The notes under the pieces are model-generated. The model worked only from the letters and a program-made list of their open reading frames with translations, ran no database searches and was not told the DNA's origin. From IMG/VR virus record IMGVR_UViG_3300035701_000003: a stretch of 64,000 bases of DNA. The stretch is one strand, 5' to 3'. This document shows positions 1 through 64,000 of the stretch, piece by piece; the first letter of the stretch is position 1; the number at the start of each line of letters is the position of its first letter. This DNA comes from a virus. Made by a program: the position numbers and the translations under genes.

Positions 1-2
1 TT

Positions 3-1145
3 CCTAAAGAGGATATAGATAAACTTATAGAGTGGTTAAAAACTTATCCTCCTCTTACTATGGCTGCGGGTACCTTAACTAAACAATTTGAAGAAGAATG
101 GAGTAAAACTATAGGTGTTAGATACTCTGTTTTTTGTAATTCGGGTTCCTCTGCTAATCTACTTGCTTATAGTGCTATTATTAATACTTCGTCGCCATCT
201 TTTTATAAAAAGCATGTTGTTTTGTGCTCTGCCGGCTGGTCTACTACTTTATCCCCTCTTTTGGAAAGGCAAATTCCATGCGTGTTATGTGATGCTGATA
301 GAGATACTTTTGGGATTGATATGAAATCTCTAAAGTATCTTTTGGATACTATGGATATTTCTTTAGTAGTATTAGTTCATACTCTGGGAGTCCCGAATAG
401 GATGAATGAGATTTTAGGACTTAAGGAACTATATGGATTTCTTTTAATGGAGGATAGCTGCCCAGCAGTGGGTTCTAAGTATAATGACCAATATACGGGA
501 ACTTTTGGGGATATTAGTACTTTTTCTTTTTACTACGGGCATCAACTTTCTACTATAGAAGGGGGTATGGTTTGTACTAACGACGAATCTTTATATCACG
601 CTCTTTTAACCTTAAGAAGTCATGGTTGGGGAAAGAATTTACCTTTAAATATAAGGCACGAAGCTGAATTACAAAATAGAATAGATGAACACCATTCTGA
701 TTTTACTTTTTATTCTGATGGTTACAATCTCCGCCCTACAGAAATAAACGCTTTTTTAGGTTTAGAACAGATAAAGAGGTTGCCATATATTACGAATGTT
801 CGTAACTTTAATTTTCAGCATTATAGAAATCTATTAAAGAATAAATTTATAGTTCAAAATCCTCCTATGCACTCTACTGTTTCTTGTATAACTTTTCCTT
901 TTATAACTAATGGCGCCGCGGAGGCTAGAAAAGTTTTTGAAGTATTAAAGAAAGAGGAAATAGAGACACGTCCTATTTCTGGTGGGAGTTTAGGATTACA
1001 ACCTTTTTGGTTTGCTTATAATGGTGATTATAGTAGTTTTTCTTTTGCGGACAAATTACATAAATTTGGCTTTGTATTACCGTGTCACCCCGAAATGAGA
1101 CTAGAGGATATAGATTATATTTGCGATTTGTTGTTGAATATATAA
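3..1145 (+). CDS. DegT/DnrJ/EryC1/StrS PLP-dependent sugar aminotransferase/dehydratase (ColD/RfbH-like), 5'-truncated by the window edge
   Basis: Frame is open from base 3 (PKEDIDKLIEWLKTYPPLT precedes the track's Met). Motifs NSGSSANLL, EDSC and STFSFYYGHQLSTIEGGM have His at the usual PLP-Lys position, as in ColD-type dehydratases. Also LRSHGW and ETRPI. Confidence 0.9.
   Translation, partial: PKEDIDKLIEWLKTYPPLTMAAGTLTKQFEEEWSKTIGVRYSVFCNSGSSANLLAYSAIINTSSPSFYKKHVVLCSAGWSTTLSPLLERQIPCVLCDADRDTFGIDMKSLKYLLDTMDISLVVLVHTLGVPNRMNEILGLKELYGFLLMEDSCPAVGSKYNDQYTGTFGDISTFSFYYGHQLSTIEGGMVCTNDESLYHALLTLRSHGWGKNLPLNIRHEAELQNRIDEHHSDFTFYSDGYNLRPTEINAFLGLEQIKRLPYITNVRNFNFQHYRNLLKNKFIVQNPPMHSTVSCITFPFITNGAAEARKVFEVLKKEEIETRPISGGSLGLQPFWFAYNGDYSSFSFADKLHKFGFVLPCHPEMRLEDIDYICDLLLNI
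921..1043 (+). repeat. First copy (order A-B) of a 123-bp segment duplicated in permuted order at 1639-1762
   Basis: 947-1043 matches 1639-1735 with 1 mismatch; 921-947 matches 1736-1762 with 1 mismatch. Confidence 0.95.
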
Positions 1146-1157
1146 AAGGTATTAAGT

Positions 1158-1655
1158 ATGTTACAAGAAGCTATGGTGTCTAGTAAGACTGTGGAACACA
1201 TAACCCCCCAATTTTTCTTTAATCGTTTAGACAAAGAATTTCATTTTACCTTAGACCCCAGCGCTACTCATATTAATCATAAATGTGAAAAGTATTTTAC
1301 TATAAAAGAAAATGGTTTATTACAGGATTGGAGTAAAGATATTGTATTTATGAACCCCCCCTACGGAGGACATACTGGAGATTGGATTAAAAAAGCTTAT
1401 GAAGAAAGCCTTAAAGGAGCCGTAGTAGTGTGTTTAATAGCTGTAGGGACTAATAGGAGTTATTGGCACGATTATATTTTTCCATATGCTTCTCAAATAA
1501 GATGGTTAAGAGGTACTTTGAAATTTAGTGATATGAAGTCTACCGCTCCTTTTGCTTGTGTCGTAGTAGTTTTTAATAAGAGACTTTCTATCAATTATCA
1601 TTTTCAACATGTTTGGAATGTTTCTTCTAAGGATAAAAAAAGAAAGAGGAAATAG
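1158..1655 (+). CDS. Phage DNA N6-adenine methyltransferase (Dam_phage-like)
   Basis: FTLDPSA motif, GLLQDW, catalytic MNPPY, VVCLI..T.RSYWHDY and APF..VVVVF. Confidence 0.9.
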   Translation: MLQEAMVSSKTVEHITPQFFFNRLDKEFHFTLDPSATHINHKCEKYFTIKENGLLQDWSKDIVFMNPPYGGHTGDWIKKAYEESLKGAVVVCLIAVGTNRSYWHDYIFPYASQIRWLRGTLKFSDMKSTAPFACVVVVFNKRLSINYHFQHVWNVSSKDKKRKRK

Positions 1656-1762
1656 AGACACGTCCTATTTCTGGTGGGAGTTTAGGATTACAACCTTTTT
1701 GGTCTGCTTATAATGGTGATTATAGTAGTTTTTCTGAGGCTAAAAAAGTTTTTGAAGTATTA
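1639..1762 (+). repeat. Second copy (order B-A) of the aminotransferase-derived segment
   Basis: Direct visual alignment with 921-1043; it supplies the last codons and stop of the methyltransferase gene. Confidence 0.95.
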
Positions 1763-1765
1763 GAT

Positions 1766-2194
1766 ATGAGACAATATAATTATACATTTGCAGAATTATT
1801 AGATAGAATAGGAATAGTCCAAATGAAAGCTATCTTTATTCAAGAATATAAAGATAGTTATGATGAAGAAATAAAAGCTATTAAACATGATTTAGATCTT
1901 TTAATAAAAGAAAAGAATATAACTATAACCAGTACTTTATTACATGCTATAGAAGTACTTATGTTAAGTAATAGATATATTTGGGAAAATGAAACTAAGG
2001 TTAGGAGTTTAGGAAATAATTTTCAACAAGAGAATTTGTTAAGATTAACCCATTCTATTAACGGTGTTAGAAATAACGCTAAAAATATTATAAGTAAAGA
2101 AATAGGGGAGAGAGTTGATTTAAAGATAGACTGTCTCGCCTCGGATCTTATTAAAGAGTTTGGTAACTGGAATATTAACTATGAAATACAGTAG
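1766..2194 (+). CDS. Hypothetical all-alpha protein, DUF6165-like (often next to sugar-modification genes)
   Basis: N-terminal TFAELLDRIGIVQMK resembles the GELIDKITIL.IK motif (recalled, unverified). Confidence 0.4.
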   Translation: MRQYNYTFAELLDRIGIVQMKAIFIQEYKDSYDEEIKAIKHDLDLLIKEKNITITSTLLHAIEVLMLSNRYIWENETKVRSLGNNFQQENLLRLTHSINGVRNNAKNIISKEIGERVDLKIDCLASDLIKEFGNWNINYEIQ

Positions 2195-2864
2195 TGCTTT
2201 TGTGTATTACGCTAAGAGATTGGCAGAAGAACGTTATCAGCCTTTAACTTTAGAGAAGGAGAGAGAATTACTGCATCAATATTCTGCAGGGCACGAAGAA
2301 GCTTTTAATAAGATAGTAAACGCTTATTTAAGATTCGTTATTTTTCTTTTAAGAGAATTCAAAATACCAGATGATGTTGATATTATGGATATAATACAAG
2401 AAGGTAATTTAGGTCTTATGCACGGTTTAACCAAATTTAATCCAGAATTATACGATTGTAGGGTTTCTACTTATTGCGCCCACTGGATACGTTTTTTTCT
2501 GAATAAATCTTTATTTAGTTATTCAAAAGCACGTAACTTTTTTACTCCAATTCTTGAAGAGGAATACTTACAAGGATACGTAATAGAGAAAGATTCCTAT
2601 AAAGATAAAGCGAATACCGATATTGTGGAATATGCTCTTTCCAAGTTGAATAAAAGAGAACGCTTAGTTGTTAGTTTGTATTTCGGGCTTCGTCCCCCTT
2701 ATATGTCTAAAACCCTTCTAGAAATAGCCTCTATGTTACATATTAACTTCGAACGAGTAAGACAACTTAAGGACTTAGCTTTAGAAAAAATGAAACCCTA
2801 TGTAGATAACCCTCCTATTATAAATCAAATAAGAAAGGAATGTTACAATTACTATGAAGAATAA
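2181..2864 (+). CDS. Sigma70-family RNA polymerase sigma factor (RpoD/RpoH-like regions 2 and 4)
   Basis: DIIQEGNLGLMHGLTKFNP..RVSTYCAHWIR (region 2) and LNKRERLVVSLYFGL..TLLEIASMLHINFERVRQL (region 4 HTH). The ATG at 2181 is preferred over the track start. Confidence 0.92.
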   Translation: MKYSSAFVYYAKRLAEERYQPLTLEKERELLHQYSAGHEEAFNKIVNAYLRFVIFLLREFKIPDDVDIMDIIQEGNLGLMHGLTKFNPELYDCRVSTYCAHWIRFFLNKSLFSYSKARNFFTPILEEEYLQGYVIEKDSYKDKANTDIVEYALSKLNKRERLVVSLYFGLRPPYMSKTLLEIASMLHINFERVRQLKDLALEKMKPYVDNPPIINQIRKECYNYYEE

Positions 2865-5283
2865 AACTATTGGGTATCTCAGCGATACCGCCGTTCGAAT
2901 AGCAACCGACCGTTATTTTACAGAAGAAGAAAAACGATTATTACCCGATATAGCGTTCGTGCATGCTTGTGATAGAATAGCTAAGGCTGTTTCCCTTGCT
3001 GAAAAGGAAGAATTGCAAAATCAATGGCGACAAGAATTTTATAAAGTAATAGTTAATAAAAAACTTGTACCAGCTGGTAGATTTTGGGCAAATGCTGGGC
3101 AAACTAACCAACAATTTCCAAACTGTTTTGTGTTTCCGATTAAAGATACTAAAGTAAATCATAAGGATGGCATATTCGATACACTCGCTACAGCCGTAGT
3201 TACAGCAAGTGGTGGCGGGGGCACCGGTTTCGATTTTTCTAGACTGCGTAGTAGAGGTATAAAAACTACTAAGAGTAGGGGGGTGGCTTCCGGACCTATT
3301 TCTTTTATTAAATCATATGACGCTGTAATGGAGAACATACAGCAGGGGGGCAGCAGACGCGCTGCTAATATGGGGGTTTTGAGGGTTGATCACCCTGACA
3401 TACTTGAATTTATATTTTTGAAGGATCGTAGTCAGAAGTATAGACGTTTTAATGTATCAGTTGCTATGACCGATAAATTTATGAAACAGTTAGGAGAAAG
3501 TCCTGATGATCCATGGGTAGTAATAGATCCTCATACAAAACAGCAATATTATATTTTTATGCCTCTCGACGCCGAACTTATTGATAATAGCCGCCTCGAA
3601 GAAGCTTATCCAGTTCATGATTATTTAAAGACTAATTATTTAAGGAGAGAATTACACGATTCTATAAAATCACCTATAGAAGGCGTTTATATAACTCCGC
3701 GAGATATCTGGTATGCTATTATATTAAATGCGTGGGAATGCGGCGATCCAGGTTTATTTTTTATTGATACTGCCAACAGAGCAAATCCTTTAATAGATCA
3801 TTATCAAGATTATAATTCTGAATATTACATACATGCTACAAATCCTTGTGGTGAAATTCCAATGGAAGATAATTCTATTTGTATGTTATCTGCTATTAAT
3901 CTTGCAACCTTTGTAATAGATAAGGGAGAAGAATCTATTATCGACTTTAAAGAACTTAAAAGAGTTACTTCTATAGGAGTTAGATTTCTTGATGATGCTT
4001 TAGATGTATCTGATTATCCTACGGATGATAATAAAAAGAAAGCGCTGTATACTCGAAGAATAGGATTAGGTTTAATGGGCTGGGCCGATTTGCTTATAAA
4101 AATGAAAATAATATATGGCAGCCTAGAAAGTATAGAATTAGCTAGAACTATTATGAAAACTATTAATACTACCGCTCTAGAAACAAGTATCTCTTTAGGA
4201 GCTGAGAAGGGAAACTTTCCACTTTTTACTGTTAGTAAGTATAACGTAGATCGTACGCAACTTACTAAAGATAATACTTTCCCTTTAGTAAAAACTTTAA
4301 GAAATTCTTACCGAACTACAATCGCCCCAACTGGAACTTCCTCTTTACTAGTTGGGGTTAACGAGAGTTTAGAACCTGTGTGGCAATTTGTGCATCTACG
4401 CAAGGATGAGACGGGTGAACATACAATCGAGCATTATTTATATACGGAATATGTTGATAACGCCATAGGGGTTATAGGAAGAATGGAAAAACCCCTACCT
4501 CCTTATTTTATAACTACTATGGAAATACCTTATAATCAGCATATAAAAATGCAAGCCGCCTTTCAGGATTATATTGATAATGCTATAAGTAAAACTATAA
4601 ATCTTCCCAAAGAAGCTACTAGAGAAGATGTGGAAGGTGCTTATAAGTTAGCTTATTCTATGGGATGCAAAGGTATTACTTGTTATAGAGATGGTAGTAA
4701 AGAGATACAAGTATTGAACGTAATTACTTCTTCCTTAGCAGAACCAACTTTACTACATTCCGTTACCCGAGAAGAGGGAATACTTTCTGGGTTGACTTGG
4801 AAAGTTAAAACGGGGGAAGGTACTTGTTATATAACGATTAACAAGAATGGTTCTCAACACCCCGTAGAAGTATTTATAAGAGTGGGTAAAGCTGGGTCTA
4901 ATATAAATGCTTATTCTGAAGCGTTGGGGCGTATAGTATCTCTTGCTTTACAGCACAAAGTAGACCCTAATATAATTACTAAACAATTAATTGGTATTTC
5001 TGGGGATAAAGTAATATTTCATAGTATAGGAAGCCATCATAAAGTGTTAAGCGTTCCAGACGCTGTTGGTAAAGTATTAGAAGATTTTCAATCTAAGGTA
5101 AACCTATTGAGTTATACTTTTAATGAAGGAGAAGCTCTTAAAGAAGAAGATAGAACACCAGAAGAAGATTCCGCTATCGATCTCAAGGGTACAGATATTG
5201 TGTTATGTAACGAGTGCCTTCAGCCGATAAAAGAAGTGAGGGGTTGTCGAACTTGCGGTTGTGGTAGTACTTGCGACGAATAA
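2854..5283 (+). CDS. nrdJ: Class II (adenosylcobalamin-dependent) ribonucleotide reductase with C-terminal TSCPD and Zn-ribbon domains
   Basis: NCFV, GGGTGFDFS, QQGGSRRAANM, active-site TNPCGE, RRIGLGLMG, TIAPTG, AISKTINLP, TCYRDGS. C-terminal VKTGEG..YITIN..EVFI and CNEC..CRTCG. Confidence 0.93.
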   Translation: MKNKTIGYLSDTAVRIATDRYFTEEEKRLLPDIAFVHACDRIAKAVSLAEKEELQNQWRQEFYKVIVNKKLVPAGRFWANAGQTNQQFPNCFVFPIKDTKVNHKDGIFDTLATAVVTASGGGGTGFDFSRLRSRGIKTTKSRGVASGPISFIKSYDAVMENIQQGGSRRAANMGVLRVDHPDILEFIFLKDRSQKYRRFNVSVAMTDKFMKQLGESPDDPWVVIDPHTKQQYYIFMPLDAELIDNSRLEEAYPVHDYLKTNYLRRELHDSIKSPIEGVYITPRDIWYAIILNAWECGDPGLFFIDTANRANPLIDHYQDYNSEYYIHATNPCGEIPMEDNSICMLSAINLATFVIDKGEESIIDFKELKRVTSIGVRFLDDALDVSDYPTDDNKKKALYTRRIGLGLMGWADLLIKMKIIYGSLESIELARTIMKTINTTALETSISLGAEKGNFPLFTVSKYNVDRTQLTKDNTFPLVKTLRNSYRTTIAPTGTSSLLVGVNESLEPVWQFVHLRKDETGEHTIEHYLYTEYVDNAIGVIGRMEKPLPPYFITTMEIPYNQHIKMQAAFQDYIDNAISKTINLPKEATREDVEGAYKLAYSMGCKGITCYRDGSKEIQVLNVITSSLAEPTLLHSVTREEGILSGLTWKVKTGEGTCYITINKNGSQHPVEVFIRVGKAGSNINAYSEALGRIVSLALQHKVDPNIITKQLIGISGDKVIFHSIGSHHKVLSVPDAVGKVLEDFQSKVNLLSYTFNEGEALKEEDRTPEEDSAIDLKGTDIVLCNECLQPIKEVRGCRTCGCGSTCDE

Positions 5284-5315
5284 TTTTTTTTTATACTTAA
5301 AGAAGAGATATTAAT

Positions 5316-6011
5316 ATGGTGCAATCAGTTATTTCTAACTTGCGTATCCCTATTGTAGTTCCTAAACGTAATAAGGGGAGCTATGAAGTTTTAAGCGATT
5401 GTAATATAAAAGCTACTTTGAATAGTGGTTTTAAAGACCCCGTAGACTTTATTCAGTATATAGTACCTTATATAAAGAACTCTTGTTTTGTGGATACCCC
5501 TTTGAAATTAGGTACTACTATTTACACAAGTGAAAATTTAGAGACCTTACAATTTTCTATGAATTTTTTATATCACTTAGACAGGTCTACTTCTTCCTTT
5601 AAGATATCCTTTTATGAAATGTTATGTTTTTATTCTGTAGAAATCTCCAAAGACCAAACTATATTAGAAATGGGTATAAAACTTCCCATTAGAGTAAAAG
5701 ATATAATCTCTTTACCAGGTTACTTGTATTTTTCTGTGTTGCAACCTAGTTACCATATTTATTTCGAAGATATTTTAGATTTTGTACAAAAACATGCTAG
5801 TATAAGATTTTATCCTCCTATTATTGCGGAAGACAAAGAAAGTTTAAAAGATTTAATTGATTTTGGAAAAAAGATTCCGGATTACTTAAATGCCTTTTCT
5901 AACGCTAAAAACTTTGATAGATTAGGAAAATCCTTAAAACTTCGCATAGACTACTCCGACGTGTATGATACGTATAATGCATCTTATGAAACTGTAGTAA
6001 AGGAAAATTGA
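5316..6011 (+). CDS. Degenerate FolE2 (GTP cyclohydrolase IB, T-fold) paralogue lacking catalytic motifs
   Basis: Aligns colinearly by eye with FolE2 at 12929: ISNLRIPIVV/VTNVYFPIKV, FLYHLDRS/FDYYLDRK, IYFEDILDFVQKHASIRFYP/IWLEDLIGVIEKQASAPVYP, LRIDYSD/LRVYNEE. SLCPC, AHNQRS and ESIH are absent. Confidence 0.65.
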   Translation: MVQSVISNLRIPIVVPKRNKGSYEVLSDCNIKATLNSGFKDPVDFIQYIVPYIKNSCFVDTPLKLGTTIYTSENLETLQFSMNFLYHLDRSTSSFKISFYEMLCFYSVEISKDQTILEMGIKLPIRVKDIISLPGYLYFSVLQPSYHIYFEDILDFVQKHASIRFYPPIIAEDKESLKDLIDFGKKIPDYLNAFSNAKNFDRLGKSLKLRIDYSDVYDTYNASYETVVKEN

Positions 6012-6013
6012 AT

Positions 6014-6772
6014 ATGGAAGACACCTCTAAAATAATAATGGTTAATGAAAGTTACGTGTGTATTCAAGCTGAAGGTAAATATATGGGGGTTCCTCATATT
6101 CTTATAAGGATGAGCGGCTGTGCCTTGAGATGTATGTTTAAAGATTCTATCTGCGATACTTTTTATAGTTCTTTTGTTCCTGAAAAGGGTAAGTATACTT
6201 TACAGAACATTAAAAAAATTTATGAAGATAATCCTGATATACATTATACTATGATTACGGGGGGAGGGCCTACCTTTAACCCTCCGCTTTTATGTACTTT
6301 AGTTGATTTAGCTAAAAGCTATTCTCATTTTGTTACTATAGAGACTGAAGGTTCTACTTTTGTTGCTACTAAAGCTGACTTTATTTCTCTTTCTCCTAAA
6401 TTAAGTAACTCTAGACCTCGAGTAGGTTCTTATAAAACTTTTGATAAGGACGTTATAATTAGTCCCGTTCAAGTACGGCGACACGAAACCTTACGTAAAA
6501 ATTATAGTGCTATGCTTAGAATGATTACTATGCATCCGGATTATCAACTTAAACCTGTAATAAGTAATATTACAAAGGATATGAAGGAGGTAAAAGAATT
6601 GCAAGAGAAATTAGATGTTCCTAATAGTAAAGTTTGGTTAATGCCCGAGGGAATAACTAATGATCAATTACAAATATTGAGACCAGATCTTATAAATTAT
6701 TGTGTTAAGCGTGGTTATAATTATTCAGACCGTTTACAGATAGTAGCCTTTGGGAATAGGAGAGGAGTGTAA
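6014..6772 (+). CDS. queE: 7-carboxy-7-deazaguanine synthase (radical SAM)
   Basis: IQAEGKYMG.P..LIRMSGCALRC.....ICDT (Cx3Cx6C variant), ITGGGP, TIETEG, SLSPKL, VWLMPEG, YSDRLQI..FG..RG. Confidence 0.92.
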   Translation: MEDTSKIIMVNESYVCIQAEGKYMGVPHILIRMSGCALRCMFKDSICDTFYSSFVPEKGKYTLQNIKKIYEDNPDIHYTMITGGGPTFNPPLLCTLVDLAKSYSHFVTIETEGSTFVATKADFISLSPKLSNSRPRVGSYKTFDKDVIISPVQVRRHETLRKNYSAMLRMITMHPDYQLKPVISNITKDMKEVKELQEKLDVPNSKVWLMPEGITNDQLQILRPDLINYCVKRGYNYSDRLQIVAFGNRRGV

Positions 6773-7597
6773 GTGAGTCAACGACTTCTCTTTGGAGATT
6801 TTTTAAAGATTAGTGATACACTTCCTAATGATTCTGTTCATTTATTTATAATAGATCCTCCTTATCTTATAGATTATAAGGATTGGGATAAACAGAACGA
6901 GACCTTTTTAATAGACTGGGTAAATATTTGTATTAATAAAATCTCTCCTAATGGCACTATGTGGATTTTCATGGCGAAGGATAATCTTTTTACCCACGAC
7001 ACCTGTAAACCGGGTTTAGTGAATCTTCTGCAACTTTATGGCACCGTTCATTTAGAAAATTGGGTTACTTGGAGCCGGCAAAAAGGAAGAGGTTCTTCTA
7101 AACATCTCAAATCTCAAAGGGAAGAACTTATACATTTTACAAAACATCCTACAGATTATACTTGGAATAATTTAAAAGTAATAAGGGAAGTAATAGTACC
7201 TTATGTGAAAGATGGTAGGGCTAGAGGTTGGTTTCTTAATGAAAAAGGTCAGAGAGTAAGATGGACGGGACTTGGTAACTCTTGGGTATTTTCTCAACCT
7301 CAATGGAATGGAAGATTAGATAAACAAAGACATACTGCCCAAAAACCTTTTTTACTATACGAAAGATTATTGTTACTTAGTTCCAATCCGGGCAACTCAG
7401 TAGTAGACCCTTTCGCTGGGTCTTTTACCTTAGCTCATGTGTGTAAATATCATCATAGAGATTACGTAGGGTTTGAAAATAACGGAAAAATATTTTATGA
7501 AAATAGTGCGTACTTTTATGACCATTATAAGGATGTTATAAAAGCTTACGAAGAAGAAAAGAGAAGTTTTATAAATAGCACGCCCCAGGAGGTTTAA
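6773..7597 (+). CDS. Beta-class N4/N6 amino-methyltransferase (DNA methylase)
   Basis: Motif IV IDPPY is N-terminal; H.AQKP..LYERLL..SSNPG..VVDPFAGS (motif I) is C-terminal. Confidence 0.9.
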   Translation: MSQRLLFGDFLKISDTLPNDSVHLFIIDPPYLIDYKDWDKQNETFLIDWVNICINKISPNGTMWIFMAKDNLFTHDTCKPGLVNLLQLYGTVHLENWVTWSRQKGRGSSKHLKSQREELIHFTKHPTDYTWNNLKVIREVIVPYVKDGRARGWFLNEKGQRVRWTGLGNSWVFSQPQWNGRLDKQRHTAQKPFLLYERLLLLSSNPGNSVVDPFAGSFTLAHVCKYHHRDYVGFENNGKIFYENSAYFYDHYKDVIKAYEEEKRSFINSTPQEV

Positions 7598-7912
7598 ATG
7601 ATTGATAATCCTATGAGAGATAAAGAAGGATTTTATAATGAAATCAAGGAAACCACAAATTCTTATTTAGATGATCGCGAGTTAAGCCACCCTCCAGATT
7701 TTTTATATAATTGGATATTGGGAAATGTGTTAGAGAACTACGCTGTATTTCCTAAACATATATCTGTTGATAATTCTCAAGCTTATCGGTTTTTTGATAT
7801 AATATTACAATGGGCCCGCGTAGACCCCAGTACTAAGGAAATGGATATACCCGTAGAATCTATTTTACAGCATTTAGCTTCTGAAGGGTGGATAATAATT
7901 CCCCCTAAATGA
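7598..7912 (+). CDS. Hypothetical protein
   Basis: 104-aa ORF abutting its neighbours, with an RBS (ggagg). Confidence 0.75.
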   Translation: MIDNPMRDKEGFYNEIKETTNSYLDDRELSHPPDFLYNWILGNVLENYAVFPKHISVDNSQAYRFFDIILQWARVDPSTKEMDIPVESILQHLASEGWIIIPPK

Positions 7913-7913
7913 T

Positions 7914-9359
7914 ATGAATACAATTGAAATACAATTTTCTCCTATTAAATGTAAAATTTTAACACCACTTTCTATAGATATGAGTAACTTATTGCATGCT
8001 GAGTTATCTTACCAAATGGAAGGATTCTTTTTTTCTCCTAAATATCAAAGTCATGTGTGGGATGGTTATACTAGACTATATAATAAAAAAAGTCAATCTT
8101 TTAAGACTGGTTTACTATACCGGGTAACTGACCTTTTGACTAAGGAAGGTTATGATGTACATGTTAAAGATTTACACGAAACTACTTCTTTTAACCAACG
8201 GAATTTTAGTTATGAATTAAGGCGATATCAATTAGAAGCTGTAAATGATTTATTAAAGTTTAGATTTGGCGTATTACAGTCCCCTCCAAGAAGTGGCAAA
8301 ACCATGATAATACTAGCTACTATAGATAGCGATAGACAATTACCAGCTATTATATTAAGCCGTAGTTTAGATTTAGCTTACCAAACTCGAGATAAGGCTT
8401 CTGAAGCTTTACAAGATCTTAAAATAGGTATAGTAGGCGACGGCAAGTGTGAAATAGGAGACGTTACTATTGTTACGGTACAGAGTGCTTATTCCGCATA
8501 TGGTCAAAAGTATAAATTAGAGAAAGGGGAGAAAAAAGAGAAACCTTTAGACGAGGATAAAGAAAGTGTAAAGGAATTGTTGTATAATACTAAGACAGTA
8601 TTTTATGACGAAGCTCATGAAAGTGATGGAAGAACTAGTAGAGTAATATTGGATAAGTGTTCTAATGTTACTATGAGGATTGGAGTATCAGCTACTCCTT
8701 TCGAAGGAGAAGAGCAAGACTTGAGAGTAGAAGAAGCTGTAGGACCTGTAATACATAAGATATCTTATTCAGAACTGATAAAAGAAGGTTACTTATTAGC
8801 TCCTCTTATTTACATGTATAAACTACCTAAAATAGTAGTTGAAGGTAACTATCAATCTATTTACAAACAAGCCGTTACTAATAATGAATTCTTAACTAGC
8901 CTCATTAAGAAGATAGTAGATAAATTAGTTTCTCAAAACTACTCTGTAGTAGTACAAACAGAATTTCGAGAGCATTCTAAGCGGCTGGCTCAAATTTTAG
9001 AATGTCCTTGTTTAATAGGTAATGAACCAGCTGAAAAAAGAAAAGATGTTTTAGACAAAATTCGAAATAGAGAGTACTTATGCGTAGTATCTACTTTAAT
9101 AGAACAGGGTATTGATTTACCTTCTCTTAATTTTACTATTAACCTTGCTGGTGGTAAAAAGAAAATACCTACTATTCAAAGGATGCGTTCTCTGACTCCT
9201 TATGAAGGTAAAAAAGTTTGTGGGGTAGTAGACTTTATTCATCAATGTAAATATCTCAAGAAACATAGTAACTTGAGAAAGACTTTTTATCAATCTGAAT
9301 CTGAGTTTACTTTACTTGAAAAAGATGTTAGTAAGAAATCCTTGGAGGAAATAACGTGA
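7914..9359 (+). CDS. SF2 DNA helicase (UvsW/ResIII-like)
   Basis: LRRYQ Q-motif, Walker A PPRSGKT, DEAH, SAT, LIEQGIDLP and IQRMR. Confidence 0.92.
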   Translation: MNTIEIQFSPIKCKILTPLSIDMSNLLHAELSYQMEGFFFSPKYQSHVWDGYTRLYNKKSQSFKTGLLYRVTDLLTKEGYDVHVKDLHETTSFNQRNFSYELRRYQLEAVNDLLKFRFGVLQSPPRSGKTMIILATIDSDRQLPAIILSRSLDLAYQTRDKASEALQDLKIGIVGDGKCEIGDVTIVTVQSAYSAYGQKYKLEKGEKKEKPLDEDKESVKELLYNTKTVFYDEAHESDGRTSRVILDKCSNVTMRIGVSATPFEGEEQDLRVEEAVGPVIHKISYSELIKEGYLLAPLIYMYKLPKIVVEGNYQSIYKQAVTNNEFLTSLIKKIVDKLVSQNYSVVVQTEFREHSKRLAQILECPCLIGNEPAEKRKDVLDKIRNREYLCVVSTLIEQGIDLPSLNFTINLAGGKKKIPTIQRMRSLTPYEGKKVCGVVDFIHQCKYLKKHSNLRKTFYQSESEFTLLEKDVSKKSLEEIT

Positions 9360-9679
9360 CAAGAACCGAAAGAAAAAGAAAAAGAAAAATCCAAGTAAAT
9401 CAACTTTCTAGTAATTATTTAGGAGAATTTGCTGATTATTTAGAAAAGAATGTTATGGGTAATGACGCTGATGGTACTACTATGTTTATAAGATGTTTAG
9501 CAGATATAATGGATAGGATTAAATTACATATTAAACAACACCCTACGGAAGCCGAAGTATACAGAGAAGCAGGGCATTATTTTATAGAATCAGCTATAGA
9601 TACTTTGAATGAATCTGTTCCTGATTTTCTTATAGATGCAGAGAACTTAAAAATAAAACTGGGCTACTATATTCAATAA
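9356..9679 (+). CDS. Hypothetical protein
   Basis: 107-aa ORF overlapping the helicase stop. Confidence 0.7.
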   Translation: MTRTERKRKRKIQVNQLSSNYLGEFADYLEKNVMGNDADGTTMFIRCLADIMDRIKLHIKQHPTEAEVYREAGHYFIESAIDTLNESVPDFLIDAENLKIKLGYYIQ

Positions 9680-9686
9680 AGATATT

Positions 9687-10094
9687 ATGCCTACTATTAG
9701 AGTTTCGCCTTTAGTTGATATACATAAGGACATACCCTTATGGAATAGTCGTGATTTACTTATCTATTATTCTAATAAGCTAAAGGAATTTTCTGGAGAG
9801 CACTTAGAAATACCTCCAGTTGCTTGGCGCGGTTTTATGGGTAGAATTAAAGGTTTTAAAGATAAACTACATTTATCCAGCCAAGATTATAAGAATTTTA
9901 TGGATGATGTATTCCGCAAATTATATATAGATAAACATTACGTACCGGCCTTCGGCGCTATTGTCAGCGAACGTGTTTATAATTTATTGAAAAAGGATTC
10001 TTTAAAACAGTATAGTAATGAGGATTTTATTGCTTTAAGAGATAAGTTATTTCAAGATAAATTATTATTCAAACAAGTTGGAGGTACCTTATAA
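9687..10094 (+). CDS. Hypothetical protein, possible replisome organiser/loader partner
   Basis: 135-aa ORF; the function is inferred only from its position upstream of the DnaC-like and DnaB genes. Confidence 0.35.
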   Translation: MPTIRVSPLVDIHKDIPLWNSRDLLIYYSNKLKEFSGEHLEIPPVAWRGFMGRIKGFKDKLHLSSQDYKNFMDDVFRKLYIDKHYVPAFGAIVSERVYNLLKKDSLKQYSNEDFIALRDKLFQDKLLFKQVGGTL

Positions 10095-10321
10095 TGTATT
10101 TTTTAATTTATAGACTAGGCACTGTTTTACATAAAAGAATTTTCCCCGATTATACTTCTTGGAATACTATTCTCGATTCTTTCAAAGGTATTGTAGTTGA
10201 GTTATTTAAGAACGATAGATTAAGTGAAAGAGACTTTAACAATTTATTTAGCGTGACGAGAAGAGATTTTATGGTTTGTGTTAAAAATGGCACTACTTTT
10301 AATGTAATGGATGGCTATTGA
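10094..10321 (+). CDS. Hypothetical protein
   Basis: 75-aa ORF translationally coupled to both neighbours. Confidence 0.65.
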   Translation: MYFLIYRLGTVLHKRIFPDYTSWNTILDSFKGIVVELFKNDRLSERDFNNLFSVTRRDFMVCVKNGTTFNVMDGY

Positions 10322-11079
10322 TGGGTAATTTGTTTTATATAACTTCAGATCAAGTAGCTGAGATAAAACAAAATACTATAGGAGTGACCTGCGAAGGCAC
10401 TTGTCAAGGTACTGGATTTCTATTAAAAGGTTTTAATCTCGAAGATTGTACCTGTTCTAAAGATTTTCTAAGAGTAGTATCTTACGTGGGGTCTGGTATT
10501 CCTAAAAAGTATTGGGATTTCGACCTAAGACATTTAATTCCCGAATTTCTTACTAATAATAAAATATCACTTTCCATTATAGATAAGTTTAGAACAGATA
10601 TACAAAAAGCTACAGACCAAGGTATAGGATTATACATACAAGGCGCATCCGGCGTAGCAAAAACCTCTTTAGCTTTTTATATTATGAAAACAGCGCTTGA
10701 TAAAGACATACCTTGTTACGCAATTAGAATGTCTCAATTAACTAAGTTACTATTTGAAAGTTTAACTAACGAGGATAAGAAACAACAATTGGATTTTATA
10801 AAGAATACTACGAAACTATTGTTAATAGACGAGATTGAAAAAGATTATAATGTTGGGGATACGGGTAAGTTTGCTGGAACCCAGGTGAACGAATTTTTTA
10901 GTTATATATATGATAGTCAAAAGTCTCTTATAATTACTTCTAACCTTCCCAAGGCCGAACTACGGCACGTACACGCTTTTAATATTATAGATAGATTGCA
11001 GGAATTGATTGATGTAATTTTAGTAGGAGAAAGCTTTAGAAATTATGATACTAATTTGCAAAAACTTATGAATAGTTGA
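10318..11079 (+). CDS. DnaC/IstB-like AAA+ helicase loader
   Basis: N-terminal C..C.GTG..C.C, Walker A GASGVAKT, Walker B LLLIDE, IITSN and IIDRL. Confidence 0.88.
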   Translation: MMGNLFYITSDQVAEIKQNTIGVTCEGTCQGTGFLLKGFNLEDCTCSKDFLRVVSYVGSGIPKKYWDFDLRHLIPEFLTNNKISLSIIDKFRTDIQKATDQGIGLYIQGASGVAKTSLAFYIMKTALDKDIPCYAIRMSQLTKLLFESLTNEDKKQQLDFIKNTTKLLLIDEIEKDYNVGDTGKFAGTQVNEFFSYIYDSQKSLIITSNLPKAELRHVHAFNIIDRLQELIDVILVGESFRNYDTNLQKLMNS

Positions 11080-12401
11080 TTATGCCTTCTTTAAGATTTA
11101 ATGATTTTGATACTGAACGTTACTTTTTAGCTTGTTGCTTAAAAGGGCCCGAGCATTGGAAGAATATACCAGAAGCTTGGTTACACGAAGATATTAGTAA
11201 AAGAACTTATAAGTCTTATAAGAGTTTCTTATCTCCTCCTTACGCTACTTATCCTACAGTGGAGTTAATTATAGAAAAAAGTAGTGATGTTGATGTAAAA
11301 CTTTTTACGCAAGAAATTAGTCAAATAAAAATAGATGAGAAACTAATTAATTCTAAAGTATATGACCTCTATGAAATGTACGCCGCGCGTAAAGTATTTG
11401 ATATAGTAGAAAGAGTACCTAATGAAATGGAGAAAGGAAAAATTGAAGAGGTAATAAGAAGTAAAGTTTTTGAATTTTCTCAATTAGTTAATCCTTTCGA
11501 AGCCGGTTCTAGAGAAAGAGGTTTTATATATGAAAGCGCTGCAGCTCGATGGGAACGTTACCGTATGATAGAAAAGAATCCCCAATTACTGGGAGGTATT
11601 CCTTATCATATTAGTGACTTGGATAAGTATACATCAGGAGGACTTAGAAAATCCCATGTAGTATCCTTCTTTGCAGAGACTGGCGGCTTTAAGACTAAGG
11701 TTATGCTGAATTTAGCCTATAATTTTTCCTTTTTAGACGAAAAAGAAGTTATGGTTATAACTTTAGAAGTACCTAAAGACGACTACGAATCACTAATAGA
11801 TAGTAGGCATTCTTTACTTTCTTTTAACGAAATACGTTCTGGTGCTTTAGGAGGTAATAAAGAACACTATAGACAACAACTTATAAATATTAAACAAACT
11901 AATCCACGTCTTTATATAGTTGATATTCCTGGGGAAGCTACTACCGCTGATATTATTGCAGAATTAGAATTATATTATACTATAAGAGGTAACTACCCCA
12001 GCGTTATTATTTTAGATTATCTTAATGAAATAGAACCTGTTTCCTCTTGGAATAATACTAGTGAGAAGTTTAAGAACGCCGGGGTTGAAATAAGAAGAAT
12101 AGCTAGAACCTATAAGGTAGGTTTTGTTACTAGTATGATGGAAAATAGAGAAGGTAAAAAAATAAAAGATAAAACTAAGATAGGATTAGAACATGTTTCT
12201 GAAAGTCATTATTTTGCTAACGTGTGCCATTTATTTATTCATTTATATCAAGATGCGGAAGGAGTAGATGCTGCTACTAATCAGTTACACTGGCATATAA
12301 AGAAAAACAGATACGGACCTAAACATGTTAGTTTTACTACTTTTGTTAATCCAGATTTAAATTATGTAGGCGACAGACATATAATTGTTCCTCCAAACTA
12401 A
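11076..12401 (+). CDS. dnaB: Replicative DnaB-like helicase
   Basis: LDKYTSGGL, Walker A AETGGFKT, ITLEV, Walker B IILDYL and the C-terminal Arg finger KKNRYG. Confidence 0.9.
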   Translation: MIMPSLRFNDFDTERYFLACCLKGPEHWKNIPEAWLHEDISKRTYKSYKSFLSPPYATYPTVELIIEKSSDVDVKLFTQEISQIKIDEKLINSKVYDLYEMYAARKVFDIVERVPNEMEKGKIEEVIRSKVFEFSQLVNPFEAGSRERGFIYESAAARWERYRMIEKNPQLLGGIPYHISDLDKYTSGGLRKSHVVSFFAETGGFKTKVMLNLAYNFSFLDEKEVMVITLEVPKDDYESLIDSRHSLLSFNEIRSGALGGNKEHYRQQLINIKQTNPRLYIVDIPGEATTADIIAELELYYTIRGNYPSVIILDYLNEIEPVSSWNNTSEKFKNAGVEIRRIARTYKVGFVTSMMENREGKKIKDKTKIGLEHVSESHYFANVCHLFIHLYQDAEGVDAATNQLHWHIKKNRYGPKHVSFTTFVNPDLNYVGDRHIIVPPN

Positions 12402-12932
12402 ATGATAGATGATTTTACCGAAATATTAGATCATTACGATATTCCTTATAAGGAAAAATTATTATCTCCCGAGATTGATGTTTTATGTCCTTTTCATGAT
12501 GATGTTCATTTTGGTAACGCTAAATACAATAAGAATCGCGATACCTTCCATTGTTTTAGTTGTAATGCTAGCGGTAATAAATATCAATTTGTAAGTAAAC
12601 TAGAAGGTTGTACTTTAAAGGAAGCAGAAGCTTTACTTGAAAGTAATTTTAAGAAAGAAAGAGAAACTTATAATATTTCTACCTTAAAAGATAACTTAAA
12701 AAGGAAAACTAATAAATGGTTAACTAGGCCCTTTGCTTCAGCTGCTTTACTTTCGTGCAACGATAAGATGTTGCAAGTTATGTGTGAAAAAAGACCTCCG
12801 TATTCTTTTCTAAAGAAGTGGTTTCCCATTATGTGTTATTTAAGAGGGCCTTCTTCCGAAGAATTACTTGAAAAAGAAATAGTAAATATTTACGGAGAAT
12901 TTTATAAACAGTTAAATCAGGAGACGACATGA
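12402..12932 (+). CDS. Stand-alone CHC2 zinc-finger protein (primase Zn-binding domain) with a helical C-terminus
   Basis: CPFHDD...FHCFSC.ASGN..QFV..LEG..LKEA; no TOPRIM domain. Confidence 0.85.
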   Translation: MIDDFTEILDHYDIPYKEKLLSPEIDVLCPFHDDVHFGNAKYNKNRDTFHCFSCNASGNKYQFVSKLEGCTLKEAEALLESNFKKERETYNISTLKDNLKRKTNKWLTRPFASAALLSCNDKMLQVMCEKRPPYSFLKKWFPIMCYLRGPSSEELLEKEIVNIYGEFYKQLNQETT

Positions 12933-13822
12933 GTGAATTACCGGATATGCAAAATCAGCAAGATGGGCGAAATATTTCTATTGATAGAGTAGGGGTTACT
13001 AATGTATATTTTCCTATTAAAGTAAGATTAAAAGGGGAAGACGAAGATAAGCAACCTTCCTACCTTCCTGTTTCCGCACATACTAAACTCTTTGTAGGGT
13101 TGCCTAAAGAATATAAAGGGGCTAACTTATCTCGTTTTTACGAGAGCTTGATGGAATTTAATCAACATGTTATATCTGCAAGAACTATGCCTAAACTATT
13201 AGACTTATTAAGGACTAAGTTAAAAAGTAATGATGCCTATGCTAGATTTGAATTTGATTACTACTTGGATAGAAAAGCCCCCGTGTCTAAGAAAGAAGCC
13301 CCTCAGCGATATAGATGCGCGTTTACTGGTATTAAAAGAAATGGTGATTATAGTTTTATAATAGAAGTAAACGTAGTAGCTGCAAGTCTTTGTCCTTGTA
13401 GTAGGGAAATGAGTTTATTAACTAATTTAACGCACGGGAAAGAAATAACCTATAGTAAAGACTATCAGTGTCCTGATGTGGCTAAAAAGGTTGGCATGGG
13501 GGCTCATAATCAACGTTCTCACATTAGAGTCGAGTTAATTTCCGAAGAGGGTGATATTATATGGTTAGAAGATCTTATTGGGGTTATAGAAAAACAAGCT
13601 TCTGCTCCCGTGTATCCTATATTAAAAAGAGCCGATGAAAAATTTGTTACTGAACAAGCTTACAATAATGCTAAATTTTCTGAAGACATTACGAGAGATG
13701 TACAGATTGCCATCGAATCTTTACCTCATGTAAAAGCATGGGCTTTGAGGGTTTACAACGAGGAGTCAATTCATCCCTATGATGTGGCTTGTTATCAATG
13801 TTCTCCCAGTTGGAAATATTAA
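12929..13822 (+). CDS. folE2: GTP cyclohydrolase I type B (FolE2/MptA family)
   Basis: PDMQN, IDRVGV, KGANLSRF, SLCPCS, GAHNQRS, YPILKR.DEK.VTE.AY.N.KF.ED and EESIH. Confidence 0.95.
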   Translation: MSELPDMQNQQDGRNISIDRVGVTNVYFPIKVRLKGEDEDKQPSYLPVSAHTKLFVGLPKEYKGANLSRFYESLMEFNQHVISARTMPKLLDLLRTKLKSNDAYARFEFDYYLDRKAPVSKKEAPQRYRCAFTGIKRNGDYSFIIEVNVVAASLCPCSREMSLLTNLTHGKEITYSKDYQCPDVAKKVGMGAHNQRSHIRVELISEEGDIIWLEDLIGVIEKQASAPVYPILKRADEKFVTEQAYNNAKFSEDITRDVQIAIESLPHVKAWALRVYNEESIHPYDVACYQCSPSWKY

Positions 13823-14373
13823 TGAATAAAACTTTCTATACAAGCGATCATCATTTTTTTCATGAAAACATAATTAATTTATGTAATCGTCCTTTTAAAG
13901 ACCTATCAGAAATGAATCAGTTTATGATAGACAGTTGGAATTCCGTGGTCGCTCCTATTGATAATGTAATTTATGGAGGAGATTTAGTCTTGGGTAGTTC
14001 TCGGCATTATAAAGAGAAAGTAAAAGATCTATTATTACAATTAAACGGAGTTAAATTCTTAGTTAGAGGTAATCATGATCGTTCTCGAAAAGTTATGCTT
14101 AAATTAGGTTTTATCGATGTATACCCCTTTACTTACCTTACAGATTCTAGTGTTAATATATTTATAGTACATAACTTAATGCGTAATTTCGACCAATATC
14201 AGTCTTATATAGAAGTAGCTGACGTTGTATTATACGGGCATGCTCATAACAAAGTTTATGACGACTCTAGAATTAAAGACAATAAAAAATTTATAAATAT
14301 CAGTGTTGAAAATTTAGATTACTTACCTTATACCATATTACAATTAATAGGAAAATCCAATGCCAAAATTTGA
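13822..14373 (+). CDS. Calcineurin-like metallophosphoesterase
   Basis: TSDHHFFH, GD, GNHD, H and GHAH motifs. Confidence 0.9.
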   Translation: MNKTFYTSDHHFFHENIINLCNRPFKDLSEMNQFMIDSWNSVVAPIDNVIYGGDLVLGSSRHYKEKVKDLLLQLNGVKFLVRGNHDRSRKVMLKLGFIDVYPFTYLTDSSVNIFIVHNLMRNFDQYQSYIEVADVVLYGHAHNKVYDDSRIKDNKKFINISVENLDYLPYTILQLIGKSNAKI

Positions 14374-14755
14374 ATCTAAAGTTGTATTACAGTATGATTG
14401 CAATGGAGTTTTTAAAAGAAAATTCTATAGTATCTATAGAGCCTCTCAAAAATTAAATATCGATGGTGGTCATATTTGTAGAGCTATAAAAACTAACAGT
14501 ACTGCTGGTGGTTTTTATTGGAAATACGCTACCGGGGAAATTCATGATATAGTTATTAAGATAAAGCCAAGAAGAGGAAAAAAAGTAGATGTATTTTTAA
14601 AAGGTAACCATATTTGTACTAGTTGTAATCTTATAGAAGCTTCTGAGTTAACAGAAATTTCCGTTAGTACTATTAGACTGCATTTAGATGGTCTTCCTAT
14701 AAAAGGATACGATTTTACTTTTAAACTCACGTGTAATAAAGAAAAAAAGGAGTAA
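14360..14755 (+). CDS. NUMOD1/IENR1 DNA-binding repeat protein with no visible nuclease domain
   Basis: VLQYD.NG.F..KF.SI..AS..L.I....I..AIK...TAGGFYWKY, followed by a second degenerate repeat. Confidence 0.75.
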   Translation: MPKFESKVVLQYDCNGVFKRKFYSIYRASQKLNIDGGHICRAIKTNSTAGGFYWKYATGEIHDIVIKIKPRRGKKVDVFLKGNHICTSCNLIEASELTEISVSTIRLHLDGLPIKGYDFTFKLTCNKEKKE

Positions 14756-14759
14756 CTTT

Positions 14760-15605
14760 ATGGAAGATATTAAATTAAAATTTGCAGCTATTTCCTTTTC
14801 CGGAGGAATGGATTCCTCTACTCTATTGCTACGTTTATTATACGAAGGTTATGTTGTAATAGCTTTAAGTTTTGATTATGGTCAAAAACATTCTTTGGAA
14901 CTTACTAAAGCTAAGGAACTTATTGAGTACCTTTACTATGGTGGTTATCATGTAGTTCACCGTGTAATTACATTAACTGGTCTTAGTGCTTTATTAGATT
15001 CTACTTTAGTACGTGGAGGAGCTGATATTCCCGAGGGTTACTATAAAGAAGAGAATATGAGAGTAACCGTAGTGCCTAATAGAAATAAAATCTTTTCTTC
15101 TATCGTACAAGCTGTTGCCTTAAGCACCGCTAACAGATATAAAACCGTTAGTGTAGTAGCTTTAGGTATACATCAAGGAGACCATGATATTTATCCCGAT
15201 TGCCGACAAGAGTTTAGGGATGCTGATTTACAAGCCTTTAGATTAGGTAACTGGGATAGCGATAAAGTAACTATGTATACACCTTATTTAGATTTAACTA
15301 AATTTGAAATCTTGCAAAATGGGGTATTACTTTGTGAGAAACTGCAGTTGAATTTTGACGAAGTTTATAAAAGAACCAATACTTCGTATAAACCTATTTT
15401 TATAGGTAATGATATTTACCCCGGTCATCCTGAGTTTGGGGGTAATTGGTATCCCGATTATAAGTCTGCTTCAAGTATAGAGAGGGTTGAAGCTTTTATA
15501 AAATTAGGACGCCCCGACCCTTTGCAATATGCCGATGAGAGCGGGCTAGTATCATGGCGTGCTGTGACAAATTACTTTACGAATCTTATAAATAAGGTTA
15601 AATAA
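14760..15605 (+). CDS. queC: 7-cyano-7-deazaguanine synthase
   Basis: SFSGGMDS, FDYGQKH..EL, TVVPNRN, GIH.GDH..YPDCR. The C-terminal YKSASSIERVEAF..LG..DP replaces the Zn-cysteine cluster. Confidence 0.93.
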   Translation: MEDIKLKFAAISFSGGMDSSTLLLRLLYEGYVVIALSFDYGQKHSLELTKAKELIEYLYYGGYHVVHRVITLTGLSALLDSTLVRGGADIPEGYYKEENMRVTVVPNRNKIFSSIVQAVALSTANRYKTVSVVALGIHQGDHDIYPDCRQEFRDADLQAFRLGNWDSDKVTMYTPYLDLTKFEILQNGVLLCEKLQLNFDEVYKRTNTSYKPIFIGNDIYPGHPEFGGNWYPDYKSASSIERVEAFIKLGRPDPLQYADESGLVSWRAVTNYFTNLINKVK

Positions 15606-15668
15606 CGTAATAATAATGTACTTTCTTAAAAAGTATTGAAAATGACTAAATTTCTTATGATTTTTGGT

Positions 15669-15697
15669 TTGGATCTTTCGAAGCACCTCTATATATT
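15669..15697 (+). promoter_or_regulatory. Putative sigma70-type promoter TTGGAT-17-TATATT
   Basis: Lies in an AT-rich intergenic gap and shares the AAGCAC..CTATAT.TTAA core with the site at 56450-56477. Confidence 0.5.
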
Positions 15698-15724
15698 TAA
15701 GTAGGAAATAGAAGGAGTTTTTAA

Positions 15725-16120
15725 ATGTATGCTTTAATAATAATTTTTATAATAATAGTAATAATCGAATCTTCTCATACTCGAAAGACCATGCAAGATT
15801 CTATTAATCGTTTACAAGATAACGATACTACTTCTAAAAAGGTTCCTGCCGGTTTTCAAATTACTTCCCGAGAAACCAGTTCCTTTGGTTATAAACAACT
15901 CCTAACTAGTCTTCACGTGCCTCCGGATGTTTATGTTTTATCGCCATTGGTTCCCACCTTAAGTTCTTTAGGTATTATGTTTATTATTTGTGGAAACTGC
16001 AAGAAATCCTTTTATAGTAAAGATGGTAAGGAATGCCCTCATTGTATGCAAGATAATCCAAAGAATATTTATAAATACACTAATTCACTAACCACCAATC
16101 AACAAAGGAGTAATAAATAA
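15725..16120 (+). CDS. Membrane-anchored protein with a C-terminal CxxC..CxxC zinc ribbon
   Basis: Hydrophobic N-terminus YALIIIFIIIVII; CGNC...CPHC. Confidence 0.7.
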   Translation: MYALIIIFIIIVIIESSHTRKTMQDSINRLQDNDTTSKKVPAGFQITSRETSSFGYKQLLTSLHVPPDVYVLSPLVPTLSSLGIMFIICGNCKKSFYSKDGKECPHCMQDNPKNIYKYTNSLTTNQQRSNK

Positions 16121-16851
16121 TGAATGCTGGAACCAAACAACAACTCCGTTTAACTATAAGAACTTTGGCAGAGACCGCCTGCCGGAAGATGACTATATCT
16201 GAACAGGAGGAATTTTTTAAGTATCAAGAGCAACGAATAGCTTCTGGGGAAGCTATTCCCAAACGCTATAAAGTACCCGTTAGGAAATATTATAAGGGTG
16301 TCAAGAAAGGGAAGGCTAAGGAAGTTTATGAAATTGATGGAAAAACTTTCGAGCAACTTTGGAATAAACTTTTGAATTACGCTTTGATATCTAGTGTAAA
16401 TAGTCACTCTAATGGTTTTACTGATATTAATGTTCAGGAAGATGTATTAGATATAAGATATCATTGTTTTAGAATTTTGAGATTTTTCGGGCCAAAGCCA
16501 ATGGGAGTAACTTTCGATAAATTCTTTCCATTACTAGTTCACAGTTTATTAATTAATAGTGCTAATAGAAGATATAAGACGCTAAGAACGCAGATTAACT
16601 TTAAAGCAGTCAGTTTATTCGAATCGATACCAGGTAACGGCTTTGATGATGATGAATCTTATCTAATAGATACTTTAGCTGATGAATCCTTACCAAAGCA
16701 ACGCGATTTAGAATTACTGTTAGATACCCCGGAACCGTTAAAAGAAGGAGTAGAAAACCTTTTGGGAGGTACTTCTCTTACAGAGGTATGTAAAAAACTA
16801 AAAGTAAAAACTTCGCGTTTTCGCGAACAAATGGAACCCGTTTTAAGATAA
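16120..16851 (+). CDS. Divergent sigma-factor-like protein
   Basis: FEQLW..LL, EDV.D...F..F..LV (region-2-like), SLFESIP....ESYLIDTLADE (region-3-like) and a C-terminal HTH G.SLTEVCKKLKV. Confidence 0.5.
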   Translation: MNAGTKQQLRLTIRTLAETACRKMTISEQEEFFKYQEQRIASGEAIPKRYKVPVRKYYKGVKKGKAKEVYEIDGKTFEQLWNKLLNYALISSVNSHSNGFTDINVQEDVLDIRYHCFRILRFFGPKPMGVTFDKFFPLLVHSLLINSANRRYKTLRTQINFKAVSLFESIPGNGFDDDESYLIDTLADESLPKQRDLELLLDTPEPLKEGVENLLGGTSLTEVCKKLKVKTSRFREQMEPVLR

Positions 16852-16895
16852 TTCGTGTTTTATAAATAAAGATAAATAAAGAAGGAATAATAAAA

Positions 16896-17429
16896 ATGCT
16901 TACTAAACAAGAAAAAGAAGAAAGATTACGAAAGTCAGAGGGTAAACCTCATATACAGGCGCAGAACGCCGAAGTAGGTAAAACTTATTTAACAGTCGGT
17001 ATGTTGTACAAAGTTAAAGTTTTGCAGATTGGTGAAATGGGGGTCTATGTGGATAGTGAAACCTCCGATACAAAAATTACTATATCGTCTAGCACTGAAT
17101 TAATTGAATATGACGACTCTTTATACATTTCCCCAAAAGGTTTAAACACAAATACAAATAATAATAAAGAAAGGAAGAATAAAAATATGGGCGAAAAATC
17201 AGAAGTAACTCTAGCAAGTATTATCGATCCTGGGTTGATGGCGGGTAAAACTCCAGAACAAATAGCAGATGAGATTATTGAAAAAATCCCAAGTAGGTTA
17301 GCCGATAGGAAGGGCTTGATACAAAGGATACGTGGTCCGAGGAAACATTATTTGATTAAGAAGTTGCAAAAAGAAGGTAAAGAAGTTCCAGTCCATCTTC
17401 TTTCCTGTAAAAAAAGCGAGAAAGAATAA
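16896..17429 (+). CDS. Hypothetical protein
   Basis: 177-aa ORF with an RBS, followed by a terminator. Confidence 0.75.
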   Translation: MLTKQEKEERLRKSEGKPHIQAQNAEVGKTYLTVGMLYKVKVLQIGEMGVYVDSETSDTKITISSSTELIEYDDSLYISPKGLNTNTNNNKERKNKNMGEKSEVTLASIIDPGLMAGKTPEQIADEIIEKIPSRLADRKGLIQRIRGPRKHYLIKKLQKEGKEVPVHLLSCKKSEKE

Positions 17430-17460
17430 ATAAACACTCCTGTATCTGTGTTCCGGTCAA

Positions 17461-17491
17461 AAACCCAAGTTATCTACAGCTTGGGTTTTTT
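17461..17491 (+). terminator. Rho-independent terminator
   Basis: AAACCCAAG-loop-CTTGGGTTT hairpin followed by a T-run. Confidence 0.8.
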
Positions 17492-17530
17492 ATTTCTTAC
17501 GTGTTTATTATTATAAAAAGGAATTAAATA

Positions 17531-18301
17531 ATGACGAATAAGATTGCGTTATCGGTGGAACTACCCATAGACCTTTTACGACTATCAGATTTACTCGATC
17601 AAGATTTTGTAATAGCGAGTTATTGTTTAGAGTATCCTTATTATCATGCTTTTTATAAAGAGCGTAGGCAAGAAAAAGAAGTGTTTACTTATCTTGACAA
17701 TGGTGCTTTTGAATTAGGTAAAAGTATTGATAGTAAAGAATATGGGAAGTTAATAGATGATATTCGCCCGCATGTTGTAGTATTACCAGATGTTGTGAAT
17801 AACGCTAGGGATACTGTACATGAATCTCGTAAATTCTTGAAATCTTTTACAAAAGACGTTCCTTGTTATATGGGGGTATTACAAGGTACCAGTCTTTCAG
17901 ATTATCTATATTGTTTATACTTCTACTTAAAGATGGCCGAACATTATCCTATAAGAGTGATAGGAATACCTTATCATTTATTCTATCGACCGACTCTTTT
18001 ACGTAAATATGGAATAAATGACATATGTAAAGAACATGAAATACAAATACATATACTAGGCTTACCTAATCCTTTTGAAATAGTACCTCTTCATAATTTT
18101 TCACAAGTTACATCTGTCGATACTTCTCTTCCTATTTCAGCAGCTTGGCAAGGGATGGATCTAGCCGCCTATAGCTGGGTCGAGGGATTTAGAGTAGCAG
18201 TAGACGCTGTGGTAGATGGACCTTCTCAAGATTTATCCGAACATAACATAGGATTTCTTAAACATCTCTGCCATAATATCTTACAGGAGCATTTGATATG
18301 A
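17531..18301 (+). CDS. TGT-fold (tRNA-guanine transglycosylase/DpdA-like) protein, candidate DNA 7-deazaguanine insertase
   Basis: LDNGAFE, VLPDV, GVLQG, GIP, IHILG and SVDTS follow the TGT TIM-barrel motif order. It co-occurs with folE2/queD/queE/queC and overlaps the polA start. Confidence 0.7.
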   Translation: MTNKIALSVELPIDLLRLSDLLDQDFVIASYCLEYPYYHAFYKERRQEKEVFTYLDNGAFELGKSIDSKEYGKLIDDIRPHVVVLPDVVNNARDTVHESRKFLKSFTKDVPCYMGVLQGTSLSDYLYCLYFYLKMAEHYPIRVIGIPYHLFYRPTLLRKYGINDICKEHEIQIHILGLPNPFEIVPLHNFSQVTSVDTSLPISAAWQGMDLAAYSWVEGFRVAVDAVVDGPSQDLSEHNIGFLKHLCHNILQEHLI

Positions 18302-21300
18302 TTTTTGAAATGAAATACTATCCTTCATGTCATCCTGAAAATTGTAAAGAATGCCCTTTAGGGAAACAGGAGGGTATAAAAGTAGTACGCTCTATTTTAC
18401 CTTCTCACGCTAAAGTACTCTTTATAGGGGAAGGTCCTGGGGAAGTAGAGAATGAAAAAGGTATTCCTTTTGTAGGAAAAGCTGGCGAACTACTATCTCA
18501 AATTATGATAGAAGTGGGTATTAACAGGGATGACGTGGCTATTGCTAATACGGTGACTTGTAGACCTCCCGATAACAGAACTCCTACTACTAAAGAGATT
18601 AAAATCTGTTCTCAATTTTTACATTTAGAAATAGCCTCCTTAAAACCTTCTTTAATTGTTCCCTTGGGAGCAGTTGCTTTAAAAGTGATATATCCTTCCT
18701 TAGGTACTATAACTAAAGTAAGAGGAAAATTTGTAGACCATCCTGAATTGGGTTGTAAAATATTACCAGCTTTTCATCCATTTTATATTCTTAGGAATCC
18801 AACCGAAAGACATTTTCTAGTGGATGACTTAAAGAAAGTATCTGATTTTATGCATGGAAAAATTAGTATACCTGAGAAACAACCTACTTATTATCATACT
18901 ATAACTACTAGAAAACAATTAGATTGGGCTGTCGAACAATTACATAAAAATACTATATGGGCTTGTGATACTGAGACTACTTCTGTAAATCAATTAGAAG
19001 CGGAAGTGTTTATAATTACTTTCTCCTGGAAATCTCATAGCGCTATACTGATGGATTCTAGATTATTTAAAAACGATTTGGAATACTTTTGGGCTAAAGT
19101 AAAAGAAGTTATGGAGAATAATAGCTGCAAGATATTTCATAATGGGGGATATGATATTCAATGTTTTATAAACCATGGAATACAAGTTCAAAAATATCAC
19201 GCTGATACTATACTTATGTATTATATGCTCACTCAAACTATATTACCAGGTTTGGATAAGCTAACTTGGGATTTCTCCGATTTGGGGGGTTATGATTTAT
19301 TACTAGAAAGATATAAAAAAGAAAATACTATAAACTCTTATAAAGATATTCCGGTTGAAATAATACATCCTTACGCGTGTTCTGACGCTGATGTTACTCT
19401 CCGTTCTTATCTCGCTATGTTACCTCAGATTGAGAAACAACACCTTTCTTTTGTATTATTTGATATTATGATTCCGACTCAAAAAATATTACTTAGAGCC
19501 GAATATAACGGAGTATCTATCGATAAGAATTACTTGGATAAAACTATAGAAAAGTATACTAAGAAGATGCAAGACCAATTAACCGTAGTTAAGAATGTTC
19601 CTCAAGTAAGACAATTTGTAGAGGATAAACGAACTCAAGAAAAAGCTATATTAAAATCTAAATGGGAGAAATCTAAAACTTTAACTAAGAAGTATCCTGG
19701 TTTCGAAGATTATTTACAGGCACGCTTACTTAAGTCTCCGGATTCTTTAACTACCGAATTTAATATGAATTCCCCTAAACAGTTAAAAGAATTGCTTATA
19801 GATAAAATGGGATTAAAAATTATTAAGACTACAGCTACGGGACAGCCTTCAGTAGATGGGGAGGTATTAGAAGAGTATGCTAAACATAATTCGTTTTGTA
19901 ATGCTTTGCAGGAGTATCGAACTTTAAGTCATCTAAAGAGTACTTTTTTAGTTGGTATTCTAAATAGATTAACTTCTCAAAATAAGGTTCATACAGACTA
20001 CTTTTTATGCACCACCGACACTGGTAGAATCAGTTCTAGAGATCCCAACTTGGCTAATATTCCACGTACTGGTACTGCAGATGATATAAAAGATATTTTC
20101 TGTTCCGATCCTGGTGATTGGTTAATGGAAGCTGACTTAGCACAGGCGGAGTTCCGTTGTATAGAAGGTTCTCAAAAAGTATTAATGGAAGATTTTACTA
20201 CTAAGCCTATTAAAGAAATAAAAAAAGGAGATAGGGTATTAGCTATAGATGAATCTCCATTAAAAGGTTCCCCAAGGAGAAAATTTAAGGTAGCAGAAGT
20301 TTTAAAAACTCATTATCAAGGTAAAAAAGAATGCGTTAGAATTTCTTCTGAGGAGAATAGAATTATATGTACAAAGGATCATAAATTTTTGAAAAACTCT
20401 TCTAGAAACGAAAACTATGGGATAAACAGATGGGAAAGTCTTGAGACGAATGATTTATGTTATAATTTACCTATTTCTTATATAAAAAATAAAAAAGAGT
20501 ATCTTGAAGGCATGTTGTTTGGATTGTATCTAACAGATGGCCACTTAAAAAATGATACTGACTATCCTGTTTTAAGTATTTGTCAATCTGATAAGGAGAT
20601 AATTGATTGGGTTTTTACTTTTTTGAAGGATTACGGCTTTTCATGCAAGAGATTTTTTGATAAGCATGCTTATTATATTAGTTTAAGCAACAAGAAAGAA
20701 GTTACTAGGTTTCTAAAAATTTTCAGTAAAGAAAGATCTTTAGACTCCCAAAGAGGAATAGTGGCCGGAATGATATTAGGAGATGGTTGGATTGGAGGAG
20801 ATGGTTGGATTAGAGGCAATGATAAAACCTTTAAACAAACTGGTATTGGTATAGGTTTAAGTATTGTTCATCCCGAGGTTATGGAAATTTTATATAATTG
20901 TCTTAATTCTTTAAAAAATTGTTATTCTTTTACTTATAGAGTATATAATTTTCCTTATAAATCTGATAAAGAAAATAAACCCTTTTATCATTTTTATTTT
21001 TCTGCGATTTGTATGTTTTTATTTCCTCAGTTGATTCCGGGGAGAAAACAAAAAAGATTCTATGAAGTTTTACTTCGTTTTACCAGTTTACAGAATATTA
21101 ATAAAGTTAAAGTAAGGATAGAAAAATTACCTAAAGTTTATCCTACTTATGATTTAACTACTACTACCGGGACTTTTATTTGTGAAAACTTTTTAGTACA
21201 TAATTGTTGGATGGAATATTCTAGAGATCAGCAAGCCTTGGAGGATTTAAATAACGGATTAGACATTCATAAACTTATAGCTGCAGTAGCTTATCATGAT

Positions 21301-22002
21301 ATAAAGTTACCGAGAGATGCAATAAACAAGGAAACTTTTTTGGAATTAACTAAGGATGTAACTAAAGCCGAAAGACAAGATACTAAAACTATAGTGTTTG
21401 GAGTTATGTATGGAAGAGGTGCCCCCAGCGTAGCCGCCCAATTAGGAATAAGTACTTCTAAAGCCCGAAAGATTATAGATGTTTTCTTTAGTAGATACCC
21501 ACAAGCTTCTTTTTGGATTAAAACAACTATAGCTACTACCCGAAGAGACGGATATACTGTAAATTTATTTGGAAGAAGAAGAAGATTACCTGATATATTA
21601 TCCCCAATTCAGGGGGTGAGAGCTGCCGCTGAAAGACAAGCTATAAATGCACCCATCCAATCAGGGGCTTCGGATTTAACTTTCTTAGCTGGAGGCAGGA
21701 TATTCCGACACATATGGCAAAATAGAATGAAAACTCGGTTAGTATTAACCGTTTACGATTCTTTAGTATTTAATATTCCCGATAATGAATTAAAAACAAT
21801 AGTAGATTTAGTTAGTGTAGAGATGATTAAAAAACCTTTAGATTCGATAATGGTTCCCATTGGATGTGAAATAAAGGTAGGAACTCACTGGGGTACTCTT
21901 ATGGAGATAAATCCTAAGGAAGACTGGAATATCGTGTATAATAAACTTATAGAACATAAAAAATTAAAAGATGTTAAATTTACACAAAATAAAAGAGGTT
22001 AA
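18298..22002 (+). CDS. polA: Family A DNA polymerase with N-terminal family-4 uracil-DNA glycosylase, 3'-5' exonuclease domain and an intein
   Basis: UDG: C..CPL, GEGPG..E...G.PFVG.AG, CRPPDNRTP, HP. Exo: DTET, HNGGYD, YA.SDAD. Pol: TGRISS.DPNL.NIPR, motif A DLAQAEFR, motif B K...FGVMYG, AERQAINAPIQSGASD, motif C TVYDS. Confidence 0.95.
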   Translation: MIFEMKYYPSCHPENCKECPLGKQEGIKVVRSILPSHAKVLFIGEGPGEVENEKGIPFVGKAGELLSQIMIEVGINRDDVAIANTVTCRPPDNRTPTTKEIKICSQFLHLEIASLKPSLIVPLGAVALKVIYPSLGTITKVRGKFVDHPELGCKILPAFHPFYILRNPTERHFLVDDLKKVSDFMHGKISIPEKQPTYYHTITTRKQLDWAVEQLHKNTIWACDTETTSVNQLEAEVFIITFSWKSHSAILMDSRLFKNDLEYFWAKVKEVMENNSCKIFHNGGYDIQCFINHGIQVQKYHADTILMYYMLTQTILPGLDKLTWDFSDLGGYDLLLERYKKENTINSYKDIPVEIIHPYACSDADVTLRSYLAMLPQIEKQHLSFVLFDIMIPTQKILLRAEYNGVSIDKNYLDKTIEKYTKKMQDQLTVVKNVPQVRQFVEDKRTQEKAILKSKWEKSKTLTKKYPGFEDYLQARLLKSPDSLTTEFNMNSPKQLKELLIDKMGLKIIKTTATGQPSVDGEVLEEYAKHNSFCNALQEYRTLSHLKSTFLVGILNRLTSQNKVHTDYFLCTTDTGRISSRDPNLANIPRTGTADDIKDIFCSDPGDWLMEADLAQAEFRCIEGSQKVLMEDFTTKPIKEIKKGDRVLAIDESPLKGSPRRKFKVAEVLKTHYQGKKECVRISSEENRIICTKDHKFLKNSSRNENYGINRWESLETNDLCYNLPISYIKNKKEYLEGMLFGLYLTDGHLKNDTDYPVLSICQSDKEIIDWVFTFLKDYGFSCKRFFDKHAYYISLSNKKEVTRFLKIFSKERSLDSQRGIVAGMILGDGWIGGDGWIRGNDKTFKQTGIGIGLSIVHPEVMEILYNCLNSLKNCYSFTYRVYNFPYKSDKENKPFYHFYFSAICMFLFPQLIPGRKQKRFYEVLLRFTSLQNINKVKVRIEKLPKVYPTYDLTTTTGTFICENFLVHNCWMEYSRDQQALEDLNNGLDIHKLIAAVAYHDIKLPRDAINKETFLELTKDVTKAERQDTKTIVFGVMYGRGAPSVAAQLGISTSKARKIIDVFFSRYPQASFWIKTTIATTRRDGYTVNLFGRRRRLPDILSPIQGVRAAAERQAINAPIQSGASDLTFLAGGRIFRHIWQNRMKTRLVLTVYDSLVFNIPDNELKTIVDLVSVEMIKKPLDSIMVPIGCEIKVGTHWGTLMEINPKEDWNIVYNKLIEHKKLKDVKFTQNKRG
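20158..21204 (+). mobile_element. Intein (349 aa) with LAGLIDADG homing endonuclease, inserted directly after PolA motif A
   Basis: Starts CIEGSQKV, block B ICTKDHKF, LAGLIDADG-like GLYLTDG and GMILGDG, block F TYDLTT..GTF, ends FLVHN with +1 Cys. Confidence 0.93.
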
Positions 22003-22003
22003 G

Positions 22004-22288
22004 ATGCCTGCAACCTATGTGATTACAGCCGACGAAAAAGATCCCTCTAACTTTACTTACTGTAATAGGATTGTCAGCTTAACTTTATCGGAAGAGGAAT
22101 ACAAAAAATTAAAAGAAATTGTAGTGCCCATACTTACCAAGCCTACCCTATCTTCTACTCCTGTATTTCCTGGGGTATCAGATAAAGAAATTATAGACAC
22201 TGTCCGCAGTTTAGAGGGTGAATACGCTTGTAAATTTACAAAAGAACTCATAGCAGGAACTATACGAGATTATTTTATAGAATACTGA
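22004..22288 (+). CDS. Hypothetical protein
   Basis: ATG at 22004 after AAGAGG, just past the polA stop. Confidence 0.7.
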   Translation: MPATYVITADEKDPSNFTYCNRIVSLTLSEEEYKKLKEIVVPILTKPTLSSTPVFPGVSDKEIIDTVRSLEGEYACKFTKELIAGTIRDYFIEY

Positions 22289-22295
22289 GAAAATA

Positions 22296-22742
22296 ATGGG
22301 TATGAATTATTATATAGGAGGAACTAATACTCATATTGGTAAACGTTCCGCCGCCGGTTTTTATTGTTGGGAATGTAATATGACATTGCATAAAGGTGGA
22401 TTTCATGGAGTACATCTGGGATGTGTGGCACAAGGACATTCTCCAATGTGCGATTGTAACTGGTATAAAAAATGCCCTAAGTGCGGTAGACGTCCTTCAA
22501 AGGAAGATTTTCCAAACAATTCCGTAGGTAGAGAATTAGGTTTTAATACTTTACCTTTTAAACGTAAGAAAGGCGTTAGATCTTGCGCTTCTTTTACATG
22601 GGCTATTGTGAAAGAAAGACTTCCTATAAAAAGAAAGATAGTGGACGAAGTAGGGCGTAAGTATAGCAAGGAAGAATTTTTACAAATACTAGAAGAATGT
22701 CCTATACAATTTTATCATTTAATAGGAGAGGAATTTAGTTAA
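22296..22742 (+). CDS. Hypothetical Cys-rich (Zn-binding) protein
   Basis: CWEC and CPKC motifs. Confidence 0.7.
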   Translation: MGMNYYIGGTNTHIGKRSAAGFYCWECNMTLHKGGFHGVHLGCVAQGHSPMCDCNWYKKCPKCGRRPSKEDFPNNSVGRELGFNTLPFKRKKGVRSCASFTWAIVKERLPIKRKIVDEVGRKYSKEEFLQILEECPIQFYHLIGEEFS

Positions 22743-22979
22743 ATGTTAAAAAATGTTTGCGATGAATGCGGTAATAAATTAGCTACCCTTATTTATTTTG
22801 GAAATAACCCTATACCTAGTTTTAATAAACTTTCGGGGTTAGCTGGTAATCAAGGATTTTGTCTTTGCGATGATTGTAGATTAAAAGACGTAGCCGAATG
22901 GAAAAATATTATTATTTATAAGCATTATTGGAATAATGTAAGAATAATAATAAAGGAGTATAGTAATGGCATACAATGA
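22743..22979 (+). CDS. Small zinc-finger protein
   Basis: CDEC and C.CDDC motifs. Confidence 0.65.
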   Translation: MLKNVCDECGNKLATLIYFGNNPIPSFNKLSGLAGNQGFCLCDDCRLKDVAEWKNIIIYKHYWNNVRIIIKEYSNGIQ

Positions 22980-23988
22980 GGGTGTTAAACGATTTTGGTC
23001 TTCTTTTTCTAAAGAAGAAAGAAGCCAAATAATGAAAGATAGGATGGCCCATTTAAAAGGTAAAAAAAGAGATTCTACTATAGGCGTAAAAGTATCTAAA
23101 TCAAAGACTGGTAAGCCTTTAACAAAAGCCCAAAAAGAAGGAGCTGAGAGAGCTGGTGAGAAATTAAGAGGAAGGAAAAGATTAGAAGAAATAAAAAGTA
23201 AAATTTCTAGTAGCATGATCCAAAAATGGGAACAAGGAATTCTTAAGTTATCAAAAAGAAAGGGTATTGGTGAATATTACGATTCTCTTTTACAAGGTAA
23301 AATATGGCTGAGAAGTTCCTCTGAAGTTAGGTTTGCTAGTTTTTTGGACTTATTGTCTATGGGGGGTAACTACTTTATATGGTTATATGAAGCAAAAAGA
23401 TATACTATAAGGGATGATAAAGGAGTTGTTACTTGCACGTACTGTCCAGATTTTTGGGTTATACCCTTATCCACAAAAGATATTAAACGTCAATTTGGAA
23501 CTGTTTCGTTAAATGAAAAACAAGTAGAAGAACTTTTAGAAGTTAGCAAGACTAAATATATAGTTGATGTGAAAGGATGGTTTAATAAATCTCATAGAAC
23601 TTACGAAAAAATACAAAAATTTAAACAACAATATCCTAATGAGATTTTCGATATAGTTCTAGATAGAAGGAAAGAATTAATAGAGGATAAATATGTAAAT
23701 GAAATTTTAAAACAATCTTTAGAAAGAATCGGCGTTAGCAGTAAAAAATATGGAGATTCTTATATTTTAGCGGATATGCCTAAGGAAATACAGGAGGAAA
23801 TTTACGACGTATTCGGGTGGTTTTTAATGAGTACTTCTAGATTATTAAGAGCGTTTAAAGATAAAGTTATTAGTATAGATAATATATTTTGGGAACAATT
23901 TTTAAATTATCAAAGTTCTAAGCATTTAACTTTCTTGAAAGATAGAGTAGAAGAAGAGTTAAAAAAGAGGGCTTCTACTGACTTATAA
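22966..23988 (+). CDS. Putative free-standing homing endonuclease (NUMOD3-like basic repeats plus PD-(D/E)XK domain)
   Basis: Basic repeats G....E..K.KIS; RSSSE..FA..LD, YE...Y, YCPDF and VDVKG. Confidence 0.65.
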   Translation: MAYNEGVKRFWSSFSKEERSQIMKDRMAHLKGKKRDSTIGVKVSKSKTGKPLTKAQKEGAERAGEKLRGRKRLEEIKSKISSSMIQKWEQGILKLSKRKGIGEYYDSLLQGKIWLRSSSEVRFASFLDLLSMGGNYFIWLYEAKRYTIRDDKGVVTCTYCPDFWVIPLSTKDIKRQFGTVSLNEKQVEELLEVSKTKYIVDVKGWFNKSHRTYEKIQKFKQQYPNEIFDIVLDRRKELIEDKYVNEILKQSLERIGVSSKKYGDSYILADMPKEIQEEIYDVFGWFLMSTSRLLRAFKDKVISIDNIFWEQFLNYQSSKHLTFLKDRVEEELKKRASTDL

Positions 23989-24008
23989 AAACAACTTTAA
24001 TAGTTGCT

Positions 24009-24094
24009 GAAAATACGTCTTATTTCAAGCATAAATGGTCTATAAACAACTTTTATAGCAAACATGATATAAAGTATAGTTTTAACGAAAAACA
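24009..24094 (+). repeat. 86-bp intergenic element, inverted copy of 55845-55930
   Basis: The reverse complement of 55845-55930 aligns ungapped with a handful of mismatches; core TCTTATTTCAAGCATAAATGGTCTATAAACAACTTTTAT is identical. Confidence 0.95.
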
Positions 24095-24109
24095 ATGAGA
24101 TTTTAATAA

Positions 24110-25039
24110 ATGCCCACTTTAACTGTTACAGTCCCAAAAAGTACCCTTTTGATAGTAGATTCTGAGAGTTTAGTTCACAGGGCCTACCATGCCTTTACGG
24201 ATTCCCAAGACCCCCTTAGAACTACATCTGGTTTATTGAGCGGCGCTTTCTATGGTTTTTTTAATATGCTTCAAACTCAAATAGAACTATATGCCCCCGA
24301 AACTATTCTTTTTAGTTGGGGCGATAAAAGGTCTAATTTATTGAGAAGGAAGATTTACCCTGAATACAAAGGTAATAGACCAGAGGAATCTAAAATAGGA
24401 CTACAAGAGCAAATTTTTGATATAAAGCTATCTTTAGGTTCTATGGGTTTCTTACAATATTGGAGCCCTGGGTATGAAGCCGACGATGTGATTGCGGAAT
24501 TAGCCAAAAAGTACTCTTCTCAATTTCAATCATTTGGTAGTAAGTCAAAGATAGTTATTCTTTCCGCCGATAAAGATATGTTACAATTAGTAGACGCAAG
24601 AATAACAGTAGCTACTTTTTCTAATAATAATTTTACAGAATACGATACTGATAAAGTATTAAATAAATTTGGAGTGACTCCTGATTATTTATCGGATTAT
24701 TTTTCTTTAATAGGTGATAATAGTGATAATGTACCTGGGGTAGAAGGTATAGGCCCCAAAATAGCTTATAAACTTTTGAACGATAATGGGAAGATACAAG
24801 TTTGGTTTAATAATATACCTAACATAAACGCTACCGATAGCGTTAAACAAAAACTTATTAATAACAGAGAGACTTTAGTGTTAAGTAAGAAGTTAATTTC
24901 CTTGAAGTTACATAGTACTCCTTTGCAAAAATTAGATTTTAATACTATCGCCTCTCCCGATTTTATATTTGATAAGTATGAAATGAAGAAACTTAGACCT
25001 CATAATTTTTTATTTACTGAAAAGGGAGAATTAATATGA
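24110..25039 (+). CDS. 5'-3' exonuclease / flap endonuclease (PolA N-terminal domain-like)
   Basis: LLIVD..SL.HRAYHA, YKGNR, YEADDVI, SADKD..QL and GD.SDNVPGV.GIGPK.A. Confidence 0.95.
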   Translation: MPTLTVTVPKSTLLIVDSESLVHRAYHAFTDSQDPLRTTSGLLSGAFYGFFNMLQTQIELYAPETILFSWGDKRSNLLRRKIYPEYKGNRPEESKIGLQEQIFDIKLSLGSMGFLQYWSPGYEADDVIAELAKKYSSQFQSFGSKSKIVILSADKDMLQLVDARITVATFSNNNFTEYDTDKVLNKFGVTPDYLSDYFSLIGDNSDNVPGVEGIGPKIAYKLLNDNGKIQVWFNNIPNINATDSVKQKLINNRETLVLSKKLISLKLHSTPLQKLDFNTIASPDFIFDKYEMKKLRPHNFLFTEKGELI

Positions 25040-25332
25040 AAAAGATAACTTGGCAAGGACAAATCTTTGATTCAATTATAGCCTTTGATTGTAGAGTTGT
25101 AAAACTTAATAATTATTTTATTGTTATACCTATTAGTGTTAAAGAATATAGGGATAAGAATCCAACACAGGCCAAAGTTATTATTAAAGAAAAAGCAAAA
25201 GTAACCGAATTTATTATCTATGATGACTATGGTAAACCTTATTATATGGTTATTCCTAATACAATGAAAGAAGAGATTGAATTCGCCAAACAATCTGCAA
25301 TAAAAGAAAATTTAATTAAGGGAGAAATTTGA
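25036..25332 (+). CDS. Hypothetical protein
   Basis: Coupled ORF with an RBS (agggag). Confidence 0.7.
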   Translation: MKKITWQGQIFDSIIAFDCRVVKLNNYFIVIPISVKEYRDKNPTQAKVIIKEKAKVTEFIIYDDYGKPYYMVIPNTMKEEIEFAKQSAIKENLIKGEI

Positions 25333-25590
25333 ATGTTAATAACTAAAAAAGATATGGAAAGGATAAAAGCCGAATCTGATAAATCTAAAAAACAATTTAA
25401 GAACCGAGCTTTAATGGTTATCGAAACTTTAGTTGGCGGCGATATTAATTATGGCAACATAGAAACTATGAAAATAGATATTTATGAAACAGCTCACGTT
25501 GCTTTAGGGGATTGTAAGAACGAACATTTAGACTGGCGAGACAAAGTAGAAAAACATTTTAAGGCTTTTGAAAAAGCAGGTTTAATTTAA
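25333..25590 (+). CDS. Hypothetical protein
   Basis: 85-aa ORF with an RBS. Confidence 0.7.
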   Translation: MLITKKDMERIKAESDKSKKQFKNRALMVIETLVGGDINYGNIETMKIDIYETAHVALGDCKNEHLDWRDKVEKHFKAFEKAGLI

Positions 25591-25622
25591 TAATTAGGAG
25601 TTTAAATTAAAATTTTATCAAT

Positions 25623-25829
25623 ATGGCACGTACTACAAAAAAGAATAGATATATGGGGTTTAGTTTAGGTAAACCTTACTATAGATATGCATCTTCTTTA
25701 AAGGAGGCTAAGAACCTCTTAAGGAAAGCTGCCTTAGAGGAAGTAGGTAAATATAACTTTAACGAGGTAGCTATCGAAGATCCCCCTGGTTCTAATAAGT
25801 ATAAAAAAATAGCTACTACTATTTTATAG
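25623..25829 (+). CDS. Hypothetical protein
   Basis: 68-aa basic ORF. Confidence 0.6.
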   Translation: MARTTKKNRYMGFSLGKPYYRYASSLKEAKNLLRKAALEEVGKYNFNEVAIEDPPGSNKYKKIATTIL

Positions 25830-25831
25830 TT

Positions 25832-26638
25832 ATGCCTTTAGATACTACTCAGATATTAACTAATTATCAATCTTATACTTCCTTTTTATTGAAGATACAA
25901 AAACTCTTCACTCATTATCTTTATAAAAATAGCGAAGCTTTACAATATGTTTATTCGCGACAGATAAACGACGACTACATTCAATACTATAAGATTGGCT
26001 TCGATCCTGGTATTGAAAAGATAAAAGAATTCGTTATTATGAATAAATTACCTTTTGAACTTTTATATGATACTAGGGTACTAATTACTAAAGAAGATAA
26101 AGAATACGATGTACTTTCCGAAAGGATAGTATTTCCTTTAGAAGATGTTTTAGGTAACATAACCGGTTTTAGTGGTAGAATATGGACTAAAGAACAAGAA
26201 ACTCTTTATGCTTCTAAATATACTCCTAAGTATATAAATACTTCCTCTAGTGATATTTTTTCTAAATCGTTAATATTGTATAACTTAAGAAACGCTATTC
26301 CTTTTATACAGAAACAAAATTGTTGTATATTAGTTGAAGGTATGATGGATGTGATATCTCTTTTTATGAGAGACGTTAGAAACGTAGTGGCGCCTTGCGG
26401 GACTTCTCTTACTCAAGAACATGCTTATTTACTAAAGTATTTTACAGATGAAGTAATAATACTTTATGACGGTGATGAACCTGGTAAGAAGTCTGCTTCT
26501 AAGGTTTTTGAATTATTAACTAAAACTAAAATTTCCGCTTATATAGTTTCCCTACCCTCTGGCGATCCCGATTCCTTTATAAAACAATTCGATAAGGACT
26601 ATCTCTTAAGATACATTTCCGATAACCGTACCGCTTGA
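25832..26638 (+). CDS. dnaG: DnaG primase catalytic core (TOPRIM) lacking the Zn-binding domain
   Basis: YVYSRQI, IGF.P, RIVFP..D..G...GF.GR, PKY.NT, LYNL, LVEG.MDV, VAPCGTSLT, YDGD.PG and DPD. Confidence 0.92.
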   Translation: MPLDTTQILTNYQSYTSFLLKIQKLFTHYLYKNSEALQYVYSRQINDDYIQYYKIGFDPGIEKIKEFVIMNKLPFELLYDTRVLITKEDKEYDVLSERIVFPLEDVLGNITGFSGRIWTKEQETLYASKYTPKYINTSSSDIFSKSLILYNLRNAIPFIQKQNCCILVEGMMDVISLFMRDVRNVVAPCGTSLTQEHAYLLKYFTDEVIILYDGDEPGKKSASKVFELLTKTKISAYIVSLPSGDPDSFIKQFDKDYLLRYISDNRTA

Positions 26639-26662
26639 AACTTTAGACTTAATCTCTATAAT
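26635..26662 (+). promoter_or_regulatory. Sigma70-consensus promoter TTGAAA-16-TATAAT upstream of the tail sheath gene
   Basis: Perfect -10 and near-consensus -35 in a 100-bp intergenic gap. Confidence 0.7.
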
Positions 26663-26739
26663 TATTGTTGTAAAGTAAAAAATTTGACGCGAAGAAGTTG
26701 TTTTTTGTGATTAGAAAAATTTAATTTTGGAGGAATATT

Positions 26740-28197
26740 ATGTCCGCTATTTATACCCCGCCAGGAGTGGATGTTGAAGTACTAGATAACCCCAGACTTA
26801 TCAATTTAGGCGAAGCCGCGAGAATTACAGCTATAGTAGGAATGGGACCTACCACAAGAATTGTAGCCGATGAGGCCCTTGTTAGAGGTACTGGTTCTAT
26901 TGATTACTTAAGTAACTATCCCGGTACTAATTTTAGCGTATCTCAGATAGCTGAGTATCCTGGTTTATATTCAGGACTTGTTAATTATATACTTCGTTCC
27001 TCTGGAGGAGGTTTATATAGTTTAGCTACCGCATCTATTAACGCTACTGGTTATATTACGTGGCCTGGAGGTACTGTTACTGATATACCTTCCGCAGGTA
27101 CTACTTATTACGTATCTTATACTTTTAATGTTCCTGATTCCCAATATACACCTTCCTTGTTTAACGATAAGCAGATGATTAAAGCTAAATTTGGTGCCGA
27201 AAGCGTATCAACAGGTATCCTTTCTATAGCTGGTTCTATTAACTTGGAGAACGGACCACCCGCAGTAATGTTATGTCAATCTCAGGGTTCTTCTTATAAT
27301 GAACAATCCTATAAGGATGCTATCGATAAGTTAAAAAAATATGATTTCGTCGAGCAGGTTGTAGTAGTATTTCCATCAGGTTCTGTAACTAGAGCACAGC
27401 AAGAAACTATTTTAACTTATGCTTTTAATCATGTATTAAGTATGGGGCAGAGCCGAAAAGAAAGAGGCCTTGTATCAGGTTCTCCTTCTTCACTTTACGC
27501 GTCTGGAGGTTTTGATATTATTGGCACTCCTGCAACTTCAGGTACCTATACATATAGGTCCACTGCAATCAAACAGAAGAATAGTATTTACGCGGTCCCT
27601 TCTGTTTGCTACAGAGTAGATGAAAGCGGAAATACCATGTTGTTAGATGGTAATTTTGCAGCTGCTGCTATTGCTGGAAAACAATGCTCTCAGCGTTTAA
27701 GAAGTACTCCTATTACTGGAATGGCTATTACAGGTGTTACGATGGATGATGAGAAATGGAACGATTCTGAAATGAATTTCCTCGCATCCAGTGGTTGTTT
27801 AGTATTACAAAGTAAATCTGGAATAATTAAAATAAGAGATGCTATTACAACAGATCCAGCAAATGCGGATACTCAAGAAATGAGTGTTATATCTCAGGAA
27901 AGATTAGTTAAAAGATCTTTAAGAAATGGTTTAGAGAATACCTACAAAGGTAAGGGTAAAGTTATATTACCGACAACTCCTAATGATGTTATAGCAACTA
28001 CTGAAGCTATATTAAGAACTTTAGTTAAAGAAGGAGAGATATACGGTTACGGAACTATTGATGATCCTGTTACAGGCGAGACTAAAATATCTGCTAAACA
28101 AAACTCAACGGAACCGAGAGCAATCGATGTGACATGCAGTGTGAAATACTTATACCCTTTAAAATGGATTCGCGTGACTGTCAGTACGTACGTCTAG
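26740..28197 (+). CDS. Tail sheath protein (contractile tail)
   Basis: N-terminal YTPPGV.V, AIVG, C-terminal E.N.L...G..VL......I.IRDAITT and ISQERL. It heads a sheath-tube-chaperone-TMP gene order. Confidence 0.88.
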   Translation: MSAIYTPPGVDVEVLDNPRLINLGEAARITAIVGMGPTTRIVADEALVRGTGSIDYLSNYPGTNFSVSQIAEYPGLYSGLVNYILRSSGGGLYSLATASINATGYITWPGGTVTDIPSAGTTYYVSYTFNVPDSQYTPSLFNDKQMIKAKFGAESVSTGILSIAGSINLENGPPAVMLCQSQGSSYNEQSYKDAIDKLKKYDFVEQVVVVFPSGSVTRAQQETILTYAFNHVLSMGQSRKERGLVSGSPSSLYASGGFDIIGTPATSGTYTYRSTAIKQKNSIYAVPSVCYRVDESGNTMLLDGNFAAAAIAGKQCSQRLRSTPITGMAITGVTMDDEKWNDSEMNFLASSGCLVLQSKSGIIKIRDAITTDPANADTQEMSVISQERLVKRSLRNGLENTYKGKGKVILPTTPNDVIATTEAILRTLVKEGEIYGYGTIDDPVTGETKISAKQNSTEPRAIDVTCSVKYLYPLKWIRVTVSTYV

Positions 28198-28266
28198 GCG
28201 TAAAAATTATGGAATCTTTGATATTGAAAATAAATCAATTTATATCTTCCGTTACCGTTAGCATCT

Positions 28267-28446
28267 ATGTATAATTGCTCAGCAATGGTAATATTTGCTT
28301 TATTGTTGATGTTTCTTTTAATAGTACACACAGCTATACTTTTTGTATTGACATCATTTTATAAAGCTTATATTAATAAAAAAGAAGAAAAGACATTACG
28401 TTTAACTAAGACGATAATTGTTCAAAAACTAAAAAAAGGAAAATAA
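28267..28446 (+). CDS. Small single-pass membrane protein (59 aa, below the track cutoff)
   Basis: MYNCSAMVIFALLLMFLLIVHTAILFVLTSFY followed by a basic tail; stop 2 nt before the next ATG. Confidence 0.5.
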   Translation: MYNCSAMVIFALLLMFLLIVHTAILFVLTSFYKAYINKKEEKTLRLTKTIIVQKLKKGK

Positions 28447-28447
28447 C

Positions 28448-28765
28448 ATGTTCGAATTACAAGCAGATCAGTTTGGCCTTATAAATTATGCATTTACAGA
28501 TGATGACGGCGTAACTCCAGCGGATGTTACTTCTATCGATGTTACTTCTTCTAACCCGGAATTTTTAGAAGTAGTAGCAGAACCCAAGACCGAAGTAGGT
28601 ATATATCCCTACAGACTGAATCATAAAGGAATTGGGGTTGGTACCTTGGATATGTTCGCAGAAGCTTGGGTTGATAAACCACCGTTTACCGATCAAGAAG
28701 CTTTTTCGACTATTCCAAATATAGCTGAAGGTTTCTCTAAGAGCATTGTGATAAACGAATTATAA
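28448..28765 (+). CDS. Hypothetical beta-rich acidic protein, possibly virion-associated
   Basis: Lies between the sheath and tube genes. Confidence 0.55.
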   Translation: MFELQADQFGLINYAFTDDDGVTPADVTSIDVTSSNPEFLEVVAEPKTEVGIYPYRLNHKGIGVGTLDMFAEAWVDKPPFTDQEAFSTIPNIAEGFSKSIVINEL

Positions 28766-28812
28766 ACTTAAGTAACAGAAGTACTTAAATATTTTTAGAA
28801 GGAGTATTTTAA

Positions 28813-29265
28813 ATGACTAGAATCCCGAATACCACTACGGTTGCTTCCTACGCATATACTGTTAAAGCAAACGGTGATGTTATTGGTACTCTTCAAGGTT
28901 TCAATCCTACCGCAAATAGGACTCTTGAAAGAATAAGAGAAATCATGAACACTTTAGAAGATATTGTAGAAATAATACCTGGTAGAACTGAGTTTAGTAT
29001 TACTTTAGATAGGTTAGAAACTTATAATAAAAGTATGATGGAAGCTCTTGGTTTTTCTACTTTCGAGGATATCTCTAAAGTAACTGATCCTATTCAGATA
29101 GTAGAGGAAGTAAGAGGACCTGTATCTTCAGGACCTTCTACTAGAATTATTACTTATGAACGTTGCTGGATACAATCATGGGGCAAAACTATTAGGGAAG
29201 GTACTATTACCGTAACCGAAAACGTAACTCTTTGGCCCGAAAGAATCATAACTTCTAGACAATAA
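28813..29265 (+). CDS. Tail tube protein
   Basis: 150 aa after the sheath gene; IG.LQ.F......LE.IREI, PG...FSITL.RL and YERCWI.SW. Confidence 0.8.
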   Translation: MTRIPNTTTVASYAYTVKANGDVIGTLQGFNPTANRTLERIREIMNTLEDIVEIIPGRTEFSITLDRLETYNKSMMEALGFSTFEDISKVTDPIQIVEEVRGPVSSGPSTRIITYERCWIQSWGKTIREGTITVTENVTLWPERIITSRQ

Positions 29266-29293
29266 TTACTTATAAACAAAAACAAGGTGTAAA

Positions 29294-29494
29294 ATGGACG
29301 ATCTCAAAAATAAAATTACCAATATTATAGCAATTTTAGTTGCTCTTGGTACCGTAATAGCAACCGCTCTTGACCGTGTGCCGGAAGGAGCGAAGTGGTA
29401 TATATGGGTAGGTGCCGTTGTAATAGCTGTTATAGCTTGGTTTGTTGGTAAAAATCCAGATGGTACTGCAAAAAAGAAACCCGTTATACAGTAA
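29294..29494 (+). CDS. Small two-TM membrane protein, holin-like
   Basis: Two hydrophobic helices and a charged C-terminal tail. Confidence 0.45.
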   Translation: MDDLKNKITNIIAILVALGTVIATALDRVPEGAKWYIWVGAVVIAVIAWFVGKNPDGTAKKKPVIQ

Positions 29495-29534
29495 TGGGTT
29501 TAACCGCTAATTAAGTATTTTTTTTTAATACCAT

Positions 29535-29583
29535 GGAGAAGTCACTCTGAGTATTTTAATACTCATTTGACTTCTCCTTTTTT
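29535..29583 (+). terminator. Long hairpin Rho-independent terminator
   Basis: GGAGAAGTCA...TGAGTATT-TT-AATACTCA...TGACTTCTCC followed by TTTTTT. Confidence 0.85.
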
Positions 29584-29604
29584 ATTCAAACATACGAGGG
29601 CCTT

Positions 29605-30309
29605 ATGAGACTACAAGAAGTAATTCCTATTAACCCCGTCGCGAGTTCCTTAGAGGAATTAGGAGCTTTAGGGGGTACTGGTCTTTATAAAATAAAACCT
29701 TTTAAGGACTGGAAAGGAGCGCCCGTTTGGAAAGAGAAAATCTTTACTTTTCGGCTTTGTAACGCTGGAGAAATTTTGGATATAGCATCTACAGTTAAAA
29801 GTACTTCTGAGAATGAAAGAATCATAGATACTAAAATTGAAGTTCTATCTCGCGCTTTACATTTGGTAAATGAGAGTCCTTTAATATCCCAAGAGGAACT
29901 TACTAAGTATAACGAAAACAATAAAACCGAATTTTCCTCCCAAAGGGAATGGATTGCGGTATACTTAAAGAACTTAGAAAATGTAGTACTTAATAGATTA
30001 TATGCAATCTATGAGGCGTTGGAGTATAAACAAATTCGACAATTACAGGGAGTAGTTCAAAGCGGTATTAACGGGGTTAATTATCCTAAAGCCTTAATCC
30101 CTGAAGGTTCCCTATATTTACAATATTCGTTACCCGAAATACTTACTTCCGATGAAATAGCAAACAATCCCGATTACTTAGAATCATTTGATATAGAGGA
30201 AAAAAAAGAGAAAGAAGTAGCCTCTGTTCCTGAAGTCGAAGTAGAAAAACCTAATACTGGAGATTCTTTTGAGGAACGCAAACAACGAAGGGAAGAAGAA
30301 GGCTCTTAA
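29605..30309 (+). CDS. Probable tail assembly chaperone
   Basis: Lies between the tube and TMP genes; acidic; FRL.NAGE and DTKIE.L.RAL..VN. Confidence 0.55.
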   Translation: MRLQEVIPINPVASSLEELGALGGTGLYKIKPFKDWKGAPVWKEKIFTFRLCNAGEILDIASTVKSTSENERIIDTKIEVLSRALHLVNESPLISQEELTKYNENNKTEFSSQREWIAVYLKNLENVVLNRLYAIYEALEYKQIRQLQGVVQSGINGVNYPKALIPEGSLYLQYSLPEILTSDEIANNPDYLESFDIEEKKEKEVASVPEVEVEKPNTGDSFEERKQRREEEGS

Positions 30310-30982
30310 AGTACAGTTTAGTTATGATGATATAACTAATCTTCTTTTTAACAACCAGTTTCCTAAATATGAAACTTATCCTTTCAAGAAATGGAAACAT
30401 TCCCTTTTAAGAAATATTCCCGTTGCTTTTGAAATAAGACATTCTGATAGGAGTAATATTGCTCCTAAGAACTTGCTTTCCGCTAAAATATACTTAAACC
30501 ATAACCTTTTAAAAACACCTTCTTTACTTTCGTTACCCCCTGTAGTTTTTTACTATTTAGTGGATGCTTACGCAGAAGTTCATACAATTTGGCAGGAATA
30601 TTTTTATGAGAATATTTCTGAATATTGTAAAAATCCTTTTTCTATTGTTAAATGGAATGAAGTAAAATATAATGGAATTCCTGGAAAAAGAACCGTTGAG
30701 AAGGCTATATGGGTTACTACTTGTGCTACTAAGGATAGAGAATTTTGGATGGATTTTGCTATCTCTATGAGAGAAAGTTTGTTAGGCTGGCTAAACCCTA
30801 AAATGTATGAAGTTTACCAGCAAAAGAAAGAAAAAACCAGGTATAATGTAAAGTATGATGAATTTCGATTGGCTATGGCAGAAGGAAGAATAAAAGATTT
30901 AGATGGCAAGTTACCAGATGATATATTAGAACCGGTAGATGAAAACAGCTTTTCAAATGAAGATTACGATATAGTGAAATAA
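30269..30982 (+). CDS. Probable second tail assembly chaperone-like protein
   Basis: TTG start 6 nt after GGAG, overlapping the previous gene by 41 nt; directly precedes the TMP gene. Confidence 0.45.
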   Translation: MRNANNEGKKKALKVQFSYDDITNLLFNNQFPKYETYPFKKWKHSLLRNIPVAFEIRHSDRSNIAPKNLLSAKIYLNHNLLKTPSLLSLPPVVFYYLVDAYAEVHTIWQEYFYENISEYCKNPFSIVKWNEVKYNGIPGKRTVEKAIWVTTCATKDREFWMDFAISMRESLLGWLNPKMYEVYQQKKEKTRYNVKYDEFRLAMAEGRIKDLDGKLPDDILEPVDENSFSNEDYDIVK

Positions 30983-30983
30983 G

Positions 30984-33194
30984 ATGGCTAAAGAAACCCC
31001 AGAACAAAATGTGAATTTTCAAGTTACAGGAGCTGAAAAGTTAGTAGGGGTTACTGCTGCTCTACAAGATTTCTCCAGCGTGCTTCAACAATTATTATCC
31101 AATCCTTTAGGGGGCGGCTATGTAGCTAGAAGAGCTCATGATATGCTGATGGATAATTTTGTAAAACCTATGAAGGAGTTTAAAAACCTAACTAAAGAAC
31201 AACAATTTGAATTAGATAAATTAGTAGCAAGATCTAGAAATTTAACTACTATAGCTGGTGTTATTACCAGTTTAGCCTTAGGAATGACCGAATTAGTAAG
31301 ATCTACTAGAGTAGCTTCCGCTGAGTTGGGACGATTTTTTAGTTTAGATAATTTACCAGGTGGCGCAAAGACTTTATACAGAGGACAATTAAATTTACAA
31401 AAAGAGACTTTATTAAAATCTTTAGAATATAATGAAGCTTTTGCTAAAGACTATGAAGATATATATAAGGAATTAGCTCGTAAAATAAAGGCGGATATGC
31501 CTAATGCTGATGATCTTAAAATAAAAGATCTTATTGAACAATTAGCTATCCTGCAAAAAGGCACCGGTGTTTCTATACAACCGTTTGTACAGTTAAGAGA
31601 TTCTTTAGAATCTTTTGGTATTGAAATAGAGGATGTTACGTATTTATATAAGTTACTGATATCTGAAACGGTTGCAAAGGGGGGTAAATTTCAAGAATTT
31701 AGTCCTCAAGAAATTATTGAGTTGTTTATAGGAGCTGTACTAAATAGAAGAGGAGGAACATTACCGCAAGAAACTATACGCCAAACTCTTACTTTAGCTG
31801 AAACTTATGGTCCTATTGCAGGACCTCGTCAAATAGAACAACTTCAAACTATAATCCCCGGCTTTCAAAACGAATTAGAAAACAATATGAAAGCTCAGAC
31901 GCTTTTTGGTATTACCCCCTCTATGATGAGGGGTACTGAAGGAGCTGTTAATATAGTGAATTCTCTGATTAAGTTTATGCATAAGCAAACAGGAGGGAAA
32001 CCGCAAGCTAATATAATGGATATGTTTAGGAAAAGCGCTTACGGAGTAGTTGTACCCGAGTCAGTTGGTTTAGATAAAGATATGTTACAGTTACTAAATA
32101 GTTTAAAAGAAGTAAAAGATGCAAGTACTAGCGTTGCTGATAGCTTTGATAAGTGGGGTGTGAAGAAAAATCTATTAGATGATACCGATAAGATGAAGCA
32201 GACTATTGGAACTATGGAAAAATCCTTATGGATGTCTTCTAATATATTTGAATTAATAGGTAATCTTGGTAAGTATGGGGTGGCCCAATTTCAAACAGGA
32301 CTTAGTAATTTAACGGGTGGTGTAGGGGGGCAGGGGGGCGTGCAAATACCCGAGTGGGCGATACAAGGGGGTATTTTAGCAGGTAGTTCTTTATTTATGG
32401 GGCGCAGGCTAACGGGGGGTTTGCGAAAAGGAATGCAAACACTCGCTGAAAAGATAGGTCAACAGATTAATCCCTCAGAAGTTAACGCTGGACTTAAGCA
32501 CGTTCCTTGGGGGCAAGTTATAGCTGAAAAGACTCCCGTCGCTGGGGAAATAGAGACCGCCTTAACTACTAGTACTAGAGTAGCACGTCTTGGAACTTGG
32601 GCGGGTAGAGTATTTTGGCCAACTTTACTAGGTACTATGATATATGTAATAGGAAATGAATTACTTAGCAAATCCCCCGAGGAAATTGCAAGGTTATCCC
32701 GTGCAACGCGGAAATTCGGGCCTAAATTTACATTTCCTCCTCCTGAAAAAGGACCCACTCCTTTGGATGCTTTACAAACAAATACTTTACAGGGATTAAC
32801 AGGAGCTGATTTAATATTACCAGGAGAACTATATGGAGATCCTAAAGCTATAGAGCAAGGTAAAAAATTACGCGAATTAAGACGTTTTAAGCAAAGACTC
32901 GGAGCTACAGAAACTTCTGTATTTTCTCCCGAAACTATAGCCCCTTCTTGGTTTTCTAATTCTCAAAAAAGAGAGCAATGGGATACTACTGATGATTTGT
33001 TAAATCTAGTAAAAGGAAGTAAAGTTACTAAGGGGGAGGAGATTAAGAAAGAAGGAGAAGGCAAAGATTTTGGTACTCTTAATGTAATATTTTCTAACGA
33101 CAAAGGCGATATACTCGCGCAAACTACTGTAGATAACCAAATGAAACAAACTGCTATTAGAATAGCTATATCATCAGAAATAGGAATAGGGTAA
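30984..33194 (+). CDS. Tape measure protein
   Basis: 736 aa, helical, Ala/Gly-rich with hydrophobic segments, in the canonical position. Confidence 0.75.
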   Translation: MAKETPEQNVNFQVTGAEKLVGVTAALQDFSSVLQQLLSNPLGGGYVARRAHDMLMDNFVKPMKEFKNLTKEQQFELDKLVARSRNLTTIAGVITSLALGMTELVRSTRVASAELGRFFSLDNLPGGAKTLYRGQLNLQKETLLKSLEYNEAFAKDYEDIYKELARKIKADMPNADDLKIKDLIEQLAILQKGTGVSIQPFVQLRDSLESFGIEIEDVTYLYKLLISETVAKGGKFQEFSPQEIIELFIGAVLNRRGGTLPQETIRQTLTLAETYGPIAGPRQIEQLQTIIPGFQNELENNMKAQTLFGITPSMMRGTEGAVNIVNSLIKFMHKQTGGKPQANIMDMFRKSAYGVVVPESVGLDKDMLQLLNSLKEVKDASTSVADSFDKWGVKKNLLDDTDKMKQTIGTMEKSLWMSSNIFELIGNLGKYGVAQFQTGLSNLTGGVGGQGGVQIPEWAIQGGILAGSSLFMGRRLTGGLRKGMQTLAEKIGQQINPSEVNAGLKHVPWGQVIAEKTPVAGEIETALTTSTRVARLGTWAGRVFWPTLLGTMIYVIGNELLSKSPEEIARLSRATRKFGPKFTFPPPEKGPTPLDALQTNTLQGLTGADLILPGELYGDPKAIEQGKKLRELRRFKQRLGATETSVFSPETIAPSWFSNSQKREQWDTTDDLLNLVKGSKVTKGEEIKKEGEGKDFGTLNVIFSNDKGDILAQTTVDNQMKQTAIRIAISSEIGIG

Positions 33195-33195
33195 T

Positions 33196-34011
33196 ATGTC
33201 AAGAATTCCTTTTAGAATATATACATTTAGAAATCCTGGTTTAGTACTGCCCGAAGGAAGCACTGGTCAAGAGGTCGGAGCTTGGAGATATATACAAGGT
33301 AAAACAGAAGAAGATATTCAACCTATAATAGGAACTATTCTCGAGAATGCCGTAGGCCAAATACCTTTAGCTACAACTAACTTTTTGGCTACTGTAAGCG
33401 AGGAATCTTTAATAAATCCTTTAATTGTTTATACTAACGATCCTGGTTATCCTGCTGCTTTAACAATAAATGTTGAAAATACGATATTCTTTATCCCACG
33501 TGCTAGATTAGATGATACTGTGGCTTTACAAGCGCCCCCCGTATTTGAATTTTACGTTAATCCTCAAAGAATAAGTTTTAATCATCAAAAAATAATAAGT
33601 GAAGTAAGAACCCGAGGGGGTTGGGATGTACAACATTGGGGAGAAAAATTAACAGAAATTACAGTGGAGGGAATTACGGGTGGCTTACATCGTGATGGAA
33701 CTAGATCTCTTAAACCTGGGGGTTACGGCCAAAGTTTAAAACCCACAGAGGATATTAGGGATTCTTCCGCTTGGCAACGTTTAAGAACCTTACGTCTTAT
33801 ATATGATACAGATCATAGTATATTAGCTACTAATAAAAGAAATTATAAATTAGGTTTTAGTATATATGAAGATTTTTATACTGGATATTTCCAAAGTTTT
33901 AATGGTCCTGAAATTTCATCTGATAAACCTTATTTAATAACTTTTTCTTTTACCTTTAAAGTAGAAGAAAAAGGAAGTCTCGATACAATTATAAACCCAA
34001 GTGAGGGATAA
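33196..34011 (+). CDS. Baseplate/tail tube initiator protein
   Basis: FYVNPQ.ISF....IISEVRTRGGW.VQHWG..L.EI...G.TG, immediately after the TMP gene. Confidence 0.6.
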   Translation: MSRIPFRIYTFRNPGLVLPEGSTGQEVGAWRYIQGKTEEDIQPIIGTILENAVGQIPLATTNFLATVSEESLINPLIVYTNDPGYPAALTINVENTIFFIPRARLDDTVALQAPPVFEFYVNPQRISFNHQKIISEVRTRGGWDVQHWGEKLTEITVEGITGGLHRDGTRSLKPGGYGQSLKPTEDIRDSSAWQRLRTLRLIYDTDHSILATNKRNYKLGFSIYEDFYTGYFQSFNGPEISSDKPYLITFSFTFKVEEKGSLDTIINPSEG

Positions 34012-34615
34012 AATGGACTGGAGAAATACATTAAGTTTTCTTAAACAAACTGATCAAGAAGTTCCTCTTACTTTAGATTATATAAGAGATGGCAATATTA
34101 AACCCGGCGACTTCGTAACTTCTAAAGGTACTTCTATTCGTCCAGAGGATAATAAAGTTATTTTTAAACCTTTTGCTTTGTATAAAGTACTTGAAATTTA
34201 TCCGCAAGAAGGCCCTGGCGTTCAAGGACTTATACTAAATTCTGAATTAGGTAAATGGTACATACATTTTGGTAAAGATGGGGGGGCTAACTATTTCTAT
34301 CATGCTACTTTAACTCCAGAAGAGGAATTAGGTCAATTAGAAGGCCTTCCTTTTCGAATTATGGAGATGCTACATACTTATAAAAGTATAACTAGAAATA
34401 CTTTAATTTCGGAGATATTACAAGAAAATTATAGTGAAGATAAAAAGAAAATGGATTCGTTAAAGAATGACGTTTTTAGAGCTATCAAATTACTATTAGA
34501 CGCTGGTAAAATTCAAAGAGCTAAAAGACCAGGTTTTTACGAACTTAGTTTAGATGGTCAAAAGGAAATGCAAGAGCACTATAAAGGTCCTTTAGATAAT
34601 AACACTCCGGAGTAA
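34001..34615 (+). CDS. Hypothetical protein in the tail module (possible C-terminal winged helix)
   Basis: 204-aa ORF; C-terminal V..AI..L...GKI.R...G.YEL. Confidence 0.55.
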   Translation: MRDKMDWRNTLSFLKQTDQEVPLTLDYIRDGNIKPGDFVTSKGTSIRPEDNKVIFKPFALYKVLEIYPQEGPGVQGLILNSELGKWYIHFGKDGGANYFYHATLTPEEELGQLEGLPFRIMEMLHTYKSITRNTLISEILQENYSEDKKKMDSLKNDVFRAIKLLLDAGKIQRAKRPGFYELSLDGQKEMQEHYKGPLDNNTPE

Positions 34616-34619
34616 TTCT

Positions 34620-36833
34620 TTGGCTGATATTAACGCTGATATAGGCGGAACTACTAATAATGTTGTAAGACATGTAAGTCCCAACGCCGCTGTCTTTTTT
34701 GTTAAGGGATTCGGGCAGGAAATTATAGCACAAGAGGTAATAATTGCTGATAATATTAAAGATGAAAAAACTATTGCTTCTATTGATGTTACTCTTACCG
34801 TTAGAAACAGTCCTGGTACCTTTACTTTACAGTTAAGAGATCCTGATAACATATTTATTTTGGAAGATAATCCTAATACTGAGATAGCAGCCTTAAAGAA
34901 AAATAGTCAGGCGAAGATTTATACTAGAGTAATGGGGGAGGAGAAGAAGGTAGTTGAAGATAAGAAATCAGGTCATACTTCCGGTTCTGTAACTTCTATT
35001 AATAAAGAATATCAATCTTATCCCGGAGAGTATTACTCTTGGCAGGATTATAACGACTGGTCTAAAGGATATCATATTGTTTTAGAAGATACTAAGACTA
35101 AACAAAGATATCCTACTCAATTTATTACAACTGAAGGTACTGTAAAAGAGAGATGGGCTTTTGATGAATTAGGTAATATTATATATGTATCTCTCCAAAG
35201 TTCAAAATACACAGACGTGCCTACCGAAGAGGCGTTATTAGCCGAGTTTGGAAGTTCTAGTACTACTAAAGAAAAAAAGTTTAGGATATCTAATGTTGAC
35301 GGCAGCTTGAATGTGACAGAAAACCCTCTTATAGCTCACCGTTATTATAATAAGGAACTCGTCGATGGACCCTACAGAGATTACAATGAGCAAGGCCCCC
35401 CCGGCCTGTTTCCGAAAGGTAAATGCCGGGTATCTCCTATGGATAGAGTTATAATTTTTATGACTCCGCGATTTGATAAAGATGGACACTTTAATCAAGG
35501 TGATAATGCTACTTATATGACTCCTGTTTTTACTGGGGTTGTTAACTCTGCTCAGCAAGGTTATAGCGATGGTCAGCATACTATTACAGTACAGGGAGAA
35601 GATGTTACAAAATATTTAAAACTATCTATAATTAACGTAAACCCCGCTTTAAATACGGGCAGAGAAATAGCGGGTCAATATAAGGACGAACCTATTACGA
35701 TTTGGGCCCATATATTTTTAGGATTAACTACCCCCGAAATTATTAGAGTTATTTGTTTAGGTACTGAAAGTTTATCAGGCGGGCGAAGAGGTACTCTTAA
35801 TCAAAAAATAGATGGAGTAGGTTTTTATAAGTTAGCCGCTGATAAAGGCGATCTAAAATTCTATGAGTATAATCCCAGTACTGATATGCCGACTCTTGAA
35901 GATAAAATGTCTGGAGTGCAGGTAACTAAAGCTAGTTTTAAGGAGACTTTGGGAAGTTTATTTAGCAATATTGCTGTACATATATATGATCCTTACCGAC
36001 AAGGTGGTGCTATTGATTTAGAAGGTTGGCGACCCTATGCATTATCTTTAGGTAATAATTGGAGTTTTTACCAAGCTGATTTTAAGACTAGAAGAGATAT
36101 AGCTTATAAAGCCGCAGAAGATAGTTTTTTTAATTTTTATGCTGATAGAAAAGGACATATTTGGTTTCATCCATATCGTTACGATATTTCTTGGATACTG
36201 GGGGCCAAAAATCCTAAAGTATATATTATAGATAATCCCAGTATTATAAGTTACGGGTTTATAGAAGATGATAGCGAACTATTTACTGAAGTTCAGGTTT
36301 CTACAGAACCCTCTTTTGGCATGGGGGAATTAAATAATATTGGCTTTTATACTGGTGCTATTAGAGATGATAATGCTATGTTAAAATATGGGCAAAGAAT
36401 CTTTGTTGGAGTAAATCCCGTAATAAATGTTAATGTTTCAAAAAGTCCTTATGTTAAAGAAACAGAACCTTCCATTAATAGAGGGATGATAGCCGCATCT
36501 ATTAATATTTTTGCAAAATCTTTATTGAAAAGACTTTTAGCAGGAAAATATCAAGGACAAGTTACTATAGTTGGAAGACCAGAGATAGATCCTGGGAGAC
36601 CCGTTTATATACCTATACGTAATATGATTTATTATGTAGAGACTGTAGAACATTCTTTTACTTTTGGAAATACTTTTACAACTACTTTACACTTAAGTTA
36701 CGGAAGGAAGCCTTGGGAGTTTCTACCAGAGTTATTAACTTTTTCTGAGAATGACGAAATTTATCTAACGGACGCTACTGCTTTTGATAGAAGGAAAGGT
36801 ACGGAGTTACAAGGTGACGATACGAACAAATGA
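34620..36833 (+). CDS. Baseplate hub protein (gp27/VgrG-like)
   Basis: PGTFTLQL, VFTGVV, ITVQGED, FY.D..G.I.F, G.VTIVGRPEIDPGRPV and YYVE.VEHSF......TTL.L.YGR. Confidence 0.75.
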   Translation: MADINADIGGTTNNVVRHVSPNAAVFFVKGFGQEIIAQEVIIADNIKDEKTIASIDVTLTVRNSPGTFTLQLRDPDNIFILEDNPNTEIAALKKNSQAKIYTRVMGEEKKVVEDKKSGHTSGSVTSINKEYQSYPGEYYSWQDYNDWSKGYHIVLEDTKTKQRYPTQFITTEGTVKERWAFDELGNIIYVSLQSSKYTDVPTEEALLAEFGSSSTTKEKKFRISNVDGSLNVTENPLIAHRYYNKELVDGPYRDYNEQGPPGLFPKGKCRVSPMDRVIIFMTPRFDKDGHFNQGDNATYMTPVFTGVVNSAQQGYSDGQHTITVQGEDVTKYLKLSIINVNPALNTGREIAGQYKDEPITIWAHIFLGLTTPEIIRVICLGTESLSGGRRGTLNQKIDGVGFYKLAADKGDLKFYEYNPSTDMPTLEDKMSGVQVTKASFKETLGSLFSNIAVHIYDPYRQGGAIDLEGWRPYALSLGNNWSFYQADFKTRRDIAYKAAEDSFFNFYADRKGHIWFHPYRYDISWILGAKNPKVYIIDNPSIISYGFIEDDSELFTEVQVSTEPSFGMGELNNIGFYTGAIRDDNAMLKYGQRIFVGVNPVINVNVSKSPYVKETEPSINRGMIAASINIFAKSLLKRLLAGKYQGQVTIVGRPEIDPGRPVYIPIRNMIYYVETVEHSFTFGNTFTTTLHLSYGRKPWEFLPELLTFSENDEIYLTDATAFDRRKGTELQGDDTNK

Positions 36834-37326
36834 CGATATAAAAAGCATAGTAATTCATCATACGCAAGATGTTACTAGAACTAAGGGAGAGAGACTGAAT
36901 GTTGATTATGCGGCTACTCCTAACTACTTTGGGGTACCTTACGATATTATTATTAACAAAGATGGCACCGTAGATTTAGCCCCCCGTTGGATTTTAGCTG
37001 TTGATAAAGGGCAGTATATGAAGGATGTAAGTCTTCATAAAATTTTTAAGTATAAACAGCATTATGTTTCTGCCATCGGCGAAACCGATGATATAAGAAA
37101 AGAAGCCATTCATATCGGGGTTACTGGTGATTTTGATTCTCAAAAGGTTACAAAGGCTCAATTATATAAGTTAGTAGAAGTCTTAAAAACTATAATTTCG
37201 ACCCTTAATATCAATCCTAAAACACACTTATTTTACCATAGTAATTTAACTTCTACTTCTTGTCCTGGTTTCTATTTTCCACAACTTCCGTACCTAATAA
37301 ACCTAGTAAAAGACTCTTTTTCTTAA
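36814..37326 (+). CDS. N-acetylmuramoyl-L-alanine amidase (Amidase_2, T7-lysozyme type)
   Basis: IVIHHT, PYDIII..DG, IHIG..GDF, AQ...L, YH and CPG Zn ligands. GTG start at 36814 after GGAG. Confidence 0.85.
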   Translation: MTIRTNDDIKSIVIHHTQDVTRTKGERLNVDYAATPNYFGVPYDIIINKDGTVDLAPRWILAVDKGQYMKDVSLHKIFKYKQHYVSAIGETDDIRKEAIHIGVTGDFDSQKVTKAQLYKLVEVLKTIISTLNINPKTHLFYHSNLTSTSCPGFYFPQLPYLINLVKDSFS

Positions 37327-37450
37327 GATTCTTTGTTTTTAACCAAATTTCAAAGAAAATATTTTTGTTATCGAGTAACTAATCTACGGATAACTGTGTA
37401 TATTAATAGTGTAAGTAATTATTTTTTATAAAATAAATGGAGATGCTAAG

Positions 37451-38287
37451 ATGGAACCTAATACTTTAATTCCTCGGAGACAGAGGCAGATTAACCTACA
37501 ATCCTTATTTTTTCCAGTTGTAAAAGAACCTTTGCAGTTCGTTTCTAAAGAAGCTAGAGCAAACATAGAGGGGGATTGCGGAATTGCTGTTGTAAGAGGT
37601 GACACAGGTCATATAATTCAGACCGCCTCAACAGATTACAATCTCGTGCTTCACGAAGACATTATTAATATGGTGGAAGCTGTATTTAAGGCTAACAAGG
37701 TTGAATTTCAAGTTCATGACGTTTTTACTGGGGGTATTCAAGGTAATAAGATGTTTGTGAATTATACATTACCTGGATACAAAATGAAGATCAATGGGGA
37801 AGAGTATATACCTTTCGTACAATTTCAGAATTCCTATGATAAGTCAGCTCTTTTCAAAAACCTTTCAGGACTTTATCGACTAGTTTGTTCAAACGGTTTG
37901 GTGAGGTTTCATTCCCGGAAGACTTTAATCAAAGCACGCCATTACGGTAACACCATTGATTTATCAAAGATTGCGTTTAACTTAGATGAATGGTTAGTAG
38001 AGATGGATATAACTAAGTTTAAGTTAGAAGAATTAGTTAAGAAACCGATAACTAAAGAAGTATCTATCGAAGACTTGACCAAAAAGATTTTTCAGAAGAA
38101 GAAAGATGTTAAAGCTTTCATGGAATCTAATTTAGTTCCTGCTTATATTGAGGAGTTAGGTAATAACCAATATGCTTTGATGAATGCATACACTGATTTT
38201 ACAACGCATGTTCTTTCTTCAAGGATGAAGAATTTTGATAGAGTAGCTAAATCCTTCGCAGCCATCGAAAATATATTCTTGAATTAG
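37451..38287 (+). CDS. DUF932-family phage protein
   Basis: S..Y.LV.HEDI, NSYD.S, GLYRLVCSNGLV and N.YALMNAYT...TH. Confidence 0.8.
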   Translation: MEPNTLIPRRQRQINLQSLFFPVVKEPLQFVSKEARANIEGDCGIAVVRGDTGHIIQTASTDYNLVLHEDIINMVEAVFKANKVEFQVHDVFTGGIQGNKMFVNYTLPGYKMKINGEEYIPFVQFQNSYDKSALFKNLSGLYRLVCSNGLVRFHSRKTLIKARHYGNTIDLSKIAFNLDEWLVEMDITKFKLEELVKKPITKEVSIEDLTKKIFQKKKDVKAFMESNLVPAYIEELGNNQYALMNAYTDFTTHVLSSRMKNFDRVAKSFAAIENIFLN

Positions 38288-38290
38288 GAT

Positions 38291-38512
38291 ATGATAGTAG
38301 GAATAAATACTCCTAAGGAACAATTCCAAAAATTTGCAAGAGGGTTCACTATTTTCGGTGAACCCCTTTTCTATTGCAGAAACTGTGTTACTGAGAAACA
38401 TCTTCATAGAAAGCTTTTATTACAATCAGTAAATAAAACTAATCTACAAGACAAACAATGTTCTTCGTGTAAGCGTGTTTATAAAGGTAATGAATGGAAG
38501 GAAATTAAATGA
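38291..38512 (+). CDS. Small zinc-finger protein
   Basis: CRNC and CSSC motifs. Confidence 0.6.
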   Translation: MIVGINTPKEQFQKFARGFTIFGEPLFYCRNCVTEKHLHRKLLLQSVNKTNLQDKQCSSCKRVYKGNEWKEIK

Positions 38513-38673
38513 ATACTAAAGAAAAAGAAATACCTCAAGTTATTATTGAGGAACCTTGCACTAAAACTAAAAAACATATGCTTGTAACTAACGAAAATGG
38601 TATGTATTTTTGGTGTTATCGTTGCGCGAGAGAACTAAATAAAGACGGTACAGAAAAAATAAGAGGAAATTAA
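38509..38673 (+). CDS. Small Cys-containing protein (54 aa, below the track cutoff)
   Basis: MNTKEKEIPQVIIEEPC...WCYRC; ATGA-coupled and exactly fills the gap. Confidence 0.6.
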   Translation: MNTKEKEIPQVIIEEPCTKTKKHMLVTNENGMYFWCYRCARELNKDGTEKIRGN

Positions 38674-40305
38674 ATGAATACTTGGTATCTAATAGGATGT
38701 AGTGCTAAGAAAGCATCTACCCCTCAAACACCTGATTTATTATATCAAGGGCCTCTTTTTGTACAGCCTTTTAAGTATTGTGAAAAGATATACAAACCGG
38801 AAGAAGGAGATAGAATATTCGTATTAAGTGCAAAGCATGGTTTATTACATTTAAGACCTAATCTGTCCTATATGGAGGTTATTGAGCCTTATTCTTTTGA
38901 TTTAACAAGGGCTAACAAAAGTACTTTGAGGAAGTGGGGAGGTATGGTGGCTATACAACTTGATCAATATATTTCGAAATATCAGATACCTTATCCTCTT
39001 AAGTTGGTATTTTATGCACACCGTCACTATAGAGACGCCCTAAAACCTTTTATAGAAGAACTCCAGATATCTGTGGAAGTTCCCTTACTGGGGGTAGTAA
39101 GAGGAAAACAAGTTAAATATTGGAAACATAAATTAAATGATATGTTTGAAGGAGAATCAAAGGAAAGTTGGAGAGACCATCCTGTGATGTTAACTCAAAA
39201 GGGGGGCGCTTATATAAAATCTGATTACAAACCACAAATTGAAGGAAATTTTATGAAAGCGTTGTCCGAAATGAAATTACAGAAAAAATCAAATACTGTT
39301 AATTCTAAAGGAGGCTACTTTGGGGTTAGAGCCATCGACCAATTCCCCGCAAAGTTCATGGAATATATTAACTCTTGTGATTCCTTTACTGATGTTACAG
39401 CTGGTTCCGGACTTTTCCCCCGCTATCTGGCTAGTTTAGGTAAAAAAGTTAATATATCTGATAGGTCTTATTACTCCTATTTAATGCTTCGAACCTTATC
39501 CCGTAACCTTTCCTTTACAGGATCTTACGAAGACTGGTTAAAAGATACTTATGGACAGATAAAGGGCATTTTAGAGACTCCTTTTACAGGTTATTTGTGT
39601 AATAATGAAATCTTATCTAAGAAATTTTCTTTGGAGACTGCTAAATTTATTGATTCTTATTGTAGATTTTATCAGAGTAATGTTTTAATGTTATATGCGT
39701 TAGGTAAAGTATTCTCTACCAAGTTTAGTTTTAGGGGCTTAGGGTGGTGTAATAAAACTACCGCTGGGTATAAGAGTAACGAAGTTACTCCAAGTACTAT
39801 GGCGGAATGGATTATAAGAACTGCTAATTTAATTATGTTAAGATTAACTGAACTGGACGAACGTTTCTCCGTTCCCGATATATTCTATGGAGATGTTTTA
39901 CAAGCCTTAGATTCTTTTAAAGTTAAGGATGGTATGGTTTATGCAGACCCCGCCTGGCCTTGGAGCGAAAAATTTCCTGGGACTAACCCTTATATATGGC
40001 AGACATATGATATTTCCAGCATCTTGACACAGACTAAGATTCCTGAAGTAAGATTTTGGCAAAGAGAAGATACTATAGATTCTATACTAGAAGAAATTAA
40101 AGGTTGGGGGGATAGGGCTTTCGAAAGAGGGGCAAAATACTTTGTAGTATGCAATCAAGATACTAATTACCCAAGTTGTGAAGAAGTATTTGATTGGTTT
40201 AGTAAGAAATTTAATACTGTTGAAATTATTTATAATTATGAAGATTATAGTAGCGCAGCTGGTAGAAAATATACAACCGGTTGGGGGATATATACCAAGG
40301 AATAA
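38674..40305 (+). CDS. Fusion of a DUF6884-like domain and an alpha-class amino-methyltransferase (variant motif IV DPAW)
   Basis: N-terminal LIGCSAKK, LY.G.LF, VLSAKHGL, IEPY. C-terminal DVTAGSG (motif I), ISD.SYYSY and VYADPAWP. Confidence 0.7.
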   Translation: MNTWYLIGCSAKKASTPQTPDLLYQGPLFVQPFKYCEKIYKPEEGDRIFVLSAKHGLLHLRPNLSYMEVIEPYSFDLTRANKSTLRKWGGMVAIQLDQYISKYQIPYPLKLVFYAHRHYRDALKPFIEELQISVEVPLLGVVRGKQVKYWKHKLNDMFEGESKESWRDHPVMLTQKGGAYIKSDYKPQIEGNFMKALSEMKLQKKSNTVNSKGGYFGVRAIDQFPAKFMEYINSCDSFTDVTAGSGLFPRYLASLGKKVNISDRSYYSYLMLRTLSRNLSFTGSYEDWLKDTYGQIKGILETPFTGYLCNNEILSKKFSLETAKFIDSYCRFYQSNVLMLYALGKVFSTKFSFRGLGWCNKTTAGYKSNEVTPSTMAEWIIRTANLIMLRLTELDERFSVPDIFYGDVLQALDSFKVKDGMVYADPAWPWSEKFPGTNPYIWQTYDISSILTQTKIPEVRFWQREDTIDSILEEIKGWGDRAFERGAKYFVVCNQDTNYPSCEEVFDWFSKKFNTVEIIYNYEDYSSAAGRKYTTGWGIYTKE

Positions 40306-40309
40306 CTAA

Positions 40310-40855
40310 GTGAAAATCCAGACTGAAATTAGAAATAAGATTAAAGAACTTACTAAAGAAAGAAAAGCCCTACTGTATAATGAGGAACTCGGTAAGGTAC
40401 AAAAAGAATATCGGGATAAACTAGACGCTTATTATAAAAAGATACGCCCCGAGAAAGATAAGATTGATGAAGAGATTGAGACTCTACGGAAAGAACTAAG
40501 TAAACGTAAAGATGATAGACTTCCTATTATAAGTAAGCGTTTGGAGGACTGGTTGCAAGGGTATACTCGCGGCGCTACCTTCGGGCCTCAAGGACTAAAG
40601 ATAAAAGAAATCTTAGATGATAAGGAAAGATTTGTGCTAGTGTATAATCCCGGTCATACCTATTGGGCAAGGAGAGGAGAATTTCATTATGGTAGTAGTA
40701 GTTATTGGATAACTGATACTTTTATACAAAAACAGTGGCTTGGTAATACTACTAAGATAATGGGTACTGAAGTAGAAGGAAGATTAACTAAAGAAGTAAA
40801 GAAAAAACTATTAGAAGTGTTAGAGGAATACAAAAAAGTAAATAAAATAACGTAA
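40310..40855 (+). CDS. Hypothetical protein with an N-terminal coiled coil
   Basis: 181-aa ORF with a GTG start after AAGGA. Confidence 0.7.
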   Translation: MKIQTEIRNKIKELTKERKALLYNEELGKVQKEYRDKLDAYYKKIRPEKDKIDEEIETLRKELSKRKDDRLPIISKRLEDWLQGYTRGATFGPQGLKIKEILDDKERFVLVYNPGHTYWARRGEFHYGSSSYWITDTFIQKQWLGNTTKIMGTEVEGRLTKEVKKKLLEVLEEYKKVNKIT

Positions 40856-40899
40856 AGTAATAGGGCGTGTGTAATAAATGAAAATAGAACGGGGTATAT

Positions 40900-41595
40900 A
40901 TGGCTACTAAAACAGAAAAAGAAAAAGCATTAGAAGCTACTATAGCAAGTCTGGAGAAGCAATTTGGTAAGGGCACTATAATGCAAATGGGTAAAACTCC
41001 TATAGAAAAAATAGGAGCTATTCCTACTGGTTGCATGTCCATAGATGAAATTACTGGTATAGGTGGAATTCCCAGAGGAAGAGTAACTGAGGTATTTGGG
41101 CCGGAGATGTCTGGTAAAACTACAATGTGCCTTCATATAATAGCACAAGCTCAGAAATTAGGGGGTATGGCTGCTTTTATTGACGTAGAACACGCTCTTG
41201 ATTTAAATTACGCTTCTAATATCGGGGTTAATGTAACTAGTTTATTGATATCTCAACCAGACTATGGAGAACAAGCTCTTGAAGTAGCAGACGCTTTGAT
41301 AAGAAGTAACTCTGTAGATATTGTTGTAGTAGACTCCGTAGCAGCTTTAGTCCCAAAAAGTGAATTAGAGGGAGAAATGGGAGACTCCACCATAGCCCTT
41401 CAAGCACGTTTAATGTCTAAAGCTTTACGGAAACTTACGTCTAATGTTAATAAATCTAATACAGCTTTAATATTTATAAATCAACTTAGAAGTAAAATTG
41501 GGATTATGTTTGGTAATCCCGAATGTGTTGATCCTTATACTACGGAGGTTGAATTGGAAGTTCCCGAAGATATTTATAAAATATTTTTTGAGTAA
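40900..41595 (+). CDS. recA: RecA N-terminal part (208 aa) fused to a 23-aa N-intein fragment
   Basis: IEKQFGKG-like start, [62 protein letters not shown], then CVDPYTTEV and a stop. Confidence 0.95.
41524..41592 (+). mobile_element. Split intein N-fragment ([23 protein letters not shown])
   Basis: Begins with Cys exactly at the GNPE|TT junction of RecA; resembles intein block A. Confidence 0.88.
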
Positions 41596-41599
41596 ACCC

Positions 41600-41628
41600 T
41601 TGAATTTTTTCCTCCTATACTTATATAT
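41600..41628 (+). promoter_or_regulatory. Putative promoter TTGAAT-16/17-TATATA for the endonuclease and C-intein genes
   Basis: Lies in the 58-bp gap after the recA-N stop, followed by a GGGAG RBS. Confidence 0.5.
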
Positions 41629-41653
41629 CATAAGTAACAACGGGAGAAAAAAA

Positions 41654-42619
41654 ATGGATTTATTATTAAAATATTTTAATATTGTTATAACGAAGAATTT
41701 TTTGGTAAAACTTAAGTTTAAGAATGAATTTAAAGTTAAACATATGAAAAATATTAGGAAAATTATTCCGAAAGTAAATGGGCCTTCATTGGAATATTAT
41801 CAATATCATTTGGGGGGAGACACCGGAAGACAGATTTTTAATGAAAGAAAGAAATATTTCGGGTATCAAAAATTAGCAGAACTTGTAATAGCGAATAAAC
41901 TTTATGATAATGACGTACAATTAGCTGGAATACAAAAGAAAGTTTTACAAAATAATCAAAATATTAAAAAAGGTGTTATAGAATCTCAGCCTAAAACTTG
42001 GCATAATCCAGATTATGTATCCTCTTTGTTGAAAAAAAGAGCAATATCTATGAGTAAATTAGATTTTTCCTTAAATAAAAGTAAAAAAGCAAAAGAGTAC
42101 TGGGCTAGCGATAGGGCTATAGCCCACCGAGAAAAGATTTCAAAAAATCACAAAGAGGGTAAAAGTTTCTCTTTAGTCAAATGGCAAATAGAAAATGGAG
42201 TAAAACATAGTTCTTCTTTATTTCTAAGAAAAGGAAAAAATTTAAATTATTTAGAATATTTGTTTAGTTTGATGTTAGATGACTTTAGTATATTTTATGA
42301 AATAGAACAAAATATTAAAATTGATAATATTAATTATTTTCCAGATTTTTTTATACCGAGATTGCGTTTAATAATTGAATTATTTGGTGATGTTTGGCAT
42401 TGTAATCCTTCTTTAGTTAAAGTTTTTGAAAATAGTAAAGATATCTCTCCTTTTAAAAAAGATCCTAAAATAGTATGGCAAAAGGATAAAGAAAGACAAG
42501 ATACTTTTTTAAAAGCCGGTTATCGTTACTTGGTTTTTTGGGAAAACGAGTTTTCTTTTGGCCGATTAGAAAGAATTTATAAATTTTTAATAAAAATAGA
42601 AAAGGAATTACATGGATAA
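41654..42619 (+). CDS. Free-standing Vsr/DUF559-like homing endonuclease between the recA halves
   Basis: Basic N-terminal repeats; N.LE..F...L, YFPDF, IIELFGD.WH, D.ERQ..F...GY..LVFWE. The ATG at 41654 has an RBS. Confidence 0.8.
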   Translation: MDLLLKYFNIVITKNFLVKLKFKNEFKVKHMKNIRKIIPKVNGPSLEYYQYHLGGDTGRQIFNERKKYFGYQKLAELVIANKLYDNDVQLAGIQKKVLQNNQNIKKGVIESQPKTWHNPDYVSSLLKKRAISMSKLDFSLNKSKKAKEYWASDRAIAHREKISKNHKEGKSFSLVKWQIENGVKHSSSLFLRKGKNLNYLEYLFSLMLDDFSIFYEIEQNIKIDNINYFPDFFIPRLRLIIELFGDVWHCNPSLVKVFENSKDISPFKKDPKIVWQKDKERQDTFLKAGYRYLVFWENEFSFGRLERIYKFLIKIEKELHG

Positions 42620-43010
42620 GAAGTATATAAAAGTTAAAATTACTTTAGGAACTTTATTTAAAAAATTAGGCGTGAAAGATTTTAAAACTCCTTCTGTTTT
42701 ACCAGTTGATACTTTAGGAATTAGAATAAAATCTTTTGATACTGCATTATCTCAGGATGTTTTTTCTTTAATAAAAGATTTAGTAGTAAAAGCTCCAGTA
42801 CCTTATCATTTTATTCTAAAGTCTCTGAATGGACAAGAATTAAAAACATCTAGTCATCATAAGTCTTATAAAGATAAAGAATGGGTTGAATCATTTAAAA
42901 GATTTGAGTTAGAAGAAGATCATCTTAAAGTCGAAAAACCTTTAGATATTGTAGATTTGACAGTGAAAAATACTGAATGTTATTATGCTAATGGTCAATT
43001 AAACCACAAT
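42612..43010 (+). mobile_element. Split intein C-fragment
   Basis: Carries the TxxH, block F and terminal HN motifs with +1 Thr. Confidence 0.9.
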
Positions 43011-43421
43011 ACTACACCTGGCGGTAATGCTCTTAAATTTTATGCTTCTATGAGAATTGATATAAGGAAGAAAACGGCTATTAAACAAGGAGATCGTACT
43101 GTTGGTAATATAACTAAGGTAAAAATTGTAAAAAGTAAAGTATCTCCTCCTTTTAGAGAAACTGAGGTTAGTATTATTAGTCCTTATGGAATAGATATAA
43201 TAGGGGATATATTAGACAAGGCGGTAGATTTTAAAGTTATAAAGCAAGGCGGGGCCTGGTTTACTTACAAAGAAGATAGATGGCAAGGTAGGGATTCCGT
43301 AACGGACACTTTAAAGAAGGATCCTATATTTTTAGATCAGGTAAAATCCGAAGTATTAGTAGCCATGAAAGAAAATAAGGAAGTTGTTAAAGAAAAAGAA
43401 GTTTTACCACAATTAGTATAA
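42612..43421 (+). CDS. recA: 133-aa C-intein fragment fused to the RecA C-terminal part (136 aa)
   Basis: Block B LKTSSHHK, block F IVDLTV.NTECYYANG, block G LNHN, then TTPGGNALKFYASMRIDIR, KVKIVK.KVSPPF and GAWF. Confidence 0.95.
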   Translation: MDKKYIKVKITLGTLFKKLGVKDFKTPSVLPVDTLGIRIKSFDTALSQDVFSLIKDLVVKAPVPYHFILKSLNGQELKTSSHHKSYKDKEWVESFKRFELEEDHLKVEKPLDIVDLTVKNTECYYANGQLNHNTTPGGNALKFYASMRIDIRKKTAIKQGDRTVGNITKVKIVKSKVSPPFRETEVSIISPYGIDIIGDILDKAVDFKVIKQGGAWFTYKEDRWQGRDSVTDTLKKDPIFLDQVKSEVLVAMKENKEVVKEKEVLPQLV

Positions 43422-43422
43422 C

Positions 43423-43986
43423 ATGAAAATACTTTATAATCCAAATTTACAAGAAGTTTACGAAGGCTATACACAAGCTGTAGAAGACTTATCTTATAAC
43501 ATTTATACTCATTACTTTGTTTTCGAAGATGTAGTTAAGGAAATAGAAGATATGAGGGTTAAGTTACTAAGAGCTCCCGAAGACGATATGGCTAGTTTTA
43601 ATACTCTTTACGCAGAAGCCCAAAGTTATCATAGTAGAGCCTGTGGAGTATTGATATCCTTTATAGACGAAAGAAGATTTTGGAGAAGATTAGAAATTAT
43701 AGGCGATAAACTCTATGCAAGGTCCCGGAACTTTTTATTAGGTACTCCTGAAATACAGGACCTTCGCAACCAAGCTCTACAGAACGCTAAAGTGGACTCT
43801 AAACTTCAATTACTTTTATCTTTGATTAGTGTTATAACGGGGGCTTTATCTGATATGAAAGATTTAATAGAAATTGTACAAGTGAAAATTGATGAATTAA
43901 ATAATATAATAACTAATATGAGCCGTCAACAGAGAGTAACAGAATCTCTTATAGGTTTAGGTTATCCCGTTAGAGGCCGTAAATAG
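43423..43986 (+). CDS. Helical/coiled protein next to recA, possible UvsY-like mediator
   Basis: The function is inferred from position and helical character only. Confidence 0.3.
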   Translation: MKILYNPNLQEVYEGYTQAVEDLSYNIYTHYFVFEDVVKEIEDMRVKLLRAPEDDMASFNTLYAEAQSYHSRACGVLISFIDERRFWRRLEIIGDKLYARSRNFLLGTPEIQDLRNQALQNAKVDSKLQLLLSLISVITGALSDMKDLIEIVQVKIDELNNIITNMSRQQRVTESLIGLGYPVRGRK

Positions 43987-43998
43987 AAAGATGCTAAA

Positions 43999-44826
43999 AT
44001 GAATAAATTAAACAAAATAAAACTACCAACCATGGAATCCGAAATTAAAAGTTTTATATTAAAAAAACTTCAAAAGTATTCTTCCATACCATCCCTTTCT
44101 GGCGAAGAATTTACTTTTCTCTCGGTGCTACTTCAAGATTTCGATGAAGAACATCCTGGTAATTGGAGAAAAGTTTATTATAATAATTCTCCTTTCTACT
44201 TCTATAGAAGTTGTCTTGATAATCGTCCTTCCCTTCCTTATTTCTTAATAACGCATAGTGATAGAGTTTCCGGGTTTTGGAGAAATTATACCGCTTATAT
44301 TGATACTATAAAAGACAATGGGGATTTACTAACAGGGCAATTAGACAATATAGTTGGTATAGCAATTGCTAGATATTTAACTTTTATAGGTATTCCTATT
44401 GATATTCTATTTACTACTAAAGAAGAATTAGTTAAATCTACTTATCAGGTTGTAGAAGTATGTAAGTTAGAAGGGAAAACTCCTATTACAATTGATATTG
44501 ATGTTTTTGATGAAATATCCGAATTTAAGAACGGTTTGATTTCTTTACGTTTTAAAGATAATGCTGGCGATATGTTACCTTCTTTAGTTACTGAACTACA
44601 AAGCGCAGCGATGACTATTAAAGTTCCTTATACCGAGAAGTTAGGTTACGCTGTAGTTGAAACTGGCTTTTTAGCTTCTGCTACTAATAATGAGTATCGG
44701 GGAGCTCATATTGGTTTACCTCTTATTAATTACCATAGTGATCAAGAAACCGCCTCTTGGAAGAGCGTGTTTAATATTATCCAATTGTTGAAGACATTTT
44801 TTGAAAAACAAATTAAAGGAGTATGA
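43999..44826 (+). CDS. M20/M28/M42-like zinc peptidase-fold protein
   Basis: Metal-ligand pattern THSD, LDN, TKEE, IDID and NYHS. Confidence 0.65.
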   Translation: MNKLNKIKLPTMESEIKSFILKKLQKYSSIPSLSGEEFTFLSVLLQDFDEEHPGNWRKVYYNNSPFYFYRSCLDNRPSLPYFLITHSDRVSGFWRNYTAYIDTIKDNGDLLTGQLDNIVGIAIARYLTFIGIPIDILFTTKEELVKSTYQVVEVCKLEGKTPITIDIDVFDEISEFKNGLISLRFKDNAGDMLPSLVTELQSAAMTIKVPYTEKLGYAVVETGFLASATNNEYRGAHIGLPLINYHSDQETASWKSVFNIIQLLKTFFEKQIKGV

Positions 44827-44827
44827 T

Positions 44828-45442
44828 ATGCCTACTATTAAAATTAAAAAGTACGAAACGGTACCTGATTCGGTTTACAGAGTTCGTATAACCGGAGCAG
44901 AACTTCGGGAACGGAAAGATACCTCCGAGAAAACTTTTGGTTCCGATCAATTTATTATGTGGGACTTAGTTATAGTACCCGGTTACGGCCAGCCTTATGA
45001 AGGTACTACTCTTTCTCATATTACAGGGATAGAGTTTGGTAATAAATCGCAGGGTTACAAGTTCTTAAGAGCCGCTGGTATGCCCGAGCAAGAAAAAGTC
45101 ATAGATGTAGAGACGGAAGATTATACCAATCGAGAATTGATAGTTAGAACGGAAGTGCAAGAGGACTCTAAAAAGAATAAAGTTAATAAGTGCGTTGAAT
45201 TTTATTCTTTAGAGGAGTTTAAGACTATGCAATCACGAAGTTTGACGGACACTCCTATTAAAAATACTGTTCCTAAAATTGAGATTCCTCCCGCGCAACA
45301 ATCTAATTTAACAACTCCTGGTAAAACTAATTTAGTGCAACCTGATCTTACCGCAAATGGTAAACCCGGAGCTGGCGGGAAATCCCAAATAGTTATACCT
45401 CCTACCACGGGCGTTGACATTGATTTTCCAAAGGATGAATAG
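44828..45442 (+). CDS. Single-stranded DNA-binding protein (DUF669-like)
   Basis: VP...Y.V.I...E, W.L.I, KFL.A.G, a Pro-rich linker and an acidic C-terminal tip DIDFPKDE. Confidence 0.7.
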   Translation: MPTIKIKKYETVPDSVYRVRITGAELRERKDTSEKTFGSDQFIMWDLVIVPGYGQPYEGTTLSHITGIEFGNKSQGYKFLRAAGMPEQEKVIDVETEDYTNRELIVRTEVQEDSKKNKVNKCVEFYSLEEFKTMQSRSLTDTPIKNTVPKIEIPPAQQSNLTTPGKTNLVQPDLTANGKPGAGGKSQIVIPPTTGVDIDFPKDE

Positions 45443-45444
45443 GT

Positions 45445-45639
45445 ATGTTAAAGAAAACATCTGAAGTAAAGATAGACACCGGGGAAGCCACTAAAAAAGC
45501 TTCTTCTACTGCTTTGGGAATTCTTTGCCCCTATTGTAAACATTTAACCTCTATAAAGGTAGAAGATTTGGGAAATTCTCATACTTGTTTAACTTGCAAT
45601 AAAACTTTTATTCCCTCGAAGGTTATAGATGAAAAATAG
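45445..45639 (+). CDS. Small zinc-ribbon protein
   Basis: CPYC and CLTC motifs. Confidence 0.65.
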   Translation: MLKKTSEVKIDTGEATKKASSTALGILCPYCKHLTSIKVEDLGNSHTCLTCNKTFIPSKVIDEK

Positions 45640-46198
45640 AGGTAAAAGTAAAGGAAGTGAATTCGAAAGAATGGTAGCTAAACTTTTAGACGTGTGGTGG
45701 GAAGTTCCTAAAGGGACTTTCTGGCGGTCTAAGATAAGCGGTGGGGCTGATGAACCTGGCGATATCACTCCGCGGTTTTCTACTGAATTAAAAGAGTGGC
45801 CTTTTGTAATAGAATGCAAACATTACAAGGAAGTAAAACTTATTCAATTATTAAGTTCTAGTTCCTTAAAGGATGGAGGTCAGATACTTCAATGGTGGCA
45901 ACAACTTTCTAAAGATCATCAAAAAGCTTTAACGAAAAAACCGAATACTTTACTATATCGTTTGTTATTTATGAAAGGTACTAATACTCCTTTATTGGTA
46001 GGCTTTCGCCCAATGGATTTTAATACATCCCCAAAAATAGACCTTAAGTTTATCGATATTTTTAGTAGAATACCCGATATATTAATATTTTCTAGGTGTT
46101 CATATTCCACCTCTCTTGCAATCTGTACTTGGGAAAATTTTTCGAATACTATAACTAAATCTATAATTTTAAATATGAAAAGCAAAAATGAAAACTAA
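45629..46198 (+). CDS. Holliday junction resolvase (Hjc-like PD-(D/E)XK)
   Basis: KSKG.EFER.VAK, R...SGG, GDI and IECK. Confidence 0.85.
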   Translation: MKNRGKSKGSEFERMVAKLLDVWWEVPKGTFWRSKISGGADEPGDITPRFSTELKEWPFVIECKHYKEVKLIQLLSSSSLKDGGQILQWWQQLSKDHQKALTKKPNTLLYRLLFMKGTNTPLLVGFRPMDFNTSPKIDLKFIDIFSRIPDILIFSRCSYSTSLAICTWENFSNTITKSIILNMKSKNEN

Positions 46199-46826
46199 AT
46201 ATCCTCCTTGTTTTGTATTTGATATTGAAACTCTTCCTAACGACTTAGACCCCGTTCACGAGGCTTTATTAAAACATAAGTTACGTAATGTATCAGAAGA
46301 CAAATTAGCAATAGAGACATTAAAAGCCAGGTTTATATATCCCGTTTATTCTAGAGTTTGCAGTATTTCTACTTTATATGATCCCGGTTCTGGAGAAGGT
46401 AGCGAGTGGGTATTTTTCGATAGAACTAACGAGGAGAAACTTATAAGAGATTTTATAGATTATTTAAGTCAATGGAATGATAGATACGTACATTATAATG
46501 GATTAGACTTCGATGTACCTTATCTTCTTTTCAAATGTGCAAAATATGGTATAACTCCCCCTACTAATTTTTGTAATTTGATTAGATTCCGAACACATCC
46601 TCATTATGACTTGATGCAAGTTTTATCAGCCTGGGGAAAGTTTCCGATTAGTTTAGCGGAAGCCTTGGTAAGTTTTGGAATTACTAATTCTAAAGATACA
46701 TTAGGTGGTTTAGATACTTTAACATTTTTACAAACAGCTTCTGATGATGCTATTAGAAAGTATAATTTAGCTGATACTCAAAGTACTTACGAACTATTTA
46801 AGAAAGTTTATCTTATATATCAATAA
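46188..46826 (+). CDS. DEDD 3'-5' exonuclease (PolB-exo-like)
   Basis: FDIET, YNG..FD.PYL, H.DLM and YN..D...T. Confidence 0.88.
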   Translation: MKTKYPPCFVFDIETLPNDLDPVHEALLKHKLRNVSEDKLAIETLKARFIYPVYSRVCSISTLYDPGSGEGSEWVFFDRTNEEKLIRDFIDYLSQWNDRYVHYNGLDFDVPYLLFKCAKYGITPPTNFCNLIRFRTHPHYDLMQVLSAWGKFPISLAEALVSFGITNSKDTLGGLDTLTFLQTASDDAIRKYNLADTQSTYELFKKVYLIYQ

Positions 46827-46848
46827 CTTGTTTAACTGAAAGGTTTTT

Positions 46849-47394
46849 ATGTACCTACTAATTTTATTTTTTATATTAATTATTACGCTTATAATGTTGC
46901 GTGATAATATTATTCCTCCTATTGTTACTTATAAAATAGTAGAGGATGTAGCAGACCTTGCTAAAAAACCTACTAGACATCACTTAGCCGCCTGCTTCGA
47001 TTTATATTCCGTAGAAGAAATTACTATTCCTTCAGGGCAGTGGCGCGAAGTGAGAACCGGTATAATTTTTGCTCCTTGGCCTCATATTTATATACCTTTT
47101 TTAAATTGGTCATTTAATCCTTTGGGAAATATAGCTTACAAGATACATACTAGATCTGGATTGGCTTTGAAAAGAGGTATAAGAGCTCACTTAGGTATTA
47201 TAGACACTGACTATAGAAATGAATGTAATCCTATATTGTTTAACCACAATACTTCTTATCCTGTAAGAATAAGAAAGGGAGAGAAAATAGCTCAAGTAGA
47301 ATTCTATAGAGTGACGACTCCTATCTTTTGGAAAAAGGATAAGCTAAGTAATTCAGCGCGGGGTGATAAGGGGTTTGGAAGTTCAGGAAAATGA
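46849..47394 (+). CDS. dut: Trimeric dUTPase with a hydrophobic N-terminal extension
   Basis: AACFDL, TRSGLA, GIIDTDYR, GEKIAQ and RGDKGFGSSG. Confidence 0.93.
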   Translation: MYLLILFFILIITLIMLRDNIIPPIVTYKIVEDVADLAKKPTRHHLAACFDLYSVEEITIPSGQWREVRTGIIFAPWPHIYIPFLNWSFNPLGNIAYKIHTRSGLALKRGIRAHLGIIDTDYRNECNPILFNHNTSYPVRIRKGEKIAQVEFYRVTTPIFWKKDKLSNSARGDKGFGSSGK

Positions 47395-47639
47395 AATTTA
47401 CTAAAGCTTTTTTAGCAATTGGTGTTTTTATACTTATAGGTTTAGTAGAACAATATGAAAAACTTAATCAGTGGTGGAATTATTATATACTAATAACGAC
47501 AGAAGAAGGACCTAATTACGTTAAACGTAAATATATAATTCTATGGGCGTTATCTATAGTTTTTTTTATAGTATTATTAATTTCAATAGTAATTTTTAAT
47601 TGCTTAGCTTTAGTTACTATGTTTTTAAGAATTTCGTAA
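47391..47639 (+). CDS. Small membrane protein
   Basis: Two hydrophobic segments. Confidence 0.6.
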   Translation: MKFTKAFLAIGVFILIGLVEQYEKLNQWWNYYILITTEEGPNYVKRKYIILWALSIVFFIVLLISIVIFNCLALVTMFLRIS

Positions 47640-47680
47640 CAACCTAGTTTATATTATTAATTTTAAAATAGGAGAAATAA

Positions 47681-48724
47681 ATGAAAGATTTCTTATTTGC
47701 TAATAAAATAACTCCTTTACATACTAATAATCCCAGCGAGGCTTTAGGGTTTGCGGAAACTTTAAAGGTCACACCCCACACTATTCATGTAAAGGATTTA
47801 AAAGTAAATGAAAATGGTACTGTGCAATATAATGGGGAACCTCAAAAAATTACTAAATATGGATTTTTGAAGTTTTGTAAAGTATTAGGTATACCTACCT
47901 CCTTCGCCAGAGATATTCCCCCCGATTTACTTTTAGATAATATTGAAAGATTATCATCCCTCATGGAAAAAGATGAAATGATTTTACTACGAAGAGACAA
48001 TTATGATATAGCTGGTATTGGCAGAGGGGATTATAAAGAACCTTCTTATGTAGATGTTTTAAGTACTTTTTCCGAAAGAAGTAACTTAAAGTATGTTAAT
48101 ATTGGAGAAGAGTTACTTACAATATGTTTAGAAGAAGGACAAGTACTTCATAAGACAGACGAAGATATTCTTGATGTAAGTACTTATATTTATAGTTCTA
48201 TATTACAAGAATGCAAGATACATGCCTACTCAGGTTTATATAGGAATTCTTGTGAGAACTCTTTTGTAATGCCTTACTTTGGTTCCGTAAAAGCTAACTA
48301 TAGACACAAGGATACTATGCTTAGTAAGTTTTCCGATATAATAACTTGTTTTGACGAACAAATTTATAAACGACTTAATACTACTTTTGATACCTTTAAC
48401 ATAAGAAGATTATTTGATACTGAACTAGCTGCTATTTGGAAAGGTATTCATAAGGTGGTTAATTCTTCTGAGGCTGATAGTCTTTTATTATTTAATGAAG
48501 AAAGTAGAAAGGCTTTACTTAGTACTGTATTTGTAAGAGGTATGGAGAACAGAAGAGCTAGGTTAGAAGGAAGACCCATTGATGAAAAGGTGTTAACCGA
48601 GGTTTCCGCTTATGATATTCTAAACAATGTTACTTCTTATTCTCGAAAGAATCTCTTTGGAGCTGATAAATTAAAAATAGAAAAATTAGCAGGTTCATGG
48701 ATAGAGAAGATAATACTGAATTAA
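47681..48724 (+). CDS. DUF932-like distant paralogue
   Basis: GLYRNSCENS and Y.ILN.VT.YS resemble the DUF932 protein at 37451. Confidence 0.5.
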   Translation: MKDFLFANKITPLHTNNPSEALGFAETLKVTPHTIHVKDLKVNENGTVQYNGEPQKITKYGFLKFCKVLGIPTSFARDIPPDLLLDNIERLSSLMEKDEMILLRRDNYDIAGIGRGDYKEPSYVDVLSTFSERSNLKYVNIGEELLTICLEEGQVLHKTDEDILDVSTYIYSSILQECKIHAYSGLYRNSCENSFVMPYFGSVKANYRHKDTMLSKFSDIITCFDEQIYKRLNTTFDTFNIRRLFDTELAAIWKGIHKVVNSSEADSLLLFNEESRKALLSTVFVRGMENRRARLEGRPIDEKVLTEVSAYDILNNVTSYSRKNLFGADKLKIEKLAGSWIEKIILN

Positions 48725-48737
48725 TGGAAGTGATATT

Positions 48738-49037
48738 ATGATTAATGAAGAACAATTGCAAGATAACATAGAGAGTCTAAAAGATGCTACATTAGTAATA
48801 GCTTTTAATACAAAAAATCAAAAGACAGATTGGTGGCTAACTTATGATGATCCCAAGAAGGTTCAAGATATAATAGTTAAATCAGGAGAAATACCTTCTA
48901 GTAAATATGAAGGAGTACTGTCTTTACCAGGCACATTATTAGTAGGCATAATGAATACTTGTTTTAAAGATAATTTAAAAGATATTAAGATTGAAACACC
49001 AATTTTAGAAAAGTTTTTAGGTATTGGAAGAAACTAA
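48738..49037 (+). CDS. Hypothetical protein
   Basis: 99-aa ORF. Confidence 0.65.
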   Translation: MINEEQLQDNIESLKDATLVIAFNTKNQKTDWWLTYDDPKKVQDIIVKSGEIPSSKYEGVLSLPGTLLVGIMNTCFKDNLKDIKIETPILEKFLGIGRN

Positions 49038-49048
49038 GCGATAAGAGC

Positions 49049-49438
49049 ATGGATAGAGAAAATAATACTGAACTAAAAGAAAAATTGAATAGTACTATTA
49101 AGAATATTCTTGATGATATTACTTGGTGGGAACGAATAACCTTTCGTATAAGGTTTGGATTTGTTGAATTACTTTGGCGTTACTTACCTATGTGGAAGAT
49201 ATATAGTAAATGGTATATGTTTTTAATACGTTTATATGGATTTAAACCCTTGAGATGTGTGGATTACATGGGTGAGTATACTTTTATATTTAAGACACAA
49301 GAGGAAGCTGATCGTACATTTTATAGATTAGAAAATAGAGGAGAAAATAAAAGAATTTTGGTAACGGGTTGGTGGTACGGAGAAAAGGAATTTGAAGAAG
49401 CAAAAAAGGAATGTGATATAAAAATAGGATGGCTATGA
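49049..49438 (+). CDS. Hypothetical protein
   Basis: 129-aa ORF. Confidence 0.65.
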   Translation: MDRENNTELKEKLNSTIKNILDDITWWERITFRIRFGFVELLWRYLPMWKIYSKWYMFLIRLYGFKPLRCVDYMGEYTFIFKTQEEADRTFYRLENRGENKRILVTGWWYGEKEFEEAKKECDIKIGWL

Positions 49439-49650
49439 TGTTTGAAATAATATTACCGGATGCTATTGAAATTAAGTTTGCTGACTGGGTAAAACCAAAC
49501 ATGCTTAAACAAAGAAAAGAAAGTGAATATTTTTATGCTAAGATTATGAGAGTAGGAGCAGATTGTTCTAGTGGTATTATGATAGGTAATGGTAATAACT
49601 TCTTAGATTTATATTATTTCGCTGATGTTAAAATACTAAAGAAATCCTAA
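49429..49650 (+). CDS. Hypothetical protein
   Basis: 73-aa coupled ORF. Confidence 0.6.
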   Translation: MAMMFEIILPDAIEIKFADWVKPNMLKQRKESEYFYAKIMRVGADCSSGIMIGNGNNFLDLYYFADVKILKKS

Positions 49651-50903
49651 TGCTTCAGAAACTAATTTTAAAAAACTTTCAAGCTCATAAACATTCTGAA
49701 ATTGAATTCTCTCCCGACGTTACATGTATTACCGGGCTTAACAATCACGGTAAAAGTTCTATTTTTAGAGCCCTTCAAAAATGTATAAGAGACATTCCTG
49801 AAGGTAATTCTTTTATAATGAATACTCCCTTTCAAGAAGATACTTGTACCATTACTGTAGTGTCTGATAAAGGGGAAGTTATACGACAGGTGAAAAGGAA
49901 TATTGCTTCCGATGCTAACTTTTATAAAGTAAGTAGAATTGATGGTACCGAAGAAGAATACGTTAAGTTTGGAAAAACAGGAATTCCAGAAGAAGTTACT
50001 AATAACTTTCCTACTTCACCTCCTCAAATGTTTGGCGACGTGGAAATCGATATGAATTTTCATAATCAATTGGATTCTTTATTTCTGATTCAAGGCGCTG
50101 GTCTTTCCTCTTTACGAGGTAAGGTATTAGGTAAGACTACTGGGGTGGATAAAGTACAAAGGGCCATTCAAATAAGTTCCTCCGAAGAGAAGAAAGAGAA
50201 GCAAATCTTAAAAATTCTAAAGCAACAGTCAGAAGATGTAGCGGTTAAATTACTTGAGTATAAAGATATTGATACCTTCTTAAAACTATTAGTTAGTTGC
50301 GAAAATCTTTTTCAGGAAACAGAGGAGAAAAGAATTTTAATTACTAATATAATAGGTTGTTACGAAATTCTTAAAAACATAGTAACTAAAGCTAAGCAAT
50401 TAAAAATTACTATTAAAGTAATAGATATTGATTCTTTAAAGGAATTTTTTCAAAAGATAACTCAGACTTATAATGTATATAATCTTGCCAACAGATTATT
50501 AACTACTAAAGAACAGATTACTTATTCTCATCAAGTATTAGAAATAACCAAAGTAGTTCCTACGGAAGACTATCAAGTCCTACAGAAGAAATTATCTCTC
50601 TTAAAGAAACTAAAAGATTTATATAGTATTCAAATTAGATATAATGATACTAAACTGAAAGTGGCTTATATTAATTCTCTTTTACCCTCTTTGGAAAGTA
50701 ATAATTATCATATTATTCAGAGTCTATCTAAGTATAATAGTTTATTTACTATACAGGATACTTTATTTTTACTAAAGAAGAGAATAATTGATAAACAGCA
50801 GATTATATCGAATAAAATAAACGAACTTAGTAGTACCGAACTAGAATTAACTAATTTTAAAAAAGAAATTAAAGTATGCCCGACATGTGGAAAGGCTTGG
50901 TAA
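49650..50903 (+). CDS. sbcC: SbcC/Rad50 N-terminal half (Walker A, Q-loop, coiled coil, ending at the Zn hook)
   Basis: L.LKNFQAH, ITG.N.HGKSS, Q-loop, long coiled coil, terminal CPTCGKAW-stop. Confidence 0.9.
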   Translation: MLQKLILKNFQAHKHSEIEFSPDVTCITGLNNHGKSSIFRALQKCIRDIPEGNSFIMNTPFQEDTCTITVVSDKGEVIRQVKRNIASDANFYKVSRIDGTEEEYVKFGKTGIPEEVTNNFPTSPPQMFGDVEIDMNFHNQLDSLFLIQGAGLSSLRGKVLGKTTGVDKVQRAIQISSSEEKKEKQILKILKQQSEDVAVKLLEYKDIDTFLKLLVSCENLFQETEEKRILITNIIGCYEILKNIVTKAKQLKITIKVIDIDSLKEFFQKITQTYNVYNLANRLLTTKEQITYSHQVLEITKVVPTEDYQVLQKKLSLLKKLKDLYSIQIRYNDTKLKVAYINSLLPSLESNNYHIIQSLSKYNSLFTIQDTLFLLKKRIIDKQQIISNKINELSSTELELTNFKKEIKVCPTCGKAW

Positions 50904-50904
50904 T

Positions 50905-51297
50905 ATGAGAAATATACTTGTTTTATTTTGTTTATTATTAACAATAAAAGTTTTAGGTCAAGAAGACGGGGACTTAAGATTTAACGAAAATAAAAATTAT
51001 ATAGAGATTTATGTGGATTGCTATGAAGAGGAGAGTATTCCCATATGTTCTATTGCGAATGGCGATTCTGTTTGGTGGTTTAAGACGGCTAGAAAACACA
51101 CACAGGGATGGTTTAATGTAGATACTCTTTATACAAAATATGGCGATTATTTTCACCCCTGTACTTGGGGACCTTACTACGACATACGTACAATAGTATA
51201 TATGAGAAAATTGCTTGATGTCCTCCTAGACGAGAAGATATATAGAGATTATTACTACTTTTATATTAATGGAAGACCGCATAATGATTATAGGTAA
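50905..51297 (+). CDS. Hypothetical protein with a Sec-type signal peptide
   Basis: MRNILVLFCLLLTIKVLG|QED. Confidence 0.6.
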   Translation: MRNILVLFCLLLTIKVLGQEDGDLRFNENKNYIEIYVDCYEEESIPICSIANGDSVWWFKTARKHTQGWFNVDTLYTKYGDYFHPCTWGPYYDIRTIVYMRKLLDVLLDEKIYRDYYYFYINGRPHNDYR

Positions 51298-52234
51298 TTT
51301 TACAGATTTGCACGCGAGAGCCGATACTCCTCAAGGAAGAACCGATAACTTCCGCAAGAGTATTCTTACTAAACTTGAGGAGATAGGACAGATCTGGAAA
51401 GATAACAAAGTAGAGATTGTTACTTTTACAGGAGATTTATTTGATAGTCCCGACCCTGCTTCTAGTGTGCGTAATGATGTAATATCAATTCTGAAGTCCT
51501 GGCGGCTACGTATTGTAGGGGTCGTAGGCTCTCATGATTATTTTGGTTACCAGATGAAAACTTTGAAGCGTACAGCTTTAGGGTCATTATACTATGCGGG
51601 TATTATTGACTTAGTAGGAGGAGCAGACCAGAAAGAGTACGTAGAATTTAGGCTTAAAGATTTTACTGCTGTTATTACAGGTACCCCTCATACTTACTGG
51701 GCAACTGATAATCTATTATATATAGAGAAGCCACGTTATGTGGAAGGAGCATTTCAGATACAATTAGTTCATTTTGATCTTATGAATAAGACAGTTCCTT
51801 GGCCGCATCTTACAATAGGGCAGATAAGAACAAGTTCCGATGTAGCATTCTGTGGGCATTATCATCCTGGTTGGGAAGTTCCGGTTATGGGCAAAGACCA
51901 CTGCTTGTTTATAAATCAGGGTTCTATAGGGCGTTTGGATAATACCGGCAAACAGCGAACTCCTAGAGTGTGTATATTACAGTTAACAGATTCATTTAAT
52001 CCGCCGGATATTACTTATGTATCATTGCAATCAGCTTTACAACATCCGTTTAAGGAATATATAAAAGAATCTAAAGAAATTAAGTCACAGGATATAAGTA
52101 AATTACTACAAATGATGGAGAACACAGATATAAACATTATAGACATTAAAACTGTACTTCCGAAAGTAGCGAAAGAATTTAATTTCGGGGAAGATGTTTT
52201 ATCTAAAGCGTTTGAATTATTAGAAAAAGTATAA
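51269..52234 (+). CDS. sbcD: SbcD/Mre11 nuclease
   Basis: TDLH, GDLFD, GSHD, LVH, GHYH and NQGSIGR. Confidence 0.92.
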   Translation: MEDRIMIIGNFTDLHARADTPQGRTDNFRKSILTKLEEIGQIWKDNKVEIVTFTGDLFDSPDPASSVRNDVISILKSWRLRIVGVVGSHDYFGYQMKTLKRTALGSLYYAGIIDLVGGADQKEYVEFRLKDFTAVITGTPHTYWATDNLLYIEKPRYVEGAFQIQLVHFDLMNKTVPWPHLTIGQIRTSSDVAFCGHYHPGWEVPVMGKDHCLFINQGSIGRLDNTGKQRTPRVCILQLTDSFNPPDITYVSLQSALQHPFKEYIKESKEIKSQDISKLLQMMENTDINIIDIKTVLPKVAKEFNFGEDVLSKAFELLEKV

Positions 52235-52262
52235 TAAATAGAATAAATTACGGAGTAAAATT

Positions 52263-52499
52263 ATGATTAAGATAGTTGTAACTTTTATTGATGGTCCACC
52301 AACTACCTACGAAGCTAGTTATACTAAAGTAAGAGGTTCTTTTTTCTGTATTCATTTTCCTACAAGAAAAGAAGGTAGTAAGGAAAAATTTGATAGTAAG
52401 TTTATTCCTCTACAGCAAATAAAAGAAATTAACCAAACTTCTGATAAAGCACCTGGCCGGGATTTTGATAATCGTTATCCTGGTGGAGGGGATGACTAG
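52263..52499 (+). CDS. Hypothetical protein
   Basis: 78-aa ORF with an RBS. Confidence 0.6.
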   Translation: MIKIVVTFIDGPPTTYEASYTKVRGSFFCIHFPTRKEGSKEKFDSKFIPLQQIKEINQTSDKAPGRDFDNRYPGGGDD

Positions 52500-52501
52500 A
52501 C

Positions 52502-53074
52502 ATGTATACCATAACCAAACAATTCGATTTTTGTTACGGGCATAGAGTATGGTCTCAAACCCTGAATACCGAATTTAGTTTGGACTCTTGTCTTGCTTGC
52601 AGGCACCTTCATGGGCATCAGGCGAGAGTAATTGTATATTTACAGGCGGATACTCTCGTATCAGGAATGGTGACTGATTTCAAGCATCTTAATTGGTTTA
52701 AGAAATGGCTCGATGATGTATTGGATCATAAGTTTATTATGGATATAAATGATCCTTTATTAGTTTATGAAATACCTCATCTTTTTGACGGTCATAGAAA
52801 TTTAAAGCGGGATTATTTAGTAAAACACGCAATAGATGGGGGTTATTATACTCTTTATTTAGAAAAACTAGATGTTCTTAAATATGATTCTGCGTTGACA
52901 GAAAAATATGAAGGAATGGTTATAGTAAATTTTGTTCCTACTTCTGAAAATTTAAGTAGTTGGCTTTTTGATATAGTAAATGAAAGAATGAAAAGATTGT
53001 TTGTAAAAGTATCAAAAGTGGAATTTTTTGAAACCCCAAAATCAAGAAGTATATATACAGACGGTGGAGTCTAA
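52502..53074 (+). CDS. queD: 6-carboxy-5,6,7,8-tetrahydropterin synthase (long QueD2-like form)
   Basis: F.F.YGHR, C.HLHGH, VTDF..L...K..LD..LDH, PTSENL and ETP.S. Confidence 0.93.
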   Translation: MYTITKQFDFCYGHRVWSQTLNTEFSLDSCLACRHLHGHQARVIVYLQADTLVSGMVTDFKHLNWFKKWLDDVLDHKFIMDINDPLLVYEIPHLFDGHRNLKRDYLVKHAIDGGYYTLYLEKLDVLKYDSALTEKYEGMVIVNFVPTSENLSSWLFDIVNERMKRLFVKVSKVEFFETPKSRSIYTDGGV

Positions 53075-53143
53075 ATGGGGCTATTTGGTCTCCTTAATTA
53101 TACAAGTTAAATAAGGAAGTTTAATAAAAAAAAGGACTTATAA

Positions 53144-53404
53144 ATGTCTAACGAAGAAAAATTAATACAGTATACCAATAGAATAGAAGCTATAAAGAAG
53201 ATTAAAATATCTTCGGAGGCCGAGTTAAAAATGCTAGAAACTCAGTACCAAGAAAAGGAACAAGAATTAAAGGATCTTGGTGTAACTGATTTGGATAATC
53301 TTCCTTCTTTTTTACAAAATTTAGGACAAGAAATAACTACTGCAGAACAAAAGATAGAAAATGTGTTATCTGATATAGAAACTAAATTAACTATTAAAAA
53401 ATGA
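53144..53404 (+). CDS. Short coiled-coil protein, probable middle fragment of split SbcC
   Basis: Entirely heptad-like; ATGA-coupled to the SbcC C-terminal gene. Confidence 0.6.
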   Translation: MSNEEKLIQYTNRIEAIKKIKISSEAELKMLETQYQEKEQELKDLGVTDLDNLPSFLQNLGQEITTAEQKIENVLSDIETKLTIKK

Positions 53405-54108
53405 TTGATTCCGATTTACTACAAACTTTTAAGAGACTAAAGAATACGGTTTTAGCCCTAGAAGGGGAAAGGAATCTACTGCAGAAACAAGAAAAAGAAA
53501 TTATTGATAAAATCGTTTTCTCTGAACATGAAATACTCTTATATGAAAACGTAAGAAACTTATTAGAGTTATTCGTAAAAAGTACTGAGAAGGGTATTAA
53601 GAATTATGTAGAACCCTTAATAACAGAGGCTCTTGAATATGTATTCTCGCAATATCTTAAATTTCATCTTATACTTACTACTAGAAGGAATCAAATTGAA
53701 ATAGATTTTGTATTGATAAGAAGTTCAGATATAGAGCAGTTATACCAAGAGTGTATAAAAGACCCCAGTAAGGAAGACGATTTAATGGAGTTAGTAAAGG
53801 ATGCTAAGAATATTAACTACAACCAAGGAGGCGCTATCAATCAGGTAATATCTACTGTGTTGAGATTAGTTATATTAGAAATGTTGAAAATAAAGGGGCC
53901 TGTATTTTTTGATGAGCCTACTTCTATGGTATCCGAAGAGTATAGTACTAGATTAGGTCATTTACTATTATCTCTTAGCAGGCGTTTTAATAGACAACAT
54001 ATTTTAATTACTCATAGTAATTCCCTTGCAGCTTATGCTTCTAAAATTTATCAAGTAACTCAGGAAAATTCTATATCCAGAGTAACTTTAATAAATGATG
54101 GGGTATAG
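53401..54108 (+). CDS. sbcC: SbcC/Rad50 C-terminal half (signature, Walker B, H-loop)
   Basis: Coiled coil, then QGGA.NQV (signature), FFDEP and ILITHS. Confidence 0.88.
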   Translation: MIDSDLLQTFKRLKNTVLALEGERNLLQKQEKEIIDKIVFSEHEILLYENVRNLLELFVKSTEKGIKNYVEPLITEALEYVFSQYLKFHLILTTRRNQIEIDFVLIRSSDIEQLYQECIKDPSKEDDLMELVKDAKNINYNQGGAINQVISTVLRLVILEMLKIKGPVFFDEPTSMVSEEYSTRLGHLLLSLSRRFNRQHILITHSNSLAAYASKIYQVTQENSISRVTLINDGV

Positions 54109-54110
54109 TA

Positions 54111-54620
54111 ATGACAACAGTACTTCTTAAAAAAATTCCCAATTCTAGTATGATAGAAGCACCTGATTTTTGTCCTTATAAAGAATTGGATTTCCGTCCC
54201 GCTTTTGATACTATCCAAACAGTATCTCCTTCTATGTGTCCTCTTTGTAAGTTATGCCAGTTTGCCCCCAATTTAGAAGCATCGGATTCTTTCCTAATGA
54301 CTTCTTTATCTAAAGAAGAAATGAAATTATGTAATGAGTATCTTCTAAGATTTAATAGTAAGCTAGCTAAAGCTATTTCAGATCAAGTTTCCTTTCTTTT
54401 AAGTAAAGGGAGAGCGACTTTGGCTATTTTAGTTACAGCTACCATTTTAGAAAATACTTTACAATATGCTATAAAAGATTCTAAGAAATGTAAATTATTA
54501 TTCTATCATTATACTAACCACGAAGAACCTTTGTGTTATATATCTGGAAGTCCTGTGTATTTTTCTAGAAAGTTAACTAAAAGTAGTATTCAAGTGGTTG
54601 GAGAGGCGGAATGGAAATGA
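54111..54620 (+). CDS. Hypothetical Cys-rich protein
   Basis: CP...CPLCKLC motif. Confidence 0.65.
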   Translation: MTTVLLKKIPNSSMIEAPDFCPYKELDFRPAFDTIQTVSPSMCPLCKLCQFAPNLEASDSFLMTSLSKEEMKLCNEYLLRFNSKLAKAISDQVSFLLSKGRATLAILVTATILENTLQYAIKDSKKCKLLFYHYTNHEEPLCYISGSPVYFSRKLTKSSIQVVGEAEWK

Positions 54621-54826
54621 ACAATTATTTACGAGTAGAAGAACCTGAGGTTTATATAAAAGTAGGTATCAAAGGAGTGTCTGTAGTGAAAGTGGATTGG
54701 GGCGAACTTATAGATCGTACACTTTTATTTGATACTATAACTAATGATAAGATCACTGAGGAAGTTGTAGGATATTTAAATCAAGCAATAAAAATGATGA
54801 AAAGAAAACCAATAAAAGGAGAATAA
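54611..54826 (+). CDS. Hypothetical protein
   Basis: 71-aa coupled ORF. Confidence 0.6.
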   Translation: MEMNNYLRVEEPEVYIKVGIKGVSVVKVDWGELIDRTLLFDTITNDKITEEVVGYLNQAIKMMKRKPIKGE

Positions 54827-54828
54827 AT

Positions 54829-55833
54829 ATGTTACTATACACTGATTCTGATTTACGAATAAAAGCCAGCAAGATTATTACTACTGGAACTGGGCGGACT
54901 TCCGAAAAGTATCCCCCAGTTCCTTTTTCCATTAACAATACCCCATTAACAGCATTTTATGTGGAAACTAGTAATACTTATCGTTTTAAATGGGGGGACC
55001 ATTATTTTAAACTTTTTGTAGATGAAGTAAAAGCTCTTCCTATTCATGAACAAATGAAGTTTTACACCGATAAAAAGGTTGAAGAAGCTCTTCAAAAACT
55101 CTTTCCGGGAAAAGAGAAAAAAATAAAAAGTACTTCTTTTTTAAAGGGAGGTCCTTTTGTTACTATGATTCAACACCCCGGTATTAAAGGAGTCTTCGTA
55201 GGTACTGTACTTAGAGTAATGAGTTTTAAAGATGATGGAGTTGTTGTTTATACGACTGATGGTATACATACAATCCCCCCTGAATTTTACAGATACTCTT
55301 CTAATGGGGAAGTTTATTCATATTTTATAAGACAAGGCTCAGGGTACGCGAAAATAATACTAGAAGAGAATATACTTCCTAAAATAGTATCTTTAAAAGG
55401 AGTAGCAGAAGATTTAGGAGTCGTTTATTATGAAGGTGGTGAAGCTCCTTTGGAATGTTGTTTTGTAGTAACACCTTCTGAAATATTAACCCATTTGAAA
55501 GAAGAAGTTAAAAAAGATTATCAAATGGATATAGGATCCACTGTAGTTCATAACCTTGGAACTAAAGGTAAAGTAACTAATTTTTTACTGGATACTCATA
55601 ATGCTTTTCTTCTAGTGCAAATAGAATCTACTCCTGGTAGTAAACCTTTAGTACGCCCTGTGAAGGAATTCAAGACTTTGAATGATTATTCCTCTTTACG
55701 TGGTAATCAATTATTAGAATACTATAAAAAGCAGATTGAAGAATTGTTAATAGTTGATAAGAATCCTAAATCTGTTGTGTGGGAGACCTTTTTTACACAA
55801 TTAAAAACATATGCGAAAGAAAAATTAAAGTAA
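54829..55833 (+). CDS. Hypothetical protein with small beta-barrel-like repeats
   Basis: 334-aa ORF with an RBS (aaggag). Confidence 0.7.
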   Translation: MLLYTDSDLRIKASKIITTGTGRTSEKYPPVPFSINNTPLTAFYVETSNTYRFKWGDHYFKLFVDEVKALPIHEQMKFYTDKKVEEALQKLFPGKEKKIKSTSFLKGGPFVTMIQHPGIKGVFVGTVLRVMSFKDDGVVVYTTDGIHTIPPEFYRYSSNGEVYSYFIRQGSGYAKIILEENILPKIVSLKGVAEDLGVVYYEGGEAPLECCFVVTPSEILTHLKEEVKKDYQMDIGSTVVHNLGTKGKVTNFLLDTHNAFLLVQIESTPGSKPLVRPVKEFKTLNDYSSLRGNQLLEYYKKQIEELLIVDKNPKSVVWETFFTQLKTYAKEKLK

Positions 55834-55844
55834 CTGTTTTTAAC

Positions 55845-55930
55845 TGTTTTTCGTTAAACTTATACTTTATACCATGTTTATCATAAAAGTTGTTTATAGA
55901 CCATTTATGCTTGAAATAAGATGTATTTTC
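55845..55930 (-). repeat. 86-bp intergenic element, inverted copy of 24009-24094
   Basis: Direct reverse-complement alignment with 24009-24094. Confidence 0.95.
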
Positions 55931-55950
55931 CATACAAGGAGATAACTATA

Positions 55951-56184
55951 ATGAACAATCCCTTAAATGAATTTATATCCGATGAAACTTATGATCTTAT
56001 AAAACCTTTTCTTGATGAAAAAGCCATACGTGATTATATTATACGACAGAAGTATAAAAGATTGAGAAGTGAGGGAATGAGAGCTTGTGACACGATTGAG
56101 AAACTGTTAGTAGATTACCCTTATTTACAATTTGATACTGTTAGAAAAATAGTAAGTACTCATACCCTTAAAAACGTCCCCTAA
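55951..56184 (+). CDS. Small HTH (Mor-like) protein resembling a conserved Ignavibacteria/Rhodothermus-type family
   Basis: MNNPL..FISDE, IRDY.IR.K.K.LR and YPYLQFDTVRKIV. The ATG at 55951 follows AAGGAG. The family link is recalled, unverified. Confidence 0.6.
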   Translation: MNNPLNEFISDETYDLIKPFLDEKAIRDYIIRQKYKRLRSEGMRACDTIEKLLVDYPYLQFDTVRKIVSTHTLKNVP

Positions 56185-56191
56185 AAAACTC

Positions 56192-56446
56192 TTGTTTGAT
56201 ATATTTGAAAGCCCCGATTTTATATTAACTCCAGATAAATGGTCCCGTACCATACATAAAAGATCCCGTGGAAAAAAAGAAATAGTATTTCTTTATAAAA
56301 AAGAAGCCTTCACAGCGATTACCTTTTATCAAACTTCTCCTTTTTATGAAGTAGTTACTTTAGAAAATAAATGTCCCTATAGATTACCATTACCCCGTAA
56401 TGTGGAAGAATTTGAGTCCGACTTACAAAGGTGTAAAGCTTCCTAA
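56192..56446 (+). CDS. Hypothetical protein
   Basis: 84-aa ORF with a TTG start. Confidence 0.5.
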   Translation: MFDIFESPDFILTPDKWSRTIHKRSRGKKEIVFLYKKEAFTAITFYQTSPFYEVVTLENKCPYRLPLPRNVEEFESDLQRCKAS

Positions 56447-56449
56447 AAT

Positions 56450-56477
56450 TTGAGTTTCCCCTTGGAAGCACTATATT
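56450..56477 (+). promoter_or_regulatory. Putative sigma70-type promoter TTGAGT-16-TATATT
   Basis: Intergenic; shares the AAGCAC-TATATTTAA-GTAG context with the site at 15669. Confidence 0.5.
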
Positions 56478-56614
56478 TAAGGTAGTAAATAAACAAAAGT
56501 AGAATATAGTTTATGTTATTATTTATTGTTCTTGAAATTACTTTATTACAACTCTTTTAATTTCATGTCAATACTATTACCGCCACTTTTTTATCATAAG
56601 TTTTAGGGGGAATT

Positions 56615-58075
56615 ATGCCAGGGCCTGCTGCTATTATTAAATATAATTGGGTTAGGAGGAAAGCATATCTACACAAAAATTTAATAGAAGAGTATCTGAG
56701 GAAGTATCCCAATTTATCTTCTAGCGAACTTTCTATTAAAATAATTACCGAAACTCCTTCTCTTGGGGTAACTCATCTTACTAACTTAACTAACATTGTT
56801 AACGCTGTTAAACGTAAAGATTTTATGATATCTTCTCCCGATGCATGTCCCGGCGAGTCTACCAACATAGGAGTAATTAGTGTTAGTGGTAATGCGGATG
56901 GTTCCCAAGAAATGAAAGGTAACTCTGATACAGAAATAAAATCCTTACAAGGGCTTTTAAAGTTTTTTAAGGTAGACCCCGAACAATGGATTGTAGAAAA
57001 ATGGGAATGTACTACTTGGCAATCCCATGTTAAATTAAGACATTATGATCAAGATAAAGAGTCTAAAATAGGTTACCATAGAATAGATGATGAACATAAG
57101 GTAATCGACTTGTATAGAGTATGGGCTAGGTTGTCTCCTAATAAGCCCGTAATAGATTTAAGATTTATAGAAAGTACTATACTAAAGAATATTAAGAAGT
57201 TCTCCCCTATTTATAAAAAGATAAAATATGAGAAATATCTTAATCCTGCTATGCAAGAAATTAATATTTTTGATTTACATTTAGGCAAAAGAGGATGGAT
57301 GCCGGAAACTGGAACGGAATACAACTTAGAAATAGCAAGGGAATTATTTTTAGTATGTTTAAAGGATTTAATAAATAAAGGGCAATACTGGCATAGAGAT
57401 CTTATTTTATTTCCTGTAGGCAACGATTTCTTTAATGCTGATAATCCCGAAAACGCTACTTCCAGCGGAAGACATATACAAGATGAAGATGAAAGGTGGA
57501 GAAAAACCTTTTCTACCGGGTTGAATTTAATAAGAGAGGCTATTGATTTATTGCAAAATATAGCTCCCGTTGAAGTACCTATTATACCCGGTAATCACGA
57601 TAGACAAAGGTCTCAATATTTAGGTTATGCTTTAGAGGGGTGGTATCATAATAATCCTAACGTAACTATAGATAATAGCCCCAAATTAAGAAAATATAAA
57701 CTATACGGAAATTGCCTAATAGGATATACCCATGGGCATGATGAGAAACTGGAAGATTTGCCTATTACTATGGCCAACGAAGTCCCAGAACTTTTTTCAA
57801 GAGCTAAATTTAAAGAATGGCATATTGGTGATAAGCACTTTAAAAAAGAAATTAAATGGTTGTCCACAGAAGAAATGAAAGGAGTTACTGTAAGAAGATT
57901 ACGAAGTCTTACAGGAACGGATGCTTGGCATTACTTGAAAGGGTATGTAGCCAACGTGAGAGCCGCGGAGTCTTTTATTTGGGATAAAACAAATGGTTTG
58001 GTATCTCAATTTTCAGTTAACTACCATGGTGAAACTGACGAGCGATTTAGGGATAGAAAAATACCTAAAAAATAA
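56615..58075 (+). CDS. Phage metallophosphoesterase with an N-terminal HTH-like domain
   Basis: DLHLG, GND.FNAD, PGNHD, THGH and H.GDKH. Confidence 0.8.
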   Translation: MPGPAAIIKYNWVRRKAYLHKNLIEEYLRKYPNLSSSELSIKIITETPSLGVTHLTNLTNIVNAVKRKDFMISSPDACPGESTNIGVISVSGNADGSQEMKGNSDTEIKSLQGLLKFFKVDPEQWIVEKWECTTWQSHVKLRHYDQDKESKIGYHRIDDEHKVIDLYRVWARLSPNKPVIDLRFIESTILKNIKKFSPIYKKIKYEKYLNPAMQEINIFDLHLGKRGWMPETGTEYNLEIARELFLVCLKDLINKGQYWHRDLILFPVGNDFFNADNPENATSSGRHIQDEDERWRKTFSTGLNLIREAIDLLQNIAPVEVPIIPGNHDRQRSQYLGYALEGWYHNNPNVTIDNSPKLRKYKLYGNCLIGYTHGHDEKLEDLPITMANEVPELFSRAKFKEWHIGDKHFKKEIKWLSTEEMKGVTVRRLRSLTGTDAWHYLKGYVANVRAAESFIWDKTNGLVSQFSVNYHGETDERFRDRKIPKK

Positions 58076-58193
58076 TACTAATTCCTTCAACTACCCCCTG
58101 CGAGAACGGAAGTATCTTTTAATTAAGATCTTCCGTTCTTCGTGTATTATACTATATAAACATAACAAAAGGAGAAGCCACTTGGGTATTAAA

Positions 58194-58382
58194 ATGGGCG
58201 GTTATATTTGTGATTCATGCCGGAAAATAATTTTACTTCCTACTGACGAATTATACGGAGCTGTAATAAAACTTATTGATAAAGGTTTTACAGTAGCTAT
58301 CTTTTGTGAAGAATGTAAAACCTTACCTATTGAACACTTACTGAAAATACAACGAAAGGAGAATATTAATGAAAATGCTTAA
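58194..58382 (+). CDS. Small zinc-finger protein
   Basis: CDSC and CEEC motifs; the start at 58194 is preferred. Confidence 0.55.
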   Translation: MGGYICDSCRKIILLPTDELYGAVIKLIDKGFTVAIFCEECKTLPIEHLLKIQRKENINENA

Positions 58383-58481
58383 ATTTTTTCGTGACTTAGG
58401 CGCCGTCATTATTTCCGCGTTACTATGGATATGTATTATTTTATTTTATAAGATATGTGGAAAAGACGAGGAAGTGGGGTT

Positions 58482-58688
58482 ATGGCTGGATTAAATGAAA
58501 CAATATTATATGCTGCTATGAAAATATTAACGGAAATAGAATATGTTGATGTTTTAAGTAAGCAGACGAAAATTATAAAACTTAGTGGTTGTGCAGGTTA
58601 TATACCTGTATTTAAAACACTGAAAGAAGCTAAGAAATATACCTTAAAAGGTACATATAAAACTATGTTAGTAAGAGTCGGGGAATAA
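58482..58688 (+). CDS. Hypothetical protein
   Basis: The ATG at 58482 follows GGGG. Confidence 0.5.
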   Translation: MAGLNETILYAAMKILTEIEYVDVLSKQTKIIKLSGCAGYIPVFKTLKEAKKYTLKGTYKTMLVRVGE

Positions 58689-58689
58689 A

Positions 58690-58965
58690 ATGAAAGATAG
58701 AATACATAAAGTATTAAAAGAGATAATATCAAAATATAGCCAAGAGGATGGTTATTTACTTAAGAGCTCCTATGATGAAGTTGTAAAGGATATTGAGATT
58801 TTTATAGCCTCCCTTGGAAAAACCCCTAGAAAGTTTTGGGTAGAGATACAATACATACCTGCTGAGAGCGAGCCCCCTGAATTTATAGAAGCCATTTTTA
58901 TCCAAAGACATAGAGAAAATCTTGATAATGTGGGTGAAGTTTTTAGAGTAATAGAGGAATTATAA
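58690..58965 (+). CDS. Hypothetical protein
   Basis: 91-aa ORF. Confidence 0.6.
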   Translation: MKDRIHKVLKEIISKYSQEDGYLLKSSYDEVVKDIEIFIASLGKTPRKFWVEIQYIPAESEPPEFIEAIFIQRHRENLDNVGEVFRVIEEL

Positions 58966-59234
58966 TGAATAAAGCTACTTGTCCTATACACGGTACTAAA
59001 TTTATGATAAGAGAGGGTACTGCTAAATGTAGCCCCTATTATTGTAACTTTCCTACTCCAAATGAGAGATTCTCCAGGTGTTTTTATCATTCTTCAGGGA
59101 GATCAAAAGTTATAGTTAAAGAAGATACAGATCATAGTAAGCCTGATGTGATGAAGGCTATATTTACAAATAGTGATAAGTTTTGGTTAAGGAAAGTACA
59201 GATAAAAAAAGCGCAAGGTTATGCTAAATTTTAA
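58965..59234 (+). CDS. Small Cys/His-rich protein
   Basis: CPIHG and C...YC motifs. Confidence 0.55.
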   Translation: MNKATCPIHGTKFMIREGTAKCSPYYCNFPTPNERFSRCFYHSSGRSKVIVKEDTDHSKPDVMKAIFTNSDKFWLRKVQIKKAQGYAKF

Positions 59235-59309
59235 TAAAGGGAAATATAAAATGAAGACAGTAAAAGAATATTTTAATGCCAATACAACATTTGTAATGGA
59301 GCAACTATT

Positions 59310-59606
59310 TTGATAGATATAAAACCAAATCTTCAAGCAGCCATTCTTCAGATAGAAGAAGCTAAAAGGATAGGTAAATGTCCTTGGTGTTGTTGTGCAA
59401 TAACAGAACAGTATGTATATGATATAATGAACCCAAATGGACTTGTAAAAGATGGTATAGTATATAGAATCGTTCACTTTCCACAAGAAACTTTCGCAGA
59501 ATCTCAAAAAAGATGGCGAGAAGAGGGTGTGATTACAGAAAAACAATATAAACGAGCTGTGTCTATCAAAGTTAAAACCCCGAAAATGAAGGGGGAAATA
59601 AAATGA
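59310..59606 (+). CDS. Hypothetical protein
   Basis: CPWCC motif. Confidence 0.5.
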   Translation: MIDIKPNLQAAILQIEEAKRIGKCPWCCCAITEQYVYDIMNPNGLVKDGIVYRIVHFPQETFAESQKRWREEGVITEKQYKRAVSIKVKTPKMKGEIK

Positions 59607-59965
59607 AAACAGAATCAAGAAAATGTAATGATAATGTCTTAGGGGACAGAGGAAACAAAATGAACTGGAAATCAATCAAAAAAAAATATCCGAAGGCATT
59701 CAAATTACTGGACAAAACTGTTGATATATTTTGGGATTGTAGATTCCTCTATGACTTCTTTGATGAGCAGGGGATAATAATACAGATTAAATTTTTCTGG
59801 AAAGCCGAGATACTAAAAAAGAAATGGTCTTATGAAATAAGTAACGATTTTGAGTATATCTATTCCTCCAACTTAAATGATAGTATTACTTATTCTAACC
59901 GCATCGAAGCAGAAGAACAAGCCTTTCTTAAAGCATTCGAAATACTGGAGGAGAAAATAAAATGA
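59603..59965 (+). CDS. Hypothetical protein (second in-frame start at 59660)
   Basis: Both starts carry the junction motif. Confidence 0.6.
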   Translation: MKTESRKCNDNVLGDRGNKMNWKSIKKKYPKAFKLLDKTVDIFWDCRFLYDFFDEQGIIIQIKFFWKAEILKKKWSYEISNDFEYIYSSNLNDSITYSNRIEAEEQAFLKAFEILEEKIK

Positions 59966-60099
59966 ATGATATTAAAAAAGATAGGCAAGGAAACAGAAAT
60001 ATATTTGCAGGGGATAAGGCAGTTTAAAGGTAAGACGGATTTGAAGTTAGTCAAAATATTTCTTGAACAAGAATTATTAAAATATAAAGGAGAAACAAA

Positions 60100-60342
60100 A
60101 TGAATGATATTAAGAAAGAACTGGCGGGTGCTTTAGCAAGAGCATATACTACTGATAGAAATTCTCACAAAGAACTTGATTCGATTTTAATTGAAGATAT
60201 GGTTACTGAGTTAATTCCTATTGTAGAACGAAAACTTAAAGAAGCAAGGATAGATGAGAATAAACAATGGTTAAAAGCAACAAAGTTAGATTATGTTACA
60301 TCGTTTAATTTTAAGAATCGTATATCAGAACTGGAGAAATAA
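60100..60342 (+). CDS. Hypothetical protein
   Basis: Start carries the junction motif. Confidence 0.65.
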   Translation: MNDIKKELAGALARAYTTDRNSHKELDSILIEDMVTELIPIVERKLKEARIDENKQWLKATKLDYVTSFNFKNRISELEK

Positions 60343-60343
60343 A

Positions 60344-60661
60344 ATGAATGAGAAAACAACTTGGCAAGATAGATTAAAAGAGAAACTAAAGTTAGCCATT
60401 TTTAAAGATAGTTGGGGTTATGAAATAATTGAGACAGATGCCGATGGATTCTTCAAGGTTCTCAATGATGGCATCTCCGAACTTCTTAAAGAACAGAGAA
60501 AGATATGTGCTAAACAATATGAACTTTATAGTTGCCTCACTAAACAATATGACCTTTATAGTTGCCTCAAAGACTCAGAAAGATATATTAAAAACAGAAT
60601 TGAAAACGCATCAGACCCTAAAGGACAACCACTATGGGCAGATACAGGAGAAATAAAATGA
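60344..60661 (+). CDS. Hypothetical protein with an internal 10-aa tandem duplication
   Basis: KQYELYSCLT-KQYDLYSCLK, encoded by a 30-bp tandem repeat at 60511-60570. Confidence 0.65.
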   Translation: MNEKTTWQDRLKEKLKLAIFKDSWGYEIIETDADGFFKVLNDGISELLKEQRKICAKQYELYSCLTKQYDLYSCLKDSERYIKNRIENASDPKGQPLWADTGEIK

Positions 60662-60879
60662 AGCTATACAAAGTTAATATTGCATATCGTTATGACCATC
60701 GAAGTTCATCTACATTCTTTGTGGTTGCAAAAGACGTAGCCAGTGCCGAAAAAATAGCAAGTGATACATTCAAAAAATATGATTATGGAGATTTTCATAT
60801 TCATAGTTTAGAGATAATCGCAGAAGAAGGACAATATTCAAAACCAGATATTTTAGTTATCGAAGGAGAAATAAAATGA
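60658..60879 (+). CDS. Hypothetical protein
   Basis: Start at 60658 carries the junction motif. Confidence 0.65.
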   Translation: MKLYKVNIAYRYDHRSSSTFFVVAKDVASAEKIASDTFKKYDYGDFHIHSLEIIAEEGQYSKPDILVIEGEIK

Positions 60880-61064
60880 ATTGGCGAGGTCGAATAAAAG
60901 ACATACCGTTTTATAGAGAACCGCAAGACAAAGACATTGTTTACCTACAAGAGACTAAATTGATGCAAGTCGTCTCTCAACTTCTTAAAGAAGTAAGAGA
61001 TGAAGAGAAGAAAAAATGGACTAAATTATTAAAACAATCTACCCCTTATAAAAAGGAGAAGTAA
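60876..61064 (+). CDS. Hypothetical protein
   Basis: Start carries the junction motif. Confidence 0.6.
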   Translation: MNWRGRIKDIPFYREPQDKDIVYLQETKLMQVVSQLLKEVRDEEKKKWTKLLKQSTPYKKEK

Positions 61065-61065
61065 A

Positions 61066-61416
61066 ATGAAGAGTAACATTATCCATATGCACAAATATAA
61101 AAAAATGTTATATCAACTAGGTGAAAATTTTAAATTGGCCCGATTAAGAAGAAAACTTACAAAAGAACAAGTGTGTGAAAGAGCCAATATAACATTGGGA
61201 ACATTAAACTTGATTGAATCAGGTTATGAAAATGTAAATTTTATAGATTATTTTAGAGTTTTGATTGTATTTGATTTAGCTGAAGATATAACAAAATTAG
61301 CAAGTGATGATGTTTTGGGAAGAAAATTACAAGATATAGAAACCTTGCAAAATGAGGTTAATGCGAAGACCATGAAGAGTTTTATAAAAACTATATTCTA
61401 TCAATATATCCAGTAG
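61066..61416 (+). CDS. XRE-family HTH protein, HipB-antitoxin-like
   Basis: LGENFKLARLRRKLT.EQV.ERA.I...TL..IESG, Y..VL..F.L and A.DD.LGRKLQD. Confidence 0.8.
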   Translation: MKSNIIHMHKYKKMLYQLGENFKLARLRRKLTKEQVCERANITLGTLNLIESGYENVNFIDYFRVLIVFDLAEDITKLASDDVLGRKLQDIETLQNEVNAKTMKSFIKTIFYQYIQ

Positions 61417-61462
61417 GACCTGTTACTATTGAATTTGCTCCAGTATAACCAGTATAACCAGT
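61406..61462 (-). pseudogene. Relic of a collagen-like G-X-Y repeat gene
   Basis: The minus strand reads TGYTGYTGANSIVTGPTGY inside a frame closed by stops on both sides. Confidence 0.5.
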
Positions 61463-61640
61463 TCTGAATTTAGAACTACTTACTGGAAACAATATTTCTC
61501 AACTCTAGAAAAAGTAACTAAGTAACATTTATACTTTTTTCGAACCTGCCTTTGAGTGACCTTTGAGTGTGAAATTTTCAAGATTCTACCTATATCTGAT
61601 GTAGTTAAAAAATTGTAATAGATAAAGGTAGAGGAAGAAT

Positions 61641-64000
61641 ATGATACCTTCACGAAGTTTTTATAGTATTTCCCACAGAACGAGAGAGATACTAAATTCT
61701 ATCAATTCTGTATTGAAAAACAATGAACCATTACCTATTTTATCTACCATAAAAAGCGAACCTCCGATTGTTAAATCCTCCCCTGATAAGATTAATTTTA
61801 AAGATGCTATAGAGAGTAAGCGATTTTCCTATATAGGAATGTCTCTATACAAGGGAGCAAGCGAAGATGGTAATATAGGTAGAATATGGGTTAAGAAAGA
61901 GATTATAGACCCTAAGACGGGTGAGAAGCAGGAATGGTTAGTAACGTATACTACAGACGAAGATGACTTAGTTTATTCATTGGCAAGCAAGAGAATGAAG
62001 AAAATTGCTGACTACGGCCCTTTCGGAGTAGACGAACTTAAACATACTCAAGAAGGTATTGATAAAGCCGTTCAAGGTTTAGATATGCCTGAACTCGAAG
62101 ATACTGTTAACCCTCTCAAAGTACCTACTACTGACGCAGAAGCGAGAGATAGTACGGGGCATCAAGTACAGATGGGAAATGTAGTAGAGAATGAATTTAA
62201 TAAGCAAGGCGAAGTAGTTGATATATTAGGGCCTGACAAATTAGTTGTTAAATGGATGGATAAACCTTATAGTGAAGGCGAGATGGGAGATACTATAGCA
62301 TCAAGTGATATAGTAGTGGTTGGCTCTCAGAAGACAGCTTTTGATTACCGTGAAAATCTAATGAAAGGCTATAAGAAGCCATTGCCCGAATTGCAACCTG
62401 GTGATAGGGTAGAAGATACAAGAACAAAGAATATTGGTCTGGTAAAGGATATACAAGGAGATCTTGTAGAAGTAGATATGGGCACACATTCAATGAAAGT
62501 GCCTATAAGCGCAATAAACAAGCTGAGTGCTTTAAACAAACATAGTGTGAATATACAGATTATACCTGTTACTAGCTGGCAAAGAGGTAAGGTTGATCCT
62601 ACCGAATATGATGCCACTACTGATACTATAAGGGTTAGAGGGGATTATGATGTAAATAATGATCCTGCCGGATGGATGGTACACGAAAAGGTACACGCAA
62701 CATTAGCTGCAGCCGGTCAACAAAACAACTCAGGGAATTACCCCGATAATCCTATAGAGGAAAGAGCTTATAAAACACAATTTAATTATTTGAAATCTTT
62801 AGGACATACTTTTGATGATATATTTCAAATACCTACTATGGAACATAAAGCGCCTTATAGAAATATATTTGCAAAATGGTGGAACGCATCTTCTCCTCAA
62901 CAGCTTCCTACTTTAAGAACAGCCGGACAACCTAAACCGCAGGATATACCTATTGCGCCCGGTATCAAATCCAAGAATATTACAATGGATGAATCAGGTG
63001 GTGGAGGAACAGCGAAGGTTACAGTAGAGTTCAGTGACGTGAATAAAGGTTTGCAATTTTATCAAGAAGAAGTAGGACAACCACAAGCTCCACCTAAACC
63101 TCCTGAACAACCTAAAGAAGAAGAGAAACCCGAAGCCTCCGCGGAACAAGGACCCCCTCCCGTGCAAGGTCCTCAGTTACCTAATTTACCTACAGCGCGT
63201 TTGAAGTTTAATTTACAAGTTATCAGTAAAGTAGTCCACAGAAAAGACGGTTGGCATGTAGTTAGCGAAGAAGGAAAGAACTTAGGAGGCCCTTACCCTG
63301 AGAAAAAGAAGGCTATTAAAAGACTAAAACAAGTAGAATACTTTAAACATCATGGAAGCGCTGATGTAGTTAAAATGGATGTTCCATTTTTAATTAGGGA
63401 AATGGAATACTCTAAAGAAGATGCTAAAACTGATCAAGACTTACATAAAGCTACGGAGAATATGATTGATGAAGGCGATAAAGTATTAGAAATGAGTGAT
63501 TACGATAAGATATTTGATAAACCTAAGAAAGGTTCATTAAAGTTATCTTGGCAAGAACAAGGGCCAGGTGAAGATTTTCATCAAAACTTAGTGGATGAAG
63601 CCTATGATTTATGGCAGAAACCAGAGAATAATTGGAATAAAGACCAGTTTCTCCAGAACCTTCCTTCTCAAGCACACAGAGACGCTGTAATATTAGGTAA
63701 TCTTAACTATCAAGTAGGTAATGGGGGTTTTGAGCAATGGTTTGGTAATGATTATGGAGATAGAGATGCTGAATATTTAATAGGTACTTTACTTCCTGCT
63801 ATCGGTACCCCATCCGCTAAGAGAGTCATGTACTTAGTAGAGGAAGCTTACGACCTACGTGAAGAATATGATCCTTACGAAGGAGAACCTAACGAAGACG
63901 CCTCGAACGATTTAGACAATCTAGATAGCGAATATTATGCTATAGATGATGAGTTTATGAAAGATGTCAACCAATATTTATATAAACTAAAGATTCAAGG
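61641..64000 (+). CDS. Large multi-domain protein (at least 786 aa, runs off the window; absent from the track)
   Basis: Manual translation from the ATG at 61641 (RBS GAGGA) has no stop to the window end. It contains two SH3/KOW-like units, HEKVH...NP.EERAY zincin, a Pro-rich linker and a DMP19/DUF4375-like LNYQVGNGGFEQWF. Confidence 0.9.
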   Translation, partial: MIPSRSFYSISHRTREILNSINSVLKNNEPLPILSTIKSEPPIVKSSPDKINFKDAIESKRFSYIGMSLYKGASEDGNIGRIWVKKEIIDPKTGEKQEWLVTYTTDEDDLVYSLASKRMKKIADYGPFGVDELKHTQEGIDKAVQGLDMPELEDTVNPLKVPTTDAEARDSTGHQVQMGNVVENEFNKQGEVVDILGPDKLVVKWMDKPYSEGEMGDTIASSDIVVVGSQKTAFDYRENLMKGYKKPLPELQPGDRVEDTRTKNIGLVKDIQGDLVEVDMGTHSMKVPISAINKLSALNKHSVNIQIIPVTSWQRGKVDPTEYDATTDTIRVRGDYDVNNDPAGWMVHEKVHATLAAAGQQNNSGNYPDNPIEERAYKTQFNYLKSLGHTFDDIFQIPTMEHKAPYRNIFAKWWNASSPQQLPTLRTAGQPKPQDIPIAPGIKSKNITMDESGGGGTAKVTVEFSDVNKGLQFYQEEVGQPQAPPKPPEQPKEEEKPEASAEQGPPPVQGPQLPNLPTARLKFNLQVISKVVHRKDGWHVVSEEGKNLGGPYPEKKKAIKRLKQVEYFKHHGSADVVKMDVPFLIREMEYSKEDAKTDQDLHKATENMIDEGDKVLEMSDYDKIFDKPKKGSLKLSWQEQGPGEDFHQNLVDEAYDLWQKPENNWNKDQFLQNLPSQAHRDAVILGNLNYQVGNGGFEQWFGNDYGDRDAEYLIGTLLPAIGTPSAKRVMYLVEEAYDLREEYDPYEGEPNEDASNDLDNLDSEYYAIDDEFMKDVNQYLYKLKIQ

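Follow-up and report, generated by a model that had tools for sequence, protein, structure and literature searches.

We find that X, our working name for the 231-aa product of an intact plus-strand reading frame at positions 5316-6011 of a 64,000-nucleotide stretch of viral DNA (the window, by which we mean the whole stretch), is a member of a phage-restricted family lacking annotation that descends from GTP cyclohydrolase IB (FolE2) and has kept both of its T-fold modules. We read X as a derivative of FolE2 that has lost metal-dependent ring opening in favor of another, still selected function, and as a core gene of the replication/nucleotide module in one uncultured myophage clade in which the que genes are accessory. 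The window's copy of X is called P0001, and Table 1 lists it with the other main genes discussed here.

Table 1. Main features of the window, in order of position, with the evidence for each assignment
Feature	Position	Strand	Evidence and remarks
Class II-type ribonucleotide reductase (RNR)	2854..5283	+	Ribonuc_red_lgC and TSCPD
X (P0001), FolE2-derived bimodular T-fold protein without metal/catalytic motifs	5316..6011	+	Family profile, AF2 model, structure searches, dN/dS
QueE (7-carboxy-7-deazaguanine synthase)	6008..6772	+	phrog_2076 E 1.2e-39; 38% identical to QueE of Flavobacterium phage immuto
Intact FolE2 (GTP cyclohydrolase IB)	12929..13822	+	PF02649 E 3e-73; CPCS, AHNQRS and NEESIH motifs
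QueC, divergent	14760..15605	+	PF06508 E 8.5e-37; TIGR00364 125 bits against a cut-off of 150
DpdA3-like DNA transglycosylase	17531..18301	+	phmmer against immuto DpdA3 E 5.9e-12; NCBIfam DpdA E 6.8e-4; homologues in G001-G004
QueD (6-carboxytetrahydropterin synthase)	52502..53074	+	tblastn E 3.8e-65 against G002 QueD; PF01242 E 9.8e-27; about 46 kb from X

Kinship of X with FolE2

Taken alone, P0001 has no match in Pfam (even at E 10), PHROGs or NCBIfam, and all named copies of the family carry the label 'hypothetical protein', just as the sequence-only reading of this DNA had expected of annotation pipelines. That reading also had X aligning along its full length with the FolE2 of the window in six or more blocks. 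Pairwise BLASTP gives a single weak block instead (residues 148-212 against 211-263, E 0.002), but the full-length kinship itself holds and is visible at the level of profiles and structures. An exhaustive HMMER search of 1.84 billion representatives returns 51 family representatives at 50% clustering, 37 of them below E 1e-10, and the 39-sequence family alignment used throughout (A2) is built from these matches. Against the PDB, the A2 profile matches FolE2 over nearly its full length (profile positions 5-201), with 2r5r at E 1.2e-10 and 3d2o at E 1.3e-6. Alignment of A2 to four phage FolE2s with hhalign gives 95% probability and E 3.6e-8 in local mode, and in global mode the two are co-linear, X 1-230 against FolE2 18-297. 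Within the collected loci, the A2 HMM and the FolE2 HMM each detect the other's family. Individually, 11 of the 39 members match PF02649 weakly (best E 1.8e-5), and this is the only family that recurs; P0001 itself does not reach the PF02649 gathering threshold, nor any other Pfam threshold.

The predicted structure tells the same story as the profiles. An AF2 model of X built with A2 (pLDDT 94.6, pTM 0.89) consists of two beta-beta-alpha-alpha-beta-beta modules, which is the bimodular T-fold. The ten best PDB matches in Foldseek are all FolE2 (TM 0.77), and in a VIA structure search of the model against representatives 2r5r scores Z 19.7 with 225 residues aligned, followed by urate oxidases (Z about 13) and single-module T-folds (Z 8-10.5). 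The T-fold and FolE2 relationship proposed before any search had been run is what both kinds of search return. Two further searches are less informative: the BFVD fold search returns partial single-module T-fold matches only (best E 0.016), and the ESM Atlas model has a pLDDT of 0.32, with HNOBA and PAS feature matches that fall below trust.

Compared with FolE2 (PF02649; PDB 2r5r, 3d2o, 5k95, 8g6c), X shares the bimodular architecture, co-linear over the full length, as well as an F-E-D-x-L at the start of helix 3 with a Y-P/G after it, and a C-terminal Trp that is common to X and the phage FolE2s. Urate oxidase, the second-best structural class, is a cofactor-free bimodular T-fold and sets a precedent for metal-free purine catalysis; unlike X, however, it has about 300 aa and different inserts, it shows no detectable sequence kinship with X, and nothing suggests oxidase chemistry in X.

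The family is absent from 50,697 GenBank phage records (DNA and protein searches), from BFVD and from 185,579 species genomes (pattern scan), and further IMG/VR scans with A4, A5, P0033 and P0017 plus P0042 found nothing. None of the papers we searched mentions a phage paralogue of FolE2. For the clade's UvsW-like helicase, the closest cultured relative is at most 28% identical, and therefore no cultured member of the clade is available for comparison. Two candidates for membership were rejected: P0055 (837 aa, 5 stretches) proved to be a false positive made of low-complexity repeats, and a 365-aa reading frame in the long relative G005, which gives a phmmer match, is not confirmed by the family HMM.

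Lost FolE2 motifs and conserved residues of the X family

FolE2 is a homotetramer with its active sites at three-subunit interfaces; in Burkholderia numbering, the metal ligands are Cys154, His166 and Glu208, and the catalytic residues are Glu250 and His253 (PMC11573665). In terms of motifs, Cys154, His166, Glu208 and the pair Glu250/His253 correspond to CPCS, HNQRS, LKRxDEK and ESIH, respectively (residue numbers of Ng FolE2 are counted on the HMMER alignment). In our alignments, the beta5-beta6 loop that carries CPCS and AHNQRS, and that spans about 45 aa in the phage FolE2s, is missing from every member of the family, and X is about 65 aa shorter than FolE2 overall. Where FolE2 has its third metal ligand, the Glu of LKRxDEK, X has K174, which is not conserved but lies next to a conserved D173. 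In a low-confidence part of the alignment, the position of the catalytic Glu250 is held by a near-invariant D215 and the S-I-H of ESIH is a 3-aa deletion, which reduces this motif to one Asp. The KGxN(L/M)SRF, APVS and LKRxDEK motifs as such are missing as well. The absence of SLCPC, AHNQRS and ESIH had been reported from the letters of the DNA before, and the alignments bear it out, with the first two lying in the deleted loop. Because the metal ligands and the catalytic residues of FolE2 are lost, X would lack cyclohydrolase chemistry and could not open the imidazole ring of GTP; judged by its sequence, it cannot be a GTP cyclohydrolase.

The sequence-only reading had called X a catalytically stripped pseudo-enzyme. 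The catalytic motifs are indeed gone, but the term is too weak for a family that has a near-invariant set of polar residues of its own: K17, R18, K20, E24, D89, R90, C104, E151, D152, D155, D215 and Y217, with G21, S/T92, K159, D173, D/E189, Y220 and the C-terminal Trp conserved in addition. Four hairpin turns and helix 3 hold the conserved polar residues; K17, R18, K20 and G21 are in the beta1-beta2 turn, D89, R90 and S/T92 in the beta3-beta4 turn, E151, D152, D155 and K159 in helix 3, and D215, Y217 and Y220 in the beta7-beta8 turn. No His is conserved in the 39-sequence alignment.

Two of these residues bear on what the family could bind. D/E189, in helix 5, is acidic in 34 of the 39 sequences and aligns, with some uncertainty of register, with D217 of FolE2 and not with E216 in two independent alignments. 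We take E216 to be the conserved acidic (Glu/Gln) T-fold anchor for the 2-amino-4-oxo-pyrimidine ring of the ligand, and because D/E189 is one position off this Glu, retention of purine or pterin binding in X is plausible as a putative property and no stronger. The other residue is C104, the sole conserved Cys of the family, in mid-strand of module 1. All four phage FolE2s have a Cys at the aligned position and the two bacterial FolE2 structures do not; C104 may therefore be just an inherited structural residue. The comparison matters for QueF (nitrile reductase) and QueF-L (archaeosine amidinotransferase), T-folds whose chemistry on 7-deazaguanines depends on a nucleophilic Cys, part of a catalytic Cys/Asp pair in the T-fold pocket. 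On QueF-L, the N-terminal module of X can be superposed with Z 10.1. The structural match to QueF/QueF-L, however, covers one module only (Z 8-10), X has neither a PF14489 match nor the QueF motif, and one relative (G002) has a normal QueF besides X. C104, mid-strand and shared with the phage FolE2s, may well be structural.

Purifying selection acts on X. Three independent pairs give Nei-Gojobori dN/dS values of 0.093 (L034/L035), 0.100 (L025/L027) and 0.164 (L001/L019), where the L numbers denote loci from IMG/VR and metagenomes. That X might be a decaying pseudogene or an unexpressed reading frame has one observation to its credit, a single frameshift in each of the metagenomic copies of L029 and L032. 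As all motifs are intact in these two copies, they most likely reflect sequencing errors; moreover, the reading frame is intact in about 50 clusters (at 50% identity) that diverge down to 22% identity, and together with the dN/dS range and the confident model this leaves decay a negligible prospect.

A second alternative is that X serves as a protein- or nucleic-acid-binding barrel in the replication machinery, with no small molecule involved. X does lie in a replication module, and two kinds of extension could be read in this way: P0017 is an X with a 93-aa N-terminal extension that resembles a winged helix in its sequence, and a conserved helical C-terminal extension of ~96 aa occurs in L020:7381-8349 and L023:3341-4309 (P0014 type). 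Against it, the extension of P0017 is a single case (its single-sequence AF2 model has a pLDDT of 36), neither extension has a Pfam match, and the conserved residues of the family are charged pairs in loops, as in a ligand site. The family is also near-neutral (median pI 6.4, median net charge -1), which argues against a generic nucleic-acid binder. We regard this alternative as improbable. No fusion of X to a known domain occurs in the exhaustive HMMER search.

Gene order and preQ0 genes in the window and its relatives

We now turn to the genes around X. In the window, X starts 33 nt past the end of the RNR gene, and its stop (TGA, 6009-6011) overlaps a candidate start of queE (TTG at 6008; an alternative in-frame ATG lies at 6014), in agreement with the overlap seen in the sequence-only reading. 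Across the sigma factor, RNR, X, QueE and methylase genes, a scan of the window finds no terminator and no more promoter-like sites than expected by chance. The window holds a complete preQ0 set (FolE2, QueD, QueE and QueC) plus the DpdA3-like transglycosylase, whose gene sits just upstream of polA. With QueD and the DpdA3-like gene both present (Table 1), X was rejected as a replacement for QueD, which is normal here and also in G002, and as DpdA. By the markers of QueD/PTPS, too, X shows no PF01242 match, and with no conserved His in the family there is no CxxxHGH motif.

Several features of these genes stand beside the question of X. The window's QueC is 281 aa long with a C-terminal extension, and those of G002-G004 score far more strongly on PF06508 (E 1e-66 to 1e-72); the window's version might be a variant with a different product. 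The PolA gene (18298-22002) begins before the DpdA3-like gene has ended, so that the two overlap. Its product combines a UDG-superfamily domain with a 3'-5' exonuclease and a family A polymerase, and is interrupted by an intein with LAGLIDADG homing-endonuclease domains. Two reading frames at 16120-16851 (243 aa) and 16896-17429 (177 aa) are conserved downstream of FolE2/QueC in L002, L005, L025, L027 and L028, and have no match in Pfam, PHROGs or NCBIfam.

The relatives that we compare are the L-numbered loci and five records (G001-G005). They share one gene order: sigma factor, RNR, X, QueE, unk104, UvsW-like helicase, unk135, AAA loader, DnaB, primase zinc finger, FolE2. RNR is immediately upstream of X in every locus that reaches that far. 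QueE follows X in 14 distinct contexts and comes in two types that are 22% identical. In four contexts (L028, L034/L035, L036) the order is RNR, X, unk104 without QueE, and in L031 an unrelated gene follows X; L028 is also without FolE2 and QueC between the primase finger and unk243. The coupling of X to queE proposed from the window is therefore positional, recurring in 14 contexts, but it is not obligatory.

Among the five records, G001-G004 all have FolE2, QueC, QueD, QueE and the DpdA3-like gene. G005 (locus L034), a 62.6-kb IMG/VR fragment that is syntenic with the window over ~1.7-54 kb, has X, and none of these five genes was found in it; with an estimated completeness of 36%, the fragment leaves room for que genes beyond it. 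In this phage a class III NrdD and an NrdG replace the class II RNR, still upstream of X. The X proteins of que-less phages keep the signature residues and are under purifying selection (dN/dS 0.09). They are more diverged, with mean identities of 0.22-0.27 against 0.30-0.38, while the core genes of these phages are not more diverged, and the only A2 member without R18 is from the que-less L028. A tree of concatenated core genes places the two long que-less phages in one group (SH-aLRT 87), and they therefore count as one independent event and not two.

How should these patterns be read? One explanation is that X is a dedicated 7-deazaguanine accessory, which hands the FolE2 product or the oxygen-sensitive CPH4 to QueE or converts a deazaguanine intermediate to a further base, with a drifting or re-used copy, or host preQ0 genes, in the que-less phages. 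The abutting or overlapping ends of X and queE speak for it, and so does the choice of enzyme: all que-positive X-bearing records carry FolE2, which is nearly absent among the 50,697 GenBank phage records (3 doubtful records). The succession of X and QueE in 14 contexts, with either QueE type in the same slot, and the greater divergence of X in que-less phages, L028 with its missing R18 among them, fit a real link to the que pathway. Yet X persists under purifying selection in G005, where the five que/dpdA genes are missing from the region syntenic to the window, and L028 and L036 go directly from X to unk104. QueF is present in G002 and not in G003 or G004, with X in all three, and because X occurs with and without QueF it is not tied to one end product. 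Conversely, the cultured deazaguanine phages immuto and phiST have no X; the QueE closest to that of the window is from Flavobacterium phage vB_FspM_immuto (38% identity), which uses a type IA FolE. We consider a dedicated accessory possible, if on balance somewhat unlikely. As the five que/dpdA genes come and go as a set and X stays, X appears to be separate from the deazaguanine module.

A precedent for such a recruitment exists in DpdL, a QueD paralogue of Cellulophaga phage phiST and a proposed CDG decarboxylase (PMC10516641). Like X, it is a paralogue of a T-fold preQ0-pathway enzyme in a deazaguanine phage, with changed catalytic residues and a putative activity. Unlike X, DpdL is a unimodular relative of QueD/PTPS that keeps the metal-binding His (LxxxHRHxF) and occurs only where QueC is absent, whereas X, with FolE2 as its parent family, has neither a metal site nor a His motif, and co-occurs with QueC (as in the window) and also occurs without any que genes.

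The same records speak to the suggestion, made in the sequence-only reading, that X is a non-catalytic subunit co-assembling with FolE2 into a hetero-oligomer. X matches the FolE2 core in fold and comes close to it in length, FolE2 builds its active sites from three subunits (PMC11573665), and the que-positive records all pair X with FolE2. But X is retained in G005 and L028, where no phage FolE2 occurs at the syntenic position or in the rest of the fragment, which argues against an obligate form of this assembly. Beyond that, a dead subunit at three-subunit active sites would poison an enzyme the phage needs, the two genes lie about 7 kb apart, and a passive scaffold would not need conserved polar residues of its own. 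We find such a hetero-oligomer highly improbable.

X could also be an accessory of ribonucleotide reduction or dNTP-pool control, a nucleotide-binding T-fold partner of the RNR that binds its effector or substrate, for example, or senses the pool. The ancestor of X is a GTP-binding enzyme, the window has no terminator between RNR and X, and X directly follows the RNR in all loci that reach upstream, even where a class III NrdD and NrdG have been swapped in. However, the whole module is syntenic and the adjacency may be inherited gene order; X-RNR adjacency therefore proves no more than X-QueE adjacency. We found no evidence of fusion or co-variation, and we know of no RNR accessory with a T-fold. 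This role seems to us quite doubtful.

The collected loci show a number of other features. In L034/L037 (IMG/VR UViG_3300014204_012498), the locus at 6846-11591 encodes an NrdD of 707 aa and an NrdG-like radical SAM activase, and a YspA/cpYpsA-type SLOG (PF10686) gene lies three reading frames after X. The protein of ~100 aa that we call unk104 (7598-7912 in the window) is conserved clade-wide (HMM E down to 1.7e-35) and directly follows QueE, or X itself where QueE is missing. The two QueE types, with their low mutual identity, occupy the same slot after X (we compared the window's 6008-6772, L001:10694-11443, L017, L020, L021, L030, L032 and L033); the type in the window is shared with the L002/L005/L025 clade, and the core genes of the window group with L001 and L017, which suggests that queE was replaced in place by recombination. 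Some UvsW-like helicases have 847-892 aa as against about 485 (L017:2431-4974, L029:13324-15900, L033:1446-4124) and some RNRs 1068-1519 aa as against about 800 (L021:187-4746, L020:3922-7128); these overlong genes have probably been invaded by inteins. DnaB appears as two reading frames (about 310 and 140 aa) in L020:12072-13453 and L028:5284-6587, which could reflect a frameshift, an intron or a split gene.

A proposed role for X and its significance

Our preferred reading, which we hold tentatively, is that X is a homo-oligomeric, metal-independent, putative binder of or enzyme for a guanine- or pterin-type nucleotide. We favor it because the conserved charged residues lie in hairpin turns at the location of the FolE2 active site, the pI is near neutral and there is no fusion partner. 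In this mechanism X probably assembles, as FolE2 does, into a tunnel-shaped homo-oligomer. The former active-site end of its sheets would bind a nucleotide such as GTP, dGTP or dihydroneopterin triphosphate without metal. The phosphates would be held by K17-R18-x-K20 and D89-R90, two basic hairpins next to each other, while base binding and acid/base functions would fall to D/E189 together with the D215-x-Y217 hairpin. In the nucleotide metabolism of the phage, X could then be an enzyme that needs no metal, or it could carry or sense the bound ligand; the neofunctionalised T-fold enzyme of the sequence-only reading is thus a candidate too. Where the que genes are present, X may also have a part in their pathway, such as handling the product of FolE2 on behalf of QueD/QueE, though this would be neither its sole nor an obligatory role.

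A bolder version would have X be a metal-independent T-fold enzyme on a FolE2 scaffold that acts on a GTP-derived nucleotide, a pterin or a deazapurine and gives an undescribed metabolite or DNA base, or else the first T-fold accessory of ribonucleotide reduction or dNTP-pool control in phages. We think this version unlikely.

In pterin and deazapurine chemistry, T-fold enzymes have been turned to new uses time and again (FolE, FolE2, QueD, QueF, QueF-L, DpdL), and X is, as far as we could find, the first FolE2-derived branch to discard the metal center and yet stay strongly conserved. It is a new branch, lacking annotation, of a known fold and superfamily, with its catalytic center lost and with a tie to DNA deazaguanine that is not exclusive. 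For annotators, the lesson is that adjacency to queE is not enough for a pathway assignment; it is the presence and absence of genes across relatives that puts X in the core replication module. Members of the family occur only in an uncultured clade of large phages, and this clade rewrites its guanines as well. If X binds or transforms a guanine or pterin nucleotide, it would add an activity to the DNA-modification and nucleotide-metabolism toolkit of phages, and would give a name to about 50 clusters that are now 'hypothetical'.

Follow-up and report, generated by a model that had tools for sequence, protein, structure and literature searches.

A phage protein joining a DUF6884 domain to a Dam-like methyltransferase whose family is embedded in 7-deazaguanine operons

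The gene at positions 38674..40305 (+ strand) of the window, by which we mean the whole 64,000-nucleotide stretch of viral DNA analysed here, part of a genome of approximately 177 kb, encodes a protein of 543 aa (taken from the ORF list) and raises the question of what a DUF6884 domain and a methyltransferase with an unusual catalytic motif might do in one polypeptide. The preliminary description of this DNA had suggested a bifunctional enzyme that recognises or hydrates a deazaguanine in the phage DNA and then methylates it. Its reading of the protein as a DUF6884-like domain fused to an amino-methyltransferase was confirmed by a Pfam match to PF21818, by a predicted fold of the Dam type and by a second protein of the same build, P0002. 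The motifs that it quoted were all found: LIGCSAKK (C9 to K13), LYQGPLF, VLSAKHGL (L51 to G56), DVTAGSG (residues 240–246) and YADPAWPW (residues 423–430).

The DUF6884 domain (DpdC-family, YaaA-like; residues 5–151, 38686..39126, + strand) matched PF21818 with an E value of 4.4e-24 and 85.6 bits, compared to a cut-off of 30, over model positions 2–134 of 135, and it also matched phrog_5935. A linker without family match (approximately residues 152–212, 39127..39309, + strand) separates it from a Dam-like class I SAM methyltransferase domain (39310..40302, + strand), delineated by its relatives, its structural model, Foldseek and VIA, and referred to below as a member of the DPAWPW family. The standalone relatives of this domain begin to align near residue 212. 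The protein P0002, found in another sample, is a full-length homologue with 76% identity and the same two-domain build, in which the linker is about 20 residues longer. The neighbours common to both genes are an amidase, a DUF932 gene and two small ORFs. Since the architecture and the neighbours are the same, the fusion is real and not an assembly artefact, and a misassembled or chimeric gene was ruled out. Among 5.8 billion proteins searched, the association of DUF6884 with a DPAWPW methyltransferase occurred only in the protein of this phage (P0001) and in P0002. The recA gene and recombination genes adjoin the fusion gene. Megablast against cultured phages gave no match, and none was obtained for the whole 543-aa protein in NCBIfam or in a PDB sequence search.

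Both characteristic motifs of the N-terminal domain are intact. The CxxxK motif (C9-S-A-K-K13, 38698..38712, + strand) and the LSAxxG motif (L51-S-A-K-H-G56, 38824..38841, + strand), read directly from the sequence, were invariant in alignment A4; the former is a putative active-site motif according to PMC11701544, in which the latter is also named. The same paper states that DUF6884, for which the preliminary description had mentioned a YaaA-like fold, is distantly related to YaaA, has a cleft for DNA binding and is predicted to act by base flipping. A genome-mining paper gives DUF6884 as the Pfam domain of DpdC (PMC11888242), which was termed DUF328-like in an older one (PMC5699537). The activity on which the proposal was built, the conversion of preQ0 in DNA to ADG, was obtained in vitro with DpdC alone (PMC10164549).

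The link between DUF6884 and TGT was also borne out: the longer DUF6884 proteins include TGT-DUF6884 fusions and one DUF6884-DndB fusion. Moreover, QueC has a standalone DUF6884 gene as its immediate neighbour in the complete que clusters of four loci (L043, L045, L067 and L123), and the two are also adjacent in L044 and in a Rhodopseudomonas prophage. The best two viral matches to the domain of the window, L044 and L045, are both QueC-adjacent. DUF6884 is also fused, many times, to GIY-YIG, nucleotidyltransferase and ParB-HTH domains. Que genes were present at 8 of 84 DUF6884 loci, the remaining 76 having none nearby. P0094, the closest relative that stands alone, has a Rieske protein and a C5 methylase as neighbours. 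In a poorly resolved FastTree phylogeny of 188 DUF6884 domains, the domain of the window was on a long branch and was not placed in a que-linked clade, and the QueC-adjacent members were scattered. With tblastn against cultured phages, four Caulobacter phages matched the DUF6884 part only, and their annotation was uninformative.

The preQ0 pathway that the preliminary description attributed to this phage was found complete within the window, with its genes dispersed on the + strand. They encode a QueE-like radical SAM enzyme (6008..6772, phrog_2076 'QueE-like', E 1.2e-39, with a weak Radical_SAM match), the GTP cyclohydrolase IB FolE2 (12929..13822, PF02649, E 3e-73), the preQ0 synthase QueC (14760..15605, PF06508, E 8.5e-37) and QueD of the PTPS family (52502..53074, PF01242, E 9.8e-27). 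A candidate DpdA-like DNA-guanine transglycosylase of 256 aa is encoded at 17531..18301 (+ strand; E 1.4e-21 with the HMM of the family present in methyltransferase operons). This family was identified by clustering the neighbours in those operons, followed by a profile-to-PDB search. The sole significant PDB match of its profile, which includes the member of the window, was Salmonella DpdA (7ui4, E 3.2e-4), and the Pfam TGT model (PF01702) found no DpdA in the eight viral records bearing the methyltransferase. [quoted passage not shown] The DpdA-like family sits next to Gat-QueC in the methyltransferase operons; a BLAST search with the Gat domain found no Gat-QueC among the ORFs of the window. 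The fusion gene adjoins no que gene, the nearest within the window being more than 12 kb away. The window encodes two conventional amino-methyltransferases in addition to the fusion, and an N6_N4_Mtase gene (6773–7597) directly follows queE.

The C-terminal ~330 residues had no match of their own in Pfam, NCBIfam or PDB sequence searches, and the 543-aa protein did not match PF02086 (MethyltransfD12) at E values up to 1. When 1.84 billion representatives were searched exhaustively with HMMER, irrespective of the motif, 91 representative relatives of the domain were retrieved (about 91 clusters at the 50% identity level), of which almost all are standalone proteins of 320–370 aa. PF02086 was matched by 14 of 62 relatives, with a best E value of 2.8e-10. 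The alignment of the 62 relatives showed several near-invariant elements: an N-terminal Y.G, D-x-T-A-G-x-G, (N/S)-D after strand 2, DPAWP(W), NPY and TQxTN. Motif I, for SAM binding (DVTAGSG, residues 240–246, 39391..39411, + strand), corresponds to the family consensus D-[LIV]-T-A-G-x-G, in which D41, A44 and G45 hardly vary. Motif IV (DPAWPW, residues 425–430, 39946..39963, + strand) replaces DPPY, and its D, P, A, W and P are each at least 90% conserved in the 62 relatives. Among the 95 rows aligned to the family HMM, 53 had DPAWPW and just one had DPPW; the others were mostly near variants (DPAWPY/F, NPAWPW, DTAWPY and DFAWPW). As DPAWPW and its near variants dominate these rows, the alanine of motif IV is a family character and not a sign of decay, so that the non-canonical motif pointed out in the preliminary description holds family-wide. 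The best PDB match of the family profile, a weak one, was T4 Dam, with motif I aligned to that of T4 Dam and VyaDPA of motif IV facing VYVDPP. From the conservation of the SAM-binding motifs across the 62 relatives, an active methyltransferase would be expected; a decayed, inactive methylase was ruled out, these motifs and DPAWPW being conserved across the family.

Structure prediction, which had been advocated as a comparison with the D12-class enzymes, gave a concordant picture. The AlphaFold2 model of the C-terminal domain, computed on the alignment, had a pLDDT of 92.4 and resembled Dam, DpnM and T4 Dam: the top 15 Foldseek matches were all Dam, DpnM, T4 Dam or Mcbe1 with a probability of 1.0, the best being E. 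coli Dam, DpnM and T4 Dam. In VIA-align, Z scores of 12–14 were observed with many class I methyltransferases, the longest alignments being with DpnM (233 residues) and Dam, and the scores of m2G methylases of tRNA and rRNA were no lower than that of Dam. The order of the elements in the model is of the Dam type, with motif I, a helical/hairpin insert and motif IV, and the hairpin is conserved (R155). The PF02086 matches among relatives, the profile match to T4 Dam, the model, the Foldseek results and the conserved motifs together indicate that the C-terminal domain is probably an active Dam-derived, DNA-type amino-methyltransferase with an altered catalytic loop.

These observations also speak for another explanation, in which the protein would be an ordinary orphan N6-adenine (or N4-cytosine) DNA methyltransferase whose loop has drifted to DPAW, the DUF6884 domain being an extra module for DNA binding or base flipping, and any linkage to que genes reflecting the co-inheritance of anti-restriction modules in one operon. 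An N6-adenine activity is plausible as the predicted fold and the insert domain are those of adenine methylases. The best structural matches, the 14 relatives recognised by PF02086, the D, first P and aromatic residue kept in motif IV, and the BFVD look-alikes of the C-terminal model, which are annotated as viral adenine methylases, are all in line with it, as is the position of the N6_N4_Mtase gene of the window directly after queE, from which it follows that methylases can adjoin que genes. On the other side, the second proline is replaced throughout the DPAWPW family, the phage already possesses two conventional amino-methyltransferases, and the domain to which the methyltransferase is fused is of the DpdC family.

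All members of the DPAWPW family that we found come from uncultured phages and metagenomes. With tblastn, four diverse family members had no homologue in 50,697 cultured-phage records, and the family motif pattern was present in none of 185,579 prokaryote genomes (one genome per species). Scans of viral and metagenome data provided 36 methyltransferase loci, forming 25 clusters at 70% identity; these loci were retrieved through a DPAWP pattern, so that motif counts among them are biased, though not the que context. Que genes were searched for by iterated HMM searches seeded with QueC, QueD and QueE of the window. Of the 12 non-redundant loci (<70% identity) with at least 8 kb of flank, 9 carried queC, queD, queE or folE, and at 7 of these 9 the nearest que gene was within approximately 0.3 kb. 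Pfam recognised QueC on 5 of the 8 viral records bearing the methyltransferase. The gene order (MT standing for the methyltransferase) was QueD-QueE-MT-FolE-DpdA-like-Gat-QueC in L030, QueD-QueE-FolE-MT-DpdA-like-Gat-QueC in L006, QueE-MT-FolE in L033, QueC-MT in L014, L015 and L023, and QueD-QueE-MT-orf-MT2-orf-FolE in the L007 group, with two QueC paralogues nearby. These operons, which belong to several distant lineages, are co-directional and have overlapping stops and starts. The closest viral relative of the methyltransferase domain (L003, 36% identity) had no QueC on its contig of 68.5 kb, estimated to be 66% complete, and the contig of P0004 had no QueC within 8 kb.

As a control, we collected 80 viral loci around homologues of the conventional Dam of the window (PF05869), 74 of which were of comparable size. 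A single weak QueE-like match was seen in these 74 loci, compared to 9 of 12 for the DPAWPW family (Fisher p 5e-9). The family also differed from the DUF6884 loci, with que genes at 8 of 84 (p 3e-6). The N6_N4 methylase of the window, taken as a second control, had no viral relatives in our search. The DPAWPW family is thus an accessory member of phage 7-deazaguanine operons. The proposal of the preliminary description would, by its own criterion, have been refuted by homologues showing no association with deazaguanine genes, and for the methyltransferase family the opposite was observed (9/12 versus 1/74). None of the papers that we found mentions a Rossmann methyltransferase for the deazaguanine clusters of phages; the word does not occur in PMC6884629.

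Several of these results speak against an ordinary adenine or cytosine methylase. Conventional phage Dam enzymes are hardly que-linked, unlike the DPAWPW family; several distant lineages have the methyltransferase gene inserted among biosynthetic genes, with stops and starts that overlap; and the family is missing from the prokaryote genomes and the cultured phages searched. On balance we consider this explanation less likely than not, although it is the main alternative and one to be taken seriously.

We propose instead that the fusion protein is a bifunctional enzyme that tailors a 7-deazaguanine after its insertion into the phage DNA, a reading to which we give an even chance of being correct. 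It is the most economical model. Both halves are tied to one pathway, the first by the family of the fusion partner and the second by the operon context of the methyltransferase family. In this model, FolE2, QueD, QueE and QueC, whose genes are observed, would make preQ0, as expected from the activities of their families, and the DpdA-like transglycosylase, also observed as a gene and assigned its activity by family, would exchange guanine in DNA for preQ0. The DUF6884 half would bind the DNA and flip the modified base, and would most likely hydrate the nitrile of dPreQ0 to the carboxamide of dADG, as the Salmonella DpdC does. The Dam-derived, SAM-dependent half with the DPAWPW loop would then methylate the deazaguanine derivative in the DNA. 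In chemical terms, the side-chain nitrogen at C7, whether of an amide or of an amidine, may be the most attractive target, given its resemblance to the atom that DPPY enzymes methylate, the amidine-like N6 of adenine. The standalone methyltransferase travels with Gat-QueC (dG+) in three lineages other than that of the window, and this nitrogen would therefore be an attractive common target. In L014, the methyltransferase is accompanied by plain QueC, with no Gat-QueC, so that the pattern of amide or amidine substrates is not universal and the target is speculative.

This hypothesis can be extended to the whole family. It is possible, though less likely than not, that in the DPAWPW family a Dam fold has shifted its target from adenine to the carboxamide or formamidine side chain at C7 of a 7-deazaguanine in DNA, giving an undescribed base. 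Such a retargeting implies that a base such as N-methyl-dADG or methyl-dG+ would also occur in the phages with a standalone enzyme, and that here a single polypeptide would hydrate dPreQ0 and then methylate the product. As regards the bifunctional enzyme of the preliminary description, the link between DUF6884 and DpdC, the preQ0 pathway and the linkage of the methyltransferase to que genes support it; the location of most phage DUF6884 genes away from que genes and the Dam-like fold do not, and the proposal stands in part.

A role in the deazaguanine pathway could also take another form. The methyltransferase may act on the free base or on a precursor before insertion by DpdA, or on another atom such as N2, with the DUF6884 domain merely recognising the modified base. 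The QueE-MT-FolE arrangement fits a biosynthetic step equally well, L014 pairs the methyltransferase with plain QueC, and the m2G tRNA and rRNA methylases equal the VIA score of Dam. The fusion of DUF6884 to many unrelated effectors (GIY-YIG, nucleotidyltransferase and ParB-HTH) would similarly suit a recognition module. However, the Dam-type insert with its conserved hairpin (R155) points to a duplex DNA substrate, DpdC acts on DNA (PMC10164549), and the catalytic motifs of the DUF6884 domain are intact; we regard such a variant as improbable. Least probable by far is a repair or defence protein unrelated to base modification, in which DUF6884 would serve as a sensor of lesions or mismatches, as proposed for the Bacillus subtilis YfjM, with the methylase marking the DNA or mimicking host methylation: YfjM has been linked to abasic and RNA-base lesions (PMC11701544), recA and recombination genes adjoin, que genes are lacking around most phage DUF6884 genes and P0094 has Rieske and C5 methylase neighbours, but the embedding of the methyltransferase family in que operons and the fusions of DUF6884 to TGT and DndB would be left unexplained.

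Comparison with described systems helps to situate the tailoring enzyme proposed here. The nearest counterpart of the N-terminal half is DpdC of the Salmonella Montevideo Dpd system, which turns dPreQ0 into dADG in DNA. By the statement of one paper, it belongs to the same Pfam family, DUF6884 (PMC11888242). In both cases the genome has a DpdA-type transglycosylase and preQ0 synthesis, and CxxxK and LSAxxG are kept in the phage domain. The latter differs in being short, fused to a methyltransferase and located in a phage, with neither DpdB nor DpdD-K. The TGT-DUF6884 and DUF6884-DndB fusions from metagenomes (P0100, P0184) follow the same 'Rosetta stone' logic, DUF6884 being fused to a partner from a deazaguanine system, whereas the partner here is a methyltransferase.

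For the C-terminal half, the D12-class (alpha-group) enzymes Dam, T4 Dam and DpnM are the best structural matches, with the same motif order and conserved SAM-binding residues; the differences are DPAWPW in place of (D/N)PP(Y/F/W) and the lack of a PF02086 match for the 543-aa protein. Unlike conventional phage Dam enzymes, the DPAWPW family is phage-only and resides in 7-deazaguanine operons. To our knowledge, DpdM is the only described methyltransferase that tailors 7-deazaguanine in phage DNA. This enzyme (DUF3109, with a CxxxCxxCC metal motif) tailors dPreQ1 by methylation (PMC10516641). The two would have analogous roles as accessory tailoring enzymes of the pathway, but DpdM has a metal-binding CxxxCxxCC fold and needs preQ1 (QueF), whereas a Rossmann SAM methylase fold is predicted here. 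Kinship with DpdM was ruled out by this difference in fold, the 543-aa protein having no Pfam match to DUF3109.

Our results point to a second enzyme family besides DpdM, phage-only and built into deazaguanine operons. Phage DNA is known to contain eight 7-deazaguanine derivatives. The product of the DPAWPW enzymes has never been sought, because no member comes from a cultured phage. If the enzyme proved to be a plain m6A methylase, the family would still present a conserved non-PP catalytic loop and an obligate pairing of two DNA modifications. The fusion to a DpdC-like domain offers a direct handle on the role of DUF6884 outside the bacterial Dpd system. If the modified base is methylated, the list of natural DNA bases would grow by one, it would become apparent how a Dam scaffold was retargeted from adenine, and a single-gene tool for writing that base would be at hand.

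Three consecutive genes occupied positions 5316–7597 of the window: a 231-aa ORF, QueE and a conventional N6_N4 DNA methylase (PF01555), in that order. The 231-aa ORF had no match in Pfam or PHROG and weakly resembled the C-terminal part of FolE2 (pairwise E-value of 0.002). The methylase gene started one base past the queE stop codon. It is the second methylase of this phage with a neighbouring que gene. The DpdA-like gene (17,531–18,301) ended within the start of a 1234-aa ORF (18,298–22,002). No TGT match was found for it in Pfam, and the PHROG search returned only phrog_19058, annotated as “unknown”. The DpdA-like gene belongs to a family of short transglycosylase-like proteins (about 256–286 aa), the members of which adjoin Gat-QueC in uncultured phages. 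The QueD gene (52,502–53,074) lay in the segment 49,650–54,108, preceded by genes for an SbcC-like ATPase N-terminal part (49,650–50,903) and an SbcD-like phosphoesterase (51,269–52,234), and followed by a separate gene resembling the ATPase C-terminal part (53,401–54,108; weak SMC_N match, phrog_15167).

The segment 40,900–43,421 contained recA in two pieces. The N-terminal piece (40,900–41,595) aligned to positions 1–201 of the RecA model, and the C-terminal piece (42,612–43,421) comprised approximately 130 additional N-terminal residues followed by RecA positions 198–262 and the RecA_C domain. Between them was a 373-aa ORF (41,498–42,619) for which the Pfam search gave no match. This arrangement looks like a disruption by an intein or a homing endonuclease. 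At the window start, positions 60–1145 encoded a sugar aminotransferase of the DegT/DnrJ/EryC1 type, and a member of the same family was present on the P0004 contig, approximately 5 kb from P0004, the closest standalone relative of the window methyltransferase domain.

The commonest long architecture of DUF6884 was a fusion to GIY-YIG. In a prophage-like region of Rhodopseudomonas palustris HaA2 (CP000250.1; locus L126, 7302–9230), QueC was directly followed by a DUF6884-GIY_YIG_3 fusion, and no other que gene was found nearby. These two genes may constitute a separate two-gene system. On a short contig (locus L124, 387–1974), the gene of P0006, a protein 41% identical to the window methyltransferase domain, was located directly 3' of a gene for a 189-aa class I methyltransferase (Methyltransf_11/25), the two overlapping by 11 bases. 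At locus L007 (9860–12,251), and likewise at L008, L019 and L022, one operon contained a tandem pair of paralogues from the methyltransferase family, the first with the DPAWPW motif and the second with DPIWPI, which was also carried by P0087, a representative from elsewhere. Such tandem paralogues could form a heterodimer or perform successive methylations.

Follow-up and report, generated by a model that had tools for sequence, protein, structure and literature searches.

A phage recA encoded as two genes around a Vsr-like endonuclease gene, with a predicted split class 1 intein at the junction

Fractured genes with interposed endonuclease genes were described by Dassa, London, Stoddard, Schueler-Furman and Pietrokovski in 2009 (PMC2677866). 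In the available part of that paper Vsr-like endonucleases occupy half of the loci; recA is mentioned there solely as a host of group I introns bearing Vsr-like genes and is absent from the fractured genes. The N-terminal fragments (IntN) of natural split inteins in the literature measure 15-37 aa. VidaL and PolB16 OarG are cut after strand β2, the S1 position, and have IntN of 16 and 15 aa, respectively (PMC13014065, PMC10189870); AceL-TerL and GOS-TerL are cut after helix α1, the S2 position, and have IntN of 25 and 37 aa. Split inteins with a short IntN are sought for protein semisynthesis, and the natural ones characterised so far amount to a handful.

The recA gene of a large uncultured tailed phage is encoded as two genes with a nuclease gene between them. 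It lies in a stretch of 64,000 nucleotides (IMG/VR record IMGVR_UViG_3300035701_000003), called the window below. Its layout is a known one, and the locus belongs to a phage family with many members. We favour, with a probability of about 0.8, a fractured recA whose two halves are joined into an intact RecA by trans-splicing of a split intein. A description of this family, a large set of short-IntN split inteins in the RecA L2 loop that is restricted to phages, was not found in the searchable literature.

Organisation of the locus

The two intein halves are found in separate ORFs of one strand with a free-standing endonuclease gene between them, as expected of a fractured gene (Table 1). The Pfam RecA profile is matched up to position 201 in the first ORF and over positions 198-261 in the second; RecA_C is a further match of the second ORF. 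The two halves thus join seamlessly into a RecA of 208 + 136 = 344 aa. The Cys codon that opens IntN, at 41524, directly follows GNPE, and the C-extein begins at Thr+1 (TTPGGNALKF), directly after NHN. The recA-C ORF displays, in this order, the motifs LKTSSHH (block B), DIVDLTV (block F) and NGQLNHN (block G) ahead of TTPGGNALKF. The nuclease gene starts with an ATG at 41654, preceded by its RBS, and its TAA overlaps the ATG of recA-C (ATGGATAA). The IntC gene has its own Met and an SD-like AAGGA.

Table 1. Features of the fractured recA locus, in window coordinates
Feature	Coordinates	Strand	Description and evidence
recA-N ORF	40900-41595	+	231 aa; ...IMFGNPE, then 23 intein residues, TAA
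recA N-extein, RecA residues 1-208	40900-41523	+	Pfam RecA E 8e-97, profile positions 1-201 of 262
IntN, 23 codons plus TAA	41524-41595	+	aligned to contiguous inteins, same junction
Spacer, 58 nt, with conserved AT-rich element and RBS GGGAG	41596-41653	+	kept in L081
Vsr-like free-standing homing endonuclease gene (activity putative), 321 aa	41654-42619	+	family profile, Vsr match
recA-C ORF	42612-43421	+	269 aa
IntC, 133 aa	42612-43010	+	phmmer relatives, AlphaFold2 model, invariant residues
recA C-extein, RecA residues 209-344, plus stop codon	43011-43421	+	Pfam RecA and RecA_C

A preliminary description of the locus, made from its letters and ORFs, had placed 23 residues and a stop behind GNPE (41524-41595) and a separate gene at 42612 that carries the C-terminal part of an intein and resumes RecA at TTPGGNALKF. 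The ORF translations agree with it to the base, and its joined RecA of 344 aa is borne out by the Pfam coverage. A recount returned the same charges, 7 D/E and 1 K in IntN and 6 K in the first 20 residues of IntC. Its reading of the locus as a fractured recA that holds a split intein, here assigned to class 1, is supported by the ORFs, Pfam, the relatives and the splicing residues, and placing the insertion in the RecA L2 loop is supported as well. L2 is a DNA-binding loop of RecA, and the RecA-b intein of Mycobacterium leprae is presumably found in the same loop.

The intein and the position of its split

IntC alone has no match in Pfam or in PDB sequences, so its identity as an intein fragment is reached through transitive homology and predicted fold. 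A phmmer search with IntC gave 51 relatives with E values down to 3e-19; an alignment and domain scan of 50 of these showed RecA in 42 and Pfam Intein_splicing in 20. The contiguous relatives have identical junctions, GNPE/CVDPYTT...NHN/TT. An AlphaFold2 model of the IntC chain alone (pLDDT 91.7, pTM 0.81) is a HINT domain, and every PDB match listed by Foldseek is an intein or a HINT domain (19 of them at E <= 1e-3), with Pho RadA, Cat and Mtu RecA among them. IntC comprises a basic β3 (YIKVKIT), helix α1, S80 and H83 of block B, D115 of block F, and H132 and N133 of block G. Residues K60, H83, D115, Y124, A126, N131, H132 and N133 are invariant in the 51 family members and all are kept here. 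Both Cys1 and Thr+1 are present. A Cys at position 1 right after the N-extein (GNPE/C), S80-x-x-H83, D115, H132-N133/T134 and the HINT fold of the model are the marks of a class 1 intein, and together they identify the recA insertion, from sequence and predicted structure, as a naturally split class 1 intein.

The break was located with the model of the contiguous relative L079 (pLDDT 97.8), in which β2 spans residues 8-13, β3 16-21 and α1 22-30, with a turn of two residues between β2 and β3. The break of the window's intein maps to this hairpin turn. IntN is made of Cys1, β1, an acidic β2 (TEVELEV) and a 10-residue tail, ending after the β2 equivalent plus the tail, and IntC begins with β3. 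Helix α1 (LGTLFKKL) sits in IntC, as helix 12-18 of its model. The preliminary description had assigned the split to the AceL-TerL type, which would place the break after α1. A break after β2 and before β3 and α1 makes it instead a split of the S1 (VidaL/PolB16) type.

IntN reaches 23 aa because of its 10-residue tail and is long for its family, in which IntN measures 14-28 aa with a mode of 15. The window's copy and those of L081, its nearest relative, and L067 share the tail pattern P-E/K-D-I-Y-x-x-F/Y-F. Comparison of the window with L081 gives IntN a dN/dS ratio of 0.05 and IntC one of 0.25, rough values given that dS is saturated. The tail is thus, on the evidence of codon comparison, apparently under strong purifying selection in this subclade. 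Conservation of the tail on account of a hidden promoter of the nuclease gene is not supported: the window's -10-like TATAAAAT is missing from L081, where the peptide pattern is kept.

The charges of β2 and β3 were compared in 28 distinct pairs. Of these, 26 combine a β2 of +2 to +5 with a β3 of -1 to -3, the window and L064 have both strands reversed (acidic β2, basic β3), and like-charged pairs are absent. L081 retains the reversed charges. This compensated reversal in the window's subclade backs an electrostatic pairing of the fragments. It is conceivable, if doubtful, that the subclade (the window, L081 and probably L067) holds a naturally charge-reversed version of a widespread S1 intein in which the tail is an extra docking element, the two fragments then forming a pair orthogonal to the other members of the family. 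Such an intein would be a natural example of split inteins avoiding cross-talk and a ready-made orthogonal pair with a short fragment.

The endonuclease gene and the family in viral genomes

The nuclease of the window has no direct identification in Pfam or PDB sequences, its own Pfam DUF559 match being sub-threshold (E 0.034), and it was reached by a family profile. In 29 related split loci, the ORF in the gap is a homologue. Pfam assigns DUF559 to 13 and Vsr to 6 of 23 members of this nuclease family, whose profile matches E. coli Vsr (1VSR, 1CW0) with an E value of 7e-5. The nuclease core occupies the C-terminal third of the 321 aa, with PDF, ELFGDVWHCNP, D278 and WE; no fold is assigned to the two thirds ahead of it. 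D231, E242, W248-H249 and D278 are invariant in the family, and the window's copy keeps every invariant column. The core thus displays the Asp, F/W-H, Asp and family-specific Glu of Vsr-like homing endonucleases. It aligns with E. coli Vsr at PDF, G-D-x-W-H, a later Asp and WE, and shares with the homing family described by Dassa et al. (PMC2677866) a Glu seven residues before the His. The PDB sequence matches of the family profile are to Vsr itself, and none is of the homing (I-Bth0305I) type. The gap gene is, on sequence criteria, a Vsr-like homing endonuclease of putative activity; a Vsr-like gene at this place had been proposed beforehand, and the match of the family profile to E. coli Vsr upholds it.

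Scanning IMG/VR with the single IntC sequence found no close relative, and scanning with the alignment found at least 111 relatives or loci. GenBank phages gave no relative of the intein with either the window's IntC or a typical contiguous member as query. The hairpin turn between β2 and β3 is the split point in 50 of the 80 loci retained from the 111 IMG/VR relatives, and 19 of the 80 are contiguous. The split is shared by 36 distinct viral pairs, some of which have no nuclease, and 6 distinct split loci have no nuclease-sized gap. In none of the relatives do the two ORFs share a reading frame with a short gap between them. The recurrence of the split at 50 of 80 loci and the low dN/dS indicate that it is a stable, functional state. 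The preliminary description suggested that a 23-aa IntN with a Thr at +1 would be a new ligation tool. With at least 111 loci in IMG/VR and an IntN that is mostly 15 and as short as 14 aa, the locus is not singular in this respect, and the family supplies dozens of natural variants (IntN 14-28 aa). Its near-identical split and contiguous pairs are material for studying gene fracture by a homing endonuclease.

Joining of the RecA halves and comparison with known systems

With all splicing residues present, protein trans-splicing is the best reading of the locus. The ancestral state would be a mini-intein of about 135-150 aa in the L2 DNA-binding loop of RecA, between Glu208 and Thr209. Insertion of a Vsr-like homing endonuclease gene into the codons of the β2/β3 hairpin turn would have split the intein gene. 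The three genes are probably co-transcribed, and translation of recA-C is probably coupled to that of the nuclease gene. The terminator scan found no + strand terminator within the locus, and the promoter scan of the locus returned promoter-like matches no commoner than in shuffled sequence. Two polypeptides, RecA(1-208)-IntN(23) and IntC(133)-RecA(209-344), would pair through their opposite charges, β2 (TEVELEV) with β3 (YIKVKIT), and complete the HINT fold. Class 1 splicing would then proceed by an N-S acyl shift at Cys1, transfer to Thr+1, cyclisation of Asn133 and an O-N shift, yielding the intact 344-aa RecA and the excised intein pieces. The nucleophile at +1, Thr, is weaker than Cys or Ser would be; slow or condition-dependent splicing is therefore possible. 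Production of a core phage recombinase should depend on trans-splicing, as far as the visible 64 kb of the phage are concerned, a second intact recA being possible elsewhere.

The poor nucleophile would also suit a non-covalent arrangement, in which the intein fragments merely hold the RecA halves, or splice with such low efficiency that it is the complex that functions, and the conserved IntN tail could in that case serve binding and not catalysis. We regard this as unlikely: Cys1, the block B His, the block F Asp and the His-Asn then Thr are intact and invariant across the family, and a bulky HINT domain in the L2 loop would be expected to disturb RecA. It is very improbable that recA was inactivated by the endonuclease insertion and that its pieces are heading to loss. 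Invasions by homing endonucleases can be deleterious; here, however, the ORFs of both halves, of IntN and of the nuclease are intact and have start signals, dN/dS lies at 0.05-0.25 against a relative at saturated synonymous divergence, and the split repeats in the 36 viral pairs, including some that have no nuclease. Hardly credible is a contiguous intein-RecA precursor, produced through a 1-kb self-splicing intron or concealed by an assembly artefact, since no Rfam family matches positions 40500-43800 at E up to 1, which leaves no group I intron, the nuclease stop overlaps the ATG of recA-C, the IntN tail is conserved as coding sequence, IntC is provided with a Met and an SD-like AAGGA of its own, spacers of split relatives go down to 100 nt (below group I intron size), and the stop and the gap are no one-off assembly error because identical copies of the three proteins are present on 4-6 contigs of three origins (JGI/IMG, Logan, ENA) and the three-part layout is repeated in L081, in L067 and in some 50 viral loci.

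The trans-spliced RecA intein proposed here resembles VidaL and PolB16 in being split after β2 with α1 in IntC and in having an IntN short enough for peptide synthesis, and it uses Cys1 as VidaL does. Its IntN, with the 10-residue tail, has 23 aa against 16 and 15 aa in these two inteins. PolB16 relies on Ser1 and Ser+1, whereas Thr occupies +1 here; the Ser at +1 of the published VidaL construct is that construct's own T214S change. Kinship with VidaL, an alignment advised in the preliminary description, is not apparent: VidaL-C (76 residues, with possible OCR errors) shows no significant sequence similarity to the family profile (hhalign probability 0.7%), and neither PDB nor phmmer searches link the two. 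The N-extein ESG of the VidaL constructs is like the P-loop context of P0043, which would not correspond to the L2 loop. With AceL-TerL and GOS-TerL the intein shares a similar IntN length (23 against 25 aa in AceL-TerL), a phage-metagenome source and dependence on Cys, and it differs from them in split position and host gene.

The fractured genes of Dassa et al. (PMC2677866), in the part of the paper available, offer the closest layout: N-extein with IntN, spacer, endonuclease gene and IntC with C-extein on one strand, in a phage setting and in host genes of DNA metabolism. Relative to the loci described there, the spacer has 58 nt against 27-51 nt, and the split lies near the N-terminus of the intein.

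Organization of the split recA locus

The recA locus consists of three ORFs on the same strand (see Table). Past ...IMFGNPE the first ORF has 23 further residues and then a TAA stop codon. The first 130 residues of the third ORF have no Pfam family match; this unmatched head closes with ...DIVDLTVKNTECYYANGQLNHN, which TTPGGNALKF adjoins directly. Once 23 plus 133 residues are taken out, RecA reads through without a break for 344 aa, joined as GNPE-TTPGG within the L2 loop. The preliminary description had proposed that this recA is split by an intein whose N- and C-fragments (IntN and IntC) end the first ORF and begin the third; its coordinates, motifs and residue counts were all correct when the ORFs and Pfam assignments were re-derived. 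The TAA of the middle ORF shares bases with the ATG of the third (ATGGATAA), which has AAGGA 5 nt upstream. No terminator-like sites were found on the + strand of the locus, and shuffled sequence yields promoter-like matches at least as often as the locus does. The spacer preceding the middle ORF is conserved in the related IMG/VR locus L081 (L081:565-619) as CTATA.TTATATAT.ATA..TAACAA..GGAG. It may be a control element travelling with the nuclease gene, of the kind that Dassa et al. describe.

Table. Features of the recA locus and of the DNA polymerase gene in the window
Feature	Coordinates	Strand	Description
recA-N ORF, 231 aa	40900-41595	+	Pfam RecA profile positions 1-201 of 262, E 8e-97
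IntN, 23 residues	41524-41595	+	
Spacer	41596-41653		
Middle ORF (nuclease)	41654-42619	+	ATG at 41654, 58 nt past first ORF's stop; GGGAG ahead of ATG
recA-C ORF, 269 aa	42612-43421	+	Pfam RecA positions 198-261, then RecA_C
IntC, 133 aa	42612-43010	+	
DNA polymerase, family A, 1234 aa	18298-22002		UDG, 3'-5' exonuclease and PolA

Intein identity and position of the break

By itself the window IntC has no match in Pfam or among PDB sequences. Searched exhaustively with phmmer, a set of 1.84 billion representatives yielded 51 relatives, with E values down to 3e-19. Fifty of them were aligned and domain-scanned, revealing a RecA domain in 42 and Pfam Intein_splicing in 20 (best E 3e-15). The long relatives are recombinases with a contiguous intein and both junctions as in the window, like protein P0034 (GNPE/CVDPYTTKIKIK...NHN/TTSGG, slashes marking junctions); since the junctions are the same, the 23-residue fragment is homologous to the first strands of contiguous inteins. 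Residues K60, H83 (block B), D115 (block F), Y124, A126, N131, H132 and N133 are invariant in 51 aligned family inteins and the window keeps every one. With catalytic residues intact throughout, it is unlikely that the fragments serve as a clasp holding the RecA halves together without splicing. The single-chain AlphaFold2 model of IntC (mean pLDDT 91.7, pTM 0.81) retrieves with Foldseek, among the PDB matches listed, only inteins and HINT domains (19 at E <= 1e-3), including the Pyrococcus RadA intein, the TFIIB mini-intein, the atypically split Cat intein and the Mtu RecA intein.

The contiguous relative L079 (134 aa, RecA context GNPE/C; model pLDDT 97.8) has β2 at residues 8-13, a two-residue turn, β3 at 16-21 and helix α1 at 22-30. 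The window IntN runs from Cys1 through the β2 equivalent (TEVELEV) plus ten residues more, and its IntC reads MDKK, β3 (YIKVKIT) and α1 (model helix 12-18), which places the break in the β2/β3 hairpin turn. This is position S1, after β2, shared with VidaL and PolB16, and not the 'AceL-TerL type' split first put forward, as AceL-TerL and GOS-TerL are cut after α1 (S2) (PMC13014065).

The strands due to pair across the break have compensated charges. Of 28 distinct split pairs, 26 have β2 at +2 to +5 and β3 at -1 to -3; the window (-3 and +2) and locus L064 (-2 and +1) are reversed on both strands, and none of the 28 has strands of like charge. An electrostatic zipper joining the fragments would predict such compensation, and the reversal suggests that the window pair would not cross-react with typical family members.

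Family distribution, selection and the nuclease

Pattern scanning of IMG/VR, based on the family alignment, turned up 111 relatives, and 80 loci were kept for classification. Fifty loci, amounting to 36 distinct pairs, are split at the same point as the window, 19 are contiguous (inteins of 132-165 aa) and 11 were left unclassed, mostly because the contig stops ahead of the N part. IntN most often has 15 aa (range 14-28), and the window's 23 aa lie toward the long end. The halves are 536-1174 nt apart in 30 distinct pairs and 100-392 nt in six; a complete endonuclease gene is thus not needed for the split state to last. A tree of the intein region, built from β3 onward, has no fewer than 14 switches between split and contiguous, and well-supported branches force at least 5 of them. 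The near-identical inteins of L063/L073 and L046/L058 each combine one split and one contiguous member (branch lengths 0 to 0.05). The same loop was thus fractured, or healed, repeatedly, and these two couples are natural before-and-after pairs for intein-gene fracture by a homing endonuclease. Uncultured viruses account for essentially the whole family: one genome for each of 185,579 species gave two matches, both on MAG contigs, and 50,697 GenBank phage records gave none. Relatives with two inteins in the recombinase L2 region, 7 residues apart (...LG/CVNPETT..., then ...SHN/TSFGDPY/CVDPYTT...NHN/TT), include L008:1055-4089, L022:1743-4879, P0009, P0010, P0014 and P0044; L008 and L022 have a contiguous downstream intein and an upstream one that is itself split atypically, its gap being nuclease-sized.

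The closest relatives retain the entire design of the window locus. L081 has an IntC 62% identical to the window's, starting MSTTYVKTKL, and a 23-residue IntN followed by a homologous nuclease gene; the L067 counterpart of IntN is CVDPFTTEVELKIPKDIYQKFFQE. Window and L081 IntN differ mostly at third codon positions. Nei-Gojobori dN/dS values for this comparison, rough because dS is saturated, are 0.05 for IntN, 0.12 for the N-extein, 0.17 for the nuclease, 0.25 for IntC and 0.24 for the C-extein. Such selection on the segments and the recurrence of the layout across loci make decay of a split recA unlikely. Joining by an intron and an error of assembly are likewise improbable: Rfam gives no match, hence no recognisable group I intron, in the locus, the nuclease stop overlaps the recA-C start, the spacers of certain split relatives are very short, and exact copies of the three window proteins are on record on 4-6 contigs, drawn from three sources. 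In the ten-residue IntN tail the peptide pattern P-E/K-D-I-Y-x-x-F/Y-F is conserved and the DNA is not, the window's -10-like hexamer being absent from L081; our guess is an extra docking element. This conserved tail and the reversed strand charges are what stands out in the window locus.

Gap ORFs in 29 split loci are homologues of the middle ORF (E down to 2e-47), which has every invariant motif of that family: N..E, PDF, E-x-x-G-D-x-W-H-x-N-P, a later Asp and WE. The family profile matches E. coli Vsr (1VSR, 1CW0; E 7e-5) across precisely these motifs, bearing out the proposed Vsr-like endonuclease between the halves; among 23 members Pfam detects DUF559 in 13 and Vsr in 6. In L024/L025:2987-4885, P0013, P0019, P0028 and P0039, the nuclease ORF continues in frame, with no stop, into IntC, so that nuclease, IntC and RecA-C are fused. 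In L027, L028, L031, L049 and L057 the same split site holds gap ORFs (265-289 aa) of another family, unrelated to the first.

Proposed trans-splicing and known systems

Trans-splicing of RecA would follow established class 1 intein chemistry. The two precursors would associate via β2/β3 to complete the HINT fold, a thioester would form at Cys1, the N-extein would pass to Thr+1, and cyclisation of Asn133 and an O-N shift would yield native RecA. Since RecA binds DNA through L2, full activity is expected neither of the single halves nor of a complex left unspliced.

The window belongs to a tailed phage (RNR, helicase, PolA, tail sheath, exonucleases) with nearly all ORFs of at least 150 aa on one strand. 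Roughly residues 616-969 of its DNA polymerase are a contiguous intein (Pfam Intein_splicing E 1e-8, 35.4 bits versus a 35.8 cut-off; weaker Hint and LAGLIDADG_3 matches under curated cut-offs), so the phage appears to have both a classical and a split intein.

In the literature searched, itself an incomplete set, no paper was found to describe a split intein at the L2 loop of RecA. Published natural IntN fragments are 15-37 aa long (PMC13014065). The shortest of the family, in L031:764-805, L034 and L051, have 14 residues (CVTPDTKIKIRRRK, CVTPDTRIRIRKYV), one less than the 15 aa of PolB16, the shortest characterised natural IntN in the literature found (PMC13014065, PMC10189870). The fractured genes of Dassa et al. 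2009 (PMC2677866) have the same layout as the window locus, half of them contain Vsr-like endonucleases, and these share with the window's an extra Glu seven residues ahead of the catalytic His. VidaL, in a published-construct sequence possibly with OCR errors, has no detectable sequence kinship with the window family. Recombinases P0043 (residues 40-195) and P0044 (1-125) have a third intein site, within the Walker A loop, as GESG/C...HN/TGKS, and P0044 begins with the IntC of this intein. VidaL-C, from the approximate sequence, gives a weak colinear BLASTP match to P0044 (E 0.079). Published VidaL constructs have ESG as their N-extein, as in the Walker A-loop site; given this N-extein and the inteins that P0043 and P0044 have in the P-loop, VidaL probably sits there, not in L2.
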